From contig JBHORC010000024.1 in the NCBI GenBank assembly GCA_042408445.1, positions 44,092 to 108,091 on the forward strand: a stretch of DNA of 64,000 nt, read 5' to 3'. The position numbers and the translations under genes are program-made. Under the pieces are notes generated by a model. The model searched no databases. It was not told the origin of the DNA and worked only from the letters and a program-made list of their open reading frames with translations. Below, piece by piece: positions 1-64,000 of the stretch. The DNA is from Chloroflexota bacterium (GTDB taxonomy: Bacteria > Chloroflexota > Limnocylindria > Limnocylindrales > CSP1-4). Numbering within the stretch: position 1 is the stretch's first letter; the number at the start of each line of letters is the position of its first letter.

Positions 1-1
1 G

Positions 2-1420
2 CTGCCGGCGGTCGTGGCGTACGGCGGCCAGACGCCGCTGAACCTCGCCGCCCCGCTCGCGGCGTCCGGCGTGCCGCTCCTCGGCAGCAACCTCGAGACA
101 ATCGACCAGGCCGAGGAGCGAACGCGGTTCGCCGCGCTCCTCGACCGGCTCGGCATTCCCCAGCCGGAGGGCGGGATGGCCCACAGCGTCGAGGAGGCCC
201 TGACGCTCGCCGACCGGATCGGCTACCCGGTCATCGTCCGGCCCAGCTTCGTCATCGGCGGGCTCGCGATCGACTTCTGCTACTCATCGGAGGATCTCGT
301 TCGCCAGCTCGCTGCCGCGACGGTCGTCGATCCGGATCGACCGGTCCGGATCGACCGGTATCTCGAGGGCCTGGAGGTCGACGTCGACGCCGTGAGCGAT
401 GGCGACACCGTCCTGATCCCGGGTCTGCTCGAGCACGTCGAGCGGGCCGGGGTCCACAGCGGCGACAGCGTCGGGATGTTCCCGCCGCAGACCGTGAGCG
501 AGGGCGACCAGGACCTGATCGTGTCGACGATGGAGCGGATCGTCCGGGCGCTCGAGGTCCGCGGTCTCTGCAACGCCCAGTTCATCGTCCGCGAGGACGG
601 CGTCTACCTGATCGAGGTCAACCCCCGCGCGTCGCGGACCGTGCCGTTCATGTCGAAGGTCACCGGCGTGCCGATGGTCCAGCTCGCAGTTCGCGTGGCG
701 CTCGGCGACCTTCTCGCGGACCTCGGCTGGCCGAACGGGCTGCTTCCGCCGCCGCCGTTCGTTGCTGTCAAGGCGCCGGCGTTCTCGACGGCAAAGCTGC
801 GGGGCGTCGACCCGTCGGTTGGTCCCGGGATGCAGTCGACAGGCGAAGTGATCGGGATCAGCGAGGACCCCCGCGTTGCGCTGGCCAAAGCCCTGACCGG
901 CGCGGCGCTCGTGCCGCCCCGCGCGGCCGCAGCCGAGGAAGCGCCGATCGCGCTCCTCTCGATCGCCGACCGGGACAAGGCCGAGGTTCCGCGCCTGGGT
1001 GCCGCGCTCCGGACCGCGGGCTACGAGCTCGCGGCGACGGTCGGGACGCGACAGGTCCTCGCGGCGGCCGGCCTCGAGGCGCGACCCGTGGCGAAGCTCG
1101 GGGACGAAGCGGAGGAGGGCCAGGAGGCGATCCTCGAGCTGATTGCCTCCGGCGCGGTCCGGCTCGTCGTCAACACGCCGACGCCGCGCTCGGGCGCGGT
1201 CCGTGACGCCGCCGAGATCCGGCTCGCCGCGACGGCCGAAGGGATCCTCTGCCTCACGGCGATCGAAACGGCGGTTGCGGCGGCGGAGGCGATGAACCCG
1301 GCGATCGCGGCGCGTCTCGCCGACGTCCGCTCGCTCAGCGACTGGGTGCCGGAGCCCGGGGTTCCGCCAGCCTCCCGGGTCTCGCGCACAGAGCCGGGCC
1401 TGCTCCAGCCGGTCGGCTGA
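2..1420 (+). CDS. carB: Carbamoyl-phosphate synthase large subunit, C-terminal portion (5' partial; gene begins upstream of window)
   Basis: ATP-grasp and MGS-like domain motifs (GYPVIVRPSFVIGG, HSGDS, MQSTGEVIG); ORF open to the window edge. Confidence 0.85.
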   Translation: MPAVVAYGGQTPLNLAAPLAASGVPLLGSNLETIDQAEERTRFAALLDRLGIPQPEGGMAHSVEEALTLADRIGYPVIVRPSFVIGGLAIDFCYSSEDLVRQLAAATVVDPDRPVRIDRYLEGLEVDVDAVSDGDTVLIPGLLEHVERAGVHSGDSVGMFPPQTVSEGDQDLIVSTMERIVRALEVRGLCNAQFIVREDGVYLIEVNPRASRTVPFMSKVTGVPMVQLAVRVALGDLLADLGWPNGLLPPPPFVAVKAPAFSTAKLRGVDPSVGPGMQSTGEVIGISEDPRVALAKALTGAALVPPRAAAAEEAPIALLSIADRDKAEVPRLGAALRTAGYELAATVGTRQVLAAAGLEARPVAKLGDEAEEGQEAILELIASGAVRLVVNTPTPRSGAVRDAAEIRLAATAEGILCLTAIETAVAAAEAMNPAIAARLADVRSLSDWVPEPGVPPASRVSRTEPGLLQPVG

Positions 1421-1434
1421 CAGGCGACCCGCAG

Positions 1435-2109
1435 ATGGCCCAGCGTCCGCCTCGTCGACGCGCGTTCGACCTCGTGATCTTCGACTGCGACGGCGTCCTG
1501 GTCGACAGCGAGCGGCTCTCGATCCGCCTCGACGTCGAGGTCCTTCGGGATCTCGGCTGGCCGCTCTCCGAGGAGGAAATCGTCGAGCGCTGGGTCGGCC
1601 GGACGGACGAGGTCATGCGATCCGAGATCGAGGCGCATCTCGGGCGCGACATCCGCGAGGAGTGGGCCGCGTTCGGCGAGCGCTACATCGCCGCCTTCGC
1701 GGCCGAGCTGCAGCCCGTCCCCGGTGTCGCGGAGGCGATCGACGCGATCCAGCAGGCGGGCTACCAGACGTGCGTTGCCTCGAGCGGCGATCTCGCGAAG
1801 ATCCGACGGAACCTCGGGATCACGGGCCTGCTCGACCGGTTCGGCGACCGGCTGGTCAGTGCCGACGACGTCATCCACGGCAAGCCGCATCCGGACCTGT
1901 TCCTGCGGGCGGCCGAGGAGTCCGGCGTCGAGCCGGACCGGGCCGCGGTCGTCGAGGATGCGCGAGCCGGCGTCGAGGCGGCCCGGGCGGCGGGGATGCG
2001 CGTCTTCGCCTATTCCGGGAGCGTGACGCCCGCGGCCGCGCTCGAGGGTCCGGGAACCGTCGTCTTCGGCGACATGCGGGAGCTGCCGGAGCTCATCGCC
2101 CGGGGTTGA
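1435..2109 (+). CDS. HAD-IA family hydrolase (beta-phosphoglucomutase/phosphatase-like)
   Basis: N-terminal DLVIFDCDGVLVDSE HAD motif I; approx. 220 aa. Confidence 0.75.
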   Translation: MAQRPPRRRAFDLVIFDCDGVLVDSERLSIRLDVEVLRDLGWPLSEEEIVERWVGRTDEVMRSEIEAHLGRDIREEWAAFGERYIAAFAAELQPVPGVAEAIDAIQQAGYQTCVASSGDLAKIRRNLGITGLLDRFGDRLVSADDVIHGKPHPDLFLRAAEESGVEPDRAAVVEDARAGVEAARAAGMRVFAYSGSVTPAAALEGPGTVVFGDMRELPELIARG

Positions 2110-3568
2110 CGCCGGGCGGGGCGGCGGCCGTCGTGACCGCCGCCCGGCCCGTCGCCGACGTCGGCGTCTGGACGACGAGCGCCTGGCCGAGCGACCAGAG
2201 GGTGAGGGTCGTGAGCGCGACCATGATCATCGCGAGCGGGATCTGGCGGCGGCGATGGTCCGACGTTGCCCCACGCGCCGCACCGGATTGCCGCGCCGCC
2301 ACGACATGGCCCGCCCACGCGCCCAGCATGTGGCCGCCGACGACCGCGGCCAGCTGGACGGTCCAGACGAGCCCGGGCGGCAGCCAGCTCGACGACGGCT
2401 CGTAGAAGGCCCAGCCAAAGTTGCCGAGATCCGAGCCGAGCTGGAGCGGATCGGCGAGCGCGACGACGATGCGCTGGCCGTCGATCAGGACATACGTGAA
2501 GTAGTGGGCCACGAGGTAGCCGGCCGCGATCGGGATCAGGCCGGCGGCCGTGGCGGGCACGCCCACCAGCCGCGACACGATCAGCGCGGCGAGCACGAGC
2601 AGGCCGAGGAAGCCGAACAGCTGGAGCGTCTTGATCGGGACGGCGGGCGCCCCGAAGATCTCGAACCAGGGCTGGGTCTGCGAGAGTCCGTCGAAGAGGA
2701 TCGATGCCGTCCCGATCCCGACGAGGATCACGTCCTCGCGATGCCAGCCGCCGAGCAGCAGCGCCGACGCGAACGGCCGTCGCGCGACCCGGCCCTCCGC
2801 CGGATCGCCGACGAGGCCGTACGGCGCGAGGCGACCGAGCAGGCCGAACCAGACGCTGAACGTCTCGCCGTCGCGGCGCCAGGCGTCACGACCGAACTGG
2901 GCCATCATCGCGAGCGTGAAGGCGGTGTAGCCGACCATCACGATGAAGAGCGAGCGTGGCCCGGCTCCGTTCCCGACGAGCTCGAGCCAGACGAAGAAGA
3001 CGAGACCGATGATCGCGGGCCACCGGCCGAGCCGCGGCGGGTAGTCGGCCTGCGCCCAGCCTTCGATGCCGAGCCGGTCCAGGACGGCCGCCCCGAGGTC
3101 GTGCAGGGTCGTGAACGGATCCAGCCAGTGCCAGACGGGGCCGACGAACGCGGACAGCATCGCCATCCCGACCCAGCCGTAGACCCACAGGAAGAGTGTC
3201 GTGACGTCCCCGGCGCTCGACCCGCCGACGATTCCCTGGGCGACGACCCAGATCCAGCCGATGAGGCCGATCGCCCGCAGGAGGAGGCGGAGCCAGCGAG
3301 GAGGGACGCGTCCCGCCGGCAGGACGGGCGGCTCGGCGCGAACGTCGGCGACGAGCAGGAACGCGAACGACAACCCGACGGCGATCGCCGCGCCGGCCAG
3401 ATAGACGATCAGCGGCAGCCGACTCTGATAGGTGTTGCTGAGCGAGTGGGCGAGGACGCCGACCGGCGCAGCGAACAGGACCGCGCCGACGACCGGAGCC
3501 GCCAGTGCGATCCGCCGCTGGCGACCCATCGGGCTCACCGCGCTCGTCCCGGGCCGCTCAGGTGGCAC
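2093..3568 (-). CDS. Polytopic integral membrane protein, putative CopD-like partner of CopC
   Basis: More than 10 hydrophobic segments; immediately downstream of and overlapping the CopC gene (operon context). GTG at 3568 or ATG at 3529 as start. Confidence 0.4.
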   Translation of the reverse strand: MPPERPGTSAVSPMGRQRRIALAAPVVGAVLFAAPVGVLAHSLSNTYQSRLPLIVYLAGAAIAVGLSFAFLLVADVRAEPPVLPAGRVPPRWLRLLLRAIGLIGWIWVVAQGIVGGSSAGDVTTLFLWVYGWVGMAMLSAFVGPVWHWLDPFTTLHDLGAAVLDRLGIEGWAQADYPPRLGRWPAIIGLVFFVWLELVGNGAGPRSLFIVMVGYTAFTLAMMAQFGRDAWRRDGETFSVWFGLLGRLAPYGLVGDPAEGRVARRPFASALLLGGWHREDVILVGIGTASILFDGLSQTQPWFEIFGAPAVPIKTLQLFGFLGLLVLAALIVSRLVGVPATAAGLIPIAAGYLVAHYFTYVLIDGQRIVVALADPLQLGSDLGNFGWAFYEPSSSWLPPGLVWTVQLAAVVGGHMLGAWAGHVVAARQSGAARGATSDHRRRQIPLAMIMVALTTLTLWSLGQALVVQTPTSATGRAAVTTAAAPPGVNPGR

Positions 3569-4175
3569 GCCGGCCGCGGCCCCGGAGGAGCCACAGGCCG
3601 AGCAGGGCGAGCGCGATCAGCACGACGACGATCGGGATGACCGCATCGCTCGAGGAGGCCGCTGTCCCGGTCCCACCGGACGGTGCCGGCGACGCCGCCT
3701 CCGAAGCCACAGCCGAGGGCACGGCGCTCGCGTCGAGGCTGGCCGAGGCCGCCGGCGACGGCGCCACCGAGCCTGCAGCCGATGGCGCCGCGCTCGCAGC
3801 CGTGACGGTGAACGTCGTCGTGCCCCGATCGATGTCGCCGTCGTCCGCCGACTTCGAGGTCCAGCGGACCGTGTACGCGCCCGCGGTCAGGACCGGGACC
3901 GTCAGCCGAAGCGTCTTCGCGTCCGCTGCGTCCACGGTTCCGCCCTGGGCCACGACGGCCCCACCTCCCGACACGAGGGCGAGAGAGGTTCCGGACTGGG
4001 ACAGCGTCTCGGTGAAGGTCGCAACGATCTCGGTCGGCGGTGGGCCGCTCGACTTGTCCTTCGGGGTCATCGTTGCGAGCTCTGCGTGCGCCGACGCGAC
4101 GCCGGGCGCGAGCAGGATGGACAGGGTGGCGAACGCCACGGCGGCGACGGATCGCCGCGGTCGTCGGGGGGTCAT
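3558..4175 (-). CDS. copC: CopC-family copper-binding protein with C-terminal membrane anchor
   Basis: Signal peptide MTPRRPRRSVAAVAFATLSILLAPGVASA followed by HAELATMTP. CopC beta-sandwich signature YTVRWTSKSADDGDIDRGTTTFTV. C-terminal TM segment. Start refined to internal ATG (4175) of ORF 3558..4355. Confidence 0.65.
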   Translation of the reverse strand: MTPRRPRRSVAAVAFATLSILLAPGVASAHAELATMTPKDKSSGPPPTEIVATFTETLSQSGTSLALVSGGGAVVAQGGTVDAADAKTLRLTVPVLTAGAYTVRWTSKSADDGDIDRGTTTFTVTAASAAPSAAGSVAPSPAASASLDASAVPSAVASEAASPAPSGGTGTAASSSDAVIPIVVVLIALALLGLWLLRGRGRRAT

Positions 4176-4315
4176 GCCGCCGAGTGTACGTCGGCCCCGA
4201 TTCTGAGAACGTGGAGCGAAGCGGCGGGACCGAGGAAGCGGCCGGGGCGAGCGGGAGAGCCGCCCCGGCCGTCCTCGCGGGTCAAGCGGAGGAGTGGTCG
4301 TCGCGCGGCGACGCG

Positions 4316-4621
4316 CTACGCGGCGCGGGGAAGGGGAGTGGCATCGTCGGGGCACGGCGAATTGCGCGCGTCACTCGCCGTGCTCGAGGCGTTCGCCGGG
4401 ACAGGGTGAGCGGCGGACGGCGCGCCCACGAGGGTTCGGGACGGCCCGGCCACCGCGACGCCGAAGGCCACGAGGAGGAGCCCGAGGCGTCCGCGAGCGC
4501 CGGCCGCCAGGCCCGCCGCGCCGCTCGAGCGTCGCGCTCGCCCGGCGCGGAGCACGGTCGCATCGTCCTCGAGCCGCGCGATGTGATCGGTCACGAGGAA
4601 CCGCTGCATCTCGTTCATGTT
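4316..4621 (-). CDS. Small hypothetical single-TM protein (approx. 101 aa)
   Basis: Strong SD GGAGGA 13 nt upstream of ATG (MNEMQRFLV...). High GC3. One hydrophobic segment LGLLLVAFGVAVAG. Upstream of copC on the same strand. Confidence 0.3.
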   Translation of the reverse strand, partial: NMNEMQRFLVTDHIARLEDDATVLRAGRARRSSGAAGLAAGARGRLGLLLVAFGVAVAGPSRTLVGAPSAAHPVPANASSTASDARNSPCPDDATPLPRAA

Positions 4622-4664
4622 GGCCACCCGTTCCTCCTGCCTGTTCTTCCAGGGTCTGTCTGAT

Positions 4665-4682
4665 GTTCGATGGATATCTAAC
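4665..4682. promoter_or_regulatory. AT-rich 18-bp palindrome GTTCGATGGATATCTAAC (candidate operator) upstream of the small-ORF/copC/copD genes
   Basis: Inverted repeat GTTcGAT-N4-ATCTAAC. Near-identical to the site at 5895. Approx. 40 bp upstream of ATG 4621. Confidence 0.5.
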
Positions 4683-4742
4683 TCGGAGGGCTGAAGATGG
4701 GCCACGGCGCTCGCCGCGGCCCTGAGCCCGACTCGTCGGCTC

Positions 4743-5849
4743 CTATCCGATGAGGAACCGCTTGATCTCGTCCGTCGCGTCGTCCAGCCGGTTGCGACGA
4801 AGGCTGTAGTACATGACCGTCCCGGACTCGGTGATCGTCACGAGCCCGGCTGCCCGGAGCTGGGCGAGGTGGTGCTTGATCGTCGGCTTGGACAGCTCGA
4901 GCTGCTGCGCGATCTCCGTCAGGTACAGGTCCCGCGACGCCAGCAGCTTCAGGATCCGCAGCCGCGTCTCGTCCCCGAGGGCACGGTGCAGGCGGACGAC
5001 GGACTGGGGTGGCGTGAGGGCATCGCTCGGGTCCAGCGCGGAGTCCGCGACGGGGTATCCGAAGAAGCGCCAGTCGCGGCCCGACATCAGGAAGTTGTAC
5101 GGCCGCGAGAAGTACGACGGCCCCAGGATCACCCGGGAGACGCCGCTCTCCGGCAGGTACCGGACGCCGCCCGTCGTCGCCTCGATGAGGTCGCCGGCAC
5201 TCAGCCGCTCGCGGTCAGCCGCGCGGCTCTCGTAGTCGCGCTCGAGGATCTCCAGGACGCGCGGCTCGATCGTCGCGAACGCCCGCTGCCAGGCCCGGAG
5301 CACCGAGAGGATCCGTTCCTTGGCCAGCGGCGGATCGCGGAGGATCTCCGTCCGACCCTTCTTGTTCCACTCCGGCAGCTTCTCCGCGATCTCGTCCGCG
5401 GTCGATGCGTCGCCGGCGATCGCGCGCTCGATCAGGTCGCCCAGCCCGGCAAGGTGATAGTCGTCCGCGAACACCGCAACGAGGAGGTCGTGCGGCGTCG
5501 ACGCCTCGATCAGACCGAGCACATCCGACGACGTCCGGATCTCCGGCCGTTCGACGAGCAGGACCCCGGAGTGGATCGCGAGCTCGGTCTCGAAGAGGTC
5601 CGCGACCGCGCCCCGGATCTCGGGCTCCAGCGCCGCCCGGGTCTCGCTCAGCCATTGGCGGTCGGCGGCCGGCAGGTCGTCCGACGAGCCGGCGTCGCCG
5701 GACAGCGAGAAGACGAAGTCGTAGGCCGTCCGGACATCCCAATCGATCCGGATCGTCGCGTCACCGCGGGTGAGATCGCGGACGATGGCGCGCGGCGGGA
5801 CGTCGGCGGGTCGGGCCGCCGGTCGCCGCACTGTCGGTCGTGCCGCCAT
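4743..5849 (-). CDS. ArsR/SmtB-family transcriptional regulator with approx. 270-aa N-terminal domain of unknown function
   Basis: C-terminal winged HTH LHRALGDETRLRILKLLASRDLYLTEIAQQLELSKPTIKHHLAQLRAAGLV. Confidence 0.7.
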   Translation of the reverse strand: MAARPTVRRPAARPADVPPRAIVRDLTRGDATIRIDWDVRTAYDFVFSLSGDAGSSDDLPAADRQWLSETRAALEPEIRGAVADLFETELAIHSGVLLVERPEIRTSSDVLGLIEASTPHDLLVAVFADDYHLAGLGDLIERAIAGDASTADEIAEKLPEWNKKGRTEILRDPPLAKERILSVLRAWQRAFATIEPRVLEILERDYESRAADRERLSAGDLIEATTGGVRYLPESGVSRVILGPSYFSRPYNFLMSGRDWRFFGYPVADSALDPSDALTPPQSVVRLHRALGDETRLRILKLLASRDLYLTEIAQQLELSKPTIKHHLAQLRAAGLVTITESGTVMYYSLRRNRLDDATDEIKRFLIG

Positions 5850-5894
5850 CGCGTTCCTGCTCCTGTCATCCGGCTGCCCCGTGGCGGCTGCCGT

Positions 5895-5912
5895 GTTAGA
5901 TGGAAATCTAAC
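5895..5912. promoter_or_regulatory. AT-rich 18-bp palindrome GTTAGATGGAAATCTAAC (candidate autoregulatory operator) in divergent promoter region
   Basis: Perfect 7-4-7 inverted repeat, 46 bp upstream of the ArsR-like gene start, in an otherwise GC-rich region. Confidence 0.5.
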
Positions 5913-6041
5913 GAGCGGAAGACGACGACGTCAAGGCCTCGCTGCGCCGAAGCGCACCCTCACGGACGGCGGCTGCCGCGGTCCGTCGCGACTCCGACCT
6001 ACAATCGATGCCCCTGACGTGCCGAGGAGCCGACTCACCTG

Positions 6042-7394
6042 ATGCCCAGCGTCCCGACCGTGTCCTTCACCGACGAGCGCCTTGCGAACGGGCTGCGCCT
6101 GATCATCTCGGTCGATCGGCTCGCGCCCGTTGCCGCGGTGAACCTCTGGTACGACGTCGGCTCGAAGCACGAGGTCCCCGGCAAGACCGGCTTCGCCCAC
6201 CTCTTCGAGCACGTGATGTTCCAGGGCTCGAGAAATGTTGCCAAGGCCGAGCACATGGCGCTCGTCCAGGCCGCCGGCGGGACGCTGAACGGCAGCACCT
6301 GGCTGGATCGGACGAACTACTACGAGACGCTGCCGTCGCACCAGGTCGAGCTTGCGCTGTGGCTCGAGGCGGACCGGATGGGGACGCTCCTCGACGCACT
6401 GAGCCAGGAGAACCTGGACAACCAGCGTGAGGTCGTGAAGAACGAGAAGCGCTGGTCCTACGACAACCGGCCCTACGGGTCGTGGTACGAGAAGCTCCAG
6501 GGGCACCTGTATCCGCCGGAGCATCCGTATCACCACACGACGATCGGCTCCATGGAGGACCTCGACGCGGCCTCGATCGAGGACGTGAGCGCGTTCTTCC
6601 GAACCTGGTACGCGCCGAACAACGCGGTGGTGTCGGTCGTCGGTGACGTGGATCCGGACGAGGTCCGGGGCTGGGCCGAGCGCTACTTCGGGAGCATTCC
6701 GGCGAACCCGGAGATCCCGAAGCTCGGCGATCTCTCGCTCCCGCCGACCCTCGGCGCGGAACGCCGGGAGACGGTCCACGACCAGGTCCCGCTGCCGCGC
6801 GTCTACATCGGGTTCCGGGCGCCGGTGTACGGCGACGTCCGGCTGGACGCGCTCGACATTGCCTCGCAGGTCCTTGCCGGCGGCAAGGGCTCCCGGCTCC
6901 ACCGACGGCTCGTCCGAGACGAGCGGGTCGCTCAGGACGTCGCGCTGGTCGCGCTGGGCTTCGTCGGCGGCGCGTCGATCGTCGCCGGTTGGGCGACCGT
7001 CCGCCCGGGCGTGCCCGTGGACCAGGTCGAGGCCGCCATGCACGAGGAGCTGGCGCGACTCGGCCGGGAGCCGATCAGCGATGACGAGCTGGCCCGCGCC
7101 CGGGCGCTGATCGAGACCGAGGAGCTGGCGGCGCTGTCGCGCGTCGAGGAGCGGGCGGACCGGCTGTCGATGTACGCGACCCTCTTCGACGACCCCGATC
7201 TGATCAACCGGATGCTCGGTCGCTACCTCGCGGTCACGGCCGAGCAGATCCGGTCCGTTGCGGAGGAGGTGTTCCGGCCGGACAACCGGGTCGTCCTGAC
7301 GTATCTGCCCGCTCTGCCACCAGCCGAGACGATGCCCGCGGACGAGGACGCAAGTGCGTCCGCGGCGTCAGCGGGCGAGGAGGTCGCGGCATGA
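6042..7394 (+). CDS. M16 family zinc metallopeptidase (pitrilysin-like, catalytic subunit)
   Basis: Inverted zinc motif HLFEHVMFQGS (HxxEH). GAGGAG SD 12 nt upstream. Confidence 0.85.
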   Translation: MPSVPTVSFTDERLANGLRLIISVDRLAPVAAVNLWYDVGSKHEVPGKTGFAHLFEHVMFQGSRNVAKAEHMALVQAAGGTLNGSTWLDRTNYYETLPSHQVELALWLEADRMGTLLDALSQENLDNQREVVKNEKRWSYDNRPYGSWYEKLQGHLYPPEHPYHHTTIGSMEDLDAASIEDVSAFFRTWYAPNNAVVSVVGDVDPDEVRGWAERYFGSIPANPEIPKLGDLSLPPTLGAERRETVHDQVPLPRVYIGFRAPVYGDVRLDALDIASQVLAGGKGSRLHRRLVRDERVAQDVALVALGFVGGASIVAGWATVRPGVPVDQVEAAMHEELARLGREPISDDELARARALIETEELAALSRVEERADRLSMYATLFDDPDLINRMLGRYLAVTAEQIRSVAEEVFRPDNRVVLTYLPALPPAETMPADEDASASAASAGEEVAA

Positions 7395-8905
7395 GCAGCA
7401 GCGAGGTGCAGGTCGTTGCCGAGCGACCGACGCCGGGGACGCCCCGGCCGTACGAGTTCCCGACGGTCGAACGGTCACGGCTCGCCAACGGCCTGTCGCT
7501 GATCGTCGCCGACCTGCCGGGCCGACCGCTCGTCTCGGCCACGCTCGTGCTCCGCAACGGTGCGGTCGACGAGCCGGATTCGGACGCCGGTGCGACGGTT
7601 CTCGCCGCACGGGCACTGACCGAAGGCACCGAGGAGCGCGACGCGATCGCCCTCATCGAGGCATCCGAGCGGCTCGGGGCGTCGCTCCACGCCGAGGCCG
7701 GCTGGGACGCGATGACGATCGGCATCGACGTACCTGCCGCACGGCTCGAGGCGGCGATGGAGCTCCTCGCGGAGGTCGCGCTGCGGCCGACGTTTCCCGA
7801 GGCCGAGGTGGAGCGCCTGCGCGACGAGCGCCTCAACGACCTGCTGCAGGCCCAGGCCGACCCACGGCGCCGGGCCGAGGAGGCGTTCACCGCCACGATC
7901 TACACCGGCGGATCGCCGTACCACCGTCCGTCCGGCGGGACCCGCGAGACCGTGGAGCGTCTCGATGCCGGCCGGCTGCGGGCGGCGTACCAGCGCGGTC
8001 TCGATCCAGCCCGGGCGTCGCTCGTCGTCGGCGGCGACCTGACCGGCCTCGACGTCCCGGCAATTGCGGATCGACTCCTCGGCAGCTGGGGAGCGATGTT
8101 CGGTGCCGGCGTGAGCGGCAGCATCGTCGCCGAGGGCGCGGTTCGCGAGCGGTTCGTGCGGGTCCTGCACCGTCCAGGCGCCGTGCAGACCGAGATCCGG
8201 ATCGGCCATGTCGGCCTGCCGCGGCGGATCGCCGACTACCACGCGGTCTCGGTGATGAGCGCGATCCTGGGCGGGCTCTTCAACTCGCGGCTCAACACGA
8301 AGCTGCGCGAGGAGAAGGGATACACGTACGGCGCGGGAGCCGGCTTCGATCTGCGCCGCGCACAGGGGCCGTTCGGTGCTCGAGCCGCGGTGAACACCGA
8401 AGTCACGGTCCCGGCGATTCTCGACACGGTCGCCGAGCTCGAGCGGATCCGCTCGGAGCCGGTTGCCCCGTCGGAGCTCGCCGCGGCGCGCGACTTCCTG
8501 ATCGGCGTGTTCCCGCTCCGGTTCGAGACCGCCGGGGCGATCGTCGGGGCGCTCGCGGGTCTCGCGGTCCACGACCTGCCGGACGACGAGCTCGCCCGGT
8601 ACCGATCGGGGATCGAGGCCGTGACCGTCGAGGACGTCCAGGCTGCGGCCGTCGCCCACGTTCGTCCGGACGCCGCCGCGATCGTGCTCGTGGGCGATGT
8701 CGACGCGTTCGGCGCGGAGCTCGAGCAGGCCGGGCTGGGCCGGATCGTGATCGAGCGCGATCCCGGGCCGCAGACCGAGGGCCGGGACGAGGGCGTCCAG
8801 GATGGTCTGGGCCCCGTCGACAAGGGATCGACCGGCCCGACCGAGGGCGCCGAGGGCTCCGACGACGAGGCCGACGCGGCTCCCGCCGGAGACGAGGAGC
8901 GCTAG
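7391..8905 (+). CDS. M16 family peptidase, non-catalytic partner subunit
   Basis: M16-like fold without HxxEH. ATGA start/stop overlap with the upstream M16 gene. Confidence 0.8.
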   Translation: MSSSEVQVVAERPTPGTPRPYEFPTVERSRLANGLSLIVADLPGRPLVSATLVLRNGAVDEPDSDAGATVLAARALTEGTEERDAIALIEASERLGASLHAEAGWDAMTIGIDVPAARLEAAMELLAEVALRPTFPEAEVERLRDERLNDLLQAQADPRRRAEEAFTATIYTGGSPYHRPSGGTRETVERLDAGRLRAAYQRGLDPARASLVVGGDLTGLDVPAIADRLLGSWGAMFGAGVSGSIVAEGAVRERFVRVLHRPGAVQTEIRIGHVGLPRRIADYHAVSVMSAILGGLFNSRLNTKLREEKGYTYGAGAGFDLRRAQGPFGARAAVNTEVTVPAILDTVAELERIRSEPVAPSELAAARDFLIGVFPLRFETAGAIVGALAGLAVHDLPDDELARYRSGIEAVTVEDVQAAAVAHVRPDAAAIVLVGDVDAFGAELEQAGLGRIVIERDPGPQTEGRDEGVQDGLGPVDKGSTGPTEGAEGSDDEADAAPAGDEER

Positions 8906-9014
8906 CCGCGGCCTTCGAGGTCCGGTTCGCGCCCGCTGAAACCTTTTCGCCGCCCCCTGTCTCAGGGTGGTGATGGGTCGACACACGTCGGCCGCCCAGC
9001 CGGGGACACCACGC

Positions 9015-9530
9015 ATGCCTGTGAAGCACCGCCTCGCCCGAGCCCTCGCCGGATCCGCCGTCGCCCTCTTCCTCGTCGGAGGCGCGGTGTTCGGCGCGAA
9101 TGGCCTCCGTCCGTCGAGCACGACCGTCGACGCGACCCTCGCCAGCGACCCGACCTCGGACCCGGCGTCGACGACGGATCCGATCGAGACGGCCGAGCCC
9201 GACAAGACCGCCGAGGCCCTCGAGACCGCTGAGCCCGCCGAGACGGCCGAACCGAGCGAGAGCGCCGAGCCGAGCGAGAGCGCGGAGCCAGGCGACGACA
9301 ACGGCGTCGACGGCGCGGATCATGACGCCGGCGACGACCATGCCACCTCGCGACCGCGCGAGACCGTAGAGCCCGCCGAGTCGGAAGGGTCCGACCATCG
9401 CGGCAGCCACGACGGCGCCGGAGCCTCGGACGACTCGGGCCACGATTCGGGCGACGACTCCGGCCACGGCTCGGACGACTCGGGCCACGGCTCGGACGAC
9501 TCCGGATCGGGCTCCGGGACCAACGGCTGA
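9015..9530 (+). CDS. Secreted acidic low-complexity protein with TAEP and DDSGHGS repeats
   Basis: Signal peptide MPVKHRLARALAGSAVALFLVGGAVFGANG (start refined from ORF 8967). Remainder is Asp/Glu/Ser/His-rich repeats. Confidence 0.45.
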   Translation: MPVKHRLARALAGSAVALFLVGGAVFGANGLRPSSTTVDATLASDPTSDPASTTDPIETAEPDKTAEALETAEPAETAEPSESAEPSESAEPGDDNGVDGADHDAGDDHATSRPRETVEPAESEGSDHRGSHDGAGASDDSGHDSGDDSGHGSDDSGHGSDDSGSGSGTNG

Positions 9531-9572
9531 CGACCGGCCGAACCAACGGCTGCGGCCGCGACGAATGGAACC

Positions 9573-10265
9573 GTGGACGATGGACGAGCGACCGATCGCC
9601 TGTTCCTCGCCCGCGGTTCCGGCGTCCGTCGCGGCTTGGAACGCCGCAGCGCGGCATGCTCGCTCCGAGCGACGAGGGGTGTACTCACGACCACAGCAGC
9701 GCCGTCCGGAATCACTGAGCTCGACGACCAGGCCGCGGTGGACGCCGTCCTCGCCGGGAATCGGGACGCGTTTCGCGGCCTCGTGGATCGCGAGTCAGCG
9801 GCTGTCATCCGCGCCTGCCACCGCGTCCTCGGCGACATCCACGAGGCCGAGGATGCAGCCCAGGAGGCATTCGTGACTGCGTTCCGCAGTCTCGCCAGCT
9901 GGCGCGGCGACGGACCCTTCGGGGCGTGGCTCGCGCGCATCGCCGTGCGCATCGCGATCCGCCGGGCGCAGCGACGTCGCGACGTCACGTGGATCGATCC
10001 CGCCGACCCCGCGCGCGGCCGAGACATCGCCGGTGGCGCTGATCCCGCCGCCATCTCGATCCTCGCGGAACGCGCGGCGGACGTTCGTGCCGCCGTCGCG
10101 CGACTCGACGAGCCCTATCGCGAGACGGTCGCGCTGCGCTTCTTCGGCGAGTTGAGCCTCGATGAGATCGCCGTGGAGACCGGGCGGCCGCTGGGCACCG
10201 TCAAGACCCATCTCCGCCGGGGCCTGCTTCGGCTCCGGACCGGGATCGATGGAGGGACGGCGTGA
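9573..10265 (+). CDS. ECF (sigma-70 family, group 4) RNA polymerase sigma factor
   Basis: Region 2/4 motifs (DAAQEAFVTAFRSL, LDEIAVETGRPLGTVKTHLRRG). Start uncertain (GTG 9573 or TTG 9636). Confidence 0.8.
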   Translation: MDDGRATDRLFLARGSGVRRGLERRSAACSLRATRGVLTTTAAPSGITELDDQAAVDAVLAGNRDAFRGLVDRESAAVIRACHRVLGDIHEAEDAAQEAFVTAFRSLASWRGDGPFGAWLARIAVRIAIRRAQRRRDVTWIDPADPARGRDIAGGADPAAISILAERAADVRAAVARLDEPYRETVALRFFGELSLDEIAVETGRPLGTVKTHLRRGLLRLRTGIDGGTA

Positions 10266-11035
10266 ACCTCCGACCGTCCCCTGCTCCCGATGCCGCGGAG
10301 GAGGAGCGCCTCGTCCGTGAGGCGACGCTCGATCTCGAGACCCTGATCACCGGCACGTCCGTCGTGCCTTCGACGGACTTCACGGATCGGGTGATGGCGG
10401 CGATTGCCGAGGAGCCGCTGCCACAGCCGGTCCGGGCGTTCGGCCTTGCGCTCGCCGCGGGACGGCTGCGGGCCGCAGGATCCGCCGTCGGGGACGCGTG
10501 GCGGGTCGCGACGAGCGGCTTTGCGCCGGCCGGTGTCCGCGCCCAGGCCTTCGCCCTCGTGCTCGTCGTCCTGGTCGCATCGGTCGCGGTGACGGGCGGT
10601 GCCGCGGTCGGGGCTGCGAGGTTCCTCGCCGGCCCGGCGAGCCCGCCGGCGCCCACCACGCCGCTGCCGAGCGTGCTCCCCAGCCCCAGCCCCGTGCCGT
10701 CCTCCTCGCCGGATCCGAGCGCGACGGTCGACCCCTCGCCGAGTCCGTCGCCGAGCGACACCGCCGAGCCCACGAGCAGCGACGACCACGGTGGCGGCAG
10801 CGGGACGGGGCGGCCCGCGACGCCGAGGCCGACCGGGACGGATGACCACGGTGGAGGCTCGGGCTCAGGAGGCTCGGGCTCCGGCGGTGGCGACGACAGC
10901 GGGGGAGGCTCGGGTTCGGGTTCGGGCTCCGGCTCCGGCTCGGGCTCGCACGACGGCGGAACACCCGAGCCGGAAGCGCCCGACCACAGTTCGGGCGGTT
11001 CAGGCGGTTCGGGCGGCGGCGGGAGCGACGGCTGA
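10262..11035 (+). CDS. Membrane-anchored anti-sigma factor with disordered Pro/Ser/Gly/Asp/His-rich extracytoplasmic tail
   Basis: ATGA overlap with sigma gene. Single TM AFALVLVVLVASVAVTGGAAVGAA. Low-complexity C-terminal half (DDHGGGSG repeats). Confidence 0.6.
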   Translation: MNLRPSPAPDAAEEERLVREATLDLETLITGTSVVPSTDFTDRVMAAIAEEPLPQPVRAFGLALAAGRLRAAGSAVGDAWRVATSGFAPAGVRAQAFALVLVVLVASVAVTGGAAVGAARFLAGPASPPAPTTPLPSVLPSPSPVPSSSPDPSATVDPSPSPSPSDTAEPTSSDDHGGGSGTGRPATPRPTGTDDHGGGSGSGGSGSGGGDDSGGGSGSGSGSGSGSGSHDGGTPEPEAPDHSSGGSGGSGGGGSDG

Positions 11036-11106
11036 GCGGTCCCGCGGTGCTGCCGCGGCGTAGGGCGCTCCCGGCCCTCGACGACGGTGCGCGGTAGTCT
11101 CTCGCG

Positions 11107-11814
11107 GTGATCGTCGTCATCGGGAATCCGCGCGGCAGGTCCGGACCGGAGGGGATCGTGGCAGTCGGTGCTGCCGTGGCCGTCGCTCGGGCGGCGGCCC
11201 TCGCCGGCGGCGTGGTCCAGCTCGTCGGCAAGGTGGGCGACGGGCGTGACGGCGACGCGATCCTCCTGTCCGTCGCGTCGAGCGGCGTCGGTCACATCGC
11301 GATGCTCCGCGATGGATCGCCCGTGGATCTCGAGATGGCAGCGGCGCCGGCAGGCGGCGCCGGTGACGACGACGCCGGCCGCGATGATGGCGCCGCGGAC
11401 TCGATCCTCGATCGGGACGGGCCGGACAACGAGGGCAGCGGACGGGAGGCGGCCGAGGCGAGCGCTCCGGCGCTGGACGCCGGTGATCTCTCGCTCGCGC
11501 TCCGCTATCTGCCGGACTACCGCGTCGTCGTGATCGCGACACCGCTCGAGGCATCAGCCGAGACGGCCGTCGTCGAGGCCGCGCGCTGGGCAGGCGCAGC
11601 GATGATCGTCGTGTCCGCGAACGGAACGCCGCCGCCGACGGACGTGCCCGAGGATGCGACGGTCTTCGAGGCGCCGCCACACGACGAGGACGCCGCGTTC
11701 GCGGCCATGGTCGGCCGTTACGCGGCCGCCCTGGACGCCGGGCTCGCGCCGGCAGACGCGTTCCGGAATGCCTCGGCCAGCGCCGGCGCCTCGAGGAGTC
11801 CGCGCGACAGCTGA
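11107..11814 (+). CDS. PfkB (ribokinase-fold)-like protein, short and lacking the GAGD anion-hole motif (possibly non-catalytic)
   Basis: N-terminal GxxAVAxARxxALAGG..VGKVGDG resembles the PfkB glycine-rich sheet. C-terminal DAAFAAMVG at the position of DTTGAGD. Confidence 0.3.
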   Translation: MIVVIGNPRGRSGPEGIVAVGAAVAVARAAALAGGVVQLVGKVGDGRDGDAILLSVASSGVGHIAMLRDGSPVDLEMAAAPAGGAGDDDAGRDDGAADSILDRDGPDNEGSGREAAEASAPALDAGDLSLALRYLPDYRVVVIATPLEASAETAVVEAARWAGAAMIVVSANGTPPPTDVPEDATVFEAPPHDEDAAFAAMVGRYAAALDAGLAPADAFRNASASAGASRSPRDS

Positions 11815-11874
11815 GCCCGGCAAGGAGCCGCGCGCCGGTCACGGCGACGCGACATCCGGCGCGACCGGCCCGGG

Positions 11875-12612
11875 TCAGTCGAGCAGGCCGAGCGAGGGTG
11901 CTGGCGCTGCGCGAGCCCGCGGCTCGTCGCGGACGTCGGCGAGATCGATCGGCTCGATCAGCTCCGGTCCGTTGTTCCGGACGTTGTTCACGAGATCGCG
12001 GACGGGCTGGATCCTGAGCGCCACCTCATCGGACGGCTCGAACAGCCCCTGGAGCTCGCCGACGTCGGTCAGCTCCGGATCGAGCCACCGGTCCCATGCA
12101 TCGTCGGGCACGACGACCGGCATCCGGTCGTGGAGGCCGGCCATCTGCTGGTTCGGGCCCGTCGTGACGATCGTGAACGTCCGAACGACGGCGTCCTGGA
12201 TCGGGTCGCGCCAGCCCGACCACAACCCGGCGAGCACCAGCGGCCGCCCATCGGCCCGGCCGATCGTGAACGGCTGCCGCCTGGCGCCGATCCGCTGCCA
12301 CTCGTAGAAGGCGTCCACGGGCACGAGGCAGCGCTTTCGGCGAAGCGGATCCGCGAAGGCGGGCGACGTGGCGACCGTCTCGCTTCGGGCGTTGAACATC
12401 CGGGACGCGACCTTCGCGGAATGGACCCAGTGCGGAATCAGACCCCAGCGGTAGGCCACGATTGCGCGCCGCTCCTCGCGTTGGACCACCACGAGCGCCT
12501 CGTCGGTGGGAGCGACGTTCCAGCTCGGTCCGGGCTCGTCGGCCAACGGCTCGGCCGCGAAGATCTCGGCGAGCTCGGAGGCGGGTCGTTGCTGGCTGAA
12601 CCGGCCGCACAT
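11875..12612 (-). CDS. SOS-response associated peptidase (SRAP/YedK/HMCES family, abasic-site processing protein)
   Basis: Start MCGRF with catalytic Cys2. WGLIPHW and FYEW motifs. Start refined to internal ATG of ORF 11875..12786. Confidence 0.8.
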   Translation of the reverse strand: MCGRFSQQRPASELAEIFAAEPLADEPGPSWNVAPTDEALVVVQREERRAIVAYRWGLIPHWVHSAKVASRMFNARSETVATSPAFADPLRRKRCLVPVDAFYEWQRIGARRQPFTIGRADGRPLVLAGLWSGWRDPIQDAVVRTFTIVTTGPNQQMAGLHDRMPVVVPDDAWDRWLDPELTDVGELQGLFEPSDEVALRIQPVRDLVNNVRNNGPELIEPIDLADVRDEPRARAAPAPSLGLLD

Positions 12613-12751
12613 CGTCGGCAAGTCTAGGACGGGCGCGGGCGGACCGACCGCGGCGGCGCCCGAACGACCGTCGGGACGAGCCCTGAAGGGCCAGCCAACC
12701 CCCGGACCAACGGCCCTCCCGGACGGATGGCCGTCCTGTATCGTCGCGGCG

Positions 12752-13966
12752 ATGGATCGACCCGAGGGTGGCCCGGCGGCGGTCAACCGTCACGCGACCG
12801 GACCGCTGTCCCGGGAGTCGGCTGCGGCGCTCCTCCAGCAGGGGGCCGCGCTCCTCGAGGCGGGAGACTTTCCGGAGGCGCTTGCGACGTACCAGCGCGT
12901 CGTTGGCTTCGACGACGTCGAGGTCACCGCCGCCGGACTGCTCGGCGTCGCCCAGGCGCGCTACCGGATGGACGACGAGGATTCAGCGCTCCGGACGTGG
13001 GAGGCGATCCTCGACCTGCCGGAGACGGCGGCGACGTACCACGCCTGGCGAAACGTTGCGGCGGCGCGGGTCCGGGACGGCGACCTCTCGGGTGCGATCG
13101 CGGCCTACCGCGAGGCGGATCGGCGCGCGCCGGCCGAGGACAAGCGCGAGATCGCCAACCGCCTCGGATGGCTCGCGAAGGAGACGGGAAACGTCCGGGC
13201 GTCGCGGCGCTACTTCGCCCGCGGTCGCGGCACGTACCTCCCGATCGCGACCTACCTGATCCTCGGGATCACGATCGCGGTCTCGCTCGCGGCCGTGTTC
13301 GCGTCGGATGCCGGCGGCCTCTACAGCCTCCTCGAGCTCAACAAGCCGGCGGTCGCCCGCGGCGAGGTCTGGCGGCTCGTCACGGTCACCCTGCTGCACG
13401 GCGACCCGGATCCGGACTTCTTTCCGTTCACCCTGCTCCATCTCGGGCTGAACATGTACGCGCTGTATCTGGTCGGCCCGATCGTGGAACGGCTGTACGG
13501 TTCCTCGCGCCTCGTCGCCTTCTATCTGATCGCCGCGATCGGGGGGTCGCTCGCCACGTTCGCATTCGGGAGCGCACCGCTGGGAACCGGCGCCTCGGGG
13601 GCGATCTTCGGCCTGTTCGGGACGGTGTTCGCCGCGACTCGCCTCCATCTGCCGATGCTCGATGCCCGGAGCCGGCGGATGGCCAGCCAGGTCGGGTCGC
13701 TGATCGTCCTGAACATCATCATCGGGTTCTCGCAGGGCTTCGTCGACAACGTCGCCCACATCGGCGGCCTCGTCACCGGAGCCGCGCTCGCGGTCGCGTT
13801 CCTGCCGGGCAAGGTCCCGACGCTGCGGTCGATGTGGCAGCCCGGAGCCGACGGAACCGTGGCCGGCGGGGGGTTCCTCACGAGCCCGATCGGTCGCCTC
13901 GTGACCCTGCTCGTCCTCGTCGGCCTGATGGCGATCCTGTTCGTGATCGGCTCCGGGAAGTGGTAG
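12752..13966 (+). CDS. Rhomboid-family intramembrane serine protease with N-terminal TPR-like domain
   Basis: GASGAIFGL (GxSG) and AHIGGLVTG (catalytic His) in a 6-TM core. N-terminal soluble helical repeats. Start refined to ATG 12752. Confidence 0.8.
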   Translation: MDRPEGGPAAVNRHATGPLSRESAAALLQQGAALLEAGDFPEALATYQRVVGFDDVEVTAAGLLGVAQARYRMDDEDSALRTWEAILDLPETAATYHAWRNVAAARVRDGDLSGAIAAYREADRRAPAEDKREIANRLGWLAKETGNVRASRRYFARGRGTYLPIATYLILGITIAVSLAAVFASDAGGLYSLLELNKPAVARGEVWRLVTVTLLHGDPDPDFFPFTLLHLGLNMYALYLVGPIVERLYGSSRLVAFYLIAAIGGSLATFAFGSAPLGTGASGAIFGLFGTVFAATRLHLPMLDARSRRMASQVGSLIVLNIIIGFSQGFVDNVAHIGGLVTGAALAVAFLPGKVPTLRSMWQPGADGTVAGGGFLTSPIGRLVTLLVLVGLMAILFVIGSGKW

Positions 13967-13973
13967 CCGCGCC

Positions 13974-14531
13974 TCATTCGCTCGGCCAGCGCTCCTCGAA
14001 GACGACCTGATCCCGCGGCAGCCGGGCAGCACCCGGAGCCGACTTCGGGGCGCGAGCGGCCTCAGTCGGGTGTCCGAGCTGGACGATCGTCCGGACCATC
14101 CAGTCGTCGGGGATCCCGAGGAGCTGGGAGACCGCGGCCCGGACGTCAGTGCGGATCCAGCTGATCCCGGCACCGATCGCCAGCATCGACGCGGCGACGA
14201 GCAGGCGCTCGGCCGCACGGCCTTCGTCGTAGGCATGCGAGATGGCCGCGGCCGGATCCGACGGCAGGGCGATCGCGATCGCCGCGGTCGCCGTGGCGAG
14301 GCCGCGCGTCTGGGGCAGGCCGGCGTGGCGGATCGCGTCGAGCGTGGACCGCTCGGTCAGCACGAGGAAGCGCCACGGTTGGCGGTTTTCGCTGCTCCCC
14401 GTCCAGCGCGCCACGTCGACGAGCGCATCGATCGTCGCCCGGTCGAGCGGCGTCTGATCGAACTCGCGAACCTGGCGCGTCCGACGGAGCGGCCGCAGGA
14501 TCTCGTCCGGGGTCGGTGGGGTGGCGGTCAT
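13974..14531 (-). CDS. Nitroreductase-family protein
   Basis: approx. 185 aa nitroreductase-like fold motifs (RRTRQVREF..., SSENRQPWRFLVL). Confidence 0.7.
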   Translation of the reverse strand: MTATPPTPDEILRPLRRTRQVREFDQTPLDRATIDALVDVARWTGSSENRQPWRFLVLTERSTLDAIRHAGLPQTRGLATATAAIAIALPSDPAAAISHAYDEGRAAERLLVAASMLAIGAGISWIRTDVRAAVSQLLGIPDDWMVRTIVQLGHPTEAARAPKSAPGAARLPRDQVVFEERWPSE

Positions 14532-14662
14532 TCGGGTCCCGGTCCTCCTTCGGAATGAGCCCCATCATCCATCGAACGGGCGAGGGCCGCCGACGACGGC
14601 CGCGCGGCTCGGTTCGCGGCGCGGCCCGTGCGCTAGCATCTGCGCTTCCCACCGGAGGCTCC

Positions 14663-15556
14663 ATGTTCTCGACCCTGCTCGGTCCGTTGCCGCCCGTCAG
14701 CCACGGCGATCGCGAGCCGGAGCACGAGATCCGCGACAACGTCGCCGACCTCGAGGCGACGGGGCTCGAGCTCCTCTCCAGCGGTCGCCCGGCAGCGCGA
14801 CCGGACGCCGACCCGGCAACGGTCGTTGCCGAGTGGCAAACCGCGACCGAGGGGACGGTTCATCCCGTCAAGCAGGCGATCCTCGGTCCCTTCTCCGCGA
14901 CCCGGAACGGCTCGGCCGCCGACACGCGACGGACCGCCGGCGATCTCCGCCGGCTGATCGACGCGCTCGCCGACGCGGGTTGCGGCTTCGTCGAGATCGA
15001 GGAGCCGGACGCGCTCGAGATCGCCTTCGTCGCGAGCGAGCGACGCCGGTTCCACGACGCCCACCGCGCGCTCACCGACGAGCTGCCCGCGATCCATTGC
15101 TCCCTCGCGATGACCGGCGGGAACCTGGACGCAGCGGGCGGTGACACGTTCTTCGATCTCCCGTACGCCAGCTACGCCTTCGACTTGATCGCCGGTCCGG
15201 ACAACTGGCGGCTGATCGCGACGGCGCCGGCGGAACGCGGGATCGTGTGCGGCGCGCTCGACCCGGCGCCGCGTGGCGATGAGACGCGGGAGCTCCTCGT
15301 GTGGGCGGCCCACTACGCTGCGTCGACCGCCGGCCGCGGCCCGGATCGCATCGGGCTCGCCAATGCCCCGTCGCTCGCCGGCCTGCCACGTGACGTGGCG
15401 CTCCGGAAGTTGACTCGCGTCGCCGAGGCCGCGCGCATTGCGGCGGTCGAGTCGCCGACGGAGATGGCGTCCCTCCTGGACGCGCGGGCGTTCGGTGGCC
15501 GTCGCGATCGACCGGGCGCCGTTCGCCTGAGCGGCCCGGACGACAGCGACGCGTAA
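14663..15556 (+). CDS. Cobalamin-independent methionine synthase (MetE C-terminal domain)-like protein
   Basis: GCGFVEIEEP and IHCSLAM resemble the MetE Meth_synt_2 motifs. SD CCGGAGG before ATG 14663 (start refined from ORF 14516). Confidence 0.35.
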   Translation: MFSTLLGPLPPVSHGDREPEHEIRDNVADLEATGLELLSSGRPAARPDADPATVVAEWQTATEGTVHPVKQAILGPFSATRNGSAADTRRTAGDLRRLIDALADAGCGFVEIEEPDALEIAFVASERRRFHDAHRALTDELPAIHCSLAMTGGNLDAAGGDTFFDLPYASYAFDLIAGPDNWRLIATAPAERGIVCGALDPAPRGDETRELLVWAAHYAASTAGRGPDRIGLANAPSLAGLPRDVALRKLTRVAEAARIAAVESPTEMASLLDARAFGGRRDRPGAVRLSGPDDSDA

Positions 15557-15581
15557 ACGAGGGGCCTCAGCGACGACGGCT

Positions 15582-15615
15582 GGCGCGAACGGTCGAACGC
15601 TCGCTCGTTCGCGCC
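15582..15615. terminator. GC-rich hairpin between convergent genes (candidate bidirectional terminator)
   Basis: GGCGCGAACG - 14-nt loop - CGTTCGCGCC, perfect 10-bp stem. Between the 14663..15556(+) and 15633..16919(-) genes. No U-tract. Confidence 0.45.
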
Positions 15616-15632
15616 CTGCCGCTCGGCTCCGC

Positions 15633-16919
15633 CTAGGGCGCCAACCGCTGGAAGCTGCCGGCGGCGTAGATATCGCCCGGTGCGGCAACAGACCGTTGTG
15701 GGTGCGAATCGTCGACCGAGATCACGGCGACGTGCAGCCCGTCTCCGCTGTATGCGAGGAGATCCTTGTCGTCCGGCGACCACATCATCGGGGTGCCGGT
15801 GATGTCGGTCGCGAACAGCTTTCGGCGTCCGGAGCCGTCGGCGTTCATCACCCAGGCGTTGACCTGCGGATGGTCCGGGGACTTGCCGGAGTCGATCTCG
15901 CTGTACGCGATCCGCGTTCCGTCGTTGGACCAGACCGGGAAGAACTCATCGTCGTCAGTCCGCGTCAGCTTGGTCGGCTCGCTCGTGTCGAGGCCGAAGA
16001 CCACGATGTCGTGATTGGAGGCGCCGTCGCTCGTGAACGTCGCGATGTGCCTGCCGTCCGGCGACCAGACGGGCGAGTCCAGATCGCCGTACGGAGCTCC
16101 GACGAGACGCGCGGGACCACCGGCAGCCGGGACGACGAAGACGGCGCGGTGCACCGCGTCGAGCGCGCTCGAGAAGGCGATCAGGTCGCCCGTCGGCGCC
16201 CACTGCGGGTGCGTCGCGTCGATCGCGGGATCCGTGATCGGGCTGGTGGTCCCGCGGTCGAGGTCGGCAACGCCGAGGTGCGACCCTTCGGACGCCTTCT
16301 CGACGTAGACGAGGCGCCGACCGTCCGGCGCCCACGACATCGTCGGGTCGTTGAGATCCGGCGCGGTGGCGATCGTCGTGAGGTGGGAACCGTCCGCGGC
16401 GATCACCTGGACGGCGTACGGGCCGTGGCAATCGGCGGGCGTCGGGACGTTCGAGAAGTGGCAGTCGTTCGCCGACCAGAACGCGATCCGAGTGCCGTCG
16501 AGCGAGAACGTTGGGGCGATGTCGGCGCGTGACCCGGTCGTCAGCGCACGTTCGCCGGTGCCGTCCGGGTTGGCCACATAGATGTCGCCACCCGCGTCGA
16601 ACGTCACGAGGCCGGTCCTGGCCGGGCCGAACGGAGCCGGCAGTCGCTGCCGACCCAGGTAGCTGGAAGCGAGCAGGCCGATGGCCAGGACGAGGAGAAG
16701 CACGACCAGGCCCCACGCGACGCGGGGCACCGCGAGAAGGGGTCGCCTGACGATGGAGAGTTGCACAGGAAGCCACCTTTCGAGGGAGGCCCAGGCGTGC
16801 CGCTGCCGCGTTCGTCTCGTGCGATCGAGGAGCTCGTCGAAGTAGTCCGGCGTGCTCGGCTCGCCGACTTCCTCGAGCCAATCGGTGAGGCGGCGATCGA
16901 AGTCGAACGGCGCCGTCAT
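15633..16919 (-). CDS. Anti-sigma factor with TolB-like (PD40/beta-propeller) extracytoplasmic domain
   Basis: ATGA overlap with ECF sigma. Cytoplasmic N-terminal domain, one TM (VAWGLVVLLLVLAIGLLA). Repeated WSPDG/WAPDG PD40-like motifs. Confidence 0.65.
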   Translation of the reverse strand: MTAPFDFDRRLTDWLEEVGEPSTPDYFDELLDRTRRTRQRHAWASLERWLPVQLSIVRRPLLAVPRVAWGLVVLLLVLAIGLLASSYLGRQRLPAPFGPARTGLVTFDAGGDIYVANPDGTGERALTTGSRADIAPTFSLDGTRIAFWSANDCHFSNVPTPADCHGPYAVQVIAADGSHLTTIATAPDLNDPTMSWAPDGRRLVYVEKASEGSHLGVADLDRGTTSPITDPAIDATHPQWAPTGDLIAFSSALDAVHRAVFVVPAAGGPARLVGAPYGDLDSPVWSPDGRHIATFTSDGASNHDIVVFGLDTSEPTKLTRTDDDEFFPVWSNDGTRIAYSEIDSGKSPDHPQVNAWVMNADGSGRRKLFATDITGTPMMWSPDDKDLLAYSGDGLHVAVISVDDSHPQRSVAAPGDIYAAGSFQRLAP

Positions 16920-17485
16920 GCTCGTCGACCCTCTGGCGCGACCGACAGCCGGGAATCGGCGTCGACCGCTCCGCGAAGCGCCCGGATCGCCCGGTGCAGC
17001 CGTGACTTGGCCGTCCCGAGCGGGACGCCCAGGAGGTCAGCTGCGTCGGACAGCGGATAGCCCAGGTAGTAGTGGAGGACGACGATCGCCCGCTGCTCGG
17101 GCTCGAGGCGGCGGAATCCGCGCTCGATCTCGTCGCGGTCGGCGAGCGAGCCAGCGGCGTCGATCGTCGTGGGGTGGTCGCTGGGAACGAGCTCGACCTC
17201 GACCGGCCGACGTCGGCCACGACGCGCCTCATTCAGGCAGGCATGCACGACGAGACGTCGCAGCCACGCGTCGAACCGATCGGGATCGCGCAGGGTGGGC
17301 AGGTCCCGCCAGGCACGGACGAAGGCCTCCTGGACGGCGTCCTTCGCCCGCTCGGGATCGTGCAGGATCAGTCGGGCAGCCGCGTCCAGTCGACCGATGG
17401 TGGCGCCTGCCAGGATCGCGAAGGCGTCATGATCGCCCTGCTGCGCCCGCTCCACCAGATCGCGCTGCACGTTGCTCCTCGGCAT
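16916..17485 (-). CDS. ECF sigma factor (SigE/RpoE-like)
   Basis: Regions 2 and 4 (QEAFVRAWRDLPTLRD, LSDAADLLGVPLGTAKSRLHRA). Confidence 0.85.
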   Translation of the reverse strand: MPRSNVQRDLVERAQQGDHDAFAILAGATIGRLDAAARLILHDPERAKDAVQEAFVRAWRDLPTLRDPDRFDAWLRRLVVHACLNEARRGRRRPVEVELVPSDHPTTIDAAGSLADRDEIERGFRRLEPEQRAIVVLHYYLGYPLSDAADLLGVPLGTAKSRLHRAIRALRGAVDADSRLSVAPEGRRA

Positions 17486-17510
17486 ACGGCTCGCGTGGCC
17501 ACCGTGACCG

Positions 17511-17545
17511 CGCTCGAACGGTATGGCACCGGTCGCGTTCGAGCG
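17511..17545. promoter_or_regulatory. Hairpin / inverted repeat in the 5' region of the ECF sigma gene, abutting a GGAAC -35-like element
   Basis: CGCTCGAACG - 15 nt - CGTTCGAGCG. Shares the CGAACG/CGTTCG core with the 15582 hairpin at the other end of the operon. Confidence 0.35.
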
Positions 17546-17644
17546 GTTCCCAAATCGATCGCGGCCTCACGAGCGCCGCAGTCCGTTTGACGGATCCGGC
17601 GGGCGGATCGGACAGGTCGCCGGGATCCGACCGCGGTCGAGCGG

Positions 17645-18958
17645 GTGGCGAAGGTACGCTACCGGCTCTGCTGCGTTCTTCATGAGGTCCGCCCCACTGT
17701 GAACACCAGGTTCTGGCACGGGTTCGCCGACATGCATGTCGTCGCCGACGCCGAGGTCGTCATGCGATCCGGCGAGGGTGTCTGGCTGGAGGACATCAAC
17801 GGCCGGCGCTACATCGATGCCACCGCGGCCCTCTGGTACTGCAACGTCGGCTACGGTCGGCGCGAGATCGCCACGGCCGTCGCGGACCAGCTCGTTCGGC
17901 TGCCCGCCTACAACCCGTTCGGCGCCTACACCTCCGAGCCGACGATCGCCCTCGCCGAGCGGCTCGCGGACCTCGCCCCGTTCCCGAACGCGGTGGTCTT
18001 CCTCGGCTCGGGCGGCTCGGATGCCGTCGACACCGCCGCGAAGCTCGTCCGCCGCTACTGGGACGTGATGGGCCGGCCGGAGAAGCGGATCGTCGTGTCG
18101 CGCGAGTTCGGCTATCACGGGATGCACGGCTGGGGAACGTCGCTCGTCGGGATCGGGACGATGAAGACGGGCTACGGCGGCAGCTTCATCGACGAGGTGA
18201 TCAACGTCGGGACGATGGACGTCGAGACGCTCGGCGCCCTGTTCGACGAGCGATCCGACGAGATCGCCGCGTTCATCGGCGAGCCGGTCGTCGGGGCGGG
18301 TGGCGTCATCCCGCCGGAGCCGCATTACTGGCCGGAGGTCTCGCGCCTCTGCCGGGAGCACGACATCCTGCTGATCGCCGACGAGGTGATCACGGGCTTC
18401 GGCCGGACGGGCCACCGCTGGGCGACGGACCGCTACGCCATCGAGCCGGATCTGATCACGTTCGCGAAGGGCGTCACGTCCGGGTACGTGCCGCTCGGCG
18501 GCGTGCTGGTGGGGGAGCGGGTCCGGGCGCCGTTCTGGGACGAGGACGTGGCGGGTGCCGTCTTCCGCCACGGCTACACCTACTCGGGCCACGCCGGTGC
18601 CGCCGCAGCGGCGATGGCGAACCTCGACATCATCGAGAAGGAAGGGCTCGTCGGCCGGGTCGCCGAGCTGGAGCCGATCCTGGACGCGGCCGTCCGCCGG
18701 CTCGAGTCATCGCCGGCGGTCGGCGAGGTCCGGACCGTCGGCCTGACCGCGGCCGTCGCCTTCGAGCCGGAGCTGCTCGCCTCGGATCCGGGCGTGCCGG
18801 AGCGCGCCGTCGCCGCGGCGCTGGAGCACGGGGTCGCGACGCGGGTGCTCCGCGGCCATGCCCTCCAGATCTCGCCGCCGTTCGTGATCTCCGAGTCGGA
18901 GATCGACGTGATGGTGGACGGCCTCGCGGCGGCGATCGAGGACGTCGCCGGGCATTGA
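17645..18958 (+). CDS. Class III pyridoxal-phosphate-dependent aminotransferase (omega-transaminase family)
   Basis: [27 protein letters not shown] and the FAKG(V)TSGY Lys motif. Start probably approx. 17732. Confidence 0.8.
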
Positions 18959-18977
18959 CCGCGTTGCGAAACGCGGT
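18958..18977 (+). terminator. Stem-loop immediately after the aminotransferase stop (ACCGCGTT-GCGA-AACGCGGT)
   Basis: Perfect 8-bp stem with GCGA tetraloop starting at the stop codon. No U-tract (I-shaped, as often in high-GC genomes). Confidence 0.35.
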
Positions 18978-19090
18978 TGCAGCGGCGCCCCGAACGGCGC
19001 AGCATTCCGTCATTCTCGGACGCGCCGCCGCTGGTCGAGGCACCCCGTCGGCCTGACCGCCGATTCTGGTTCTGGAAGGAGGCTCGAGAC

Positions 19091-19624
<534 letters not shown>

Positions 19625-19647
19625 GCCGAGAGCCAGAGGAGCTAGCG

Positions 19648-22059
19648 ATGGCAACCGACGTCCAGGACGTCCTCGGCGCACCGGTCAAGCGGGTCGAGGA
19701 TCCAAGGTTCATCACCGGCCAGGGCCGCTATCTCGACGACATCAAGCTCACCGGGATGACCCATCTGGCCATCCTCCGCAGCCCGTACGCCCACGCCAAC
19801 ATCCGCTCGGTCGACACGTCGGCGGCGAAGACGATGCCGGGCGTGCTAGCGGTGATCGTCGGCGCGGACATCCCGTACAACCCGCTGCCGATGGCCTGGC
19901 CGGCCGGCGGCGCGTCGGGGATCACGAACAACGTCAGCACGCCACGGGTGCTCGCGACGGACGGCGTCAAGTGGACCGGCGAGGGCGTCGCCGCAGTCGT
20001 GGCGGAGACGGAGGCCCAGGCGATCGACGCGCTGGAGCGGATCCAGGTCGACTGGGAGCCGCTGCCCGCGGTGGTCGACGCCGAGAAGGCGACCCAGCCG
20101 GGCGCACCTCAGCTCCACGACAACGCCCCGAACAACGAGGTGTTCACCTGGACCGTCGGTGACAAGGACGGGACCGACAAGGCGTTCGAGGGCGCCGAGG
20201 TCGTCGTCCGCCAGCGGCTCGTCAACCACCGCCTGATCCCGAACCCGATGGAGGTCCGGGGCGACATCGGCTGGTACAACCCGGGCACCGACGAGTACAC
20301 GATCTGGATGTCGAGCCAGACGCCGCACATCCAGCGGCTCCTCGTCGGGATCTTCACGATGGGGATCCCGGAGCACAAGCTCCGCTGCATCAGCCCCGAC
20401 GTCGGCGGCGCGTTCGGCTCGAAGATCTTCTGCTACGCCGACATGGCCCTCGTCCTGTTCGCGAGCAAGGCGATCGGCGGCCGGCCGGTGAAGTGGGTCG
20501 AGAGCCGGACGGAGAACTACCAGTCGACGATCCACGGCCGCGACCACATCACGTACGTCGAGGTGGCCGGCAAGCGGGACGGCGAGGTCACCGGGCTGCG
20601 CGTCAAGACGTACGCCAACCTCGGCGGCCGGCTGTCGACGATCGGCCCAGGCATCCCGACGACCCTCTACGGACGCGTCCTGTCCGGCTGCTACAAGATC
20701 CCGAACGTCTTCGCCGAGGTGACGGGCGTGTACACGAACACCACGTTCGTGGACGCGTATCGCGGCGCCGGCCGGCCGGAGGCGACCTACGTGGTCGAGC
20801 GGGCGATGGACCTGTTCGCCAACGAGATCGGGATGGACAAGGCGGCGATCCGCCGCAAGAACTTCATTCCGCCGGACGCGTTCCCGTACGACAACCCGTC
20901 CGGGCTCGGGACGGCCGTCAACGGCGAGAAGATCTACATCGACTCCGGCAACTACGAGCCGGCCCTGAACAAGGCGCTCATCGCCGCCGGGTACGAGAAC
21001 CTCGACGCCGCCCGGGCCGAGGCGAAGGGCCGCGGCAAGCTCCTCGGCATGGGCCTCAGCACCTACATCGAGGTGTGTGGCGTCGCGCCGTCGAAGTGGA
21101 TCGGCGCGGTCGGCGAGGGCTGGGGCGCCGCGATGTGGGAGTCGGCGAACGTCAAGGTCCACCTGACGGGCAAGATCATCGTCACGGTCGGCACCCAGCC
21201 CCAGGGCCAGGGCCACGAGACGACCTACAGCCAGATCATCAGCCACGAGCTCGGCGTTCCGATGGAGGACATCGTCATCCAGCACTCGGACACGCAGGGA
21301 ACCCCGTTCGGCTACGGCTCGTACGGCAGCCGGACGTCCTCGGTCGGCTCCACCGCTGCGATCAAGGCCGCCGACAAGGTCCGCGAGAAGGCGCGTCGCT
21401 ACGCGGCCCACATGCTCGAGGCCTCCCCGGACGACATCGAGGTCATCGGCGCGGAGTACCGGGTGAAGGGTTCGCCGGAGAAGAAGAAGACGCTCCAGGA
21501 GATCGCCTTCGCGCTGGACCTGGGGTTCAGCCTGCCAGCCGGCATGGAGCCGTATCTCGACGAGACGGCCTACTACGACACGCCGAACTGCACGTGGCCG
21601 TTCGGGACCCACATTGCGATCGTCGAGATCGACGAGGAGACCGGCGAGACCGAGCTGAAGCGGTACATCGCGGTCGACGACGTCGGCAAGAAGATCAACC
21701 CGCTCATCGTCGACGGCCAGCTCCACGGCGGGATCGCCCAGGGCGTCGGCCAGGCGCTGTGGGAGCAGGCGGTCTACAGCGACGACGGCCAGCTCCTGTC
21801 CGGCTCGATGATGGACTACGCCCTGCCGCGCGCGTCGTGGCTGCCGAACTTCGAGCTCGACGAGACGGTGACGCCGTCGCCCGTCAACCCGATCGGCGTG
21901 AAGGGCGTGGGCGAGGCCGGCTGCATCGCCTCGACCGCAGCCGTCGCGAACGCCGTCAACGACGCGCTCGCTCCGCTCGGGATCCGCCATCTCGACATGC
22001 CCTTCACCTCCCAGACGGTGTGGCGGGCGATCCAGTCCGCGAAGGGAGCCCAGGCATGA
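19648..22059 (+). CDS. coxL: Carbon monoxide dehydrogenase large subunit, molybdopterin; form II (AYRGAGR active-site loop)
   Basis: Xanthine dehydrogenase-family Mo subunit. Active-site loop VDAYRGAGRPEAT characteristic of form II/putative CODH. S-L-M gene order. Confidence 0.9.
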   Translation: MATDVQDVLGAPVKRVEDPRFITGQGRYLDDIKLTGMTHLAILRSPYAHANIRSVDTSAAKTMPGVLAVIVGADIPYNPLPMAWPAGGASGITNNVSTPRVLATDGVKWTGEGVAAVVAETEAQAIDALERIQVDWEPLPAVVDAEKATQPGAPQLHDNAPNNEVFTWTVGDKDGTDKAFEGAEVVVRQRLVNHRLIPNPMEVRGDIGWYNPGTDEYTIWMSSQTPHIQRLLVGIFTMGIPEHKLRCISPDVGGAFGSKIFCYADMALVLFASKAIGGRPVKWVESRTENYQSTIHGRDHITYVEVAGKRDGEVTGLRVKTYANLGGRLSTIGPGIPTTLYGRVLSGCYKIPNVFAEVTGVYTNTTFVDAYRGAGRPEATYVVERAMDLFANEIGMDKAAIRRKNFIPPDAFPYDNPSGLGTAVNGEKIYIDSGNYEPALNKALIAAGYENLDAARAEAKGRGKLLGMGLSTYIEVCGVAPSKWIGAVGEGWGAAMWESANVKVHLTGKIIVTVGTQPQGQGHETTYSQIISHELGVPMEDIVIQHSDTQGTPFGYGSYGSRTSSVGSTAAIKAADKVREKARRYAAHMLEASPDDIEVIGAEYRVKGSPEKKKTLQEIAFALDLGFSLPAGMEPYLDETAYYDTPNCTWPFGTHIAIVEIDEETGETELKRYIAVDDVGKKINPLIVDGQLHGGIAQGVGQALWEQAVYSDDGQLLSGSMMDYALPRASWLPNFELDETVTPSPVNPIGVKGVGEAGCIASTAAVANAVNDALAPLGIRHLDMPFTSQTVWRAIQSAKGAQA

Positions 22060-22913
22060 TCCCGAACGCGTTCGACTACCAGCGGGCGGCGTCGCTCGAG
22101 GAGGCGCTGAGCCTCGTCGGGACGCCCGGGACGAAGGTCATCGCCGGCGGGATGAGCCTCCTGCCACTGATGAAGCTCCGCCTCGCGAGCCCGGACCGGC
22201 TCGTCGACATCGGCCGGCTCGCCGAGCTGCGCGGCGTTCGCCAGCTCGGCGACGGACGCCTCGCCGTCGGCGCATTGACGACGTACAGCGAGCTGATGGA
22301 GTCACCCGCCCGCCACTACGGGCTCCTCGCGGATGCCCTGCCGGACATCGGCGACGTCCAGGTCCGCAACCGCGGGACCGTCGGCGGCGCGATCGCCCAC
22401 TGCGATCCGGCGTCGGACCTGCCGGCGGTCCTGCTCGCCCTCGATGCCGAGATCGTCGCCCGATCGAAGCGCGGCGAGCGGGTCATCGCGGCCGACGGAT
22501 TCTTCGTCGGCGCCTTCCAGACCGCCCTTGCCGAGGACGAGATCGTCACCGAGATCCGGCTCCCGGGTCCGCGCGACGACGCCGGGTCCGCCTTTGTCTC
22601 GATGAGCCAGAAGGCATCGGGGTATTCGATCGTCGGCGTCGCCGCGGTCGTGATCAAGGAGGGCGGGAGCGCGATCACCAAGGCGGCGATCGCCCTCACG
22701 GGCGTCGGCGAGATGCCGTACCGCGCTCGGGCCGTCGAGGCCGCGCTCCTCGGAAACGAGGGAACGGCCGAGGCGATCGCGGCGGCGGCGGCCCACGCGA
22801 CCGACGGGGTCACGGTCAACGGCGACATCCACGCGGACAGCGCCTACCGAGCCGCGATGGCCGCCGTCTACGCGCGACGGGCGATCGCGGCGGCGCTCGA
22901 GCGGCTCGGCTGA
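22056..22913 (+). CDS. coxM: Carbon monoxide dehydrogenase medium subunit, FAD-binding; form II
   Basis: FAD-binding CO_dh_flav domain (MIPNAFDYQRAASLEEAL..., VIAGGMSLLPLMKLRL). ATGA overlap with coxL. Confidence 0.85.
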   Translation: MIPNAFDYQRAASLEEALSLVGTPGTKVIAGGMSLLPLMKLRLASPDRLVDIGRLAELRGVRQLGDGRLAVGALTTYSELMESPARHYGLLADALPDIGDVQVRNRGTVGGAIAHCDPASDLPAVLLALDAEIVARSKRGERVIAADGFFVGAFQTALAEDEIVTEIRLPGPRDDAGSAFVSMSQKASGYSIVGVAAVVIKEGGSAITKAAIALTGVGEMPYRARAVEAALLGNEGTAEAIAAAAAHATDGVTVNGDIHADSAYRAAMAAVYARRAIAAALERLG

Positions 22914-22959
22914 CCTGGTCGGGCGTCCCGGGTTCCCGATCGCCTCGCGCTGACGGAGG

Positions 22960-24018
22960 GTGCGCCTCGAGCGGCTGACGCCTGGCGTTCGACCGTCCGC
23001 AGAGCTGGTCGGCTCGGTCGTCGTCCGTGACCTCTTCGTCGGCGGCACGCGCTGGACGAAGGGGCGGCGACTCTCCGAGGCGGACCTGGACGCGTTCGAA
23101 CGCGACCCGCCGGCGGGTGTCGCCGACGTCACGGTGATCGTCCTCGGCCCGGCCGACCTCCACGAGGACGAGGCCGCGGAGCGACTCGCTGCGGCCGTCG
23201 CGGGGCCTGGCCTGGAGGCGCGTGGGCCCGTCCAGAGCCGCGTTGACCTGCTTGCGCGTGCCGCGGGCGTGCTCCACGTCCGCACGGCCGACCTCGAGCG
23301 CGTGAACCGGATCGACCCGCTCGAGGTGTTCACGCGGCTCGACGGCTCGATCGTCGCCGCGGGCGACCTGGTTGCGAGCGTCAAGGTTGCGCCGCACGTC
23401 GTCGAGGCGGAGGTCATCGCCCGGGGCGAGGCGATCGCCCGCGACGGGGCGCGACCGCTCGTGCACGTCGCGACCTTCCGGCCGATGCGCGTCGCGGTCG
23501 TCGTCAAGGAGACGCTCCGGGCGGCCGACCGCGCCCGGTTCGAGGCGACGGTTCGGGCGAAGGTGGAGAGCCTCGGCTCGACGATCCTCTCGATCGGTTA
23601 TGTCCCGGACGACGACGACGCGGTGCGTGCCGCGATCGCCGCGGTCACCACGGACGCGGCCGCGGGCTCCCGGGCGGACGTCGTCCTGACCGCCGGCGGC
23701 CGCTCGACCGATCCATCGGACCCGTTCTTCACGGCGATCGATGCGCTCCGCGGCACGGTCATCCGGCACGGCGTGCCGGCCCATCCCGGCTCGATGCTGT
23801 GGCTCGCGCGGATCGGCCGAACCGCGGTGATGGGCCTGCCGACCTGTGGCGCGTATTCGAAGGCGACGGCTGCGGACCTGCTCCTGCCGCGGCTGCTCAC
23901 CGGCGAGCCGCCGACGCTCCGGACCGTGTCCCATCTCGGTCATGGCGGCGTCCTGACCCGCGAGATGCGGTTCCGCTTCCCGGCCTACGCGCGGGAGCTC
24001 GACGCGCCCGACGGCTGA
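22960..24018 (+). CDS. Molybdopterin-binding (MoCF_biosynth/CinA-MoeA-like) domain protein
   Basis: C-terminal VVLTAGGRSTDPSDP...LPTCGAYSK MoCF-binding fold. Start uncertain. Confidence 0.55.
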   Translation: MRLERLTPGVRPSAELVGSVVVRDLFVGGTRWTKGRRLSEADLDAFERDPPAGVADVTVIVLGPADLHEDEAAERLAAAVAGPGLEARGPVQSRVDLLARAAGVLHVRTADLERVNRIDPLEVFTRLDGSIVAAGDLVASVKVAPHVVEAEVIARGEAIARDGARPLVHVATFRPMRVAVVVKETLRAADRARFEATVRAKVESLGSTILSIGYVPDDDDAVRAAIAAVTTDAAAGSRADVVLTAGGRSTDPSDPFFTAIDALRGTVIRHGVPAHPGSMLWLARIGRTAVMGLPTCGAYSKATAADLLLPRLLTGEPPTLRTVSHLGHGGVLTREMRFRFPAYARELDAPDG

Positions 24019-24120
24019 GGCGAGAGACGCGGCCGCGGCCCGCGCCGAGGTGCTCTGCGCCCGGTCCGTGGCGGTCCCGCGGAGGGGCCTGACGCCGGAA
24101 CGACGTATCCTCCTGACCGC

Positions 24121-26538
24121 ATGTCGATGGTCGCCGTCAGCCCTCCCATGGCCGCCTGGCCGGATGCCGCCCTGCCGCAGGTCGACCCGGTCTTCGTCGG
24201 CCGCGAGGCGTTCGCCACCGAGCTCCTGGAGCAGCTCCGGAGCGGTCCGACGCGGGCCATCCTGCTCAGCGGGCTCGGTGGGGTGGGGAAGACCCGCCTC
24301 GCGCTCGAGGTCGCCCATCGAATCGCGCCGGCCTTCGACGGCCGCGTCGCCTGGATCCCGCTGACGCAGGCCGTTCGTGGGGGCGGCCTCGCCCCGGCGA
24401 TTGCCGCCGGGCTGGGACTCGGCGAGGGCCGCCGGGATCACCTTGCCGAGGCGCTCTCGCAGGCGATCGGCGACGCGCCGACGCTGCTCGTGCTCGACAG
24501 CGCGGAGACGGCGCTCCACGACCTCGGGCTCGTGGACGAGCTGCTCCGACTCGCGCCGCCGCTTCGGGTCCTCGTGACGTCGCGGATCGCCGCGGAGCGT
24601 CAGGGGATGGACACCCGGGTCGTCGAGGCGCTGGACGTGCCGACCGAGTCGGACGACGCAGCGACCGTCGCCGCAAGCCCGGCGGTCGAGCTGCTCCTGG
24701 ACCGCGCAGCCCGGGCGGGTGTCGAGATCGCGATCACGGATCGGACCGCGCCGGCGATCGCCCGGCTCGTCGGCCGTCTCGATGGCCTGCCGCTTGCCCT
24801 TGAGCTTGCGGCGCCGCTGCTGAAGAGCCTGCCGCCGCACCGCCTCGTGACGCGGATCGGCGAGCGACTCGACCCCGTCCTCGCGACGATCGAGTGGAGC
24901 CACGATCAGCTCGGCCCCGACGATCGGCGGCTCTACCGCCGCCTCGCCGTGTTCGGCGTGCCCTTCCGCGCTCGACACGTTCGAACGTTCGGGGAGCGGG
25001 CCCTCACCCATGGGCTCTCGGCGTTCGAGCCCGACATCGCCGCCGGTCTGGAGCGACTCGCCGCTGCGGGCCTCGTCCGTGCTCGACCGGACGAGCTCGG
25101 GGTGGACCCGGCAACCGGCCCCGATGATCCCCGCGGAAGCGGTGTTCGCGAGTACGAGCTGCCGGCGCTGATCCGCGAGGATGCGCTGCGACGGCTCGAG
25201 GCGAGCGGCGAGGCCACGGCGGCCCTGTGGGCACGCGCGAACGATCTCCTCGCCCTCTGCGAGGTGTCACACGACGAGCTCGAGGTGAGCTCGCGGCGCG
25301 ACCTCCTCGACCAGCTCGACATCGTCCACGACGACCTCGTCGCCGTCCTCGATCGCGCCCGCGCCGCCGGCCAGGGAGCGTTCATGCTGCGGATGGCGGG
25401 CGCCCTTGCGGAGTACTGGCGCGCCCGTGGTCGTCTCGCCGAGGGACGCCTCTGGCTCGACATGGCGCTCCGGATCGGACCACAGGATCGGACGCCCGAG
25501 CGGGCGCGGGCGCTCCACGGCGCCGGAATGCTCGCCAACTGGCAGAGCGACTTCGGACGCGCCCGGGCGGAGCTCGAGGAGGCGCTCGCGATCCGGCTCG
25601 AGCTCGGTCGGGAAGCGGAGGCGGCCGCGACCCTGAACCAGCTCGGGCTGATCGGCCTGGTCACGGGCGAGCTCGCGGTTGCCGAGGCGTGGTGCCGGCG
25701 CGGGCTCGAGATCCGTCGACGCCTCGGGGACGAGTCGACGATCGCCGCATCGCTCAACACGCTCGGCGGGATCCTCCAGTTCGGCGGCCGCTGGGAGGAG
25801 GCCCGCGAGATGTTCGAGGAGAGCCTGGCGATCCGCCGGCGGCTCGGCGACGAGGCGGGCGCGTCCGTCTCCCTGGCCAATCTCGCGCTCGTCGCCCGCG
25901 ATGCCCGCGACCTGGTCGGTGCCGAAGCGATGCTGCGCGAGGCCAAGGCGACCCGCGAGCGACTCGCCGACCGCCAGCGCGTCGCGGTGGTCCGCCACAA
26001 CCTCGCGCTCGTCCTCTTCGATCGCGGCGACCTCGAGGGAGCGCGGGCGGAGCTCGAGGCCGCGATCGAGACGTCGCGCGAGCTGGGCGACCGGCTGGAG
26101 CTGTCAAACGCGCTGTCCGATCTCGGGTTCGTCGAGGCGAACGCCGGGCGGCTCGATCGGGCCGCCGAGCTCCAGGCCGACGCGCTCGGCGTCGCGGCCC
26201 GGATCGGCGCGAAGGGGATCGTTGCCCAGGCGATCGATGGTGCGGCGGGCATCGTGTCGTTCCGTGGCGACCCACGAGCCGCCGCGCGGCTGTGGGCGGC
26301 CGCCGAGCGGATCCGCCGCGAGTCGCGGTACAAGATGCTCGTCGCCGACCGGCGGCGGGTCGAAGCGGAGATCGACGCTGCCCGGGCCGCCGTCGACGAC
26401 GCCAGCTGGCAGCAGGCGTGGACGGAAGGCAGCGACCTGTCGTTCGACGGCGCCGTCGAGCGGGCACGCGAGGCGATCGGGGCAGGCCCCGGTTTGACCG
26501 TTCACCCGGCTCGGGCGGCCGGTCAGGTCGCGGTGTAG
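24121..26538 (+). CDS. STAND-class NB-ARC NTPase with C-terminal TPR repeats (AfsR/SARP-like ATPase without a DNA-binding domain)
   Basis: P-loop GLGGVGKTRLAL, Walker B LLVLDSAE, then multiple TPR-like repeats. Confidence 0.7.
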   Translation: MSMVAVSPPMAAWPDAALPQVDPVFVGREAFATELLEQLRSGPTRAILLSGLGGVGKTRLALEVAHRIAPAFDGRVAWIPLTQAVRGGGLAPAIAAGLGLGEGRRDHLAEALSQAIGDAPTLLVLDSAETALHDLGLVDELLRLAPPLRVLVTSRIAAERQGMDTRVVEALDVPTESDDAATVAASPAVELLLDRAARAGVEIAITDRTAPAIARLVGRLDGLPLALELAAPLLKSLPPHRLVTRIGERLDPVLATIEWSHDQLGPDDRRLYRRLAVFGVPFRARHVRTFGERALTHGLSAFEPDIAAGLERLAAAGLVRARPDELGVDPATGPDDPRGSGVREYELPALIREDALRRLEASGEATAALWARANDLLALCEVSHDELEVSSRRDLLDQLDIVHDDLVAVLDRARAAGQGAFMLRMAGALAEYWRARGRLAEGRLWLDMALRIGPQDRTPERARALHGAGMLANWQSDFGRARAELEEALAIRLELGREAEAAATLNQLGLIGLVTGELAVAEAWCRRGLEIRRRLGDESTIAASLNTLGGILQFGGRWEEAREMFEESLAIRRRLGDEAGASVSLANLALVARDARDLVGAEAMLREAKATRERLADRQRVAVVRHNLALVLFDRGDLEGARAELEAAIETSRELGDRLELSNALSDLGFVEANAGRLDRAAELQADALGVAARIGAKGIVAQAIDGAAGIVSFRGDPRAAARLWAAAERIRRESRYKMLVADRRRVEAEIDAARAAVDDASWQQAWTEGSDLSFDGAVERAREAIGAGPGLTVHPARAAGQVAV

Positions 26539-26571
26539 GATCGCCGCCATGTCCCGAATCCGCGTCGCCCG

Positions 26572-27453
26572 ATGACCCTGCCCGCCGGCGAAACCGCCTC
26601 GGCCGACGGCGCCCGCGAGGGATCGCCGGCCACCGCGCTCGAGAGCGTCGACGCGATCGTCGCCCGGTTCCGTGAGCGCGACTACGTCTCCGACCGATCC
26701 CTCGCGACCGCCGTCTTCCTCGCCCTCCGCCTGGGCCGGCCGCTCCTCCTCGAGGGCGAGGCCGGGGTCGGCAAGACGGAGCTGGCCAAGGTCCTCGCGG
26801 CCTCGCTCGGCGCCCGGCTGATCCGCCTCCAGTGCTACGAGGGGCTGGACGTCAATGCCGCGGTCTACGAGTGGAACTACCCGCGCCAGATGCTGGAGAT
26901 CCGGCTGCTCGAGGCGCGCGGCGAGGCGGATCGCGCGAACGCCCACGACATCTTCGGGCCGGATTTCCTGATCCGGCGACCGCTCCTGCAGGCGCTCGAG
27001 GCGGACGCATCCGGTGAGCCGCCGGTCCTGCTCATCGACGAGATCGACCGGGCTGACGAGGAGTTCGAGGCGTACCTCCTCGAGATCCTCTCGGACTTCC
27101 AGGTGACGGTCCCCGAGATCGGCACGATCAAGGCGGCCCGGCCCCCGCGGGTGATCCTGACGTCGAACCGGACGCGCGAGGTCCATGACGCCCTGAAGCG
27201 CCGCTGCCTCTACCACTGGATCGACTACCCGACGGCGCAGAAGGAATTCGAGATCGTCCTCGCCCGCGTCCCCGAGGCACCGGAGCGGCTGGCGCGCGAG
27301 GTCGTCGGCTTCGTCCATCGCCTCCGGGAGGCCGACCTGACGAAGGTGCCCGGGATCGCGGAGACCCTCGACTGGGCGGCGGCCCTGCTGTCGCTCGGCT
27401 CGCGTGAGCTGACCGGCGAGGTGGTCGACGAGACGCTCGGCGTCGTCCTCTAG
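26572..27453 (+). CDS. coxD: MoxR-family AAA+ ATPase, CoxD-like CODH maturation factor
   Basis: Walker A GEAGVGKTELAK, Walker B LLIDEIDRA, MoxR-type length. Ends at TAG followed by an in-frame 24-codon open stretch. Confidence 0.8.
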   Translation: MTLPAGETASADGAREGSPATALESVDAIVARFRERDYVSDRSLATAVFLALRLGRPLLLEGEAGVGKTELAKVLAASLGARLIRLQCYEGLDVNAAVYEWNYPRQMLEIRLLEARGEADRANAHDIFGPDFLIRRPLLQALEADASGEPPVLLIDEIDRADEEFEAYLLEILSDFQVTVPEIGTIKAARPPRVILTSNRTREVHDALKRRCLYHWIDYPTAQKEFEIVLARVPEAPERLAREVVGFVHRLREADLTKVPGIAETLDWAAALLSLGSRELTGEVVDETLGVVL

Positions 27454-27551
27454 TACGAGGAGGACATCCGGCGGGTCCGCGGCGACACGGCCCGGACCTA
27501 CCTCGCCGAGGCGAGCGCGACCGCCTGACGGCGGCGGCTCGAGATCGCGGA

Positions 27552-28967
27552 GTGACCGCGCCGCGCGACCCGAACGACCCGGCGATCGTCCGCGCGCCCT
27601 GGGGACCGGAGGTGGACGGCCGCCGCCTGCTTGCCGAGTCGGTCGGCTTCGGACGGGCGCTTCGCGCCGCCGGGCTGGCGACGGATCTTGGCGCCGCCGC
27701 GGACTTCGCCCGGGCGCTGACCTGCATCGAGATGGGCGAGCGCGACACGGTCCGAGCCGCCGGGGAAGCGGTCTTCGTCCGCCGTCGCGACGATCGCGAG
27801 GTCTACGACCGCGTCTTTGCCCGCTGGTGGCGGAAGCGCGGCCGGAAGCGACCGATGACGGACGGCCCGGCCGTGCCGACGACGGACGAGAGCGCCCCGG
27901 ACGCCGAGGACGGCGTCGGCACGCCGGCCGGCGAGGAAGGCACGATCGGCGACGACCCGAACCGGATCGACGGCATCCCGATGCCGATCGCGGGCGACGA
28001 GGACGACGACTCCGAGGTCGACGGGATCATCGCCGCGCCGACCGCCTATTCCTCCAGCGAGCTGCTCCGTCACCGCGACTTCGACCGGATGACCGCGGCC
28101 GAGCTGCGGGACGCCGAGCGGCTCGTCGACCTGCTGGAGCCGCGCCTCGAGATGCGCCGGACGCGGCGATACGAGCTGCATCATCACGGCCGCCTCCTCG
28201 CGCCGCGGACGATGCTTCGACGGAACATCGCCACGGGCGGCCAGTTCACCGAATGGATCTGGCGCCGACCCACGAAGCGGCCCCGTCAGATCGTCGTCCT
28301 GTGCGACATCTCCGGCTCGATGGAGCGCCACTCGCGGCTGCTGCTCCGGTTCGTCCAGGCGCTCTCCGCGGCGTCATCGGTCAAGACGGAGTCGTTCGTG
28401 TTCGGGACGCGCCTGACCCGGGTGACGCGCCTGCTCCGCGATCGCGATCGGGATCGTGCCCTCGCCCGGATCGCCGACAGCGTCAACGACTGGGCCGGCG
28501 GGACGCGGATCGGCGAGTCGTTCCGCGACTTCAACCGGACGTGGGCGCGGCGGACGCTACGCACGAGCGGCATCGTGATCATCGTGTCCGACGGATGGGA
28601 CCGCGGCGACCCGGCGCTCGTGGCGACCGAAACGGCACGCCTTCGCCGGAACTGCCATCGCCTCGTCTGGCTCAACCCGCTGGCGGGCACGCCGGGCTAC
28701 GAGCCGCTCGCCGGCGGGATGCGCGCCGCGCTGCCGTACATCGACGACTTCGTCCCGGCGGGGACCGTGGCCAGCCTCGAGCGGCTCGGCGAGATCCTGG
28801 CGGGGATCCGGTCCAGCGACGTCCGGCGCGGCGGTGAGGCCGCGGCGTCCGCCGACGCCGGCGAGCGCCCGTCCAGCCAGGCGATCCGATCGGCCGCGCC
28901 GCCCCCGCCGCTCGATCTCGGGGCGGTGGATCCGGCTGCCGCGCGGCCCTTGACGCAGCGGACGTAA
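27552..28967 (+). CDS. coxE: VWA-domain protein, CoxE-like CODH maturation factor
   Basis: VWA/MIDAS motif VLCDISGSM. Adjacent to coxD. Confidence 0.7.
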   Translation: MTAPRDPNDPAIVRAPWGPEVDGRRLLAESVGFGRALRAAGLATDLGAAADFARALTCIEMGERDTVRAAGEAVFVRRRDDREVYDRVFARWWRKRGRKRPMTDGPAVPTTDESAPDAEDGVGTPAGEEGTIGDDPNRIDGIPMPIAGDEDDDSEVDGIIAAPTAYSSSELLRHRDFDRMTAAELRDAERLVDLLEPRLEMRRTRRYELHHHGRLLAPRTMLRRNIATGGQFTEWIWRRPTKRPRQIVVLCDISGSMERHSRLLLRFVQALSAASSVKTESFVFGTRLTRVTRLLRDRDRDRALARIADSVNDWAGGTRIGESFRDFNRTWARRTLRTSGIVIIVSDGWDRGDPALVATETARLRRNCHRLVWLNPLAGTPGYEPLAGGMRAALPYIDDFVPAGTVASLERLGEILAGIRSSDVRRGGEAAASADAGERPSSQAIRSAAPPPPLDLGAVDPAAARPLTQRT

Positions 28968-28986
28968 GCGGCGGAGGATCGGCCCG

Positions 28987-30111
28987 ATGAAGGAGCTCCT
29001 GGACCAGCTGGCCGACTGGAACGGACACGGGATCGGTGCCGGGCGGGCCGTGGTCGTCCGGACGTTCGGCAGCGCCCCGCGGCCGGAAGGCGCGGTCCTG
29101 ATCCGGGCAGACGATGGACGGATCGCCGGATCGGTGAGCGGTGGCTGCGTCGAGGGCGCCGCCGCGACGGAGATCGAGCGGGCGCGGGCGGACGGCAACA
29201 GCCGGGTGATCCGCTACGGGATCAGCGACGAGGAGGCGTGGGACGTCGGCCTCGCCTGCGGCGGGACGATCGACGTCCTGATCGAGCCCGTGGTCCCCGT
29301 CGAGGCCGCCGAGGGCGCCGCGCTCCGTGGCCGCGCCGTCGCCACGATCCTGCCGCCGGACGCCCCGCCATCGGGCTTCGGACGTCACGAGCCGGGTGAC
29401 GGCGCACCACCCCAGCCGCGGATCGTCGTCACGCCGGACGGGACGCTCTCCCGTTCCCTCGGCTCGGCCGAGGCGGACGAGGCGTTGCGCCGTGCCGCGA
29501 GCGACGCGCTGCTCCGCGGGACGTCCCGGACCGTGGCCATCGGCGACCGACAGGTGTTCATCGAGGCGTTTCCCGTCCGGCCGCGGCTCGTGATCGTGGG
29601 TGCCGTGGAGGTGGCTCGCTCACTCGCGGTCTTCGCCAGGGAGCTGGGGTACGAGGTCGCCGTGATCGACGGGCGCGCGTCATTCGCGACCCCCGAGCGC
29701 TTTCCGCCGGACCGGGTCGACCGGCTCGTCGTGGGCTGGCCGGACGAGGTGGCGGACGAGATCGGACTCGGTCCGGACGACGCGGTCGCCGTCCTGACCC
29801 ACGACGTCAAGTTCGACGAGCCGGCGATCGTCGAGGCGCTCCGCCGCGGCTGCCGCTACGTCGGCGCGGTCGGATCGCGCAAGACGCAGGGCGATCGACG
29901 CGAGCGGCTCCGCGAGGCGGGCGTCAGCGAGGAGGAGCTCGGCCGGCTCCGCGGCCCGGTCGGTCTCGACCTGGGCGGGCGGAACCCGTCGGAGACGGCG
30001 CTGGCGATCATCGGCGAGGTCGTTGCGGACCGATACGGCGGCTCGGGGCTGCCGCTCCACGCGATCGCCCGCGGGCAGCTCGGGGAGGCACTCGCGCCGG
30101 CTGCGTCCTGA
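28987..30111 (+). CDS. XdhC/CoxI-family molybdoenzyme maturation factor (CoxF-like)
   Basis: XdhC_CoxI N-terminal domain (VVRTFGSAPRPEGA...VSGGCVE) plus Rossmann-like XdhC_C (IVGAVEVARSLAVFA). Confidence 0.7.
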   Translation: MKELLDQLADWNGHGIGAGRAVVVRTFGSAPRPEGAVLIRADDGRIAGSVSGGCVEGAAATEIERARADGNSRVIRYGISDEEAWDVGLACGGTIDVLIEPVVPVEAAEGAALRGRAVATILPPDAPPSGFGRHEPGDGAPPQPRIVVTPDGTLSRSLGSAEADEALRRAASDALLRGTSRTVAIGDRQVFIEAFPVRPRLVIVGAVEVARSLAVFARELGYEVAVIDGRASFATPERFPPDRVDRLVVGWPDEVADEIGLGPDDAVAVLTHDVKFDEPAIVEALRRGCRYVGAVGSRKTQGDRRERLREAGVSEEELGRLRGPVGLDLGGRNPSETALAIIGEVVADRYGGSGLPLHAIARGQLGEALAPAAS

Positions 30112-30147
30112 TCGGCGACACCGGCCTGGTTCGCTCCGGAGCGGCCC

Positions 30148-30192
30148 TTGCGAGGCCATTGCGAGGCCCCTGCAACTCGAGAAGCAACTCGG
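30148..30192 (+). promoter_or_regulatory. Tandem short direct repeats (TTGCGAGGCC x2; GCAACTCG x2) in the 146-bp region upstream of the heptose operon
   Basis: cccTTGCGAGGCCaTTGCGAGGCCcctGCAACTCGagaaGCAACTCGG. 65 nt upstream of the first GT9 gene start. Confidence 0.3.
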
Positions 30193-30257
30193 CCGAGAGT
30201 CGGTGACCGGCCGGGCGCGACGCTTCCGGCCACCACTTCTCCCGCCGTGAGGATTGC

Positions 30258-31304
30258 ATGGCCGTCGTGTCTCCACGCCCGCTTCCAGACCGCCCGACGG
30301 TCATCGTCCTGCGGGCGCTTCCCGGTCTGGGCGATTGGCTGTGTGCCGTCCCGACGCTCCGCGCGATCAAGGCGGCACGGCCGAATGCCCGGATTCACCT
30401 CGTCGCCCTCGCCTCAACCCGACCGCTGATCGGGCGGTTCACGGGGCTCGTCGATGGGTTCCACGTGTTCCCGGGCTGGCCGGGTCTGCCGGAGCAGCGC
30501 GTCGATGCCGCCGCGATCCCCGGGTTCCTTGCTGCGCTCCAGTCGCTCGACGCCGACCTCGCGATCCAGCTCCACGGGTCGGGCGAGACGACGAACGAGT
30601 TCGTCCAGCTCTTCGGCGCCCGGCATGTCGCGGGCTTCTACCGGGCCGGCGCCCGCTGCCCCGATCCGTCGCGGTTCCTCACGTGGCGCGACGAGGATCC
30701 GGAGGTGCGGCGGGGCCTGCGACTGCTGAGCCTTCTCGGGATCACCGACGGTAACGAGGAGCTGACCTTTCCGCTCGACCCGGCCGGCGCCGTCGACGCG
30801 CGCCTGCTGCTCGCCGAGGTCGGCGTCACGGAGCCATTCGTCGTCGTGCATCCCGGCGGCAGCCGGCCGGCCGCGCGATGGCGCTGGGACGGGTTCGCGC
30901 GGGTGGGGGGCGAGATGGCGGCGCTCGGCCGGCAGGTCGTCGTGACCGGCACCCGCGAGGAGGCGTCGCTGACGAGCGCGGTCGCGGCCGCGATCCCCGG
31001 TGCCGTCGATCTCGGCGGCCGGACCAGCCTCGATTCCCTCGGCTGGATCCTTCGCCAGGCGACGCTCGTGGTCGCCAACGACACCGGCGTCGCGCATCTC
31101 GCGGACGCCCTCGACGTCCCGAGCGTCGTCGTGTTCGCCGCGGACGACGGCAGCCGGGCCGCGCGCTGGGCGCCGCTCGACACGCGCCTCCACCAGGCTG
31201 TCGGTGGGTCGCCGGGAGCCGTCTCCGCACGTGCGCGGCGGCTGCTCCGACAGATCGAGCGAGGCGCGGGCAGCCGGACGCGACATCCCGGAGTGATGGC
31301 GTGA
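30258..31304 (+). CDS. GT9-family glycosyltransferase (ADP-heptose-dependent heptosyltransferase-like)
   Basis: N-terminal VIVLRALPGLGDWLCAVP and C-terminal NDTGVAHLADALDVPSVVVF motifs typical of WaaC/WaaF-like GT9. Confidence 0.8.
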   Translation: MAVVSPRPLPDRPTVIVLRALPGLGDWLCAVPTLRAIKAARPNARIHLVALASTRPLIGRFTGLVDGFHVFPGWPGLPEQRVDAAAIPGFLAALQSLDADLAIQLHGSGETTNEFVQLFGARHVAGFYRAGARCPDPSRFLTWRDEDPEVRRGLRLLSLLGITDGNEELTFPLDPAGAVDARLLLAEVGVTEPFVVVHPGGSRPAARWRWDGFARVGGEMAALGRQVVVTGTREEASLTSAVAAAIPGAVDLGGRTSLDSLGWILRQATLVVANDTGVAHLADALDVPSVVVFAADDGSRAARWAPLDTRLHQAVGGSPGAVSARARRLLRQIERGAGSRTRHPGVMA

Positions 31305-32368
31305 CGCCGTTCAAGGTGCTCACCTGGCATGTCCACGGGAGCTACCTGGACTCGCTCGCCCGGACCGGCCATGAGTTCTACATCCCGGTGTCCGATCCGC
31401 CGCGGGCGGGGTACGCGCCGCGCTGGCCGGAATGGGGCCCGAACGTGATCGAAGTCCCCGAGGCGGCGGTCCGGGATCTCGACGTCGACGTCGTGCTGTT
31501 CCAGTCGCGGGAGGCGTGGGAGACCGACCAGCACACGATCCTGTCGGCGGAGCAGCGCCGGCTGCCGCGGATGTACCTCGAGCACGATCCGCCGCGCGAG
31601 CACCCGACGGACACCCGCCACTGGGTTGCCGACCCGGACGTCCTCCTCGTCCAGGTCACCCATTTCAACGACCTGATGTGGGACGCCGAACCGACCCCGA
31701 CCCGGGTGATCGAGCACGGCGTCGCGGTGCCGGAGGCCGTCCGGTATGACGGGAGCCTCGAGCGAGGCATCGTCGTCATCAACGACCTCGCGACCCGGGG
31801 TCGCCGTCTCGGCGCGGACCTGTTCGTCGCAGCGCGACGGCAGGTGCCGCTCGATCTCGTCGGGATGAACGCGACGCGACTCGGCGGCCTGGGGGAGGTC
31901 CGCCGCCCGGACCTTGCCGCCTTCGAGGCCCGCTACCGCTTCTTCTTCAACCCGATCCGCTACACGAGCCTGGGACTCGGCCTGCTCGAGGCGATGATGA
32001 TCGGCATGCCGGTCGTCGCCTTCGCGACGACCGAGATCCCGGTCGTCATCGAGGACGGCGTGTCGGGGATCATCGCGACCGATCACGAGGTCCTCCTCGA
32101 CGGGATGCGCGCGCTGATCGCCGATCGCGACCTGGCGCGAGAGCTGGGCGCGGCCGCGCGACGGACGGCCCTCGAGCGGTTCTCGATCCCGCGCTTCGCC
32201 GCGGACTGGACCGCCGCGTTCGAGGACGTCACCGGTCGTCGTGCCGGAACCCGCCCCATCGCCATTGGCTGGTCCACCCCGTCGGACCGCCCGAACCGGC
32301 TGCCCGCGACGTCGCGCGACGGTCGGACGAGCGTGCCCCAGCCCCTGCACGTGGAGACCGCCTCATGA
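31301..32368 (+). CDS. GT4 (GT-B fold) glycosyltransferase
   Basis: GTGA start/stop overlap. C-terminal EAMMIGMPVVAFATTEIPVVIEDGVSG (E-X7-E-type motif). Confidence 0.7.
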   Translation: MTPFKVLTWHVHGSYLDSLARTGHEFYIPVSDPPRAGYAPRWPEWGPNVIEVPEAAVRDLDVDVVLFQSREAWETDQHTILSAEQRRLPRMYLEHDPPREHPTDTRHWVADPDVLLVQVTHFNDLMWDAEPTPTRVIEHGVAVPEAVRYDGSLERGIVVINDLATRGRRLGADLFVAARRQVPLDLVGMNATRLGGLGEVRRPDLAAFEARYRFFFNPIRYTSLGLGLLEAMMIGMPVVAFATTEIPVVIEDGVSGIIATDHEVLLDGMRALIADRDLARELGAAARRTALERFSIPRFAADWTAAFEDVTGRRAGTRPIAIGWSTPSDRPNRLPATSRDGRTSVPQPLHVETAS

Positions 32369-34350
32369 CGCGCCGCATCGCGATGATCTCGGAGCACGCG
32401 TCGCCCCTGGCGACGCTCGGCGGCGTCGATGCCGGCGGGCAGAACGTCTACGTCGCGCAGGTCGCACGCCATCTCGCCGCCGTCGGCGACCGCGTCGATG
32501 TCTTCACGCGGCGCGACGACCCGAACCTCCGCGAGACGGTCGAGCTGGCCCCGGGCGTCCGCGTCGTGCACGTTCCCGCCGGACCGCCGGAGCCAATCTC
32601 GAAGGAACAGCTCCTGCCGTACATGCCGGCGTTCAGCCAGTGGGTCCGCGAGTGGATCGAGCGCCGGCGCGGCTACGACCTGGTCCACGCCAACTTCTTC
32701 TACTCCGGGCTGGTCGCGGCCGAGCTGAAGGCGAGCCTCGGCCTGCCGTTCGTGATCACGTTCCACGCCCTCGGCCGGATCCGGCGGCAGTTCCACGGTG
32801 GCGGCGACGCGTTCCCGGACGAGCGGTTCGCGATCGAGGACCGGATCGTCGCCGAGGCGGACCGGGTCATCGCGGAGTGCCCGCAGGACGAGGAGGACCT
32901 GATCCGCCTCTACAACGCCGAGCCGTCGCGGATCACGATCGTTCCGTGCGGCTTCGACCCGTCCGAGTTCGAGCCGATGAGCCGGCCGCTGGCGCGTCTG
33001 GACCTCGGCCTGGATCCTGCCGAGCCGATCCTCCTCCAGCTCGGCCGGATGGTCCCGCGGAAGGGCGTCGACAACGTCATCCGCGCGGTCTCGCGTCTCG
33101 CGGACGAGCACGACCTCCGTGTCCGGCTCCTGGTCGTCGGCGGGCCGGACCGCGAGCCGGACATCAGCCGGGCACCGGAGCTCGCCCGGCTCACCGAGGT
33201 CGCTCGCAAGGAAGGCGTCGCCGATCGCGTCCAGTTCGTCGGCCGCCGCGACCGCTCGGAGCTGAAGACGTACTACAACGCGGCCGACATCTTCGTCTCG
33301 ACCCCTTGGTACGAGCCGTTCGGCATCACCCCCGTCGAGGCGATGGCCTGCGGCATCCCGGTCGTGGGATCACGCGTCGGCGGGATCAAGTTCAGCGTCC
33401 GCGACGGCGAGACCGGCTACCTCGTCCCCGCCGACGACCCGAGCGCCCTTGCCGAGCGGATCGCCCACCTCTATCGCCACCCGAAGCTCCTCTCCGTGTT
33501 CGGCCGTCAGGCGATCCGCCGGGCGAACGACCTGTTCACCTGGGAGCGGGTCGCGAACGGCCTCGCCGCGGTGTACGAGGACGTGCTCCTCGAGGGCCGG
33601 CTCGCCCGTCGGGATGAGGCCGAGCGACTGGCGAAGGTCGATCGCCGCTTCGAGGAGGCCATCGAGGCGCTCGTCCAGACGCGGCGCCGGTCGCGGGCCG
33701 CGATCGTCGAGGCGGCCGACGAGATCTGCCGGGCGCTCGCGCGGGACGGCAAGCTGCTGATCGCCGGGAACGGCGGGAGCGCGGCCGCTGCATCCCACTG
33801 GGCAGCCGAGTTCGTCGGGCGGTTCCTCGACCACGGTCGCCCCGGGCTCGCGGCGATCTGTCTCGGGACGGATCCATCGGTCGTCACCGCCTGGTCGAAC
33901 GACGTCGGCTTCGACGACGTCTTCGCCCGCCACGTCGAGGCGCTCGGCCGGCCGGGCGACGTGATGATCGGCCTGTCGACGAGCGGGCGGTCGCCGAACC
34001 TCGTCCGCGCGTTCGAGAAGGCCCATGCCCTGGGCCTTCGGACGATCGCGCTGCTCGGCGGCGACGGCGGCGACCTGCGAGCCCACGCGGACCAGGTCGT
34101 CCTCGTGCCGTCGAAGAACACGCAGCACATCCAGGAAGCGCACGACGTGATCGTTCACGTGCTGTGCGAGCTGGTGGAGCAGCGGCTCGTCGCCGCGGGC
34201 TGGTTCAAGCGGCAGACGGGCGGGACGAAGGCCGGGACCGCTGATCCCGGCGCCGAGGACGTGCAGACGCCGCGGCCGACCAGCCACCGAACCAGCACCT
34301 CCCGCGGACCGCGGCCGCGAACCCGCACCCGACAAGGAGTGATTTCGTGA
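32365..34350 (+). CDS. gmhA: Fusion protein: MshA-like GT4 glycosyltransferase (N-terminal) + sedoheptulose-7-phosphate isomerase GmhA (C-terminal SIS domain)
   Basis: N-terminal RIAMISEHASPLATLGGVDAGGQNVYV (MshA-type). C-terminal LLIAGNGGSAAAASHWAAEFVGRF...DVMIGLSTSGRSPNLV...IQEAHDVIVHVLCELVE (GmhA SIS signature). Confidence 0.85.
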   Translation: MTRRIAMISEHASPLATLGGVDAGGQNVYVAQVARHLAAVGDRVDVFTRRDDPNLRETVELAPGVRVVHVPAGPPEPISKEQLLPYMPAFSQWVREWIERRRGYDLVHANFFYSGLVAAELKASLGLPFVITFHALGRIRRQFHGGGDAFPDERFAIEDRIVAEADRVIAECPQDEEDLIRLYNAEPSRITIVPCGFDPSEFEPMSRPLARLDLGLDPAEPILLQLGRMVPRKGVDNVIRAVSRLADEHDLRVRLLVVGGPDREPDISRAPELARLTEVARKEGVADRVQFVGRRDRSELKTYYNAADIFVSTPWYEPFGITPVEAMACGIPVVGSRVGGIKFSVRDGETGYLVPADDPSALAERIAHLYRHPKLLSVFGRQAIRRANDLFTWERVANGLAAVYEDVLLEGRLARRDEAERLAKVDRRFEEAIEALVQTRRRSRAAIVEAADEICRALARDGKLLIAGNGGSAAAASHWAAEFVGRFLDHGRPGLAAICLGTDPSVVTAWSNDVGFDDVFARHVEALGRPGDVMIGLSTSGRSPNLVRAFEKAHALGLRTIALLGGDGGDLRAHADQVVLVPSKNTQHIQEAHDVIVHVLCELVEQRLVAAGWFKRQTGGTKAGTADPGAEDVQTPRPTSHRTSTSRGPRPRTRTRQGVIS

Positions 34351-35198
34351 CCCTGACCGATACCCCTCGTCCCACCCGACGCCCGGCATCGGCCGGCGGC
34401 TCGGCCACGGCCAGCGAGGTCGAGCGCGGGAGCGATGGCGCGACCGCTCGCGACGCGTGGGCCGACGGCCTCGCCGGGCATCTCGTCGGACAGGTGGCGC
34501 TCGTCACGGGTGGCGGCAGCGGTCTCGGCCGGGCGACCTGCGACGTGCTTGGCGCGGCCGGGATGCGCGTCCTGGTCGGCGACATTTCCGCGGCCGGACG
34601 GGAGGAGACGGCGGCATCGATCCTCGGCGCCGGCGGCGACGCGGAGCCGATTGCCCTGGACGTCACCGATCCCGGCTCTGCGACGGCCGGCGTCGCTGCC
34701 GCCGTGGATCGCTGGGGCCGGCTCGACGTCCTCGTGAACAACGCGGGGATCGACCGGACGGCACCGTTCGACGAGCTCGAGGTCGACGACTGGGATCGGA
34801 TCCTCGCGGTGAATCTCCGCGGCCCGGTCGTCATGACGAAGGCGGCCCTCCCCGCGATGCGACAGGCGGGCCGCGGCCACATCGTGAACATCACCTCGAC
34901 CGCGGCCAAGCGGGCGTGGGAGAACGCAAGCGCGTACCACGCCACGAAGTGGGGCCTGCTCGGGCTGAGCCACGCCCTGCACACGGAGGCACGGCGCGAG
35001 GGGATCAAGGTCACGGCTGTTGTCTGTGGCGGGATGCGGACGCCGTTCCTGCTCGATCGCTTTCCGGACCTCGATCCGGGGCTGCTCCAGGACCCGCGAA
35101 CGGTCGCCGAGACGATCCGGTTCGCCCTGTCGCTGCCGGACGAATCCGTGATCCCCGAGATCACGGTGTTGCCGATGCGCGAGACCTCGTGGCCATGA
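34347..35198 (+). CDS. Classical short-chain dehydrogenase/reductase (SDR)
   Basis: TGGGSGLG cofactor motif, NNAG, YHATK catalytic Y-x3-K. Confidence 0.75.
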   Translation: MTLTDTPRPTRRPASAGGSATASEVERGSDGATARDAWADGLAGHLVGQVALVTGGGSGLGRATCDVLGAAGMRVLVGDISAAGREETAASILGAGGDAEPIALDVTDPGSATAGVAAAVDRWGRLDVLVNNAGIDRTAPFDELEVDDWDRILAVNLRGPVVMTKAALPAMRQAGRGHIVNITSTAAKRAWENASAYHATKWGLLGLSHALHTEARREGIKVTAVVCGGMRTPFLLDRFPDLDPGLLQDPRTVAETIRFALSLPDESVIPEITVLPMRETSWP

Positions 35199-35875
35199 CC
35201 CGACTCGCGCAGCGGGGGAGTCGCCCCGCGGCCCCGGCCTCATCGTCCCCCCGGACCGTGCTGTTCGTGGACAAGGACGGGACGCTCATCGAGGACCTCC
35301 CGTACAACGTCGACCCGCGTCGCGTGCGGTTCGCGCCCGGCGCGCGGGAAGCCGTTCGCCTGCTCGGCGCGGCGGGGGTCGAGCTGGCCGTCGTCACGAA
35401 CCAGTCGGGCGTCGCGCGCGGCTACTTCTCGACGGCGGACCTCCGCCGGCTCGGGGAGCACCTGGCGGAGGAGATCGAGGCCCTCGGCGGGCGGCTTGCC
35501 GGCTTCTACGCGTGCCCCCACCTGCCCGACGGATCCGTGCGGGCGTTCTCGACGAGCTGCGACTGTCGCAAGCCACGGCCCGGCTTGCTCCTCCGCGCGT
35601 TCGCCGAGCTCGGCGTCGACCCGGGCCGTTCGTGGTTCGTCGGCGACACGTGGATGGACGTCGCCGCCGGGCACGCCGCCGGGTGCCGGAGCATCCTCGT
35701 GGGCCCGGAGTGGCGCGACCGATCCACCCATCCGGCCGGCATCGAGCCCGACGCCGCCGTGCCGGATCTCCTCGCGGCCGCCCGGATCGTGCTCGCGGAC
35801 CACGCTCGGGGATCCGAGGCAGCTGGTCGGCCGGTCGAGAAGCGACCCCCCGTGGGACGGGCGGTGTCGGCATGA
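35195..35875 (+). CDS. gmhB: D-glycero-D-manno-heptose 1,7-bisphosphate phosphatase
   Basis: VLFVDKDGTLI (HAD motif I), VVTNQSG, CDCRKP zinc motif, FVGDTWMD. Confidence 0.85.
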   Translation: MTRLAQRGSRPAAPASSSPRTVLFVDKDGTLIEDLPYNVDPRRVRFAPGAREAVRLLGAAGVELAVVTNQSGVARGYFSTADLRRLGEHLAEEIEALGGRLAGFYACPHLPDGSVRAFSTSCDCRKPRPGLLLRAFAELGVDPGRSWFVGDTWMDVAAGHAAGCRSILVGPEWRDRSTHPAGIEPDAAVPDLLAAARIVLADHARGSEAAGRPVEKRPPVGRAVSA

Positions 35876-37356
35876 CGACGGGCCTGCTCGCTGCCGTCGA
35901 CGCGATGCAGGGTCGGCGGATCCTCGTCATCGGCGAAGCGATGCTCGACAGCTACCTCCGCGGCCATGCCGACCGGCTCAGCCGTGAGGCGCCGGTCCCC
36001 GTCGTTGCGATGGACCGCCGCGTGGATTCCGCCGGCGGAGCGGCGAACAGCGCGGCGAATCTCGCCGCGCTGGGCGCCAACGTGACGCTGCTGTCCGTGG
36101 TCGGCCTGGACGAGGAGGGCGAGCGGCTGTGCTCGGCGCTGGTACAAGCCGGCCTCGACACGACCGGCGTGCTGCGCGACCCGCAGCGACGAACCCTGAC
36201 GAAGCAGCGCGTCGTCGCCGACGGCCAGGTGCTGCTCCGCTTCGACAGCGGCACGGTCGATGGCATCTCGGCGACGCTCGAGGACGAGCTGATCGACCGG
36301 ATCGAGGCGCTTGTTCCGGAGATGGATGCCGTGCTGGTCTCGGACTACGCGTACGGCGTCGTCGGCCCGCGGATCGACACCGCGCTCGCCGAGTCGTTCG
36401 CGCGGCGGCGGCCCGTCGTCGTCGTCGATGCCCGCGACCCGTCGCGCCACGCCCGCCTCGCGCCGACCGCCACGAAGCCGAACTACGGCGAGGCGGTCCG
36501 GCTGCTCGGCGAGCAGGAGCTCGAGGGATCCGAGGCTCGCGCCCGCCAGATCGTCGCGGGCGCCGAGACGCTCCATCGCCGGACCGGCTCCGCCGTCGTC
36601 GCGGTGACCCTCGATCGGGAAGGCGCGGTCATCCTCGAGCAGGGACGCCAGCCGTACCGGACATACGCGCGTCCCACGGCGGATCAGCAGGCATGCGGCG
36701 CCGGCGACACGTACAGCGGCGTTCTCGCCCTCGGGCTCGCCGCGGGCGCGCCGACCCCGGTCGCGGCGGAGCTCGCAGCGGCGGCCGCCGGCGTCGTCGT
36801 CCAGAAGGACGGGACGGCGATCTGCACCGCGGCCGACCTCGCGGCAGCCGTCGGCCGATCCGAGAAGCGACTGGAGTCGCTCGACGAGGTCCGGGCACGA
36901 GTGGCGCTCCTTCGCGAGCAGGGCCGCCGGATCGTCTTCACCAACGGCTGCTTCGACATCCTCCACCGCGGTCATGTCACCTATCTGTCACGGGCCAAGG
37001 CGCTCGGCGATGTGCTGCTCGTCGGCGTGAACTCCGACGCGAGCGTCCGCGGGCTGAAGGGCGCCGACCGGCCGATCAACCGCCTCGAGGACCGTCTCAG
37101 CGTTCTCGAGGCGCTCTCCTGCATCGATCACGTCATCCCGTTCGAGGCGGCAACGCCGGCCGCCCTGATCGCCGCGATCCGGCCGGACGTCTTCGTGAAG
37201 GGCGGCGACTATCGCCGCGAGACGTTGCCCGAGGCGCCACTCGTCGAGCGCCTCGGCGGGACGGTCCGGATCCTGTCGTACGTCCAGGACTACTCGACCA
37301 CGAGCCTCATCCACCGTGTCCGGGCGGTCGACCAGACCGAGGCGTTGCGGCAATGA
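35872..37356 (+). CDS. hldE: Bifunctional D-beta-D-heptose 7-phosphate kinase / D-beta-D-heptose 1-phosphate adenylyltransferase
   Basis: PfkB kinase N-domain (ILVIGEAMLDSYL...EAPVPVV, GAGDTY). Cytidylyltransferase-fold C-domain (TNGCFDILHRGHVTYL...VGVNSDASVRGLKG). Confidence 0.9.
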   Translation: MTTGLLAAVDAMQGRRILVIGEAMLDSYLRGHADRLSREAPVPVVAMDRRVDSAGGAANSAANLAALGANVTLLSVVGLDEEGERLCSALVQAGLDTTGVLRDPQRRTLTKQRVVADGQVLLRFDSGTVDGISATLEDELIDRIEALVPEMDAVLVSDYAYGVVGPRIDTALAESFARRRPVVVVDARDPSRHARLAPTATKPNYGEAVRLLGEQELEGSEARARQIVAGAETLHRRTGSAVVAVTLDREGAVILEQGRQPYRTYARPTADQQACGAGDTYSGVLALGLAAGAPTPVAAELAAAAAGVVVQKDGTAICTAADLAAAVGRSEKRLESLDEVRARVALLREQGRRIVFTNGCFDILHRGHVTYLSRAKALGDVLLVGVNSDASVRGLKGADRPINRLEDRLSVLEALSCIDHVIPFEAATPAALIAAIRPDVFVKGGDYRRETLPEAPLVERLGGTVRILSYVQDYSTTSLIHRVRAVDQTEALRQ

Positions 37357-38519
37357 CCGGCGCAGGACTCACCGGCGACTGGGCCGCGGCGCGGAGGATC
37401 CTCGTCGTCCGGCTCGACGCCCTCGGCGACGTGCTGATGACGACGCCCGCGTTCCGCGCCCTCGCCAGTAGCCACCCCGACGTCCGCCTCACGCTGCTCA
37501 CGTCGCGCGCCGGCGCGACCGTCGCCCCGATGCTCCCCGAGATCGGATCCGTGATCGTCCATGACGTCCCGTGGATGAAGACCGAGCCGCCCGACGGCTC
37601 GGGCAGCGGTGGTCGCGCCGACCGCGACCTCATCGATCGCCTCCGCGCGGAGCGCTTCGACGCCGCCGTGATCTTCACCGTCCACAGCCAGAGCGCATTG
37701 CCCGCAGCGCTGCTGTGCCACCTGGCCGACATCCCGCGGCGGCTTGCCCATGCCCGCGAGAATCCCTACCGGCTCCTGACGGACTGGGTCGCCGACCCGG
37801 AGCCGGATGGCCCGACCCGCCACGAGGTCCGGCGTCAGCTCGATCTGGTCGCGACGGTCGGCGCGGCGATCGACGACGACCACCTCTCGGTCCGGGTCCC
37901 ACCGGCAGCCGCCCGAGCCGTTCGGGCCCGTCTCGATGCTCTCGGCGTCCGCCTCGATCGGCCGTGGGCCGTTCTCGCGCCGGGGGCGAGCGCCTCGTCG
38001 CGGCGCTATCCGCCGGCCTCGTACCGGGCCGTCGCCGCGACCCTTGCCCGGGATCATGGCTGGCAGATCGTCGTGACCGGCGGACGGGACGAGGCGGGGC
38101 TCGTGTCGGAGGTCACTGCGGGCCTCGGCCGTCGCGTGATCCCGCTCGCGGGGCAGCTCGATGTCCCGGAGCTCGCGGCGCTTCTCGCGATGACGCCCGT
38201 CCTGATCGGCAACAACTCGGGACCGGCTCACCTCGCGGCGGCCGTGGGGACGCCCGTCGTCGACGTGTACGCGCTCACGAACCTCCAGCACGCGCCGTGG
38301 GGCGTCGTCTCGCGCGTCCTGGCGACGGACGTCCCGTGCAAGGGCTGCCGGAAGAGCGTCTGCCCGATCGGCGACCAGGCCTGCATCCGCGGGGTGGATC
38401 CCGCGGCCGTCGTCTCGGCCGCCATCGAGCTCGTGGCGCCGCACCCCGCCGCCGCGCGGATGCCGGCCGGGATCCTCGTGCCTGACCCGCGGTACGCCCG
38501 ATCGGCCGGTCCCGGGTGA
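37353..38519 (+). CDS. GT9-family heptosyltransferase-like glycosyltransferase (second copy)
   Basis: ILVVRLDALGDVLMTTPAFRAL, NNSGPAHLAAAVGTPVVDVY, Cys-rich CKGCRKSVCP insert typical of WaaF-like enzymes. Confidence 0.8.
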   Translation: MTGAGLTGDWAAARRILVVRLDALGDVLMTTPAFRALASSHPDVRLTLLTSRAGATVAPMLPEIGSVIVHDVPWMKTEPPDGSGSGGRADRDLIDRLRAERFDAAVIFTVHSQSALPAALLCHLADIPRRLAHARENPYRLLTDWVADPEPDGPTRHEVRRQLDLVATVGAAIDDDHLSVRVPPAAARAVRARLDALGVRLDRPWAVLAPGASASSRRYPPASYRAVAATLARDHGWQIVVTGGRDEAGLVSEVTAGLGRRVIPLAGQLDVPELAALLAMTPVLIGNNSGPAHLAAAVGTPVVDVYALTNLQHAPWGVVSRVLATDVPCKGCRKSVCPIGDQACIRGVDPAAVVSAAIELVAPHPAAARMPAGILVPDPRYARSAGPG

Positions 38520-38523
38520 TGCG

Positions 38524-39336
38524 GTGACCGACGACCAGCTGGACCAGGTCGACGTCCTGATCCCGACCTACCGCCGGCCGACCGCCCTCGCGGTGACCCT
38601 CGCGGGTCTCGCCGCCCAGACGCGGTCGTCGCTCCGGATCGTCGTCTCCAGCCAGACCCCGGAGACCGAACCGGTCCTCGGGCCGGAGGCCGAGGCCGTG
38701 GTTCGCGTCCTGCGGGCACAGGGTCGACCCGTCGAGGTCGGCCGGCACCTGCCACGGCGGGGCATGGCGGAGCATCGGCAGTCCCTGCTCGATCGCGCGC
38801 GAGCGCCGTACGCGCTGTTCCTCGACGACGACGTCCTCATCGAGCCGGATCTGGTCGACCGCCTCGTGCGCGCGATCGGCCGGGCGGGCTGCGGCTTCGT
38901 CGGCTCGGCCGTCGTCGGCTTGAGCTACGAATCGGACGTCCGGCCGCACGAGCAGCAGGTCGAGTTCTGGGATGGCCCGGTGACGCCCGAGTCGGTCGTC
39001 CCGGGCACGCCCGCCTGGGAGCGTCACCGCCTCCACAACGCCGCGAACCTGCACCACCTCCGGCGCCGGCTGTCCCCGGGCGATCGGCTCTACCGCGTCG
39101 CATGGGTCGGCGGCTGCGTGCTGTTCGACACGGAGAAGCTGCGGGACGCCGGCGGGTTCGGGTTCTGGCGACAGCTCCCGGAGCAGCACGCGGGCGAGGA
39201 CGTCCTCGCCGAGCTGAACGTGCTGCGCACGTACGGGGGCGCCGGCCTGTTCCCGTCCGGTGCCTACCACCTGGAGCTCCCGACGACGATCCCGAACCGG
39301 GAGCACGACGCCCCGTTCCTTCTGCAGCCCGCCTGA
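38524..39336 (+). CDS. GT2-family (GT-A fold) glycosyltransferase
   Basis: VDVLIPTYRRPTAL and DxD motif FLDDDV. GTG start. Confidence 0.7.
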   Translation: MTDDQLDQVDVLIPTYRRPTALAVTLAGLAAQTRSSLRIVVSSQTPETEPVLGPEAEAVVRVLRAQGRPVEVGRHLPRRGMAEHRQSLLDRARAPYALFLDDDVLIEPDLVDRLVRAIGRAGCGFVGSAVVGLSYESDVRPHEQQVEFWDGPVTPESVVPGTPAWERHRLHNAANLHHLRRRLSPGDRLYRVAWVGGCVLFDTEKLRDAGGFGFWRQLPEQHAGEDVLAELNVLRTYGGAGLFPSGAYHLELPTTIPNREHDAPFLLQPA

Positions 39337-39367
39337 CGGACGCCGAGCACGAACCAAGGGAGACACG

Positions 39368-39931
39368 ATGGCGACCGAGACCAAGACGCGACGCGAATCC
39401 AGCACCCGCAGTCGATCCGGCGGGTCCGGAAGCGGCTCGAGGGCCAGCTCCGGCAGCCGCAATCGGCAGAGCGGCAGCGGCGGCAACGGCAGCAGCGGCG
39501 GCGGCGGCCGGGGACGCGACACGAACGCCAACGCCGACGACCGGACGTTCCTCGAGCGGTTTGGCGACCAGCTCTCGCCCTCGACCCGCCGCGCCCGGTG
39601 GATCCATTCGCCGGACGAGCGACCCGAGCGAAAGGGCCAGACGCTGGCGACCCGCTCCCCGGAGGTGGTCCGTGCCTGGGCGGAGGAGCGCGACGGCCGA
39701 CCGGCGACTGCGACGCGTGGCAAGGACGGGCGGCCGCGAACGCTCCGGATCAGCTTCGCGACCGGCGACGACAGCGGCAGCAGGCGGCGGCGGCTCGAGG
39801 AGATCAGCTGGGACGAGTGGCTCGGGGTCTTCACCGAGCGGAACCTCGTCTTCATCTACCAGCAGCAGCGACGGGACGGGCGCCAGAGCAACTTCTTCCG
39901 GCTCGACAGCCCGGACCGGGAGGACGGCTGA
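39368..39931 (+). CDS. Small basic protein with Ser/Gly/Arg-rich disordered N-terminus and conserved-looking C-terminal domain (function unknown)
   Basis: SD AAGGGAGA before ATG. N-terminal 60 aa low complexity (SRSGGSGSGSRASSGSRNRQSGSGGNGSSGGGG). C-terminal RTLRISFATGDD...ISWDEWLGVFTERNLVFIY. Confidence 0.4.
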   Translation: MATETKTRRESSTRSRSGGSGSGSRASSGSRNRQSGSGGNGSSGGGGRGRDTNANADDRTFLERFGDQLSPSTRRARWIHSPDERPERKGQTLATRSPEVVRAWAEERDGRPATATRGKDGRPRTLRISFATGDDSGSRRRRLEEISWDEWLGVFTERNLVFIYQQQRRDGRQSNFFRLDSPDREDG

Positions 39932-40998
39932 TCGCGGTCGCGGGGGGCGGACCACGGATCCCGAACGTCGAGCGGATCGCCGTCCTCCGCGCCAACGCTC
40001 TCGGTGACCTCGTCGTCGCCCTGCCCGCGCTCGAGGCGCTGCGAGCCGCCTACCCGGACGCCGAGATCACGCTCCTCGGCCGGCAGCACCACGTCGCGCT
40101 GCTCGGAAGCCGCGATGGTCCCGTCGATCGGGTGATCCCGCTGCCGGACGGCGCGATCGGCGACGAAGGGCGCGAGGATCCGGACCTGGATCGGGACGCG
40201 CTCCTGGACGATCTCGCCGCGCGCGGCTTCGACCTGGCGATCCAGCTTCACGGCGGCGGCCGCAACTCGAACCGGTTCGTGCGGGGGCTCGGCGCGCGGG
40301 TCACGGCCGGCAGCCGGACGCCGGACGCGCCCCAGCTCGATCGGTGGATCCCGTACGAGCACTACCAGTGGGAGATCGCCCGGTATCTCGAGGTCGTCGG
40401 CCTGGTCGGGGCGGCGCCGGTTGCGATCGAGCCTCGGCTCGACGTCACGGACCATGACCGGGCGGCGCTGGACCGCGAGCTGCCGGGCGTCCGCGGCAGC
40501 CACCCGATCGTGATCCATCCCGGGGCGAGCGATGCCCGGCGGCGCTGGCCGGTCGAGCGGTTCATCGAGGTCGTCACGGAGCTCCGCAGGCTCGGCCGCG
40601 AGGTCGTGGTCACGGGCACCCGCGACGAGGCCCACCTCGTCGAGCCGATCGTCGAATCCGCGACGGAGGGCACGACGGCGGCGCTGACGCTCTCCCTGCC
40701 GGCCCTGCTCGCGCTCGTCGCGAGCGCCGATCTCGTCGTGTCGAACGACACCGGACCGCTCCACCTCGCGATCGCGGCCGGGACGCCGACCGTGGGTCTG
40801 TTCTGGGTCGGCAACCTGATCAACGCCGGGCCGTTCTCGCGCCGCCGCCACCGTCCCTTGCTGTCATGGCGGATGCTCTGCCCGGTCTGTGGAGCGGACG
40901 CGTCCGTCGAGCGCTGCGAGCACAACCCCTCGTTCATCGCGGAGATCCCGGTCCGGTCCGTGATCGATGCGGCCACCGACCTGCTCCGCGTACGATGA
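39928..40998 (+). CDS. GT9-family heptosyltransferase-like glycosyltransferase (third copy), apparently lacking a canonical start codon
   Basis: RIAVLRANALGDLVVALPALEAL, SNDTGPLHLAIAAGTPTVGLF, C-x2-C-x8-C tail. Only in-frame candidate start near the expected N-terminus is CTG at 39928, overlapping the upstream TGA. Confidence 0.7.
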   Translation: MIAVAGGGPRIPNVERIAVLRANALGDLVVALPALEALRAAYPDAEITLLGRQHHVALLGSRDGPVDRVIPLPDGAIGDEGREDPDLDRDALLDDLAARGFDLAIQLHGGGRNSNRFVRGLGARVTAGSRTPDAPQLDRWIPYEHYQWEIARYLEVVGLVGAAPVAIEPRLDVTDHDRAALDRELPGVRGSHPIVIHPGASDARRRWPVERFIEVVTELRRLGREVVVTGTRDEAHLVEPIVESATEGTTAALTLSLPALLALVASADLVVSNDTGPLHLAIAAGTPTVGLFWVGNLINAGPFSRRRHRPLLSWRMLCPVCGADASVERCEHNPSFIAEIPVRSVIDAATDLLRVR

Positions 40999-42929
40999 CC
41001 CCACCGACGCCGAGCCTCCCGAGACGCCGCGCCCCGGACCGCGAGCCCCTGATCGCGGTGATCATGCCGACGTACGCCCAGGCCGCGTTCCTCCCGCGGG
41101 CGGTGTCGAGCCTCCTCGCCCAGACCGAGACACGCTGGCAGCTGTGCATCGTCGACGACGCGTCGCCGGACGAGACCGCGGCCCTCGTGACGCCGTACCT
41201 CGCCGACCCCCGGATCCGCTACATCCGCCGTCCGTCGAACGGTGGCGTCGGCCGCGCGCTCAACGACGGGCTGGACGCGACCCAGGCGCCGCTCGTCGCC
41301 TATCTGCCCTCGGACGACGTCCTGCACGCGGACCATCTGGCGACCCTGCTCGCGACGCTCGGCGACGATCCGGCGGTCGTCATGGCGACGACGGGCGTTC
41401 GCCACCACTACAACCGGGATGCCCTCGACACCGTCGACGGCTGGCCGCAGCTCGTCCAGGTCCTCCATCGGCGCGTTCCCGAGCGCTGGGTCGAGCGCGA
41501 CGAGCTCGTCACCGACGATCTCGACCGGATGTACTGGTCTGCCGTCCGGCGTCACGGCGACGTCCGCCAGACGGGTCGGGTGACGTGCGAGTGGGTCCAT
41601 CACCCCGACCAGCTGACGCACCTGATCCGCGAGCCGCTCGGCGGCATCAATCCGTTCCGCCAGCGGTTCGGCATCAGCCATCCGCTCCGGTTCGAGACGA
41701 CCGTCGGCGATCCGATCGACGAGGTCGCCCGATACCGGCGGTTCCGCGACCGCCCGCCGACGCCGATGGCACCGGACGGGCTCCGGATCCTGCTGGTCGG
41801 CGAGCTCTCCTACAACCCGGAGCGGATCCTCGCGCTCGAGGAACGAGGCCACCGGCTGTTCGGGCTCTGGACGCCGGATCCCGCCTGGTACACGGCCGTC
41901 GGCCCGGTCCCGTTCGGTCACGTCCAGGACGTCCCGAGCCACGACTGGGAGACCGCGGTCCGCGAGCTCCGGCCGGACGTGATCTACGCGCTCCTGAACT
42001 GGCACGCCGTGCCGTTCGCCGCCGAGGTCCGCCGGCGCCTCGCCGACATCCCGTTCGTCTGGCACTTCAAGGAAGGTCCATTCATCTGCCGCGAGCGCGG
42101 GACGTGGAGCGACCTCGTCGAGCTGACGGACCGGTCGGCCGGCGTCATCCACTCGAGCCGCGAGATGGCCGACTGGTTCGCGACGTTCCTGCCCGACGCG
42201 AACGATCCGCGCCGCAGCCTGGTGCTCGACGGCGACCTGCCGAAGGCCGAGTGGTTCGAGGGGATCCGGCCGTCGCCGCGACTCTCGGCGGCCGACGGGG
42301 AGATCCACACCGTCGTCCCGGGCCGCCCGATCGGGCTGCATCCCGAGGACGTCGCCGCGCTCGCGGGGGAGGGGATCCATCTCCACTTCCACGGCCAGTT
42401 CACCCACGGCCAGTGGCGCGAGTGGATCGAGCGGAGTCGCAGGCTCGCGCCACGTCACCTCCATCTCCACCCCACCGCGGGCCAGGAGGAGTGGGTCGCG
42501 GTCTTCTCCCAGTACGACGCCGGCTGGCTGCACGTCTTCGAGTCGACGAACGGCGGCGACCTGGCTGCGGCGAGCTGGGACGACCTGAATCTCCCCGCCC
42601 GGATGGCGACGCTCGCGGCGGCCGGCCTGCCGATGATCCAGCGGCGCAACGACGGCTCGACCGTGGCCATCCAGACCGTCGCGCGGGAGCTGGGGATCGG
42701 CGTGTTCTTCGAGCGGCCGGACGAGCTCGCGGCGACCCTCCGCGACGAGGTGGAGATGCGGCGCGCGCGGGCCAACGTCACCCGCCACCAGGCGGAGTTC
42801 ACGTTCGATCACCACGCCAACCGGTTGATCGAGTTCTTCCGGCGGGTGGTCGACCGGCCCGCGTCGTCCTCCGAGCTGTCCCTGGGCGCGATCGCATCGC
42901 CCGCGGCGGGCGCGACCGCCGCGTTCTGA
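40994..42929 (+). CDS. Dual-domain glycosyltransferase: N-terminal GT2 (GT-A) plus C-terminal GT-B-like Rossmann domains
   Basis: N-terminal LIAVIMPTYAQAAFL...CIVDDASPDE...LPSDD (GT2). C-terminal approx. 400 aa with Rossmann-like ILLVGELSYNPE and second-lobe pattern. Confidence 0.6.
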
Positions 42930-42980
42930 GCGGCGGCTGTGCGCGGACTTCTGGTCGCCATTGCCCGATATCGTTCGCGG

Positions 42981-43625
42981 ATGACGGCTGACGACGCAGC
43001 ACGCGCCACCCGCACCGCCGGCGTCGTCCTCGCCGCGGGCGCGGGCTCCCGGTTCGGTGGCGGGAAGCTGCTGGCGGAGCTCGACGGCGAGCCGATCCTC
43101 CGGCACGTCGTCTCCGCAGCGGTCGCCGCCGGCCTCGACCCGATCGTCGTCGTCGAGCCGCCCGACGGCAGCGTGGGCGATCTGGATCTCGGGCCCGTTC
43201 GACGGATCGTCAATCCCCACCCCGAGGAGGGCCTCTCGAGCTCCGTTCGGCTCGGCCTCCGTGGGCTCCTCGACGACGAGGACGTGGAACAGGCCGTGAT
43301 CCTGCCTGGCGACCAGCCGCGGGTTCGGCCCTCGACGATCCGCGCGCTGGTCGACGCATCGGACGAATCGCCGCGGACGCCGTTCGTCGTCGCCCGCCAC
43401 GACGCGGACCGGACGCCCAACCCGGTGCTCGCGCGCCGTTCGATCTGGCGACTCGCCGACGAGATCGCGGGCGATCGCGGCTTCGGGCCCGTGCTCGGTG
43501 CGCACCCGGAGCTCGTCCGCGAGGTCCGGATCGAGGGCGCGAACCCGGACGTCGACACGGCCGAGGACCTGCGCCGGCTGTCGGGGCCGATCGAACCCGC
43601 CGCCGGCGGGCGCGACGTATCGTGA
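42981..43625 (+). CDS. MobA-like nucleotidyltransferase (candidate molybdenum cofactor cytidylyltransferase MocA, or a sugar-phosphate nucleotidyltransferase)
   Basis: GVVLAAGAGSRFGGGK P-loop-like motif of the MobA/MocA/IspD NTP_transf_3 family. Confidence 0.55.
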   Translation: MTADDAARATRTAGVVLAAGAGSRFGGGKLLAELDGEPILRHVVSAAVAAGLDPIVVVEPPDGSVGDLDLGPVRRIVNPHPEEGLSSSVRLGLRGLLDDEDVEQAVILPGDQPRVRPSTIRALVDASDESPRTPFVVARHDADRTPNPVLARRSIWRLADEIAGDRGFGPVLGAHPELVREVRIEGANPDVDTAEDLRRLSGPIEPAAGGRDVS

Positions 43626-43630
43626 GGCGA

Positions 43631-44478
43631 TGACCACCGCCAGCGCCGCTCAGCTCGAGGCTGCCTGGGCCGAACGCGTTCGGGCCAATCGCGAGCAGGT
43701 CGACCGCGTTCGGGAGCTGCCGGACCGCGACTTCTACGCTCCCGTCTCGTCGCTGTTCATCGCCGACGCCCACCGCCGGGGCGAGGAAGCGCTCGACGCG
43801 CTCCTGGCGATCACCGAGTCGGGCGATCGGTGGCTCGACATCGGCGCAGGCGCCGGCCGCTATGCACTGCCGCTCGCGCTGCGCGTGGCCGAGGTGATCG
43901 CGGTCGAGCCGTCGGCCTCGATGCGCAATGCCCTGCGAACCGGCAAGGCCGAGCACGGGCTCGCCAATCTGCGGATCGTGCCGGCCGCATGGCCGGCGGC
44001 GCTGGAGCAGCTGGGGACGCCGCCGGTCGCCGATGTCGCGTTCGTCGCCCACGTCGGGTACGACATCGAGGAGATCGGGCCGTTCCTCGACGCGATGGAG
44101 CAGGCGGCATCACGCCTCTGCGTCGCGATGCTGACGGACCGCAGTCCGGCGTCGGTCGCGGACCCGTTCTGGCCACTGGTCCACGAGATGGAGCGCGTCC
44201 CGCTGCCGGCGCTCCCGGAGCTCGCGGAGCTGCTCCGCGCGCGCGGCCGCCGGACGGAGATCCAGCGCGTCGAGCGGGCGCCGCGGACGTTCGACTCCTT
44301 CGACGGGCTCGCGACCTTCATCCGCCGCCAGCTGTGGATCCGCGACGACGGCGAGAAGGAGCAGCGGTTCCGGATCGCGCTCGCGGCGATGGCCCGCGAA
44401 CGCGACGACGACGGCTGGACGCTCGCGACGCCGCCGGTCGGCGCGATCGGCATCCTGACCTGGGAACCGCTCGGCTGA
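43631..44478 (+). CDS. Class I SAM-dependent methyltransferase
   Basis: Motif I WLDIGAGAGRYALPLA, followed by acidic residue motif VIAVEPS. Confidence 0.65.
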
Positions 44479-44493
44479 CAGAGGAGGAGTCGC

Positions 44494-44994
44494 GTGTCCA
44501 TCGCCGATGCCGTCGCCGGCGCGACCGTCTACCTGACCGACCATCCCGATGAGGCCCGCTACCGCGACTCGGTCGCGACGGCGCGGATCACCTCGGGGCT
44601 TCGCGCCGAGGTCCGGGGTCCGGGCGGCGAAACCGTCGCGGCCGACATGCCGACCGGCATCGGTGGCACCGCCTCCGCCCCGTCGCCAGGCTGGCTGATG
44701 CGAGCCGCGGCCGCCTCGTGCGTCGCTGCGCTCATCGCCATTCGGGCTGCGGCCACGGGCGTGGCGCATGGTGCGATCGAGGTCGCGGTGGACAGCGAGT
44801 CCGACGACCGCGGCATTCTCGGCCTGGACGAGGCGATCGACGCCGGCGCGCTGTCGATGGCGGTCGTCGTCTCCGTCGACGGGGTCGCGGATCACGAGGC
44901 TCGATCCCTCGTCGACTGGGCGGTCGCGCATTGCCCGGTCACGGACACGATCGCGAGGGCGGTCCCGATCGCCGCCGAGGTTCGCGCAGCGTAG
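44494..44994 (+). CDS. OsmC/Ohr-family protein
   Basis: approx. 165 aa with OsmC-like pattern including conserved Cys pair (ASCVAAL...AHCPV). SD GAGGAGGAG before GTG. Confidence 0.7.
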   Translation: MSIADAVAGATVYLTDHPDEARYRDSVATARITSGLRAEVRGPGGETVAADMPTGIGGTASAPSPGWLMRAAAASCVAALIAIRAAATGVAHGAIEVAVDSESDDRGILGLDEAIDAGALSMAVVVSVDGVADHEARSLVDWAVAHCPVTDTIARAVPIAAEVRAA

Positions 44995-45038
44995 GTTCGC
45001 CAGTCGGCTCGGCTCGGGGCTGGCCCGTGTTTCGGGCC

Positions 45039-45068
45039 TTGACATGTGACTCGACGGTCACATAACAT
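45039..45068 (+). promoter_or_regulatory. Putative promoter with operator palindrome: TTGACA, TGTGAC-tcgacg-GTCACA, TAACAT
   Basis: -35 TTGACA and -10-like TAACAT separated by 18 nt containing a perfect 6-6-6 inverted repeat. ATG of the ArsR-AHSA1 gene 7 nt downstream (near-leaderless). Confidence 0.5.
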
Positions 45069-45074
45069 CGCGAC

Positions 45075-45863
45075 GTGGACGAGATGGCGGCGGTCTTCCG
45101 GGCGCTGGGCGATCCCAGCCGGCGGCTGCTCCTCGATCGGCTGTTCGATCGCGACGGACAGACGCTCGGCGAGCTGGCGGCGCATCTGCCCGGCATGACG
45201 CGCTTCGGCGTGATGCGCCATCTCGATGTCCTCGAGGAAGCCGGCCTGATCGAGACGCGTCGGGTCGGCCGCGAGAAGCACCACTTCCTGAACCCCGTCC
45301 CGATCCGGCTCGTCGCCGATCGCTGGATCGGCAAGTTCGCCGAGCCGGTGGTCGGGCGGATGGCCGCGATCAAGCACGACCTGGAGGCACCCTCGATGCT
45401 CGCACCGGACCATGTCTACTCGGTGATCATCCGCGCGACGCCCGACCGGATCTGGCGGGCGATCACGGACGGGGTCGAAACCGAGCGCTACTACTACGGC
45501 ACGCGGGTCGACTCGGACTGGTCGCCGGGCGGCCGCGTCATCTACACGTATCCGGATGGTTCGGTCGCGGCCGACGGCGAGGTCGTCGACATCGAGCCAG
45601 GCCGCTCCGTGACGATGACCTTCCACGCCCGGTGGAGCCCGGAGATCGAAGCCGAGGGTCCCGTCCGGATGACGTGGGCGGTCGAGCCTGCTGGCCCGGG
45701 TGTCTCGAAGCTCACGGTCGTGACGTCCGGGATGCGCGAAGGCGGCGTCGTCCAGACGGAGTTCGGCGGCGGAATCGTCTTCATCGTCTCGGGGCTGAAG
45801 ACGTACGTCGAGACGGGGGAGGCGATGGCGGCCGAGCCGGACGCGGTGGCCACGGGAAGCTGA
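45075..45863 (+). CDS. ArsR-family HTH fused to SRPBCC/AHSA1 (activator of Hsp90 ATPase-like) domain regulator
   Basis: N-terminal FRALGDPSRRLLLDRL...LAAHLPGMTRFGVMRHLDVLEEAGLI. C-terminal AHSA1-like approx. 150 aa. Confidence 0.75.
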   Translation: MDEMAAVFRALGDPSRRLLLDRLFDRDGQTLGELAAHLPGMTRFGVMRHLDVLEEAGLIETRRVGREKHHFLNPVPIRLVADRWIGKFAEPVVGRMAAIKHDLEAPSMLAPDHVYSVIIRATPDRIWRAITDGVETERYYYGTRVDSDWSPGGRVIYTYPDGSVAADGEVVDIEPGRSVTMTFHARWSPEIEAEGPVRMTWAVEPAGPGVSKLTVVTSGMREGGVVQTEFGGGIVFIVSGLKTYVETGEAMAAEPDAVATGS

Positions 45864-45896
45864 TCGCGATCGCGGGCGTTTGCGCTTGCCCCGCCC

Positions 45897-46059
45897 TGTT
45901 GGCTCGTGACCAACAAGCGTCGAACGGGCATCGCGGCTGCCGGGGGAATCACGTCGCCGCCCGATGCTAGTTGGCGCGAGACCAACGGACGTCGACCCGA
46001 GAGCCTGTCGGCGTGATCCCGGCGGCCGACGATCGATCGTTGTTGGTTGTGGCCCAACA
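45897..46059. repeat. Three palindromic sites (T)GTTGG-N7-CCAAC(A) at exact 72-bp spacing within a 540-bp non-coding region
   Basis: TGTTGGctcgtgaCCAACA (45897), GTTGGcgcgagaCCAAC (45970), TGTTGGttgtggcCCAACA (46041). Centres 72 bp apart. Flanking sequence weakly similar (CGTCGA core). Confidence 0.55.
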
Positions 46060-46166
46060 CCGGCCCGCTCGCGAGTCGCGACCGACGAGCAGCGGGTGCT
46101 CGTTCCGTCGGCCGGCCCGCGGACTCGACCTGACATCGGCTCTCCCGGCGGACGCGACGAGCGGTC

Positions 46167-46255
46167 CCTGCTCGCACCGTCCGCCGAGTGGCCTTGCCGC
46201 CGCCGGGACGAGCCGTGCCTGCTCTCATCGTCCGCCGAGTGGCCTTGCGGCCGCC
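46167..46255. repeat. Imperfect tandem direct repeat, approx. 50-bp period (CTGCTCnCAnCGTCCGCCGAGTGGCCTTGCsGCCGCCG)
   Basis: Two approx. 38-bp near-identical cores 50 bp apart, in the same non-coding region. Confidence 0.5.
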
Positions 46256-46399
46256 GATTCCGACGGCTCGAGCGACGCAACGAGCACGGGCCGCTCACGC
46301 CCCGCGCCGCCGTGCGGCGCCGAGCGGTAGGGACCCCCGCAGACACGAAGCGACCGGGCCTGCTCGGCAGGCCCGGTCGCAACGCTGCCGCAGCGGCGA

Positions 46400-46738
46400 C
46401 TACATGATCCCGATGACGTGGCCCTCGGGATCGGCGAACAGCGCGATCGTCGTCTGCGGCGCGACCTCGGTGAGCGGCATCAGGACGCGGCCGCCCTTCG
46501 AAGCGACCTTGTCGAGGACGCCCTGCGGGTCGTCGCTGTGCACGTAGAACGTGACGCCCGCCGGCTGGCCTTCCGGCGCGCCGCCGATCCCGCCGGTGAT
46601 TCCGTCGCCCTGGCGGTACATGCCGTACCCGCCCGGGTTGTTCGTGTCGATGCTCCAGCCGAAGACATCCCGGAAGAACTCCTGGAGCTTCGCCCCGTCC
46701 TTGCCGGTGACCTCGACGTGTACGACCTGAGCTCCCAT
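46400..46738 (-). CDS. VOC-family (glyoxalase/bleomycin-resistance fold) protein
   Basis: 112 aa, beta-alpha-beta-beta-beta pattern with HVEVTGKD / FYVHSDDPQG. Confidence 0.7.
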   Translation of the reverse strand: MGAQVVHVEVTGKDGAKLQEFFRDVFGWSIDTNNPGGYGMYRQGDGITGGIGGAPEGQPAGVTFYVHSDDPQGVLDKVASKGGRVLMPLTEVAPQTTIALFADPEGHVIGIM

Positions 46739-47063
46739 CGGAACCCTCCTCGACTGTGGCTCTGGCGGCGTGCCTCGTCCGCCCTGTCAATCGATCGACG
46801 AACGGCCGGCCGCCGAATCGACAGGGCCCGGACGGGGCCGAGCAGAATCGCCGCCCTCGGACCCCGCGCGCCCGAATCCAGTTGACCCGTCACCGATCGA
46901 CGGCGCACACTTCGAGTGCGGACCCCCGGACGAAATCGAGCCCGTCACAGACTCGACCTCCGTCGGCCCGATCGTCGAGATCACGCTGCTCGTCGAGCGC
47001 CACCGGGTGCGAGGCGAGCCGTCGAGCGCCCCGCGCGTCAGGGGCGGAGGAGGACGGTCGCGC

Positions 47064-47933
47064 ATGATTCCCGCAGCCTTCGACTACGTCCGGCCACCGG
47101 ATCTCGACGCCGCCCTGCGGGTCCTCGCAGAGCGCGAGGGTGAGGCGAAGCTCCTCTCGGGCGGGTACAGCCTGCTGCCCCTGCTCAAGCTCCGGCTCGC
47201 CCAGCCGGCCGTCCTCGTCGACCTCCGCGACGTCGCCGGTCTCGACGGCATCACCCGGCGCGACTTCTTCTCGATCGGCGGCCGGGCAACGCATCGGCGG
47301 ATCCACGAGGACGAGGCGCTCGGCGCGGCGTGGCCCGTCATCCACGAGGCGGCCGGCGGGATCGGCGACCCGCAGGTCCGCAACTGGGGGACGATCGGCG
47401 GCTCGTGCGCCCACGCCGACCCGAGCTCGGACTGGCCGGCCGTGCTGCTCGCTCTGCGCGCGGACCTGGTCTGTCGCAGCGGGTCCGGCGAGCGCGTCGT
47501 CAAGGCCCGCGACTTCTTCCTCGACACCTTCACGACCGCGATCGAGCCGACCGAGGTCCTGACGGAGGTCCGGATCCCGCTCCCGAACCCGCGGACGGGC
47601 AGCGCCTACCGCAAGCTCGAGCGCCGAGCGGGCGACTTCGCGACGGTCGGGGTCGCTGCGACGCTGACCCTCGCCGACGACGGCACGATCGCCGCGGCAG
47701 GAATCGGGCTGACGGCCGTGGCCGAGACGCCGTTCGCGGCGACCGACGCCGAGGCGGCCCTCGTCGGCCACGCGCTGACCGATGACACGTTCCGCGCGGC
47801 GGGTGCCGCCGCAGCCGCCCAGAGCCGGCCCGGCAGCGACAGCCACGGACCCGCCGAGTACAAGCGGGCGATGGTCGCCGAGATGACGGTGCGGGCGCTG
47901 CGGGCCGCAGCCAACCGGACGACCGGCGAGTAA
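47064..47933 (+). CDS. coxM: Carbon monoxide dehydrogenase medium subunit, FAD-binding; form I cluster
   Basis: MIPAAFDYVRPPDLDAAL..., LSGGYSLLPLLKLRL. First gene of M-S-L order typical of form I. Confidence 0.85.
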   Translation: MIPAAFDYVRPPDLDAALRVLAEREGEAKLLSGGYSLLPLLKLRLAQPAVLVDLRDVAGLDGITRRDFFSIGGRATHRRIHEDEALGAAWPVIHEAAGGIGDPQVRNWGTIGGSCAHADPSSDWPAVLLALRADLVCRSGSGERVVKARDFFLDTFTTAIEPTEVLTEVRIPLPNPRTGSAYRKLERRAGDFATVGVAATLTLADDGTIAAAGIGLTAVAETPFAATDAEAALVGHALTDDTFRAAGAAAAAQSRPGSDSHGPAEYKRAMVAEMTVRALRAAANRTTGE

Positions 47934-47948
47934 CGGAGGCGATCGAGC

Positions 47949-48497
47949 ATGACCACCCAGCACGTCTCCGTCACGGTCAACGGCGAGGCCCATGAGGCCG
48001 ATGTCGAACCGCGCCTCCTCCTCGTCCATCTCCTTCGCGACGTCTTCGGCCTCACCGGAACGCACGTCGGGTGCGACACGAGCAACTGCGGCGCCTGCAC
48101 GGTCCACGTCAACGGCCAGAGCGCGAAGTCCTGCACGATGCTCGCGGTCCAGGCCGACGGCGCCGAGATCCGGACGATCGAGGGCATGGTCGACGGCGCC
48201 ACCCTCCACCCGCTCCAGCAGGCCTTCTGGGACCAGCACGGTCTCCAGTGCGGGTTCTGCACGCCGGGGATGATCATGCAGGCCGCCTGGCTGCTGGACC
48301 AGAACCCGAAGCCGTCCGAGCACGAGATCCGGGAGGGGATCAGCGGCAACCTCTGTCGCTGCACCGGCTACGTGAACATCGTGAAGGCGATCCAGCAGGC
48401 GTCGGGCCAGCTCGACACGGGCCAGGCGGCGCCGGTCGTGGCTGCCGAGACCACCGACGGACAGGCCGTCTCGGCCGAACCGGCCGCGGCCGGTTGA
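47949..48497 (+). CDS. coxS: Carbon monoxide dehydrogenase small subunit, [2Fe-2S]; form I
   Basis: [14 protein letters not shown] and CGFCTPGM...CRCTGY iron-sulfur motifs. Confidence 0.9.
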
Positions 48498-48513
48498 GCG
48501 GGGAGCAGCAGCG

Positions 48514-50910
48514 ATGACGACGGAAGCAACACCCCGCACCAGCCCCGAGATCGGGGGCATGGGCCACTCGGTCAAGCGCAAGGAGGATCCGCGCTTCATC
48601 CGCGGCCGTGGCGAGTACATCGAGGACGTGAACCTGCCGGGCCAGCTGTGGCTCGACATCGTCCGCAGTCCCTATGCCCACGCGACGATCAAGGGCATCG
48701 ACGCGAGCGAGGCGCTCAAGGTCCCGGGGGTCCTCGCCGTCATCACCGGCAAGGATCTCGAGGGCTACAAGCTCCACTGGATGCCGACCCTCGCCGGCGA
48801 CATGCAGATGGTCCTGCCGACCGACACGGTCATGTACCAGAGCCAGGAAGTCGCGGCGGTGATCGCGACGAGTCGCTATGCCGCAGCCGACGGCGTCGCC
48901 GCGGTCCTCGTCGACTACGACCCGCTCCCCGTCGTGGTGGATCCGTTCAAGGCGCTCCAGGCGGATGCGCCGGTGCTCCGCCCGGACCGTGCTGCCGACA
49001 AGCAGACGAACCGCATCTGGCACTGGGAATCGGGCGACGAGTCCGCGGCGGACACCGCCCTCGCCAACGCCGAGGTCCGGATCGCCGAGGACATCTACAT
49101 CCCGAGGATCCACGTCGCCTCGATCGAGACGTGCGGTTGCGTCGCGGACTGGGATCCGGTTCGCCAGCAGCTCACCCTGCACATGACGACCCAGGCGCCG
49201 CACGCGATCCGGACCGTCATCGCCCTCGTCGCCGCGGGCGCCGGGCTGCCGATCTCCGAGCAGAACATCCGGGTGAAGACGCACGACATCGGCGGCGGCT
49301 TCGGCGGCAAGGTCCCGGTCTACCCGGGCTACGTCCTCGCGGTCGCGGCCTCGTTCCTCATCGGCAAGCCGGTGAAATGGATCGAGGACCGCTCGGAGAA
49401 CCTCCAGGCGGACTCCTTCGCCCGGGACTACCACATCCACGCCGAGATGGGCGCCACGAAGGACGGCCGGATCCAGGCGCTCAAGGTCCGGACGATCGCC
49501 GACCACGGCTACACGGACGCCGCGGCCGACCCCTCGAAGTTCCCGGCGGGTCTGTTCAACGTGATCACCGGGTCGTACGACTTCCCGAACGCGTTCGTCG
49601 AGGTCGACGGCGTCTACACGAACAAGCCGCCTGGCGGCGTCGCCTACCGCTGCTCGTTCCGCGTGACCGAGGCGGTCCACGCGATCGAGCGGATGGTCGA
49701 CGTCCTGGCGCATGACATCGGCAAGGACCCGGCCCAGGTCCGGATGGAGAACTTCATCCAGCCCGAGCAGTTCCCGTACACCACGCCGACCGGCTGGTCG
49801 TACGACTCGGGCAACTATCCGGCCGCCCTGCAGAAGGCGATGGACCTCATCGACTACGCCGGGCTGCGCCGCGAACAGGCCGAGAAGCGCGCCCGTGGCG
49901 AGCTCATGGGGATCGGGATCAGCAGCTTCACCGAGATCGTCGGCGCGGGGCCGTCCCACGACTTCGACATCCTCGGGATCAAGATGTTCGACTCGTGCGA
50001 GATCCGGGTCCACCCGACGGGCAAGGTGCTCGCGCGGCTCGGCGTGCAGACGCAGGGCCAGGGCCACGAGACGACGTTCGCCCAGATCATCGCCGAGGAG
50101 CTCGGCTTCCCGGTGCAGGACATCAAGATCGAGGAAGGCGACACGGACACCGCGCCCTACGGGCTCGGCACGTACGCGTCGCGCTCGACGCCGGTCGCGG
50201 GCGCCGCGACCGCGATCGCGGCCCGGAAGATCCGGGAGAAGGCCCGCAAGATCGCCGCCCACCTCCTCGAGGCGAGCGAGGACGACCTCGAGTGGGAGCC
50301 CGGCAAGTTCAGCGTCAAGGGCTCGCCGGACCGGTTCAAGACGATCCAGGAGATCGCCTTCGCGGCCTACACGAACCATCCGGCCGGGATGGAGGCGGGC
50401 CTGGAGGCCGTCGACTACTACGACCCGCCGAACCTGACGTTCCCGTTCGGCAGCTACATCTGTGTCGTCGACATCGACAAGGGCACCGGCGAGGTGAAGA
50501 TCCGCCGGTTCGTCGCGGTGGACGACTGCGGCAACATCATCAACCCGATGATCGTCGACGGCCAGATCCACGGCGGCCTCACGATGGGCCTCGCCCCGGC
50601 GCTGTACGAGGCGATCACGTACGACGAGAACGGCAACAACCTCGCCGGCACGTTCATGGATTACCTGCTCCCGACCGCGCTCGAGACGCCCGCCTGGGAG
50701 CTCGAGAAGACCGTCACGCCTTCGCCGCATCACCCGATCGGGGCCAAGGGCGTCGGCGAGTCGGCGACCGTCGGCGCGCCGCCCGCGATCGCCAATGCCG
50801 TCGTCGATGCCCTGTGGCACCTCGGCGTCCGGAACATCGACATCCCGATCACCCCGCCGAAGGTGTGGGCGATCCTCAACGAGAAGGGCGTCGTCGGCGC
50901 TCCGGCCTGA
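48514..50910 (+). CDS. coxL: Carbon monoxide dehydrogenase large subunit, Mo-Cu; form I (AYRCSFR active-site loop)
   Basis: VAYRCSFR signature with Cu-ligand Cys. approx. 798 aa xanthine dehydrogenase-family Mo subunit. Confidence 0.95.
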   Translation: MTTEATPRTSPEIGGMGHSVKRKEDPRFIRGRGEYIEDVNLPGQLWLDIVRSPYAHATIKGIDASEALKVPGVLAVITGKDLEGYKLHWMPTLAGDMQMVLPTDTVMYQSQEVAAVIATSRYAAADGVAAVLVDYDPLPVVVDPFKALQADAPVLRPDRAADKQTNRIWHWESGDESAADTALANAEVRIAEDIYIPRIHVASIETCGCVADWDPVRQQLTLHMTTQAPHAIRTVIALVAAGAGLPISEQNIRVKTHDIGGGFGGKVPVYPGYVLAVAASFLIGKPVKWIEDRSENLQADSFARDYHIHAEMGATKDGRIQALKVRTIADHGYTDAAADPSKFPAGLFNVITGSYDFPNAFVEVDGVYTNKPPGGVAYRCSFRVTEAVHAIERMVDVLAHDIGKDPAQVRMENFIQPEQFPYTTPTGWSYDSGNYPAALQKAMDLIDYAGLRREQAEKRARGELMGIGISSFTEIVGAGPSHDFDILGIKMFDSCEIRVHPTGKVLARLGVQTQGQGHETTFAQIIAEELGFPVQDIKIEEGDTDTAPYGLGTYASRSTPVAGAATAIAARKIREKARKIAAHLLEASEDDLEWEPGKFSVKGSPDRFKTIQEIAFAAYTNHPAGMEAGLEAVDYYDPPNLTFPFGSYICVVDIDKGTGEVKIRRFVAVDDCGNIINPMIVDGQIHGGLTMGLAPALYEAITYDENGNNLAGTFMDYLLPTALETPAWELEKTVTPSPHHPIGAKGVGESATVGAPPAIANAVVDALWHLGVRNIDIPITPPKVWAILNEKGVVGAPA

Positions 50911-50932
50911 CGACGCCGCCCCTCGGCCCATC

Positions 50933-52027
50933 GTGAGCCACAGCATCTTTCGTCGAGCGGCCGAGCTCGAGCAGGCCGGTCGCCCGTTCGTCGTCGCGAC
51001 CGTCGTTGCCGTCGCGCGGCCCACCTCCGCTCGCCCCGGAGCGAGCGGCATCGTCCACCCGGATGGAACGATCGAGGGCTGGGTCGGCGGCAGCTGCGCC
51101 CAGCCCGTGGTCGTGCGGGAGGCGCTCCACGCGATGGCCGACGGCCAGCCGCGTCTCCTCCGCCTGTCGAAGGACGCGCCGGCCGAGGGCCGCCGTGCCG
51201 ACGGCATCGTCGAGCTCGTGATGACGTGCCATTCCGGCGGCACGCTGGAGATCTACGTGGAACCCCATCTTCCCGCGCCGCTCCTCTGGATCGCCGGCAC
51301 GACCCCGATTGCCGGCGCGCTCGTCACCCTCGGCGCCGCGAGCGGCTGGCGCGTCTCGGTCTTCGATCCGGTTGCCCAGAGCGAGGACTTCCCGGCTGCC
51401 GAACGCGTCAGTCAGGAGACGTCGTTGGGCCGCGTCGATCCGGAGGCCAGTCCGTACGTCGTCGTCGCGACGCAGGGCGTCTGGGACGAGGAAGCGCTCG
51501 CCGCCGGGCTGCGCCGATCCGCGTCCTATGTCGGCCTCGTCGCCTCGCCGACCCGGGCGAACGTCGTCCGGCAGTGGCTGCGCGAGGAGACCGGGCTCGC
51601 CGAGGAGCGGCTCGCCGCGCTGCGCGCGCCCGCTGGGATGGATCTCGGCGCGGAGACGGCGGAGGAGATCGCCCTGTCGATCCTGGCCGAGCTCGTCCAG
51701 GTCCGGCGCGGGCGCGCTCCCTTCGTCGCGTCCCCGGGGCCGGCGACGATGACCGGTGACGCGGCGCTCGTCGTCCCGCCGATCCAGCCCGTCGTCGATG
51801 ACATCGTGCTGGTCGATCCGGTCTGCGGGATGACCGTGGACCGCGCTCACGCCCGCCACCTCGCCGAGCACGAGGGAACGGTCTACGCGTTCTGCTCGAT
51901 CGGCTGTCGGACGCGCTTCATCCGCGAGCCCGCCGCGTTCCTCGCCGCGCCGGGGACCGCCGGGATGTCACCTGCCGGTCGACCCGCGACCGTTGGCGGC
52001 GACTCCCCGTTATCATCCGACGCCTGA
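50933..52027 (+). CDS. XdhC/CoxI-family maturation factor fused to C-terminal YHS/TRASH metal-binding domain
   Basis: XdhC_CoxI N-terminal domain (FVVATVVAVARPTSARPGA...VGGSCAQ) plus Rossmann XdhC_C. C-terminal DPVCGMTVDRAHARHLAEHEGTVYAFCSIGCRTRF. GTG start. Confidence 0.7.
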   Translation: MSHSIFRRAAELEQAGRPFVVATVVAVARPTSARPGASGIVHPDGTIEGWVGGSCAQPVVVREALHAMADGQPRLLRLSKDAPAEGRRADGIVELVMTCHSGGTLEIYVEPHLPAPLLWIAGTTPIAGALVTLGAASGWRVSVFDPVAQSEDFPAAERVSQETSLGRVDPEASPYVVVATQGVWDEEALAAGLRRSASYVGLVASPTRANVVRQWLREETGLAEERLAALRAPAGMDLGAETAEEIALSILAELVQVRRGRAPFVASPGPATMTGDAALVVPPIQPVVDDIVLVDPVCGMTVDRAHARHLAEHEGTVYAFCSIGCRTRFIREPAAFLAAPGTAGMSPAGRPATVGGDSPLSSDA

Positions 52028-52106
52028 CCGGCACCCCAGCCCGCCGGTCGCCGTTCCTCCACGCCGCAACGGCTCGAACGGTCGCCCACGACCCACGGAG
52101 CGCCGC

Positions 52107-52547
52107 ATGAAGTTCGCCGGTACCGTCGACATCGCCGCGCCACGCGACCGCGTCTGGGCGTTCGTCATCGACCCGAACCAGGTCGGCAAGTGCGGGCCCG
52201 GCGTCGAATCGATCGAGGTCGTCGACGCGACGCACTTCAAGGCAACGGCGAAGGTCGGGATCGGGTTCATCAGCGCCCGGTTCGTCGTGAACATGGAGAT
52301 GGCGGATCAGCAGCCGCCCGATCGGGCGGTCATCAAGGCGCACGGCCAGGCGCCCGGGAGCGCAGTGGACGCGACCGCGTCGATGACCCTGAGCGACGGC
52401 CCGAGCGGCGGCACCCGCATGGACTGGGACGCTGACGTGATGATCTCCGGCAGCCTGGCATCGCTCGGCTCGCGGCTGATCGAAGGCACCGCCAACAAGA
52501 TGATCGGCCAGACGTTCGACTGCATGAAGGCGACCCTCGAGGCCTGA
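52107..52547 (+). CDS. coxG: CoxG-family SRPBCC protein (CODH-associated)
   Basis: approx. 146 aa, MKFAGTVDIAAPRDRVWAFVIDPNQVGKC... CoxG-like pattern. Downstream of the form I cluster. Confidence 0.75.
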   Translation: MKFAGTVDIAAPRDRVWAFVIDPNQVGKCGPGVESIEVVDATHFKATAKVGIGFISARFVVNMEMADQQPPDRAVIKAHGQAPGSAVDATASMTLSDGPSGGTRMDWDADVMISGSLASLGSRLIEGTANKMIGQTFDCMKATLEA

Positions 52548-52572
52548 GGCCGACGATCCCGCCGGCCCGAAG

Positions 52573-54429
52573 ATGAACATGCTCCCGCTTCACGCGCCGC
52601 TCCGAAGCGCGCTCGGCGATCTTGCCGACGCCGTTCCGCACCTCGTCTGGGTCGCGGCTGACGACGGGACCGTCCGCGATTACAACGGCCGGATCGCCGA
52701 CTATGCGGATGCCCGGCTGGCGGGACAGGACGGCTGGCGCTGGGAGGCGCTCGTCCACCCCGACGACCTCGGGCCGACGACGGAGGCCTGGCACGAAGCG
52801 GTCGCCCGCGGCGGTCCGTACGAGCACGAGCACCGGCTCCGGATGGCCGACGGGACGTTCCGCTGGCACCTGAGCCGCGGCGTCGCGGTCCGCGACGAGG
52901 CGACCGGCGAGGTGACCTGGTATGGCACGGCCACGGACATCGACGGCGGTCGCGTCGCCGAGGATCTGCTACGCCGGACCCAGAGCTCGCTCGCGCTGGC
53001 GATGCGCGGTGGCCGCATGGGCTGGTGGACGCGCGACCTCGAGACCGAGGTCGTGACGTGGAGCCCCGAGCTCGAGGAGCTGTTCGGGTTGCCGCCGGGT
53101 GGGTTCGAGGGGCGCGAGACCGCGTTCCTCGAGCGGGTCGTGCCGGAGGATCGGGCCGCGGTCTCCGCCGCCGTCGCGAACGCGCTCGCGAACCGGACGG
53201 ATTACATCGTCGAGTTCCGGTTCCAGCACGCGGACGGCTCGATCCGCTGGATGGACGGCCGCGGGCGTGCCACGTACGAGGGCGACCGTCCGACGGTCCT
53301 CTACGGCATCGGGATCGACATCACGATCCGCAAGGAGGCGGAGGAGGAGCTTCGGGGCCGGGAGGAGCGGCTGCGCCTGGCCGCCGAGGCGGGCGAGTTC
53401 GGCCTGTATGACTACGACCTGGTGACCGGCGAGCGCTACTGGTCGCCGGAGCTCCACGAGATCGTGGCGACGAGCGGCGCGACGCCGTCCCCGGACGCCC
53501 CACCCATCCATCCCGACGATCGCGAGGCGGCCCTGGAGCGATTCGCCGCTGCCCAGCTGCCGACGGGTGACGGATCGATCGACCACGAGTTCCGGGTCGT
53601 CCGTCCGGACGGGACGATCCGCTGGGTCTCGACCCACGGCCAGACTTACTTCTCCGAGGCGGAACCGTCTCCGTCACGACGGGCGCTCCGCTCGATCGGC
53701 GTCGTCGTCGACGTGACCGAGCGCAAGCAGGCGGACGAGCTGCGCGACGTGTTCGTCGGGATGCTGAGCCACGAGCTTCGCACACCCGTCACGGCGATCT
53801 TCGGCGGGAGCCAGCTCCTCCGGCGACCGAACCTCGACGAGGCGGACCGGAGGGGGATCATCGACGACATCGTCTCGGAGAGCGAGCGACTGGAGCGCCT
53901 CGTCGAGAACCTCCTCGTCCTCGCCCGGGCGGAGCGGCACGTGGTCGAGAGTGGCAGCGATCCGGTCCTCGTCCGGCCGCTGATGGAGCGGATCCTCGCC
54001 GACAAGCGACGGCGCTGGCCGGACGCGACGATCGTCCTCGAGGCCGCCGCCGGGCTGCCGCCGGCGCGCTGCGACGAGGCATCGTTCGAGCTCGTGCTCC
54101 GGAACCTCGTCTCGAACGCCCTGAAGTACGGTGACGAAGGGGAGATCCTCGTCCGGGCGGCCCTCGTCGACGGCGACATCGAGATCAGCGTGTGCGACGA
54201 GGGGCCGGGTCTCCCGGACGACCCCTCACGGCTGTTCGATCTGTTCTATCGGACGGACACGGCGCGACGACGGGCGCAGGGTGCCGGGATCGGCCTGTAC
54301 GTGGTCCGGGCCCTGGTCGAATCCGCCGGCGGGACGACGTGGGCCCGGAATCGGCCGGAAGGCGGCGCGGAGTTCGGGTTCCGGCTGCCGGCGTACGGCG
54401 AGGCCGACGACCTGTTCGACGGCGACTGA
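52573..54429 (+). CDS. Cytoplasmic sensor histidine kinase with three PAS domains
   Basis: Three PAS-like modules. HisKA H-box MLSHELRTPVTAI. HATPase_c N/G boxes (NLVSNALKYG, GAGIGLYVV). No TM segments. Confidence 0.85.
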   Translation: MNMLPLHAPLRSALGDLADAVPHLVWVAADDGTVRDYNGRIADYADARLAGQDGWRWEALVHPDDLGPTTEAWHEAVARGGPYEHEHRLRMADGTFRWHLSRGVAVRDEATGEVTWYGTATDIDGGRVAEDLLRRTQSSLALAMRGGRMGWWTRDLETEVVTWSPELEELFGLPPGGFEGRETAFLERVVPEDRAAVSAAVANALANRTDYIVEFRFQHADGSIRWMDGRGRATYEGDRPTVLYGIGIDITIRKEAEEELRGREERLRLAAEAGEFGLYDYDLVTGERYWSPELHEIVATSGATPSPDAPPIHPDDREAALERFAAAQLPTGDGSIDHEFRVVRPDGTIRWVSTHGQTYFSEAEPSPSRRALRSIGVVVDVTERKQADELRDVFVGMLSHELRTPVTAIFGGSQLLRRPNLDEADRRGIIDDIVSESERLERLVENLLVLARAERHVVESGSDPVLVRPLMERILADKRRRWPDATIVLEAAAGLPPARCDEASFELVLRNLVSNALKYGDEGEILVRAALVDGDIEISVCDEGPGLPDDPSRLFDLFYRTDTARRRAQGAGIGLYVVRALVESAGGTTWARNRPEGGAEFGFRLPAYGEADDLFDGD

Positions 54430-54440
54430 CGCGGTCGGCG

Positions 54441-55079
54441 ATGGAGCGGATCAGCCGGGTGATCGGGCCGCTCGGGACGAACGTCCACGTCATCGCCGAT
54501 CCGGCGACGGGCGAGGCGATCGCGATCGACACGGCGATCCCGTCCCTCGCCTGGATCAGCGAGGAGCTCACCGCTCGCGAGTGGACGTTGAAGCTCATCG
54601 TCTCGACCCATGGCCACTGGGATCACATCGGCGACAACGCCGCCGTCGCGGAGGCCACCGGCGCCGAGATCGCCGTCCACGCTGCGGACCGCGAGGCGCT
54701 CGTCCATCCGACGCCGCTCTGGGCGCCGTTCGAGATCCCGCCGTCGGTGCCGGCCGTCGAGCTGGGCGAGGGCGGCGTGGTCCGCTTCGGGGCGATCCGC
54801 CTCACCGTCCTCCACACGCCCGGCCACACGCCGGGATCCGTGTGCCTGCTCGACGCCGACAGCGGCGTCCTCTTCAGCGGTGACACGCTCTTCGCCGCGG
54901 GCTGGGGCCGGGTGGACCTCCCCGGCGGCTCGCCGGAGGCGATGGCCGAGTCGCTGATCCGTCTGTCGGAGCTCGACCCCGCGACGACGGTCCTGCCGGG
55001 CCACGGAGCGTCGACGACGATCAGCCGCGAGCGGCCGTGGCTCGATCTCGTCCGCAGCTCGGGGCGGCTGCTCGACTAG
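54441..55079 (+). CDS. MBL-fold metallo-hydrolase (glyoxalase II-like)
   Basis: STHGHWDHIG His motif, TPGHTPGS. Confidence 0.8.
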   Translation: MERISRVIGPLGTNVHVIADPATGEAIAIDTAIPSLAWISEELTAREWTLKLIVSTHGHWDHIGDNAAVAEATGAEIAVHAADREALVHPTPLWAPFEIPPSVPAVELGEGGVVRFGAIRLTVLHTPGHTPGSVCLLDADSGVLFSGDTLFAAGWGRVDLPGGSPEAMAESLIRLSELDPATTVLPGHGASTTISRERPWLDLVRSSGRLLD

Positions 55080-56056
55080 CCGTTGACGACCCCGGTCGTG
55101 TCGACGACCTCGAGCATCGAGCCGGTGATCTGGTTGAGCGCGTGGAGCTCGTCGTCGTTCCAGTGCGGATCCGACGCGCCGGCGATGTAGTACGCCGATC
55201 CGTTGTCGGCCAGGATCATCCCGTACTGCTTGAGCGCGGTGAGGATCACGCGGACCTGCGGCCCGAAGCCGCTGATGTTCACGCCCGCCTTGAGCCGGAC
55301 GCGGAGGCCCATCGGCGGGTAGCTCGCGCTCGTCGTCGAGCCGGCGTCGTGGCGGGCCGGATAGATGTGCGCGTCGCGGGTCTTCGGCACCGTGAACCGG
55401 AGAGCGTGGGCGATCACCCCGGCGGCGACCTCGTCGTACCGGGCAAGGCCGGGGTAGATCGGCAGGCCCGCGGCGTCGGCGGACGTCCAGCCGTCCGGCC
55501 GCAGCGCGTTCGAGCCCAGATCCCATGTCGCGCCGGAGCCGGCCGTCCAGTGGCCAGTCGAGTGGTCCGCGGCAAAGAGCTCCCAGAGACGACAGCTCGC
55601 CTCGTCGATCATCAGGAGATGGCGATCGCCGCCTGCGCCCGCGCCCTCGATCTTCGGTGAGGCGGGGATCGGGTAGGGGACATGGTCCGACTCGTCGTCG
55701 TAGTCGAACTGGACGGTCGTCCGGGGCGTCGTCTTCGTGACGACATTCACCGGGATCCCATAGCCGGCGAACGTGCCGAAGTCCGGGTGGAGCGTGCGGG
55801 TCGTCCCCATCGAGGCGATCAACGTCGCCGAGTCCCTGCGCACGGGAAGACTGTCGATCCGGCGGTTCCACACGTTCGTCGTCGGGAACGCCTGCTTGCA
55901 GCCGACATGGCTGACGATCGGGGTTCGGCCCGCGCCCGTCGTGCCGCGAGCCGCGGCCGAGACGCCGGCGGCGGCGGTCGCCGACAGCGCGGTCACGAAG
56001 ACGAGAACCGCGACGCGCCAGGTCGACGAGTGAGCGGACAGACGGCGCTCAGGCAT
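55076..56056 (-). CDS. Secreted hypothetical protein
   Basis: Signal peptide after MPERRLSAHSSTWRVAVLVFVTALSATAAAG. No recognised catalytic motifs. Start refined to internal ATG. Confidence 0.45.
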   Translation of the reverse strand: MPERRLSAHSSTWRVAVLVFVTALSATAAAGVSAAARGTTGAGRTPIVSHVGCKQAFPTTNVWNRRIDSLPVRRDSATLIASMGTTRTLHPDFGTFAGYGIPVNVVTKTTPRTTVQFDYDDESDHVPYPIPASPKIEGAGAGGDRHLLMIDEASCRLWELFAADHSTGHWTAGSGATWDLGSNALRPDGWTSADAAGLPIYPGLARYDEVAAGVIAHALRFTVPKTRDAHIYPARHDAGSTTSASYPPMGLRVRLKAGVNISGFGPQVRVILTALKQYGMILADNGSAYYIAGASDPHWNDDELHALNQITGSMLEVVDTTGVVNG

Positions 56057-56137
56057 GCGGCGATCGTCGCCTGCAATCCGCCCCGTGCGCCTGATCCGAT
56101 GGTCCCGAACGGTGCCGGCCCACACCGCCCGAAGGGG

Positions 56138-57166
56138 TCAGAGGACGCCGGGTGGGAGCGGCTTGCGGTAGACGGTCGAGCTCGACGCCACCTCGAAGCC
56201 GCACGACTCGTAGAGGCGGAGCGCCTGGTTCGGGTTCGACGCGTCGACGCCGAGGGCCGCCTCCGTCATCCCGTGCTCCCGCAGGAGGCGGAGGCTGTGG
56301 GCGATCAGCGCGCGTGCCAGCCCACGCTGACGCCACGGACGTCGGGTGAAGATCGAGTCGAGCCAGCCGAGCGTCGGCTCCGACGATCGGACACCGTTGA
56401 GAACGGCTCCGGCAACCTCGTCGCCATCGAACGCGACCACCCACAGGGACACGTCACTGTCGGGGTCCTCCAGGACCAGGCGGTAGAACGTCTCGACGTC
56501 CTCGACGGACCCGAAGTGATCCTGGAACGCCTCGTGGTCGGCCGCGATCACGGTCTTGATCGCCGTCGGCTCGAAGGGGATCGGCCGGATCTCGAGGCCG
56601 TCGGGCAGCGGAGCCAGCGGGATCCCGTCGAGGTTCGGTCGGCGCATCGAGAAGAAGCGTCGCATCGGCTCGTACCCGGCGGAGCGCAGGAGGACGTCGC
56701 CGCCGACGTCGCCGTCGTGGATGTACGTGGTGAGCCAGGCGGGCCGGCCGCCAGCAGACGCCGCCTCCGCCGCTGCGATCTCGAGACGCCGCCGCTCGGT
56801 CCACTCGAGAAGCCGCCGGCCGAGCCCCCGCCGGCGCTCGGCGGGAAGGACGAAGCAGGCGCACTCGTACCAGCGCTCGCGGTCCGTCGTGTCGCTCCAG
56901 AGGACCCGTGCATAGCCGACGACCTCATCTCCCCGCCGGGCGATGACCAGATCCGTCGACGGGTCGCAGTTCTCGAGGTTCCGGTAGTAGGCCCGCATGC
57001 CGTCGACGGTGCTGAGGTCGATCTCGCCGGCATCGCGCCGGACGGCATCGGCGACGGTCCAGAGCTGCGGCACCTCGGCGTCGAGGTCCACGGACAGCCG
57101 GAGGCTGACCCCGTCCACGTCCGCCTCCACGGCCGGGCCCTTCGGGGGAACCACCGTGGTCGTCAT
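56138..57166 (-). CDS. Tandem-GNAT N-acetyltransferase (mycothiol synthase MshD-like architecture)
   Basis: Two GNAT-like halves (RRRGLGRRLLE...; RQRGLARALIAHSLRLL). SD GGAGGG before ATG. Confidence 0.6.
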   Translation of the reverse strand: MTTTVVPPKGPAVEADVDGVSLRLSVDLDAEVPQLWTVADAVRRDAGEIDLSTVDGMRAYYRNLENCDPSTDLVIARRGDEVVGYARVLWSDTTDRERWYECACFVLPAERRRGLGRRLLEWTERRRLEIAAAEAASAGGRPAWLTTYIHDGDVGGDVLLRSAGYEPMRRFFSMRRPNLDGIPLAPLPDGLEIRPIPFEPTAIKTVIAADHEAFQDHFGSVEDVETFYRLVLEDPDSDVSLWVVAFDGDEVAGAVLNGVRSSEPTLGWLDSIFTRRPWRQRGLARALIAHSLRLLREHGMTEAALGVDASNPNQALRLYESCGFEVASSSTVYRKPLPPGVL

Positions 57167-58272
57167 CGCCGTCCCTCCGTCCCGTACTTCGCGTCCATGT
57201 GGCGGCTGACCGCCTTGCCGATCTGCTTCCACTTCCGTCGCTCCTCCGCCCGGGCGAGGGCGTCGACCCGACGCTCGTGGTGGGCGGTCTCGCGACGGAG
57301 CTTCTGCCAGCTCGCGTACCGGTCCGGTTCGAGCCGTCCGTCGGCGAGGGCCGCCCGAACCGCGCAGCCGGGCTCTGCGCCGTGGGAGCAATCGCTGAAC
57401 CGGCAGCCGACGGCGACGTCCTCGATGTCCCCGAAGGTCTGGTCGAGCCCGTCGGAATCCCACAGGGCGAGCTCGCGCATGCCGGGGGTGTCGAGGACGA
57501 GCCCGCCACCCGGGAGCAGGTGCAGCTCGCGACGGGTCGTGGTGTGGCGGCCGCGGGCGTCGTCGTCACGGATCGCGCTCGTCGCGGCGATCTCTGCTCC
57601 GGCAAGCCGATTCAGGAGCGTCGACTTCCCGACGCCGGACGAGCCGACGAAGGCGACCGTGCAGCCGACGGGGATCCGTCCCTGGAGCTCATCGATGCCC
57701 CGTCCGTCGAACGAGCTGACGACGATCACCTCGGCGCCGGCGGCCACGCGGGCCACGGCCGCGAGCGCCTCCTGGACCTCGGCATCCGTTTCGAGGTCCG
57801 CCTTGGTGAGCAGCACGATCGGCTGGGCGCCGCTCTCCCACGCCGCTGCGACATAGCGCTCGAGCCGGCGCGGGTTCAGGTCGCCGTTGAGCGATGCGAC
57901 GACGAAGACGATGTCCAGGTTCGCGCCGACGACCTGGGCGCCGGTTCGTCGCCCCGCTGCCTGGCGAACCAGGGCGGTTCGCCGGGGAAGCAGAGCATGG
58001 ATGACCGTCTCGTCGGCGAGGCCGGCCTCCACGACGACCCAGTCGCCGACCGCCGGGAATGCCGACGGACCCTCGTCCGCATCGAACCGGAAGCGGCCGG
58101 TCACACCGGCCCGGAGCTCGCCGGCCGCGGCGAGGACCTGGTACGAGCCGCGATCCTCGGCGACGACCCGCGCCGGCTCGCGGCCCAGCGCCGCATGCGG
58201 TGCGTGCGCGGCCGCGAGCGCGGGCGTCCAGCCGAGCAGGTCGAGCGTGGTCACGACATCCGTGGCCGTCAT
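57163..58272 (-). CDS. rsgA: Ribosome small-subunit-dependent GTPase A
   Basis: G-motifs VGSSGVGKSTLLN, DTPG. C-terminal zinc ribbon CRFSDCSHGAEPGCAV. Start refined to ATG 58272. Confidence 0.85.
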   Translation of the reverse strand: MTATDVVTTLDLLGWTPALAAAHAPHAALGREPARVVAEDRGSYQVLAAAGELRAGVTGRFRFDADEGPSAFPAVGDWVVVEAGLADETVIHALLPRRTALVRQAAGRRTGAQVVGANLDIVFVVASLNGDLNPRRLERYVAAAWESGAQPIVLLTKADLETDAEVQEALAAVARVAAGAEVIVVSSFDGRGIDELQGRIPVGCTVAFVGSSGVGKSTLLNRLAGAEIAATSAIRDDDARGRHTTTRRELHLLPGGGLVLDTPGMRELALWDSDGLDQTFGDIEDVAVGCRFSDCSHGAEPGCAVRAALADGRLEPDRYASWQKLRRETAHHERRVDALARAEERRKWKQIGKAVSRHMDAKYGTEGRR

Positions 58273-59111
58273 CCGACCCGCTTCAGCTTTCCGGTCCGCT
58301 TCGCGTAGCGCTCGGCGCGACCGAACGCCCACAGCCCGAACGGGATGAGGAACGCGCCCATCACGAGGAGCGGCCACACGTCGCCGAGGAGCGCCGTGAC
58401 CGGCGCACCGTCGATGAGGCCCTTCCGGACCCCGTCGAGGACGTAGGTCGCCGGCGACAGGTGCGACAGGACCTGCATCCAGCCCGGCAGGACATCCACC
58501 GAGTAGTAGACGCCGCTCACGAGGAGCAGGCACGACTGCAGGACGAACGTCATCTGGGCGCCGCGCTCGACGTACAGGAGCGGCAGGATCGCCGCGATCA
58601 TCCCGATCCCGACGAAGCTGAACGACCCGAGGGCCATGAAGACGACGACGGTCACCGGGTTCGCGCCGGTCACGTCGAGCTGCGGAAAGAACAGCACGAG
58701 CACGACGAGGATCGCCAGCGTGTGGATCAGCCCGTACACCATCGCGTACAGGACCGACCCGAGCAGGTGCGACGAGCGCCGGATCGGCGCCATCATCGTG
58801 TACTCGAGCGTGCCCTCCCAGCGCTCGACCGCGATCGTCTCCGCGATCCAGCTGAAGACCACCGAGAGGTAGTTCCAGAAGATCGCGCCGACCATCAGGA
58901 GGAGGATCAGGCGGGGACTGCCCTGGTCGGCACCGATCAGCGAGATGCTGAGGGCGCCGGCCACCGAATAGATGAGGAACGCGATCTCCCAGCCCCAGTA
59001 GCGCCGGGTCAGGAAGAAGTTGCGCTCCATGAAGGCGTACGACGCCTTGAGCTCATGGGCGAGGGTGGTCATCGGAGTGCTCCGGGGGAGGGAGCCGGCT
59101 CGGTCGCTCAT
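58269..59111 (-). CDS. ABC-2 type exporter permease
   Basis: Six hydrophobic segments. ABC-2 family pattern. ATGA overlap with upstream small ORF. Confidence 0.7.
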   Translation of the reverse strand: MSDRAGSLPRSTPMTTLAHELKASYAFMERNFFLTRRYWGWEIAFLIYSVAGALSISLIGADQGSPRLILLLMVGAIFWNYLSVVFSWIAETIAVERWEGTLEYTMMAPIRRSSHLLGSVLYAMVYGLIHTLAILVVLVLFFPQLDVTGANPVTVVVFMALGSFSFVGIGMIAAILPLLYVERGAQMTFVLQSCLLLVSGVYYSVDVLPGWMQVLSHLSPATYVLDGVRKGLIDGAPVTALLGDVWPLLVMGAFLIPFGLWAFGRAERYAKRTGKLKRVG

Positions 59112-59311
59112 CGCGTCCGAGCCAGCTCGTAGATGGACTCGTGGTTGGACTCGCCGGCCAGGCGCGTTCCGAAGCGGGCGATCGACGTGCCCAGGGCACG
59201 CCGGATCGACGGCGTCGGACGGGCGAAGCGACGGTCGTTCTCGGCCTGTCGGATCTGATCCGCGCGCAGGGCGTTGATCAGCCGCAGCCGATCGGTCGCG
59301 AAGCTCTGCAT
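59108..59311 (-). CDS. Small hypothetical protein (67 aa) encoded between ABC ATPase and permease genes
   Basis: Near-consensus SD AAAGGAGGTGA 6 nt before ATG (MQSFATDRLRLINALRADQIRQAEN...). Translationally coupled to the permease. Confidence 0.35.
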   Translation of the reverse strand: MQSFATDRLRLINALRADQIRQAENDRRFARPTPSIRRALGTSIARFGTRLAGESNHESIYELARTR

Positions 59312-59342
59312 CTTGCTGTCACCTCCTTTCATTGAATGTCGG

Positions 59343-60242
59343 TCAGTCATCGTGGTCGTCATCGGATTCGTCCTCCTCCACGTCCTCGTCGAGCGAACGT
59401 CCGGTATGGGTCATGAACACGTCGTGGAGCGTTGCCGGCTTGCCGGTGCGAGCGGCTTCGGCGGCGATCAGGCCGGCCGGCGTGTCCTCCACCACGACCC
59501 GGCCACCGGCCAGGACGAGGATCGAGTCACAGAGCCGCTCGGCCTCGTCGAGGTCGTGCGTCGTGAGGACGATCGAGGCGTCGTGCGTCTCCCGTAGCTC
59601 CTCGATGAAGGTCTGGACGTCCAGCTTCGATCGCGGATCGAGGCCCGTCGTCGGCTCGTCGAGGAGCAGGAGGGACGGGCTCGTCAGCAGCGCCCGCGCG
59701 ATCGCGACCTTCTGCTGCATGCCCCGGCTCATCTGCACGATCGGCCGGCCGACGCGCTTCTCGCCGATGCCGAGGCGGCCGAGGATCTCGATCGCATCCC
59801 GCCGGGCAACCGCCGCATCGAGCCCGTAGAGACGGGCTGCGAAGAGGAGGTTCTCCATCGGGCTGAGCTTCTTGAAGAACGCGGCGTCCACGCTGACCCG
59901 GTTGATCAGGCGCTTGACCTGCATCTCGTCGCGCTCGATGTCGTGCCCGAAGACGGAGACCCGGCCCTGGTCGAGGGTCAGGAGACCCGAGACGAGGCGG
60001 ATCAGCGTCGACTTGCCGGAGCCGTTGGCGCCGAGGATCCCGACGATGTCGCCCCGCTCGAGGCGAAGCGACACGTCCTGGATCGCGACGACGGGCTTGC
60101 GCTTCCGTCCGACGACGAACCGCTTCGTGACGCCCTCCACGAGGAGCGCCGGCACGGTGGTGTCGATGGTGAGGTCACCGTCGACGGAGCCGTCGAAGCG
60201 TCGGCGAGCGATCTTCTGTTGTCCGAGAACGGTGGCGGTCAC
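59343..60242 (-). CDS. ABC transporter ATP-binding protein
   Basis: Walker A GANGSGKST, signature MSRGMQQK, Walker B LLLLDEPTTGLD, H-loop TTHD. Start refined to GTG approx. 60242. Confidence 0.85.
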   Translation of the reverse strand: MTATVLGQQKIARRRFDGSVDGDLTIDTTVPALLVEGVTKRFVVGRKRKPVVAIQDVSLRLERGDIVGILGANGSGKSTLIRLVSGLLTLDQGRVSVFGHDIERDEMQVKRLINRVSVDAAFFKKLSPMENLLFAARLYGLDAAVARRDAIEILGRLGIGEKRVGRPIVQMSRGMQQKVAIARALLTSPSLLLLDEPTTGLDPRSKLDVQTFIEELRETHDASIVLTTHDLDEAERLCDSILVLAGGRVVVEDTPAGLIAAEAARTGKPATLHDVFMTHTGRSLDEDVEEDESDDDHDD

Positions 60243-60402
60243 TGGTGGGCTCCTGGTTGCTGGTGAGGTGTGGCGGTCGAAACCGCGGATTCGAGTGGGG
60301 GTGGGGTCCGGGGCGGGAATCAAACGAGCCGCGGACCTGATCGATGCGGGCGGTGCATCGGGTGGGCTCGCGGCTCGGGTGACGCCTCCGGTCGAGGCAT
60401 CA

Positions 60403-60433
60403 AAAAAGCCGGGGGCCCATCTGGCCCACGGCT
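60403..60433 (-). terminator. Rho-independent terminator on the minus strand (10-bp GC stem, 5-nt loop, T6)
   Basis: Minus strand reads GCCGTGGGCC-agatg-GGCCCCCGGC-TTTTTT. A T6 run is very rare in this genome. Lies between the GNAT gene and the ABC operon. Confidence 0.55.
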
Positions 60434-60695
60434 CGTGGTTCGCACTTCCGGCGGTTCGACCGCCTCAGGCTAGCTCGAGATGGGCACAGTCCTCCCGCCG
60501 CTGTCGGCGCCATCGGGCGCGGCCGTCGGGCGGAAGCGGAGGAACGTCATGCTGTTCATTCGGCGTGCCTCCCTGGGCTGCGCAAGTCGAGTGGCGGGCG
60601 GTCGCCGCGCCGGCCGGGAGTCTACGCGCGCCGGCGCGCCGCGGTCAACCCCGTCGAATGACGGTGTCGCCGGCGCGACAGATGACGTAGGCATG

Positions 60696-61322
60696 TCAGA
60701 TCGGGCGGCGGACAATGACGCGATGGACGGTCGACTGCGGCGAGTCGATGTCGTGGACGACCTCGAATCCTGCGGCGACGAACGTGGACAGGAGGCCCGT
60801 GTAGCCGACGCCCGGAGCGATCCGGCCCTCGCCCGGATCCACCGGATATGCCTCCAGCATCGTCGCCCCGTGGGCGGAGGCGTAGTCGCTCGCGGCGTCG
60901 AGGAGATGCTTCGTCACGCCGCGGCGACGGACGGACTTCGACACGACGAAGCAGACCACCGACCAGACGGGTGTTTCGTCGACCTTCGGTCGGACGCGCG
61001 AGTTCGCGAGCCGCGGGTAGTCCTCCCGTGGGCCAACGCTGACCCAGCCCACGGCGCGGCCATCCTCGTACGCGAGGAGGCCCGGGGCAGGATCCGGCTG
61101 CGAGTCGACCAGGTCCTGGAACCCCTCGCGAACCTCCGCGGTGTTCGAGAACGACCAGTCCTTCGAGCGGACACGCCAGAACATGCACCAGCAGGTCTTC
61201 GGGTCGCCTCCCTCGCCGAACAGTGCTGCGACGTCCGGCCAGCGATCCGGCGTGAGCGGGTGGATCTCCACTTGATGTTCCTCACCGCGCGGCGTCGAGG
61301 CGTTCGGCTGCCACTGCAGCAC
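60696..61322 (-). CDS. GNAT-family N-acetyltransferase
   Basis: Acetyl-CoA motif VRRRGVTKHLL, approx. 200 aa. Confidence 0.7.
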   Translation of the reverse strand: MLQWQPNASTPRGEEHQVEIHPLTPDRWPDVAALFGEGGDPKTCWCMFWRVRSKDWSFSNTAEVREGFQDLVDSQPDPAPGLLAYEDGRAVGWVSVGPREDYPRLANSRVRPKVDETPVWSVVCFVVSKSVRRRGVTKHLLDAASDYASAHGATMLEAYPVDPGEGRIAPGVGYTGLLSTFVAAGFEVVHDIDSPQSTVHRVIVRRPI

Positions 61323-61372
61323 CAGGGTCGATCGTAGCGGGCGATCTGTCAGGGCCTGTCATCATCGGAGGC

Positions 61373-62302
61373 GTGAACGACGACCGCCTGGCCTGGCTCC
61401 GCGAGGCGATGTCCCCGCCCCGTCGCTCGATCGTCGAGCTGATCCAGGGCCGGGTCCTGGACACGGAACTGGCCGCCCTGGCGTGGATCCTCGTCGAGGC
61501 ACGGCTGCCGCTGGTCGTCGGCGGGATGGCCCGGGGAGCGGGCAAGACGACCCTCCTGGAAGCGCTCCTCGACTTCCTCCCGGGCACCGTGCGGCGCCTC
61601 GAGCTGCGGGGCGTCGACGAGGACTTCGCGTGGCTGCCCGAGGCGCGATCCCTCGGCTGGAGCGACGAGGCGCCGCTCCTTGCCGGCGCCAGCCGGGCCG
61701 ATGTCGGCGATCCGCCGCGGGCGACCGGCGTCTCACCGGCAACGGCCTATCTCGTCGCGCCCGAGCTCTCCAGCCACATGCCGCTCTACACGGATGGGAT
61801 CGCAGCCCGGACCCTCGTTCGTGCCGCCTCGATCGGCTATGGCATCGCGACAACGATCCACGCCGATCGCCTGGAGGACGTCCACTCGGAGCTCCTCGAG
61901 CGACGCATCGGATTGACCGAGGACGAGCTGACGTACCTGGGACTCGTCCTGATCGTCCGACCCGAGCGCGGACCTGATGGGCACATCCGGCGGCGGGTCG
62001 TCGCCGCCCACTACGCCCGGCCGCTGGGCCGTGACGAGCACGGCCACACGCAGCGGCTCCCGCCGGCCGTCCTGGCGGTCCGGGACGAGGCTGCGGACCG
62101 TCTCGATCATTTCGCGTGGGGGGTGATGCCGGAGATCGCGGTCCGGCTCGGGCGGAAGGCCGGCGACCTGGAGCAGGATCAGGCGGACCGGGCGGCATTT
62201 CTCGGGAGCCTCGTCGCGGCTGACGTCGTCGATGTCGGGAGCGTTCGAGCCGCGATCGCGGACTGGCGCCGGTCGGGCAGCGTTCGGCCCGGCATCCACT
62301 GA
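61373..62302 (+). CDS. Uncharacterised P-loop NTPase-like protein (resembles an isolated RecA-like core of T2SS/T4SS ATPases; possibly degenerate)
   Basis: Walker A-like GGMARGAGKTTLLEALL near N-terminus. No clear Walker B. Confidence 0.4.
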   Translation: MNDDRLAWLREAMSPPRRSIVELIQGRVLDTELAALAWILVEARLPLVVGGMARGAGKTTLLEALLDFLPGTVRRLELRGVDEDFAWLPEARSLGWSDEAPLLAGASRADVGDPPRATGVSPATAYLVAPELSSHMPLYTDGIAARTLVRAASIGYGIATTIHADRLEDVHSELLERRIGLTEDELTYLGLVLIVRPERGPDGHIRRRVVAAHYARPLGRDEHGHTQRLPPAVLAVRDEAADRLDHFAWGVMPEIAVRLGRKAGDLEQDQADRAAFLGSLVAADVVDVGSVRAAIADWRRSGSVRPGIH

Positions 62303-62349
62303 GCGCGGCTCCTCGACGCCCTGCCGTGGCGGTGCCAAGATCGTCCCCG

Positions 62350-64000
62350 ATGGGACTACCGACCGGCCCGACCGTCACGTTCCTGTTCACCGACATCGAA
62401 GGCTCGACGCGGCTCGAGCGCACCGTCGGAGCCGACGCCTGGGCCGCAGCCGTTGCCCGGCACGACGCCCTCCTCCGCGCCGCCGTGGAGTCGCACGGAG
62501 GCGTGGTCGTCAAGACCGAGGGCGACGCGTTCTTCGCCTCGTTCGGCGATCCGGTTGCCGCACTGGCCGCCGCCGTCGACGGACAGCGACGGCTCGCCGC
62601 GACGCCATGGCCCGTCGAGCCACTCCGGGTCCGGATGGGGCTGCACCTCGGCGAGGGACGACTCCGCGACGGGCTCGCGCCGGACGAGCCGGGGGACTAT
62701 GTCGGCATCGCGGTGAACTACGCCGCTCGGATCGCGGCGGCCGGGAATGGCGGACAGATCGTCCTGTCCGACGCGCTGGCGATCGCGGCGGGTCCGGGAC
62801 TCACGCGGGACCCCGACCTCGCCGACGTCCGCCTCGTCGACGAAGGGCTCCGGGCCGTCAAGGACTTCGAGGATCCAGCCCGGCTCCACCGCCTCGTCGT
62901 TCCCGGCGCGGCTGACGACGAGCGCCGGCTGCGGACGCTGGACGCGCCGACCAACCTCCCCGGCGATGTGACTTCGCTCGTCGGTCGGGAGGCAGAGGTC
63001 CGGTTCGTCAGCGACGCGCTGCTCACGAGCCGGATCGTCACGCTGACCGGCCCCGGCGGAAGCGGCAAGACGCGCCTGGCGCTCGCGGCCGCGCGGTCGG
63101 TTGCGGGTCGCTACCCACATGGCGTCTGGTTCGTCGACCTTGCGGCCGTGCACGACCCGGCCGTCGTCGAATCGGCGATCGCGACGACGATCGGGGTCCA
63201 CGAGTCGACGGAGTCCGTCATCGGCGACATGCTCCGGGCCCGGCTCCGCGACCAGACGACGCTGCTCCTCCTCGACAACCTCGAGCAGCTCCTGCCGACC
63301 GCGGCCGAGATCGTCTCATCGCTCGTGCGAGCGGCACCGAGCCTCCGGATCCTCGCGACGAGCCGGGAGCTGCTTCGGATCGGCGGCGAGCAGGGCTATC
63401 CCGTTCCGCCCCTCGACGCGGCGGCCGGCGTCGAGCTCTTCGAGGACCGGGCCCGGATGCACAGGCCGGGAGTCGTGTTCGGTCCCGAGGCGAACGCCGC
63501 GATCCGGTCGATCTCCGAGCGTCTCGGCGGGCTGCCGCTGGCCATCGAGCTTGCGGCTGCCCGGGTCCGGATCCTCAGCCCCGTCGAGATCCTGGACCGG
63601 CTCGGTCGGACGCTCGACCTGTCGGCGGGAACGCGCGACCTTCCGGAGCGCCAGCGGACGCTCCGGGCCGCCATCGCCTGGAGCCACGACCTGCTCGACG
63701 ACGCGGAACGGCGGCTGTTCCGGCGGATCGCGGTCTTTGCCGGCGGTTGCACGATCGACGAGGCCGGAGCGGTGCTGGACGTGGATGGCGACCTGGGGGT
63801 CGATCCCGCCGACGGCCTCGAGTCCCTCGCCGACAAGAGCCTGCTCGTCATCGAGCAGCTCGAGATCGACGCCCAGGTCGGGCTTCACGAGACCCGCTTC
63901 CGGCTTCACCCGTTGATCCGCGAGTTCGCCCTCGAGCGCCTCGACGACAGCGGCGAGCGGGCCGTCATCGAGGCTCGCCACGCCGCCGTGATCACGGACC
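62350..64000 (+). CDS. Class III adenylate/guanylate cyclase fused to NB-ARC STAND NTPase (3' partial, continues beyond window)
   Basis: VTFLFTDIEGSTRL and GIAVNYAARI cyclase motifs. P-loop TLTGPGGSGKTRLAL, LLLLDNLEQLL. Paralogous to 24121..26538. Confidence 0.8.
   Translation, partial: MGLPTGPTVTFLFTDIEGSTRLERTVGADAWAAAVARHDALLRAAVESHGGVVVKTEGDAFFASFGDPVAALAAAVDGQRRLAATPWPVEPLRVRMGLHLGEGRLRDGLAPDEPGDYVGIAVNYAARIAAAGNGGQIVLSDALAIAAGPGLTRDPDLADVRLVDEGLRAVKDFEDPARLHRLVVPGAADDERRLRTLDAPTNLPGDVTSLVGREAEVRFVSDALLTSRIVTLTGPGGSGKTRLALAAARSVAGRYPHGVWFVDLAAVHDPAVVESAIATTIGVHESTESVIGDMLRARLRDQTTLLLLDNLEQLLPTAAEIVSSLVRAAPSLRILATSRELLRIGGEQGYPVPPLDAAAGVELFEDRARMHRPGVVFGPEANAAIRSISERLGGLPLAIELAAARVRILSPVEILDRLGRTLDLSAGTRDLPERQRTLRAAIAWSHDLLDDAERRLFRRIAVFAGGCTIDEAGAVLDVDGDLGVDPADGLESLADKSLLVIEQLEIDAQVGLHETRFRLHPLIREFALERLDDSGERAVIEARHAAVITD

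Follow-up and report, generated by a model that had tools for sequence, protein, structure and literature searches.

A heptosyltransferase-like gene of glycosyltransferase family 9 (GT9-C), located in a 64,000-nucleotide stretch of DNA from an uncultured Chloroflexota bacterium (the window), would be translated by coupled initiation at its junction with the preceding gene, on a CUG codon or, in the window genome, on the AUC at 39931. From the sequence comparisons presented below, we give this reading a probability of about 0.6. Non-canonical CUG initiation or tight translational coupling was one of the explanations offered in a preliminary description of this region, and it is the best supported of them, because of the combination of the census of orthologue junctions, the purifying selection acting on the gene and the co-occurrence of a full Shine-Dalgarno sequence. 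If true, GT9-C would be a natural and evolutionarily persistent bacterial enzyme gene starting on a near-cognate codon within a stop/start overlap. Furthermore, its relatives would form a comparative series, from an ancestral GTG to a start-less clade whose Shine-Dalgarno sequence is strengthened, and then to a deletion turning the upstream gene into a leader ORF. Such a series would provide a test of how far termination-reinitiation loosens start-codon choice outside Escherichia coli.

Organization of the stop/start junction

The features of the region, in positions of the window, are as follows:

39358..39363, + strand: Shine-Dalgarno sequence of the small ORF, GGGAG(A), 4-5 nt ahead of its ATG, read from the sequence
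39368..39931, + strand: gene of a small basic protein (187 aa, pI 11.3)
39368..39532, + strand: disordered Ser/Gly/Arg-rich N-terminal tail of the small protein, residues 1-55, pI 12 (from pLDDT of ~50, alignment and composition)
39533..39928, + strand: residues 56-187 of the small protein, a folded alpha/beta core terminating in the family-wide motif SNFFRLD.P.REDG
39817..39819, + strand: GTG within the small ORF, in frame with GT9 and 111 nt 5' of the CTG
39918..39924, + strand: GGGAGGA, a Shine-Dalgarno sequence within the R-E-D codons at the end of the small ORF
39919..39988, + strand: predicted hairpin, in which GGAGGACGGCuGAUC (39919-39933) pairs with GAUCGCCGUCCUCC (39975-39988)
39928..39931, + strand: CTGA stop/start overlap, with TGA (39929-39931) closing the small ORF and CTG (39928-39930) in the GT9 frame
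39928..40998, + strand: GT9-C, family 9 glycosyltransferase, heptosyltransferase-like, 356 codons counted from the CTG
39931..39933, + strand: ATC, alternative near-cognate start directly after the CTG, restricted to the window, L164 and L179/L180
39934..39936, + strand: GCG codon where most orthologues have GTG (TGAnnGTG), from the junction alignment
39973..40008, + strand: first Rossmann beta strand and Gly-Asp loop RIAVLRANALGD, 5' of every canonical in-frame start from codon 69 onward (the GTG at 39817 lies upstream)
40132..40134, + strand: first canonical in-frame start past the junction, GTG, codon 69, used by the public gene calls
40879..40923, + strand: Cys-x2-Cys...Cys-x-His motif (C318, C321, C330, H332) in the C-terminal part of GT9-C

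At these coordinates we confirmed the overlap of the TGA with a CTG (39928) situated 15 codons ahead of the Rossmann beta-1 strand (RIAVLRANALGD, 39973); this CTG is the earliest near-cognate codon in the GT9-C frame. The two genes are co-directional, and their CTGA overlap (39928-39931) matches the NTGA geometry of six other junctions of the same operon, which are ATGA or GTGA overlaps; here the triplet within the 4-nt overlap is CTG, and not ATG, GTG or TTG. The offset to beta-1 had been described as identical in the GT9 paralogues, and turned out to be merely similar to 15 codons in both of them: 13 (ATG 30258) and 14 (ATG 37353). The earlier statement that no canonical start exists nearby holds from the stop codon to beta-1, as the GT9-C frame contains no ATG, GTG or TTG between the TGA (39929-31) and 39973, but it fails further upstream, with the in-frame GTG at 39817. 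Nor is the CTG the only plausible start, as was proposed: the ATC at 39931-39933 is also near-cognate and is better spaced from GGGAGGA, at 7 nt, the CTG being at 4 nt. A 4-nt gap between GGAGG and CUG is short by the usual Shine-Dalgarno spacing, a point against a CUG start. The GCG at 39934-39936 is the likely site of start-codon loss, by a T to C change. Rfam, promoter and terminator scans around the junction retrieved nothing.

We also considered a selected hairpin masking the Shine-Dalgarno sequence and the start, since the GGAGGACGGCuGAUC arm holds GGGAGGA, CTG and ATC, and the GAUCGCCGUCCUCC arm corresponds to beta-1 codons. The fold of 39870-39990 has a minimum free energy of -68.1 kcal/mol (z = -3.2). 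On the other hand, resampling of synonymous codons revealed that the encoded peptides (REDG-stop and RIAVLR) by themselves yield approximately -16 kcal/mol, with p values of ~0.03 for the window and 0.03-0.68 for the other loci, most of them unremarkable. Selection on the hairpin is therefore not claimed.

GT9-C and its product

GT9-C belongs to the family described by PF01075 (88.7 bits, cutoff 22) and matches PDB 3TOV with an E-value of 5.5e-17, its sequence from residue 15/16 onward aligning with 3TOV from residue 9 and with WaaC from residue 2. Its scores against the NCBIfam equivalog models of WaaC, WaaF and WaaQ (72, 71, 66 and 58 bits) lie below their cutoffs (170, 185, 467 and 135, respectively). 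At E up to 10 only five GT9 chains match it (3TOV, WaaF and three WaaC entries), and no sequence similarity to TibC was found at this threshold. In the alignment of GT9-C orthologues, the beta-1 strand and Gly-Asp loop are nearly invariant, including G26 and D27. The CxxC...CxH motif, which is probably a metal-binding knuckle, is also nearly invariant in these orthologues and is missing from the paralogue GT9-A. The operon additionally encodes HldE-like, GmhB-like (HAD) and SIS (GmhA-like) proteins, and GT9-C itself ends in an ATGA overlap (40995-40998), its TGA sharing nucleotides with the ATG of the following gene. The closest named relatives are Candidatus Limnocylindrales (Chloroflexota), an order not known to possess classical LPS.

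In our reading, GT9-C is a functional gene of the heptosyltransferase family whose ancestral GTG start appears to have mutated away. In the public gene calls of this contig it is represented only by a truncated 288-aa product from GTG 40132; gene finders would shorten it because its likely start is a CUG (or AUC) overlapping the upstream stop. The public calls of several orthologues are also affected, being 15-70 residues short or replaced by a spurious ORF in the opposite strand.

Start-less orthologues and the ancestral start

The start-less state is inherited and recurrent. It was found in six distinct loci from different samples (the window, L164, L165, L177, L002 and L179/L180), all of them carrying the sequence cgg gag gac g[gc]C TGA. 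GGGAGGA followed by CTG is present in 6/6 of them, CTG being the sole near-cognate codon common to all six, with ATC in three. Most other orthologues possess their own GTG at +5/+6 past the TGA (TGAnnGTG, a gap of 2-3 nt), a site occupied by GCG in the window, L164, L002, L165 and L177, and by GCC in L179. The start-less loci, which group in one clade of a neighbour-joining tree, are related and represent perhaps three independent lineages. The spacer between CTG and beta-1 comprises 15, 15, 15, ~24, 25 and 29 codons, and despite these indels beta-1 always remains in the CTG frame.

GGGAGGA occurs in 5/5 scored start-less loci, vs. 3/16 loci with a canonical start (Fisher p = 0.003) and 18/94 family members of the small protein without a downstream GT9 gene (p = 0.0005); both tests ignore kinship and overstate significance, because the start-less loci are related. 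Furthermore, the presence of GGGAGGA and CTGA is explained in part by coding, because both also encode the conserved C-terminus of the small protein (R-E-D-G-stop), and CTGA terminates 55% of the family members without GT9 downstream.

Two further arrangements are informative on the upstream gene. In L179/L180, the small ORF has shrunk in frame to 33 codons and retains its own start, its Shine-Dalgarno sequence and CTGATC, with an intact GT9 gene of 361 codons downstream (omega of 0.265 vs. the window; 0.184 for the GT2 control). In L181, the small gene is absent and GT9 directly follows the GT2 stop. The deletion in L179 could be too recent for decay to be visible.

Purifying selection on GT9-C

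Purifying selection acts on the whole of GT9-C, including the part upstream of GTG 40132. Between the window and L164 the gene has a dN/dS of 0.145 with dS 0.47 (304 codons), and a dN/dS of 0.11 over codons 16-68, the 53 N-terminal codons dropped by gene callers; the wrong-frame controls gave 2.9 and 3.9, and the neighbouring genes 0.16 and 0.06. Among pairs including a start-less locus, omega over these first 53 codons ranges from 0.08 to 0.17. The length of the gene from beta-1 is 341-347 codons in the window, L179, L002 and L177 (L164 and L165 were excluded from this comparison, as their contigs end before the GT9 stop). No canonical start precedes this selected N-terminus, with the exception of the GTG at 39817.

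Proposed mechanism of initiation

In the proposed mechanism, a near-cognate codon at the stop/start junction would serve as the start of GT9-C. The first candidate is the CUG (39928) of the CUGA overlap, common to all the start-less relatives, and the second is the AUC at 39931, present in the window genome and its two nearest relatives. Ribosomes finishing the upstream ORF would terminate at the UGA, right on the start site, where the strong Shine-Dalgarno sequence GGGAGGA (39918-39924) could retain them. The outcome would be termination-reinitiation or a tightly coupled fresh initiation, with the same NTGA geometry as at the six other junctions of the operon. With respect to GT9-C, the role of the small gene would mainly be the delivery of ribosomes to the junction. 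Very short gene overlaps are known to drive termination-reinitiation (PMC10666635), and near-cognate CUG, AUC, AUU and AUA starts reach 1-2% of AUG in E. coli (Hecht et al., bioRxiv 10.1101/063800), a weak activity that speaks against the proposal as well as giving it a precedent. We searched the literature for N-terminomics evidence of conserved CTG or ATC starts and obtained nothing useful.

A more specific version, which we regard as possible rather than probable, is that CUGA constitutes a dedicated reinitiation signal, and that in a clade of Limnocylindrales-like Chloroflexota the conserved enzyme gene has no start of its own and is translated only by ribosomes restarting on CUG right after terminating on the upstream ORF. 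The upstream gene could then decay to a 33-codon leader, as in L179, with the enzyme kept, because only restarting ribosomes would be needed. If this were the case, such genes would be systematically shortened or missed by annotation pipelines.

Alternative explanations

The GTG at 39817 is the main competing start, although an unlikely one. With this start, GT9-C would gain 52 N-terminal residues and share the final 37 codons of the small ORF, read in the -1 frame. An in-frame [AG]TG is found at -111 in the window, L164, L002 and L165 (ATG in L164 and L002), L177 has a GTG at -120, and no stop precedes the junction in these five loci. Moreover, an overlapping coding frame would explain why, between the window and L164, dS is 0.08 over those 37 codons vs. 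0.38 in the remaining small ORF (synonymous changes at 2/24.5 vs. 29/75.8 sites, Fisher p = 0.005); this drop, however, was not significantly reproduced in other start-less pairs. The codon itself is forced by a conserved Glu-Trp of the small protein (GA[AG] TGG), is equally present in loci having their own GTG past the stop, and is separated from the junction by in-frame stops in L003 (-9) and L086 (-24). L179/L180 have lost this site by deletion and offer no canonical in-frame start closer than -381, within the GT2 gene, yet their GT9 is intact and conserved. In addition, a GAGGAG is found 15 nt upstream of the GTG at 39817, and thus no Shine-Dalgarno sequence stands at a working distance; third-position GC in this stretch follows the small-ORF frame only.

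The remaining alternatives to coupled initiation at the junction are less probable still. Recent inactivation, with GT9-C left untranslated after the loss of its start or yielding only the truncated product from GTG 40132, is very doubtful: automated callers do give only that 288-aa product, and long open frames are common at 72% GC, but the dN/dS of 0.145 comes from two genomes both lacking a start, and the value of 0.11 over the 53 codons before GTG 40132 compares with wrong-frame controls exceeding 2.8. The start-less lineages differ by 30% in protein, and each is full-length whenever its contig extends to the stop; initiation at codon 69, moreover, would deprive the enzyme of its first Rossmann strand and Gly-Asp loop. 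The truncated product as such is ruled out by the omega of 0.11 over the 53 codons that it discards. A single polypeptide joining the small ORF and GT9-C, through programmed -1 frameshifting or readthrough at the end of the small ORF, had also been suggested, and we consider it highly improbable. Both frames abut at the TGA, and the region offers a Shine-Dalgarno-like sequence together with a pairing partner downstream; nonetheless, orthologues differ in the relative frame of the two genes (offset 0 or 2) and mostly have their own GTG, L181 lacks the small gene, no X XXY YYZ slippery heptamer was recognized by eye in CCG GAC CGG GAG GAC GGC TGA, no Rfam element was found, and neither the 120 listed homologues nor the 150 family representatives include a fusion of the small protein to GT9. 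Finally, the suggested sequencing or assembly error, with a true GTG at 39934-39936, would need just one T-to-C change to account for the loss of the start, and its likelihood is negligible: an independent Logan assembly of run SRR24490439 (L001) is identical at the junction, L164, which comes from a different JGI sample and diverges by a dS of 0.47, has the same GCG, and the start-less state recurs with GCG in L002, L165 and L177 and with GCC in L179.

Relation to known systems

Coupling at 4-nt ATGA/GTGA overlaps, surveyed in PMC10666635, is exemplified by trpB-trpA. The junction studied here shares with such termination-reinitiation pairs the co-directional genes and a Shine-Dalgarno sequence in the last codons of the upstream gene; it differs in that the overlap triplet is the non-canonical CTG and that coupling is putative. 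With the genes known to begin on near-cognate codons, GT9-C shares the lack of a canonical codon, a near-cognate triplet behind a Shine-Dalgarno sequence, and selection on the gene. The AUU of infC is the classic near-cognate bacterial start. Unlike it, the candidate codon of GT9-C lies within a stop/start overlap, has no known regulatory logic of the infC type, and derives from the loss of an ancestral GTG in one clade instead of being family-wide.

As for the enzyme, GT9-C resembles WaaC and WaaF (2GT1, 1PSW) and the Veillonella GT9 protein 3TOV in its PF01075 domain, its GT-B N-terminus starting at beta-1 and its Gly-Asp loop, and departs from WaaC/WaaF/WaaQ in scoring far below the equivalog cutoffs and in the extra CxxC...CxH motif. 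TibC and AAH are cytoplasmic heptosyltransferases that modify Ser residues of proteins and have a Cys-bound metal site. In contrast to them, GT9-C has no detectable similarity to the solved members (E up to 10) and no autotransporter substrate is present.

The small upstream protein and its family

The small protein is a very basic member of a large uncharacterised family. The preliminary description of a 187-aa ORF with a good Shine-Dalgarno sequence proved correct in its coordinates and in the GGGAG upstream of the ATG. The same applies to its disordered Ser/Gly-rich N-terminus of about 60 residues followed by a structured C-terminus: residues 1-60 include 14 Ser, 14 Gly and 10 Arg, and the AlphaFold pLDDT is ~50 over residues 1-50 and above 90 for 116 core residues. 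Its frame is the coding one from ~39460 to 39931, according to third-position GC. The small ORF is a real gene, as confirmed by the 298 homologues retrieved, and its dN/dS between the window and L164 is 0.16. The family includes 2,272 cluster representatives at E<=1e-3 (clusters at 50% identity). No match was found in Pfam, NCBIfam or PADLOC, the PHROGs search returned a single weak match on the low-complexity tail, no solved structural relative of the family was identified, and an internal repeat was not supported (mean z = 0.7).

Its abundance in Ser had led to the proposal of the small protein as an O-glycosylation acceptor or carrier. In a broader form, it could be an acceptor, a carrier or an obligate partner of the GT2 and GT9 enzymes, with the coupling setting their stoichiometry; we find this improbable, and the small protein does not seem to be a glycosylation substrate. 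A partnership would agree with the vicinity of the family to orthologues of the 270-aa GT2 protein (31/170 loci) and of GT9-C (29/170), in loci from Chloroflexota, Casimicrobiaceae/Burkholderiales MAGs and one Micromonospora genome, and in varied arrangements (co-directional, convergent, or 1-3 kb apart); partners in complexes are, besides, often encoded by tightly overlapped gene pairs (PMC10666635). Nevertheless, of the 68 loci flanked on each side by 1.5 kb or more, only 14 have either enzyme within three genes, leaving ~80% without one. The Ser/Gly/Arg tail varies from 0 to ~70 residues across the aligned homologues and is conserved neither in sequence nor in length, and a conserved Ser/Thr-rich acceptor region co-occurring with the transferase was not observed among them. 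GT9-C persists in L179, where a deletion has removed the body of the small protein, and in L181, which has no copy of the small gene. The fusion partners seen in relatives are Rho_N, SAP, HC2 and LacI-type DNA-binding domains, hemerythrin and DUF892, several of them nucleic-acid-binding and none of them sugar-related; the lack of similarity between GT9-C and TibC, a solved protein heptosyltransferase, points the same way. The family deserves attention on its own, being large, devoid of a Pfam model and showing a recurrent, unexplained tie to the GT2/GT9 gene pair.

Gene Cluster and Reading Frame

The start-less family 9 glycosyltransferase (heptosyltransferase-like) gene GT9-C and the small ORF directly 5' of it lie in one co-directional gene cluster together with the two other family 9 genes, GT9-A and GT9-B; among named taxa, the nearest relatives are Candidatus Limnocylindrales and other Chloroflexota MAGs.

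Genes of the co-directional cluster (window coordinates)
30258..31304, GT9-A
ending at 32368, GT4
32365..34350, GT4-SIS fusion
34347..35198, short-chain dehydrogenase
35195..35875, HAD phosphatase
35872..37356, PfkB plus cytidylyltransferase (HldE-like)
37353..38519, GT9-B
38524..39336, 270-aa GT2
39368..39931, small ORF, 187 residues, with GGGAG and then a 5-nt spacer before its start
39928..40998, GT9-C, counted from CTG
40995..42929, 644-aa GT2
3' of the 644-aa GT2, nucleotidyltransferase, methyltransferase and OsmC

Four-base ATGA/GTGA overlaps are found at six junctions of the cluster (window 30258..44478), every stop being TGA, and, judging by sequence, the whole cluster looks translationally chained. 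The junction between the small ORF and GT9-C (CTGA, 39928-39931) has the geometry of those six, but with C replacing A/G; scans around it found neither an Rfam family nor any promoter-like or terminator-like site. Parts of an ADP-heptose pathway occur at 32365..37356, namely a SIS (GmhA-like) domain fused to GT4, a HAD phosphatase and an HldE-like kinase/nucleotidyltransferase, and they adjoin three GT9, two GT2 and two GT4 genes. The flanking genes, an XdhC-family protein upstream (28987..30111) and OsmC with an HTH_20/AHSA1 regulator downstream (44494..45863), appear unrelated to the GT9-C finding.

The GC content of the window is about 72%, and third-position GC indicates coding in the small-ORF frame from about 39460 to 39931 and in the GT9 frame from around 39930-39970 onward. 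The GT9 identity of GT9-C is firm at the sequence level (PF01075, 88.7 bits), and the 3TOV and WaaC alignments with it begin at residue 15/16. The anatomy reported in the preliminary description is real: no ATG, GTG or TTG is present from the TGA at 39929-31 to beta-1 (the first Rossmann strand, from 39973), and CTG 39928, overlapping that TGA, stands 15 codons 5' of RIAVLRANALGD. Its broader statement that no such codon exists nearby holds for that interval only, since GTG 39598 and GTG 39817 occur in frame within the small ORF; likewise, the 15-codon offset is correct for GT9-C, but the paralogues start 13 (ATG 30258) and 14 (ATG 37353) codons before the equivalent strand. After 39817, the next in-frame canonical start is GTG 40132, codon 69 counting from CTG. 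The near-cognate codons of the GT9 frame are CTG 39928, followed by ATC 39931, ATC 39958 and ATC 39976, and a GGGAGGA Shine-Dalgarno sequence is situated 5' of the CTG, at 39918-39924.

A CxxC...CxH motif lies 3' of the PF01075 region in GT9-C (window 40879..40923) and is almost invariant across its orthologues, those of Microbispora, Planotetraspora, Sphaerimonospora and Micromonosporaceae included; it is not present in GT9-A and takes a variant form in GT9-B.

Orthologous Junctions and Selection

We fetched 182 related loci, and the junction was examined wherever a same-strand GT9 directly follows the small ORF. The close clade comprises about 17 distinct junction types, most of them with GTG 2 or 3 bases past the TGA (TGAccGTG, TGAcgcGTG, TGAgggGTG). 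Six loci are start-less, lacking any ATG, GTG or TTG from the stop to beta-1: the window, L164 (its closest relative, which comes from another JGI sample and shares 89-90% protein identity), L179/L180, L165, L177 and L002. All six carry GCG or GCC at the codon that is GTG in other orthologues, the simplest account from the alignment being start loss by one T-to-C change. In all six the upstream ORF ends in cgg gag gac g[gc]C TGA, which creates GGGAGGA and then an in-frame CTG; ATC directly follows this CTG in the window, L164 and L179 only. The distance from CTG to beta-1 is 15, 15, 15, ~24, 25 and 29 codons, and this stretch stays in frame in every start-less locus, indels notwithstanding, as translation starting near the junction would predict. 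A neighbour-joining tree gathers all start-less loci into one clade, which also includes three loci with GTG at +5, +8 or +20, implying either several losses or one loss plus regains. This series constitutes an unusually informative comparative set.

Between the window and L164, GT9-C (304 codons) has dN 0.069, dS 0.47 and omega 0.145, whereas wrong-frame readings of the same region yield omega 2.9 and 3.9; omega is 0.16 for the small ORF and 0.064 for the 270-aa GT2. Codons 16-68, which are 5' of the first canonical start, have omega 0.11 (17.5 synonymous, 6.5 non-synonymous changes), and the first 53 codons from beta-1 give about 0.09-0.17 among start-less pairs. In the window, L179, L002 and L177 the contig extends as far as the GT9 stop, and GT9-C is full length, with 341-347 codons from beta-1; in L164 and L165 the contig ends before the stop. 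The low omega and the full-length genes indicate that GT9-C is translated from at or before beta-1, without a canonical codon there. The selection found in start-less genomes, codons 16-68 included, rules out a pseudogene, a truncated product and the sequencing error formerly proposed, an explanation also contradicted by the sharing of the start-less state with the diverged L164.

Loss of the small gene has occurred naturally. In L179 (1316-1417) and L180 (581-682) an in-frame internal deletion has reduced the small ORF to a 33-codon mini-ORF, MATATTTGSHRDRMGAAAEDRRFRLDSPEREDA*, which retains its own ribosome-binding site and ATG, together with the last 10 codons, GGGAGGA included, and the CTGATC junction. 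In these loci GT9 is intact (361 codons, 78% identical to the window GT9-C), and the closest canonical start in its frame is 381 nt further upstream, within the GT2 gene. Against the window this GT9 has an omega of 0.265; that of the neighbouring GT2 is 0.184, so the relaxation is not GT9-specific. L181 (1111-1270) and L182 have no small gene at all; here the 270-aa GT2 stop is followed, at a distance of 3 nt, by a GTG of the GT9 frame (TGAgacGTG). GT9-C can therefore do without the body of the small protein; as the sequences read, what the deletion lineage has kept is a translated ORF whose end falls on the junction.

Initiation of GT9-C

The reading that we consider best, with a probability of about 0.6, is near-cognate initiation of GT9-C at the junction, coupled to upstream termination. 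Non-canonical CUG initiation or tight coupling had been among the explanations first offered, and it is the one favored by the start-less census, the selection and the combination of GGGAGGA with CTGA. Ribosomes would end the upstream ORF at the UGA of the junction, be held there by GGGAGGA, and initiate GT9-C on a near-cognate codon, either CUG or AUC 39931. CUG is the sole candidate common to all start-less loci; AUC has the better Shine-Dalgarno spacing (7 nt vs 4 nt for CUG), but is present in only 3/6 of them. Among small-protein family members with at least 65% GC, GGGAGGA occurs in 5/5 scored start-less loci, 3/16 with a canonical start past the stop and 18/94 without a GT9 downstream (Fisher p = 0.003 and 0.0005, respectively, uncorrected for relatedness). 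CTGA alone is common (55% of the members without a GT9 downstream), because GGC and TGA are preferred codons. Which codon initiates GT9-C, whether it is coupled and how strongly it is expressed are points that we infer here. In E. coli, CUG and AUC starts have 1-2% of AUG activity (bioRxiv 10.1101/063800), and termination-reinitiation is driven by very short overlaps (PMC10666635). The case is a variant on two known themes, initiation at near-cognate codons and stop/start coupling, sharing the NTGA geometry of the latter but with CTG as the overlapping triplet.

Alternatively, GT9-C could begin at the in-frame GTG 39817 inside the small ORF, which we regard as improbable. In-frame starts at this position also exist elsewhere (ATG in L164 and L002, GTG in L165), and synonymous divergence between the window and L164 falls to 2/24.5 sites in the last 37 small-ORF codons vs 29/75.8 before them (p = 0.005). 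However, GTG 39817 is imposed by conserved Glu-Trp codons of the small protein, such starts are equally present in loci having their own GTG downstream of the stop, in-frame stops follow the equivalent site in L003 and L086, and the site is deleted in L179; other pairs show only a mild synonymous drop, in start-less and canonical loci alike.

Across 39818..39972 the window and L164 differ little at synonymous sites: relative to flanking coding sequence, divergence is reduced about five-fold in the last 37 small-ORF codons and is likewise low in the first 15 GT9-C codons. An overlapping frame, a constraint at the RNA level or local recombination could account for this.

Apart from these codon-level features, a hairpin over the Shine-Dalgarno sequence and start may be present and would favor coupling, with GGAGGACGGCuGAUC (Shine-Dalgarno sequence, CTG, ATC) predicted to pair with GAUCGCCGUCCUCC (beta-1 codons; z = -3.2). 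Its status as a selected element was not upheld: on synonymous-codon resampling the peptides REDG* and RIAVLR alone yield about -16 kcal/mol, and most loci are unexceptional.

The Small Protein Family

The small protein belongs to a family of 2,272 cluster representatives at E <= 1e-3 (975 at 1e-10), spread over Chloroflexota, Burkholderiales, Nitrospira, Nannocystis, Microbacteriaceae, Micromonospora, Gemmatimonadota and Acidobacteriota. Pfam, NCBIfam and PADLOC searches matched no model, and no solved structural relative was found for the core (residues 56-187), whose structure is predicted confidently. The protein is strongly basic (pI 11.3 overall, 12.0 in the tail), and the tail varies from 0 to ~70 residues among homologues and is not conserved. 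Among 150 diverse representatives, fusions to Rho_N (11), hemerythrin (5), DUF892 (2), histone-H1-like HC2 (2), SAP (2), LacI-type helix-turn-helix (1) and lamin-tail (1) were detected, and six members have weak Prim-Pol N-terminal model matches over the core itself (such fused or Prim-Pol-like relatives include P0246, P0252, P0302, P0305, P0327, P0334 and P0339). By domain association, these fusions point to nucleic-acid association or stress rather than to a sugar acceptor; together with the unconserved tail, they speak against the O-glycosylation acceptor or carrier role suggested earlier.

The sole recurrent neighbours of the family are orthologues of the 270-aa GT2 (31/170 loci) and GT9-C (29/170), in varying arrangements, from Chloroflexota, Casimicrobiaceae/Burkholderiales MAGs and one Micromonospora genome. 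The pairing with GT9 thus recurs, but a GT2 or GT9-C orthologue lies within three genes in only 14 of the 68 loci having at least 1.5 kb on both sides; a functional link of the family with GT2/GT9-C is plausible. In Casimicrobiaceae/Burkholderiales (L021, L022, L024, L140, L145, L146, L161) the small-protein gene has as neighbours a GT2, an orthologue of GT9-C (48-50% identity) and another GT9 in convergent orientation, with a carbamoyltransferase-like protein (by eye) and an unknown 381-aa protein upstream; this makes a second version of the module, found in Proteobacteria and with a different arrangement.

Gene Calls

A clear consequence for annotation is that gene callers fail at the start-less GT9-C junction. 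In the Logan assembly, an independent public assembly of the same organism, the called product has 288 aa and starts at 40132, and this truncated product is the only public record of GT9-C here. Automated calls are also wrong in L164 (1034-2017, - strand), L002 (6657) and L177 (698), the errors being of three kinds: a spurious opposite-strand ORF, a start within DLVVALP and a start within beta-1. In L181/L182 the caller picked an internal GTG within beta-1 despite TGAgacGTG.

Follow-up and report, generated by a model that had tools for sequence, protein, structure and literature searches.

A phased array of palindromes with lineage-specific arms between convergent ArsR-AHSA1 and VOC genes in Limnocylindria-like soil Chloroflexota

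Regularly spaced palindromes in bacterial DNA

REP and REPIN sequences are imperfect extragenic palindromes of ~20-60 bp, dispersed in tens to hundreds of copies per genome, and they go together with a RAYT gene in the same genome, which encodes their cognate Y1 transposase and often has REPs on its flanks. The mycobacterial MIRUs are minisatellites found at ~40 loci inside operons, where they overlap small ORFs. In the sopC centromere of F, 12 units of 43 bp each contain an inverted repeat that is bound by a SopB dimer, and in systems of this type the sequence of the site co-evolves with the binding protein. CRISPR arrays are composed of near-identical direct repeats of 23-47 bp and of unique spacers that often match mobile elements, and the attC sites of integrons are hairpins of 57-141 bp bounded by the R''/R' boxes (RYYYAAC ... 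GTTRRRY). Evenly spaced tandem arrays of REPs, with spacings that include 72 bp and also 112 bp and with mixed REP groups (GI/GIII), were described in Pseudomonas fluorescens SBW25 (PMC3116915).

The locus described here is a gap between two convergent genes in a stretch of 64,000 nucleotides, called the window in what follows, and the array that it contains appears closest in build to the palindromic-unit clusters of the REP/BIME type, such as the GI/GIII arrays of SBW25 (PMC3116915). Both consist of short, imperfect, extragenic palindromes, typically located after genes, with a genome-specific palindrome sequence, the possibility of more than one palindrome family per array, even spacing (72 and 112 bp in SBW25) and a copy number that varies between strains. 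Unlike these clusters, the present array occurs at one locus only within 64 kb, its units are old and diverged copies rather than near-identical ones, their length is conserved from lineage to lineage, and a GTAG-type head motif is not seen. With the MIRUs (VNTRs) the array shares intergenic tandem units of 40-100 bp, long and short unit classes and a copy number that differs between close relatives; it differs from them in lying between convergent genes, in being non-coding and in having units defined by the palindrome at their centre, with arms that change together. Tandem units of fixed length with one short palindrome each, read in sopC by a dimer, are also common to both the F centromere and the array, but the present locus is chromosomal and metabolic, has no partition genes nearby and is built of 72-bp units with diverged spacers, so that the parallel is functional only and membership in that class is not proposed. 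Finally, CRISPR arrays likewise have regularly interspaced short palindromic repeats, spacers of constant length and a lineage-specific repeat sequence, whereas in the present array the repeats are non-identical, with only the arms conserved, and a 51-bp unit variant occurs.

The gap and the array that fills it

The gap is 536 bp long and lies 3' of both neighbours, since the regulator gene (ArsR/HTH_20 with AHSA1) and the Glyoxalase/VOC gene are convergent, as stated in the initial annotation (Table 1; a window coordinate equals the gap coordinate plus 45863). The flanking genes have a GC3 of ~0.9 and a GC2 of ~0.45, a coding signature that recurs in none of the frames of the gap, which is in agreement with its earlier description as non-coding. 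The GC3 within the gap also ruled out a repetitive protein, which could be considered given that 72 and 51 are multiples of 3. An exact match to the VOC protein is encoded on a Logan contig whose sequence is 100% identical to the window.

It had been reported that GTTGG-N7-CCAAC occurs three times with centres exactly 72 bp apart, and it was verified that these copies, which start at 45898, 45970 and 46042, are the only sites in the 64-kb window. Considering that shuffled sequences gave a mean of 0.02 matches and that 0 of 100 shuffles reached three, chance is excluded. The extended form TGTTGG-N7-CCAACA holds for the first and third copies, which have perfect 6-bp arms, while the arms of the second measure 5 bp. 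The tandem repeat reported next to them is real, although its period is 51 bp and not 50 (Tandem Repeats Finder), and the repeated stretch is not limited to ~38 bp, the whole 51 bp being repeated with 84% identity.

A second palindrome family, ACGAGC-N7-GCTCGT, had been missed; its four members (B1 to B4 in Table 1) are spaced by 72, 51 and 72 bp. The 51-bp repeat consists of two ACGAGC-type units, B2 and B3, which makes it a part of the same array as the palindromes, and all 536 bp of the gap belong to one tandem array whose units measure ~72 bp or, in the short variant, 51 bp. In gap coordinates, the seven palindromes start at 34, 106, 178, 222, 294, 345 and 417, with successive spacings of 72, 72, 44, 72, 51 and 72 bp, and a hairpin follows at 487-517. 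At the centre of each unit lies a DNA palindrome in which arms of 5-6 bp enclose 7 bp, and CGACG..NN / NN..CGTCG usually stand on its two sides. The palindrome cores of 17-19 bp can be extended to imperfect palindromes of ~33-41 bp, all within the non-coding gap, and thus correspond to the short extragenic palindromes (about 20-60 bp) of the REP/REPIN type; B2 is the core of an imperfect palindrome with 17-nt arms (46146-46186). The two unit lengths differ by 21 bp (72 minus 51), or ~two helical turns, and the 51-bp duplication that produced B2 and B3 is recent. A second copy of either array type was not found in the 64-kb window.

The array ends at the GC-rich hairpin beside the VOC stop codon, which is the sole constant feature of the gap across all relatives. 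This hairpin (46350-46380) is likely a bidirectional terminator; its 14-bp GC stem, which keeps its position in all relatives, has no clear T tract, and a consensus terminator scan makes no call there.

Table 1. Features of the ArsR-AHSA1/VOC locus in the window (window coordinates) and of orthologous loci (positions or spacings)
Feature	Position	Strand	Remarks
ArsR-type HTH (HTH_20) + AHSA1/SRPBCC regulator gene	45075-45863	+	upstream of array
VOC/glyoxalase-family gene	46400-46738	-	convergent with regulator gene
Regulator's operator-like palindrome TGTGAC-N7-GTCACA	45045..45063		outside array
Palindrome A1, TGTTGG-ctcgtga-CCAACA	45897..45915		perfect 6-bp arms; then AG-CGTCG-A
Palindrome A2, aGTTGG-cgcgaga-CCAACg	45969..45987		perfect 5-bp arms; 72 bp past A1
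Palindrome A3, TGTTGG-ttgtggc-CCAACA	46041..46059		72 bp past A2; GATCGATCGT directly before
Palindrome B1, ACGAGC-agcgggt-GCTCGT	46085..46103		7-bp stem possible; 44 bp past A3
Palindrome B2, ACGAGC-ggtccct-GCTCGc	46157..46175		72 bp past B1
Palindrome B3, ACGAGC-cgtgcct-GCTCtc	46208..46226		degenerate; 51 bp past B2
Palindrome B4, ACGAGC-acgggcc-GCTCac	46280..46298		4 inner pairs; 72 bp past B3
51-bp tandem duplication	46156..46256		2.0 copies, 90% match; units B2 + B3, short form of the unit, 21 bp below 72
GC-rich hairpin GCGACCGGGCCTGC-tcg-GCAGGCCCGGTCGC	46350..46380		14-bp stem, adjoins VOC stop codon
L132, TGGTCC arms	195 / 267 / 339
L144, TGGTCC arms	1322 / 1394 / 1466
L138, TGGTCC arms			spacings 71 and 72
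L139, TGGTCC arms			spacing 72
L135, TGTTGT arms			spacing 72
L149, TGTTG arms			spacing 72
Gap of 70-87 bp			L137, L141, L142, L174, L190
Gap of 124 bp			L217 (89% regulator identity)
Gap of 210-437 bp			many loci
Gap of 536 bp			this window

Distribution of the array among relatives

Orthologous ArsR-AHSA1/VOC loci were fetched from many Limnocylindria-like metagenome contigs, mostly short. Regulator homologues are abundant in soil metagenomes, and the few named ones belong to "Candidatus Limnocylindrales" (Chloroflexota). In the relatives, the gene order is conserved both on the regulator side (XdhC, NTP-transferase, methyltransferase, OsmC, regulator) and on the VOC side (VOC followed by the CO-dehydrogenase-type FAD, Fe-S and Mo subunits), which indicates that the gap is not the edge or scar of an island. 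The length of the gap is extremely variable, ranging from 70 to 536 bp, and even the minimal gaps of 70-87 bp have the terminator hairpin, together with a CGWCG-AAGG motif and a small palindrome.

Judging from these contigs, a clade of Limnocylindria-like soil Chloroflexota has inherited the array at this one locus, with a copy number from none to seven. As is the case for minisatellites (VNTRs), this number varies among close relatives, with seven units in the window and none in some others, and the loci of regulator homologues with <70% identity had no such array. L220, whose VOC and regulator are 97% and 87% identical to those of the window, keeps degenerate B-type units but lacks the TGTTGG sub-array, and L217 lacks the array; the absence from such close relatives indicates that any function is dispensable. 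The array itself would thus be dispensable to its carriers and would change by duplication and deletion of whole units.

The difference between the VOC and regulator identities of L220 also suggests that a breakpoint of recombination lies between the two genes, within the gap filled by repeats (window 45075-46738 versus L220 152-1615). In L162 (2651-3053), a complete terminator-like hairpin is found mid-gap (gap 103-133) and is followed by four more TGTCCC-type units, an arrangement that looks like a duplicated hairpin-plus-terminator module. The 510-bp 'gap' of L156 (1626-2136) has its last 110-175 bp in common with the much shorter gaps of L155, L157, L159 and L161, and this sub-clade looks as if L156 carried a small extra gene of which truncated remnants persist in the others.

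Conserved spacing and concerted change of the arms

The comparison with orthologous gaps demonstrated that several lineages keep the 72-bp palindrome spacing at the same locus (Table 1). Since these relatives carry an array at the same spot, with the same spacing and other palindrome sequences, the array is a real and unusual repeat element. Under an objective rule, same-family neighbours were 72 bp apart in 13 of 23 cases, although these intervals are not independent owing to common descent, and a 51-bp step was also observed between degenerate copies, chosen by eye, in L162 and L125. Spacers of exactly 53 bp were present in 11 units from six lineages. The distinct spacings showed helical periodicity, with R = 0.68 at 10.2 bp and a post hoc p of ~0.01. 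Between loci, the arm types were TGTTGG, TGTTGT, TGGTCC, TGTCCC and also CTGCGC. Perfect TG-N4-N7-N4'-CA palindromes were almost confined to the gap in the window and the fetched loci, all of which represent the same neighbourhood. Additionally, in a pattern scan of genome contigs for pairs of GTTGG-N7-CCAAC 50-60 bp apart, none of the matches listed resembled the gap; they included tandem tRNA genes, matched in their T arms, and repeat families unrelated to it.

Shared flanks show a common descent of the units, since GATCGATCGT precedes the last palindrome in L138 and L139, as it does A3 in the window, and CAACAAGCGTCGA is common to the window and L135. A covariance model of the 43-nt palindrome unit, which holds too little information to discriminate, placed only A1-A3 above background. 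A MAFFT alignment of 37 units set the B-type units out of register, and in-register counts were made by script.

Within a locus, 10-12 of the 12 arm bases are identical between units, whereas the spacers are only 0.31-0.47 identical in register (chance, 30%). In the best cross-lineage unit pairs, by contrast, spacer identity rises to 0.51-0.58 (best pair p = 1.5e-5) and only 2-6 of 12 arm bases agree. Therefore, the arms change in concert at each locus, decoupled from the rest of the unit. These changes are Watson-Crick symmetric, with 40 two-sided versus 2 one-sided (G-U type), and the observed covariation score was reached by 0 of 500 shuffles. Complementarity is strong only 4-8 bases from the palindrome centre (0.85-0.92) and becomes weak one base further in, at the outer positions of the 7-bp centre (0.49 versus 0.34 expected), paired percentages that are biased because the palindromes were partly picked for their pairing. 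The CGACG/CGTCG flanks are conserved as sequence, with pairing weakly above expectation, and no positionally conserved second helix was found in the 53-bp spacers of the 11 units from six lineages.

The pair of loci L138 and L139 allowed the rates to be compared. Identity between their gaps is 82.5%, with 74 substitutions and about 5 gapped positions. Changes affect 4 of 48 arm positions and 9 of 28 centre positions; for the gap overall the value is 17.5%, above the 7-10% recorded at third codon positions in the flanking genes. Considering that the gap is fast-evolving and indel-tolerant, the unchanged length of the 53-bp spacers stands out.

The adjacent regulator and its operator

The operator-like palindrome of the regulator gene (TGTGAC-N7-GTCACA) sits between a -35 element, TTGACA (45039), and the -10 element and is perfectly conserved in all fetched relatives. 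Lying within the promoter stretch 45039-45068, it presumably serves this ArsR-AHSA1 family as the operator for autoregulation. Its geometry, 6-N7-6 with outer TG..CA, is that of the downstream palindromes, with a different half-site, and this likeness is what favours the view that the array palindromes are auxiliary operators, of low affinity or engaged in looping, for the adjacent ArsR-AHSA1 dimer. Such a role is very improbable, as the recognition helix MTRFGVMRHLDVLE and the operator remain invariant while the arms switch between TGTTGG, TGGTCC, TGTCCC and CTGCGC, the inner four bases of the palindromes are unlike those of the operator, and the same protein is present in lineages without an array. 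Because neither the recognition helix nor the operator varies, the adjacent regulator is an unlikely reader of the array. The array palindromes were also rejected as ArsR-AHSA1 operator sites, as they lack the TGTGAC-N7-GTCACA half-site and their inner bases vary between lineages.

Interpretation of the array

Strict symmetry, free centres, arms that are uniform within a locus and a fixed distance between centres lead us to read the locus as a phased array that acts at the level of DNA. A phased array of binding sites had been among the candidates of the initial annotation and, taken as candidate sites, it gives the best fit to the comparative data, which are sequence data only and come mostly from short metagenome contigs, and in which the 72-bp spacing is kept in several lineages despite spacer divergence, arm changes are symmetric and each locus has uniform arms. 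A probability of about 0.4 is assigned to the reading of the locus as a vertically inherited, phased, DNA-level array of palindromic units, with a REP/BIME-like build, that would offer symmetric sites to a putative factor. The palindromes would then act either as symmetric recognition sites or as extrudable hairpins, and they would be read by a putative trans-acting factor, lineage-specific in its specificity and probably other than the adjacent ArsR-AHSA1 regulator; their helical register would be kept fixed in the zone of termination of the two convergent transcription units. The same pattern would be expected if the palindromes formed DNA hairpins that an enzyme recognised by structure and sequence. 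Points against the DNA-level reading are the absence of the array from close relatives, the two arm families in one gap, which would need two specificities, and the slight excess of pairing at the outer centre positions, for which the formation of hairpins is no worse an explanation than the binding of a protein. A more specific proposal, rather doubtful at present, is that the array represents a previously undescribed chromosomal element of phase-locked symmetric sites (three per 163-bp module), whose arms would co-evolve with a putative fast-diverging dimeric DNA-binding protein or hairpin-specific enzyme, the two together building a nucleoprotein complex of higher order at the meeting point of the convergent transcription units, for instance, a roadblock or insulator.

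The main rival of the DNA-level array is a true REP/REPIN family, that is, a dispersed genome-specific repeat whose single-stranded DNA hairpins are moved by a RAYT (IS200/IS605-like) transposase, the gap being a preferred site of landing or expansion. This is possible, and it would account for short imperfect palindromes in an extragenic position between convergent genes, for arms whose sequence is specific to the lineage, for two arm families in one gap, for a presence and copy number that differ among relatives and for the recent duplication of whole units; DNA hairpins also predict a strictly Watson-Crick symmetry, and ordered arrays with even spacings of 72 and 112 bp, in which two REP groups are mixed, have a precedent (PMC3116915). 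However, although the REP/MITE-like element suggested in the initial annotation does resemble REP/BIME clusters in its architecture, it has no other copy in the 64-kb window, where neither array type recurs, and no other perfect TG-N4-N7-N4-CA cluster was present in the fetched neighbourhoods, all of which sample the same locus. Moreover, cross-lineage units are homologous in register despite their different arms, which argues for evolution in place and not for repeated insertion, and old, diverged spacers stay exactly 53 bp long, which mobility does not predict. A neutral minisatellite is a somewhat doubtful explanation, according to which a ~72-bp module of small hairpin plus terminator was tandemly duplicated in a permissive gap, DNA-level processes such as template switching in quasi-palindromes and short-tract conversion between neighbouring units keeping the palindromes perfect and alike without any function. 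It agrees with the content of the minimal 70-87-bp gaps (palindrome, CGWCG-AAGG and terminator hairpin), the full internal terminator-like hairpin of L162 followed by more units, the recent 51-bp duplication, the loss of the array in many relatives and an evolution of the gap faster than that of the flanking third codon positions (17.5% versus 7-10%). Nevertheless, about a dozen spacers far more diverged than the L138/L139 gap keep the 72-bp interval (one of them being 71 bp), three arm base pairs have changed identically in every unit of a locus, and arm divergence is half of the gap average in L138/L139. Duplication without function accounts for the minimal gaps, the L162 terminator and the frequent losses but leaves the conserved length and the concerted arms without an explanation.

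A structured RNA, also suggested previously, is unlikely. It would be the 3' UTR of the regulator mRNA or an sRNA whose hairpins stabilise the 3' end, strengthen termination or bind a protein, and the location of the array between the regulator stop codon and the shared hairpin, the folding of the whole gap (z = -3.5 versus shuffles), the hairpins possible in each spacer and the ability of the three-palindrome segment to form one long hairpin all favour it. On the other hand, the Rfam search recommended with the initial annotation gave zero gathering-score hits in the 64-kb window and, at E up to 10, only chance-level matches in 45700-46500 (E of at least 0.36 and at most 21 bits), a region in which ARAGORN also found no tRNA. 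Furthermore, the folding of the three-palindrome segment reaches only z = -1.8 and -2.3, a positionally conserved spacer helix is missing, one-sided changes number 2 versus 40 two-sided, and RNA hairpins explain neither the exact 72-nt spacing nor the single stem sequence of each locus. Two further readings can hardly be entertained, one being a scar of recombination at the border of an island and the other a CRISPR array in decay. The former had been proposed on account of an inserted island seen to the left, yet the genes from XdhC/NTP-transferase, methyltransferase and OsmC to the regulator, and those from VOC to the CO-dehydrogenase-type subunits, stand in the same order on both sides of 70-90-bp gaps in relatives. 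The latter is brought to mind by regularly spaced short palindromes with constant-length spacers, but the repeats share only 10-12 arm bases, with differing centres and flanks, the supposed spacers show in-register homology from unit to unit and across lineages, with no match to phages or plasmids, and the 51-bp units would leave an 18-bp spacer; neither near-identical repeats of 23-47 bp nor unique spacers are found in the gap.

Other known structures were also considered and rejected. CCAAC...GTTGG fits the attC boxes of integrons loosely, and other lineages have GGACCA...TGGTCC or GGGACA...TGTCCC in orthologous units, so that AAC/GTT is not conserved. A tRNA-like array was suggested by the 72-nt period, the 5-bp stem and the 7-nt T-arm-like loop, but ARAGORN and the Rfam tRNA model returned nothing and the loops of other lineages are unlike T loops. 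Tandem long hairpins bounded by CCAAC...GTTGG were discarded as the true unit since no spacer helix is conserved and the second palindrome of L146 has swapped arms, with which pairing between palindromes fails.

If the spacing and the concerted arm changes that support the phased DNA-level array do reflect a reader protein, the locus would be a natural record of the co-evolution of site and factor, and it would point to a new way of organising a convergent-gene junction in an abundant, uncultured soil lineage. If, instead, the array is one cluster of a REP-type family, such elements would be extended to Limnocylindria-like Chloroflexota, and the array would also be useful as a strain-typing marker. 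Under either reading, a conserved length with free sequence is a clear and testable signature.

Other observations in the window and in unrelated genomes

The gap had also been described as far longer than the other intergenic gaps here, which holds only in part, since at least one other long stretch, 60225-60695 (471 bp), between two minus-strand genes, has no coding signal. Inverted repeats that are long but imperfect occur in it several times (e.g., 60269-60289 with 60447-60467), and palindromes of the type found in the ArsR-AHSA1/VOC gap are absent. In two stretches of >1 kb, 3527-4742 and 9531-11187, a crude GC3 gene finder placed zero genes, and sliding windows gave weak or shifting frame signals, which may reflect atypical genes, frameshifts or overlapping ORFs. 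ARAGORN reported a 'tRNA-???' with a four-base anticodon (ccgg) at 19543-19625 on the minus strand, inside or beside coding signal, which is probably a false call. Finally, a repeat with a 68-bp period and the palindrome TGTTGGCCGAAGGCCAACA was observed on many contigs of a Ca. Anammoximicrobium MAG (L001, L013, L034, L060, L064, L086, L116 and L119), several times at a contig end; it is a high-copy planctomycete family unrelated to the ArsR-AHSA1/VOC locus.

Follow-up and report, generated by a model that had tools for sequence, protein, structure and literature searches.

The gene at positions 50933–52027 of the 64,000-nucleotide stretch of DNA that was analysed (the window) encodes a maturation factor of the XdhC family that groups with CoxF and ends in a YHS/TRASH-type domain, and it lies directly downstream of the genes for a form I Mo-Cu CO dehydrogenase (CODH). 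Our analysis suggests that this C-terminal domain is probably a tethered, Cu(I)-capturing module that feeds the CoxF-mediated insertion of copper into the large subunit, CoxL. Aerobic CO dehydrogenase, whose Mo-S-Cu centre is buried and has to be supplied with copper, removes CO from the atmosphere and helps many microbes of soils and seas to survive. The present model of copper supply was built from the mutants of a single alphaproteobacterium and from short sequence motifs of the CoxF of that organism. The CoxF-YHS fusion adds independent comparative support, at the level of sequence, for CoxF as a handler of copper.

Gene, domain and neighbourhood organization

The forward-strand open reading frame of coxF-YHS is free of stops, runs from a GTG start to a TGA stop and encodes a product of 364 aa. 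The GTG at 50933 agrees with the N-termini of the homologues; a longer reading frame, from ATG 50795, would run into coxL. The sequence-only reading from which this work started had described an XdhC_CoxI domain, an XdhC_C domain and a YHS domain in the product, and all three matches lie above the Pfam gathering scores: 69.8 bits against 24.3 for XdhC_CoxI (residues 14–77), 103.3 against 29.7 for XdhC_C (residues 118–254), and 35.1 against 30.3 for YHS (residues 294–337, E 1.4e-8, covering profile positions 2–44 of the 47 in PF04945). The last of these matches confirms the assignment that had been made from the C-terminal cysteine motif. The C-terminal YHS peptide found in the translation is DPVCGMTVDRAHARHLAEHEGTVYAFCSIGCRTRF; the predicted metal ligands of the domain are D295, C298, C321 and C325, and the invariant M300 stands alongside them.

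The body with the XdhC fold comprises residues 1–262, contains the family-invariant cysteines C55 and C99, and matches solved XdhC-type structures in both a phmmer comparison (2WE7, E 2.3e-21) and a Foldseek comparison (2WE8, E 2.9e-18; 3ON5, E 2.3e-16). AF2 models the body with pLDDT values above 90 and the linker (residues 265–290) with values that stay under 50, and it gives the YHS domain as a confidently predicted mini-domain, built of short strands and helices, at 82–92; the geometry predicted by the model is that of a separate YHS domain tethered to the body. A PDB sequence search with the YHS peptide gave weak matches only, to the C-terminal region of the phenol hydroxylase PHN (E 0.07). 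A gene-calling or assembly artefact is excluded, since the fusion recurs in complete genomes and across the 80 species loci described below; the recurrence of the architecture among related clusters, and YHS columns that equal those of the N-terminal XdhC domain in conservation, speak against a chance match.

As listed in Table 1, the gene order is coxM-coxS-coxL, coxF-YHS and coxG, and coxF-YHS starts 23 nt past the coxL stop. The product of coxL reaches 1211.7 bits against TIGR02416, for which the cutoff is 991, and has AYRCSFR at residues 377–383 (nt 49642–49662), and the earlier identification of the neighbouring enzyme as a form I CODH therefore stands. The pair coxD and coxE (26572–28967) is found about 20 kb upstream of coxF-YHS, where it is followed by the CoxI-type XdhC gene and lies beside another Mo-hydroxylase. 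In some relatives a MobA/MocA-like domain is fused to CoxF-YHS.

Table 1. Positions in the window of coxF-YHS, of the segments of its product and of the neighbouring genes.
Feature	Positions	Strand	Description	Basis
coxD-like gene	26572–27453	+	MoxR AAA+ ATPase	
coxE	27552–28967	+	VWA_CoxE	
second XdhC-family gene	28987–30111	+	CoxI-type, without YHS	
MobA/MocA-like gene	42981–43625	+	nucleotidyltransferase; candidate for synthesis of the cytosine dinucleotide form of molybdenum cofactor	
coxM	47064–47933	+	FAD subunit; likely start ATG 47064	GGAGGA before start
coxS	47949–48497	+	[2Fe-2S] subunit	
coxL	48514–50910	+	form I Mo-Cu CODH large subunit	TIGR02416; AYRCSFR
coxF-YHS	50933–52027	+	CoxF-type XdhC-family maturation factor with C-terminal YHS domain, 364 aa	Pfam and clade comparison
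XdhC_CoxI N-terminal domain	50972–51163	+	residues 14–77; invariant Cys55 (nt 51095) in GGSC	Pfam
M97-T-C99-H-S-G-G-T-L segment	51221–51247	+	Cys99 family-invariant	alignment position
XdhC_C domain	51284–51694	+	residues 118–254; Rossmann-like	Pfam; structural match 2WE7/2WE8, 3ON5
flexible linker	51725–51802	+	residues 265–290	AF2 pLDDT <50; column conservation 0.19
YHS/TRASH-type domain	51812–51943	+	residues 294–337	Pfam; invariant columns; pLDDT 82–92
C-terminal tail	51956–52024	+	residues 342–364; disordered, non-conserved	AF2 model and column conservation
coxG	52107–52547	+	SRPBCC/CoxG; likely start ATG 52107	

Identity as CoxF

On sequence comparison, the fusion protein is an orthologue of CoxF and not of CoxI. 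It is 39% identical over 256 aa to CoxF of Afipia (Oligotropha) carboxidovorans (E 1e-42) and 26% identical to CoxI (E 4e-14), with bit scores of 139–152 to CoxF against 59–61 to CoxI, and an all-against-all bit-score matrix set the CoxF clade apart from the CoxI clade. The same matrix rules out the converse assignment, in which the XdhC-family gene that follows coxD-coxE would be the real coxF and the YHS protein would be CoxI.

Mutants of A. carboxidovorans in coxE and in coxF produce CODH that is Cu-free and partly sulfurated, and CoxF has already been put forward as the Cu supplier of CODH (Pelzmann et al. 2014, PMC4240915). The 'putative Cu-binding motif' of that CoxF is M107CPSHGTM (PMC4240915), and the segment M97-T-C99-H-S-G-G-T-L of the window protein occupies the same sequence position. 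Compared with MCPSHGTM, the window MTCHSGGTL has the invariant Cys, a shifted His and no second Met, and the Cys is kept in the CoxI type too (C-G-G). A histidine acid phytase motif, RHGXRXP, has been proposed at the C terminus of Afipia CoxF (PMC4240915). This motif is absent from the window protein, in which the equivalent stretch reads VRRGRAPF and is followed by the linker and the YHS domain; the RHGQRQS of A. carboxidovorans CoxF has no equivalent there.

Distribution of the fusion

The fusion is widespread, cultured organisms included, and is therefore not peculiar to the window, whose gene is an ordinary member of a large, automatically annotated family. The YHS motif was present in all but one of 80 Limnocylindria species loci, the exception being a locus that ends at a contig edge, and of the 120 nearest clusters at 90% identity, 119 share the architecture. 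Among representatives of the 150 closest clusters at 50% identity, a local HMM made from the alignment detected YHS in 121, a count that is inflated because a full-length query favours YHS-bearing matches; the strict CGM...FCxxxC pattern finds only 78–99 of the 150, and many relatives have variants such as C-N-M, C-H-M or C-D-M. The fusion also occurs in Thermomicrobium, Paraburkholderia, Caballeronia and one haloarchaeon (Natronorubrum bangense), a taxonomic breadth that comes from the plasmid collection and from metagenome contigs, the scan of the genome collection with a narrower alignment having given Limnocylindria/Chloroflexota species only. By tblastn against plasmids, about 6 of 19 CoxF-type matches carry YHS, and the split tracks taxonomy.

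The CoxF proteins of A. carboxidovorans, other Alphaproteobacteria and Nonomuraea have no such tail and work without it, and the YHS domain is thus dispensable in some lineages. The CoxF of Deinococcus sp. AJ005 has a degenerate YHS domain in which the first Cys is lost and the second is shifted (29.1 bits against the gathering score of 30.3). A YHS-shaped tail with these changes is consistent with a non-metal role, at least in that organism. A neighbour-joining tree of the CoxF bodies, calculated without support values, gives a hint that the tail-less forms are nested among the YHS forms. It is quite conceivable, if somewhat short of probable, that a tethered soft-metal module is the usual, and probably ancestral, state of CoxF and the entry point of Cu(I) to the CuSMoO2 centre, the tail-less CoxF of A. 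carboxidovorans being a derived exception. Such a module would consist of up to three YHS domains, with HMA or Cys-Cys tails in their place in certain lineages. If this is true, the derived state of the A. carboxidovorans protein would account for the lasting lack of a defined copper site in CoxF.

Association with form I CODH

Every coxL that was found beside a fusion is of form I and carries AYRCSFR. In the Limnocylindria species loci with enough upstream DNA, the sequence for AYRCSFR always precedes the fusion by about 1.3 kb, in the same orientation. The form I cox clusters that contain CoxF-YHS include those of Thermomicrobium roseum (WP_143714800), Paraburkholderia aromaticivorans (WP_035477365) and N. 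bangense, the degenerate form lies in that of Deinococcus sp. AJ005, and on Caballeronia plasmids an XdhC match that covers the YHS domain is found together with a form I coxL match. Six of seven diverse metagenomic fusions are located within clusters of coxMSL plus coxD/E/G, and all of their coxL genes encode AYRCSFR. No Mo enzyme is encoded within 8 kb of one fusion (P0361, L088).

An equal occurrence of the fusion beside Cu-free molybdoenzymes had been named at the outset as an observation that would speak against a role in copper delivery. No fusion beside such an enzyme was found in our sample, which was picked by similarity to a CoxF-type query, and distant XdhC clades may hold YHS fusions. 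Unlike coxF-YHS, the CoxI-type paralogue of the window has no YHS domain, and PF04945 matched none of its 120 CoxI-type relatives, which come mostly from the same lineages.

Conservation and relatives of the YHS domain

The mean fraction of the majority residue per column in 48 diverse fusions is 0.61 for the YHS domain, 0.63 for the N-terminal XdhC domain and 0.19 for the linker. C298, C321 and C325 never vary in this set, in which D295 is kept at a level of 90% or more; a further set, of 49 fusions, shows no variation at any of the four residues. The window protein fits the YHS ligand pattern D/C-x2-C ... C-x3-C (PMC4626032). The nearest plasmid-encoded relatives of its YHS domain are the YHS domains of copper/heavy-metal P-type ATPases, with 55–61% identity over 44–47 aa (E ~1e-10). 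Some relatives of the CoxF protein have two or three YHS domains in tandem, and in others the YHS position is taken by an HMA domain (P0177, 40.9 bits) or by Cys-Cys tails.

The sequence-only reading had also treated copper binding by YHS domains of CopA/CopZ-type proteins as established, and in this it went too far. Copper sensing is documented for the YHS domain of a mycobacterial adenylyl cyclase, a Cu2+-specific sensor with proposed D+3C ligands (Linder 2015, PMC4626032), whereas copper binding by the YHS domains of Cu-ATPases has been proposed only (PMC4626032).

Proposed mechanism and alternatives

In the mechanism that we favour, the tethered YHS domain would capture Cu(I), supplied by a copper chaperone or drawn from the pool in the cytoplasm, at a predicted soft-metal site formed by D295, C298, C321 and C325 together with M300. 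The loaded domain would then swing on its linker and hand the copper to the CoxF body or straight into the active-site funnel of apo-CoxL, which would by that time be folded and already sulfurated, and Cu(I) would end up bound by the AYRCSFR Cys on one side and by the sulfide on Mo on the other. CoxD (AAA+) and CoxE (VWA) may take part. The distance of some 20 kb between their genes and coxF-YHS, and the position of these genes beside another Mo-hydroxylase, count against the proposal. We infer copper as the metal, and likewise the direction and the target of its transfer.

The YHS domain could instead be a copper sensor or switch whose occupancy gates the chaperone activity of CoxF or its binding to a partner and so restricts maturation to times of copper supply, with the copper of CoxL arriving by another route. 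TRASH domains of archaeal CopR-type regulators are sensors, which is a point in favour of this explanation, and the tethered geometry of the model would suit a switch as well as a donor. The YHS domain that has been characterised biochemically, that of the cyclase, is a Cu2+-dependent activator of the catalytic domain to which it is fused (PMC4626032). The cyclase linker, however, has 8–11 residues and the disordered linker of the window protein has 26, and a tether so long and loose would give poor allosteric coupling. The tandem YHS domains and the replacement by HMA or Cys-Cys tails are also more reminiscent of the arms with which metallochaperones and ATPases bind metal than of one allosteric site, and on balance a sensor seems unlikely to us. 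We likewise see little probability that the domain has no copper role and is a structural, treble-clef-like zinc site or a metal-free adaptor that docks CoxF on CoxL, on CoxE or on the membrane. Such a function would be in keeping with the treble-clef-type Cys modules of the TRASH, YHS and zf-FCS families, with weak zf-FCS co-matches, with the Deinococcus variant, which retains the domain yet has lost ligand cysteines, and with the YHS domain in the toluene-4-monooxygenase crystal, which is metal-free, and L24e, which binds Cd/Zn structurally (PMC4626032). It fits less well with a domain that is found only on the paralogue of the copper step and is absent from the CoxI type, and whose nearest relatives are metal-binding domains of Cu-ATPases. 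HMA, moreover, is a soft-metal chaperone fold of quite different shape, and its ability to replace YHS despite this difference argues that metal binding, and not a docking surface, is under selection.

The Cys-rich domain might also handle sulfur and not copper, relaying persulfide for the sulfide on Mo, or its substrate might be molybdenum/thiomolybdate. The sequence-only reading had itself named sulfur as well as copper. Members of the XdhC family have been linked to the sulfuration of Moco (PMC2997495, PMC4240915), and the MocA-XdhC-YHS triple fusions connect the protein with cofactor synthesis. In A. carboxidovorans, however, sulfuration rests on CoxD, and the coxF mutants retain Mo-SH and Mo-SSH species (PMC4240915). 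A sulfur relay would be needed by all sulfurated Mo hydroxylases, whereas YHS turned up beside form I CODH alone, and the D+3C ligands, the similarity to Cu-ATPases and the exchange for HMA all indicate a metal cation. We consider a sulfur or molybdenum function to be highly improbable.

Significance

CoxF-YHS is a common form that has apparently gone undiscussed: no literature linking XdhC/CoxF with YHS, TRASH or HMA was found in a search outside which most subscription-journal papers fell. The residues D295, C298, C321 and C325 and the culturable hosts are concrete experimental targets. If the proposed role is correct, the CoxF-YHS proteins of the culturable T. roseum, P. aromaticivorans and N. 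bangense would allow copper insertion to be reconstituted in vitro, and CoxF-YHS could aid the heterologous production of active Mo-Cu CODH.

Comparison with known systems

The CoxF of A. carboxidovorans OM5 (pHCG3, WP_013913733) has the same XdhC_CoxI plus XdhC_C body as the window protein, belongs to the same clade and is likewise encoded in a form I cox cluster. It differs in being 280 aa long and ending without a Cys-containing tail, whereas the window protein adds the linker and the YHS domain; its gene comes after coxD-coxE, whereas coxF-YHS comes after coxL, 20 kb from coxD/coxE. XdhC of Rhodobacter capsulatus, PaoD of E. coli and CoxI have the two-domain fold and the conserved cysteines in common with the window protein. 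They bind and protect sulfurated Moco and insert it into enzymes that contain no Cu.

In terms of the YHS domain, the class III adenylyl cyclase of Mycobacterium phlei also carries a C-terminal YHS domain on an enzyme body, with the same D-x2-C...C-x3-C pattern and a copper-specific response. In the cyclase the domain is a regulatory sensor on a short linker, while in the window protein it is joined by a much longer, disordered one to a maturation factor of a copper enzyme. The P1B copper ATPases have N-terminal YHS/TRASH domains that also occur in tandem copies (PMC5552934), as the YHS domains of some CoxF relatives do. The ATPase domains sit on a membrane export pump and the window YHS domain on a cytoplasmic assembly factor. 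CCS, which serves Cu,Zn-SOD, and UreE/HypB with their metal-binding tails are tethered metallochaperones. Their folds and targets are unrelated to those of CoxF-YHS; by analogy, the window protein would resemble them in combining a target-recognition body with a flexible soft-metal module that loads a buried site after folding.

Gene order and domain content

The coxF-YHS gene has 364 codons from GTG to TGA with no internal stop, begins 23 nt after the coxL stop codon, and has a reading frame that is backed by third-position G+C in a window of about 72% G+C. Three Pfam domains scored above their gathering scores: XdhC_CoxI at residues 14-77 (69.8 bits), XdhC_C at residues 118-254 (103.3 bits), and YHS at residues 294-337 (35.1 bits with E 1.4e-8; cutoff 30.3). 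The coxL product scored 1211.7 bits against a cutoff of 991 with the NCBIfam equivalog for the aerobic CO dehydrogenase large subunit, and its residues 377-383 spell AYRCSFR, the signature of form I. With these three domains present and an AYRCSFR coxL lying 5', the observation made in the sequence-only reading, an XdhC and YHS fusion adjoining a form I CODH, was correct in every particular.

Features of the window (nucleotides) and segments of the coxF-YHS product (residues)
Feature	Position	Remark
Second Mo hydroxylase, [2Fe-2S] small subunit	18977-19624	
Second Mo hydroxylase, large subunit	about 19648-22059	
MoCF_biosynth-domain protein	22960-24018	after second Mo hydroxylase
coxD-like MoxR AAA+ gene	26572-27453	
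coxE (VWA_CoxE)	27552-28967	
CoxI-type XdhC	28987-30111	after coxD-like gene and coxE
MocA/MobA-like nucleotidyltransferase	42981-43625	upstream of cox operon
OsmC-like	44494-44994	cox operon flank
ArsR-HTH/AHSA1 (SRPBCC) fusion	45075-45863	cox operon flank
Glyoxalase family	46400-46738	cox operon flank, minus strand
coxM	47064-47933	
coxS	47949-48497	
coxL	48514-50910	
coxF-YHS	50933-52027	plus strand
coxG	52107-52547	
PAS histidine kinase (triple-PAS)	52573-54429	downstream of cox operon
XdhC body	residues 1-262	pLDDT mostly > 90
Linker	residues 265-290	pLDDT < 50
YHS mini-domain	residues 291-341	pLDDT 82-92
C-terminal tail	residues 342-364	pLDDT < 50

The cox clusters of three relatives (loci L002, L086, L091) are adjoined by a GAF histidine kinase and a GerE-type response regulator. 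It is possible that these pairs, and the genes flanking the cox operon at 44494-46738 and 52573-54429 of the window, are CO or redox regulators.

Assignment to the CoxF paralogue

With the cox cluster of plasmid pHCG3 as the reference, the window protein matched CoxF of Afipia (Oligotropha) carboxidovorans at 39% identity over 256 residues (E 1e-42), versus 26% identity (E 4e-14) to CoxI. An all-against-all comparison that included both paralogues of Paraburkholderia and Natronorubrum gave two clean groups; the window fusion fell with every CoxF, and the second XdhC gene of the window, which has no YHS domain, fell with the CoxI types. Judged by these similarities, the window protein is the CoxF of its source organism, with its own tethered, predicted soft-metal-binding arm.

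The accessory genes in the window are complete as a set but split, with coxF beside coxL and the coxD, coxE and CoxI-type genes about 20 kb upstream. The XdhC that follows coxDE in this genome is not of the CoxF type, since that module (26572-30111) is set apart from coxMSL-coxF-coxG. A second molybdenum hydroxylase near the upstream group is without CODH signatures: AYRCSFR and AYRGAGR (the signature of Cu-free form II) were both absent from its large subunit, and no FAD subunit was found adjoining it.

Pairing with the Cu-dependent enzyme

Among 80 species loci from the genome collection, each one with enough upstream DNA has AYRCSFR on the strand of the fusion, about 1.3 kb upstream; at three loci an AYRGAGR gene was also present, farther off. 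Detailed inspection of four cultured organisms, Thermomicrobium roseum, Paraburkholderia, Deinococcus and Natronorubrum, placed the fusion at the CoxF position of coxMSL clusters, all four with an AYRCSFR coxL and all except T. roseum also with coxG, coxD and coxE. Six of seven diverse metagenomic fusions sit in cox clusters, all AYRCSFR; the seventh, P0361 (L088:8001-8975), is an orphan: its contig is 1.44 Mb long, and neither a molybdenum enzyme nor a cox gene lies in the 8 kb to each side of it. As a control, the 120 best matches to a profile of CoxI types were checked for YHS (PF04945), and all were without it, most of them from lineages whose CoxF type always bears YHS. The sequence-only reading had named equal frequency beside Cu-free molybdoenzymes as evidence against its proposal of copper (and/or sulfur) delivery; no fusion beside such an enzyme was seen in this sample, which was picked by similarity to a CoxF-type query.

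A DUF364 gene, adjoining CoxF-YHS or CoxE, lies in or right after the cox accessory clusters of Natronorubrum (L085:11427-12347) and a metagenomic relative (L086:9326-10099, with DUF4213), and its product is a candidate accessory factor.

Distribution and alternative C-termini

The fusion is not rare. Of the 120 nearest clusters at 90% identity, mostly from Chloroflexota/Candidatus Limnocylindrales metagenome-assembled genomes, 119 have all three Pfam domains, and 516 proteins with E < 1e-30 came from an exhaustive search that covered 1.84 billion representatives at 50% identity. A local HMM detected the YHS region in 121 of the 150 best representatives (34-76% identity), a share inflated by the full-length query, which favours YHS bearers. 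About half of the other 29 are fragments or frameshifted calls, and about eight have short Cys-Cys-containing tails. One of the 29, P0177 of the CoxF clade, has a bona fide HMA domain (PF00403, 40.9 bits) where YHS would sit, and a profile search revealed two or three tandem YHS domains in some relatives. CoxF-clade proteins that end in a short tail with Cys-Cys pairs include P0246, P0248, P0253-P0256 and P0268.

Four representatives of 530-565 aa (P0138, P0149, P0170, P0172) are MocA-like (NTP_transf_3), XdhC and YHS triple fusions; in the window a MocA-like product is encoded by a gene of its own. In P0232 a MocA-like domain replaces YHS at the XdhC C-terminus. These architectures appear to tie cytosine dinucleotide cofactor synthesis to CoxF.

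Among plasmid and chromid records, tblastn matches spanned the YHS region in T. roseum, Paraburkholderia aromaticivorans, two Caballeronia strains and the haloarchaeon Natronorubrum bangense, and reached it in a degenerate form in Deinococcus sp. AJ005. The CoxF of the AJ005 plasmid p380k (L084:8001-9062) has a YHS-shaped tail, PVDGEE...YYFTCANC, in which the first ligand Cys is gone and the second is shifted; it scored 29.1 bits, just under the Pfam gathering score, and is perhaps a domain in decay or with a new function.

CoxF ends with the Rossmann domain in Afipia, Bradyrhizobium, Rhizobium, Roseivivax, other Alphaproteobacteria and Nonomuraea. A rough neighbour-joining tree was built from the bodies, with the CoxI types as root and without support values; in it YHS forms occur throughout with tail-less forms nested among them, which suggests secondary loss. 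The coxL homologue beside the tail-less CoxF of Nonomuraea gerenzanensis (L093:3287-5953) reads AYACSFR in place of AYRCSFR.

Possible role of the YHS domain

For the YHS domain of a Mycobacterium phlei adenylyl cyclase, analogy with TRASH domains led to the assignment of an Asp and three Cys as ligands (PMC4626032); the predicted ligands in the window protein are D295, C298, C321 and C325. Across 48 diverse fusions the three cysteines and M300 were invariant and D295 was at least 90% conserved; none of these residues varied in a further set of 49. Column conservation across diverse fusions was 0.61 for YHS versus 0.63 for the N-terminal XdhC domain, and 0.19 for the linker. AlphaFold2, with a 49-sequence alignment, gave a mean pLDDT of 85 for the whole protein. 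The best matches of the 47-residue YHS domain alone (tblastn, 72,556 plasmid records) were annotated copper- or heavy-metal-translocating P-type ATPases (55-61% identity, E about 1e-10), enzymes described as bearing TRASH/YHS domains in tandem within the N-terminal region that binds metal (PMC5552934).

Insertional mutants of coxE and coxF produce a fully folded CO dehydrogenase with Mo-SH and Mo-SSH species and no copper, and Cu(I) supply by soluble CoxF was proposed (PMC4240915; Pelzmann, Mickoleit and Meyer 2014). Because of this genetic role, the exclusive pairing with the Cu-dependent enzyme across the sample, the kinship to Cu-ATPase metal-binding domains, the tandem multiplication and the HMA or Cys-Cys replacements, the tethered YHS domain probably captures Cu(I). 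It would pass the metal on, directly or via cysteines in the body of CoxF, to folded apo-CoxL at its sulfurated Mo site, and CoxD and CoxE would help.

A copper sensor or switch is an unlikely alternative, one favoured by the Cu2+-specific response that a C-terminal YHS domain confers on the Mycobacterium phlei adenylyl cyclase (PMC4626032; Linder 2015). A docking module that is metal-free or binds structural zinc is an improbable explanation too, kept alive by the degenerate variant of Deinococcus and by CoxF proteins that have no tail. In crystals of toluene-4-monooxygenase the YHS domain is metal-free, and copper binding by Cu-ATPase YHS domains has not been demonstrated (PMC4626032); the swap of YHS, in some relatives, for HMA or for tails with Cys-Cys argues that selection acts on metal binding. 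A part in sulfur or molybdenum handling would be most surprising, given the same exclusive pairing with the copper enzyme, across the sample, that favours capture and delivery of Cu(I).

Comparison with published CoxF

The architecture is already precomputed in public domain tables, and the proteins have annotations: those from cultured organisms read 'XdhC family protein', and one from a metagenome-assembled genome reads 'YHS domain-containing protein'. The fusion is therefore not new to databases. CoxF as copper supplier is likewise a published idea, whose authors called for protein-level work (PMC4240915). No paper linking XdhC/CoxF to YHS, TRASH or HMA was found in the searchable literature, whose scope omits most subscription-journal papers. 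Added here are comparative evidence for CoxF copper supply and a defined candidate metal site, which would not astonish a specialist but allow copper supply by CoxF to be tested directly in named organisms that can be cultured.

The phytase-like motif pointed out at the C-terminus of A. carboxidovorans CoxF (PMC4240915) has no counterpart in the window protein. At the position of the suspected copper site of CoxF, M107CPSHGTM (PMC4240915), the window protein reads M97-T-C-H-S-G-G-T-L. Its Cys99 is invariant across the family and says little on copper alone, since CoxI-type proteins have the equivalent Cys. Among solved structures, the XdhC body matches the XdhC-like 2WE7/2WE8, which show the M. 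smegmatis homologue of Rv0376c, and 3ON5.
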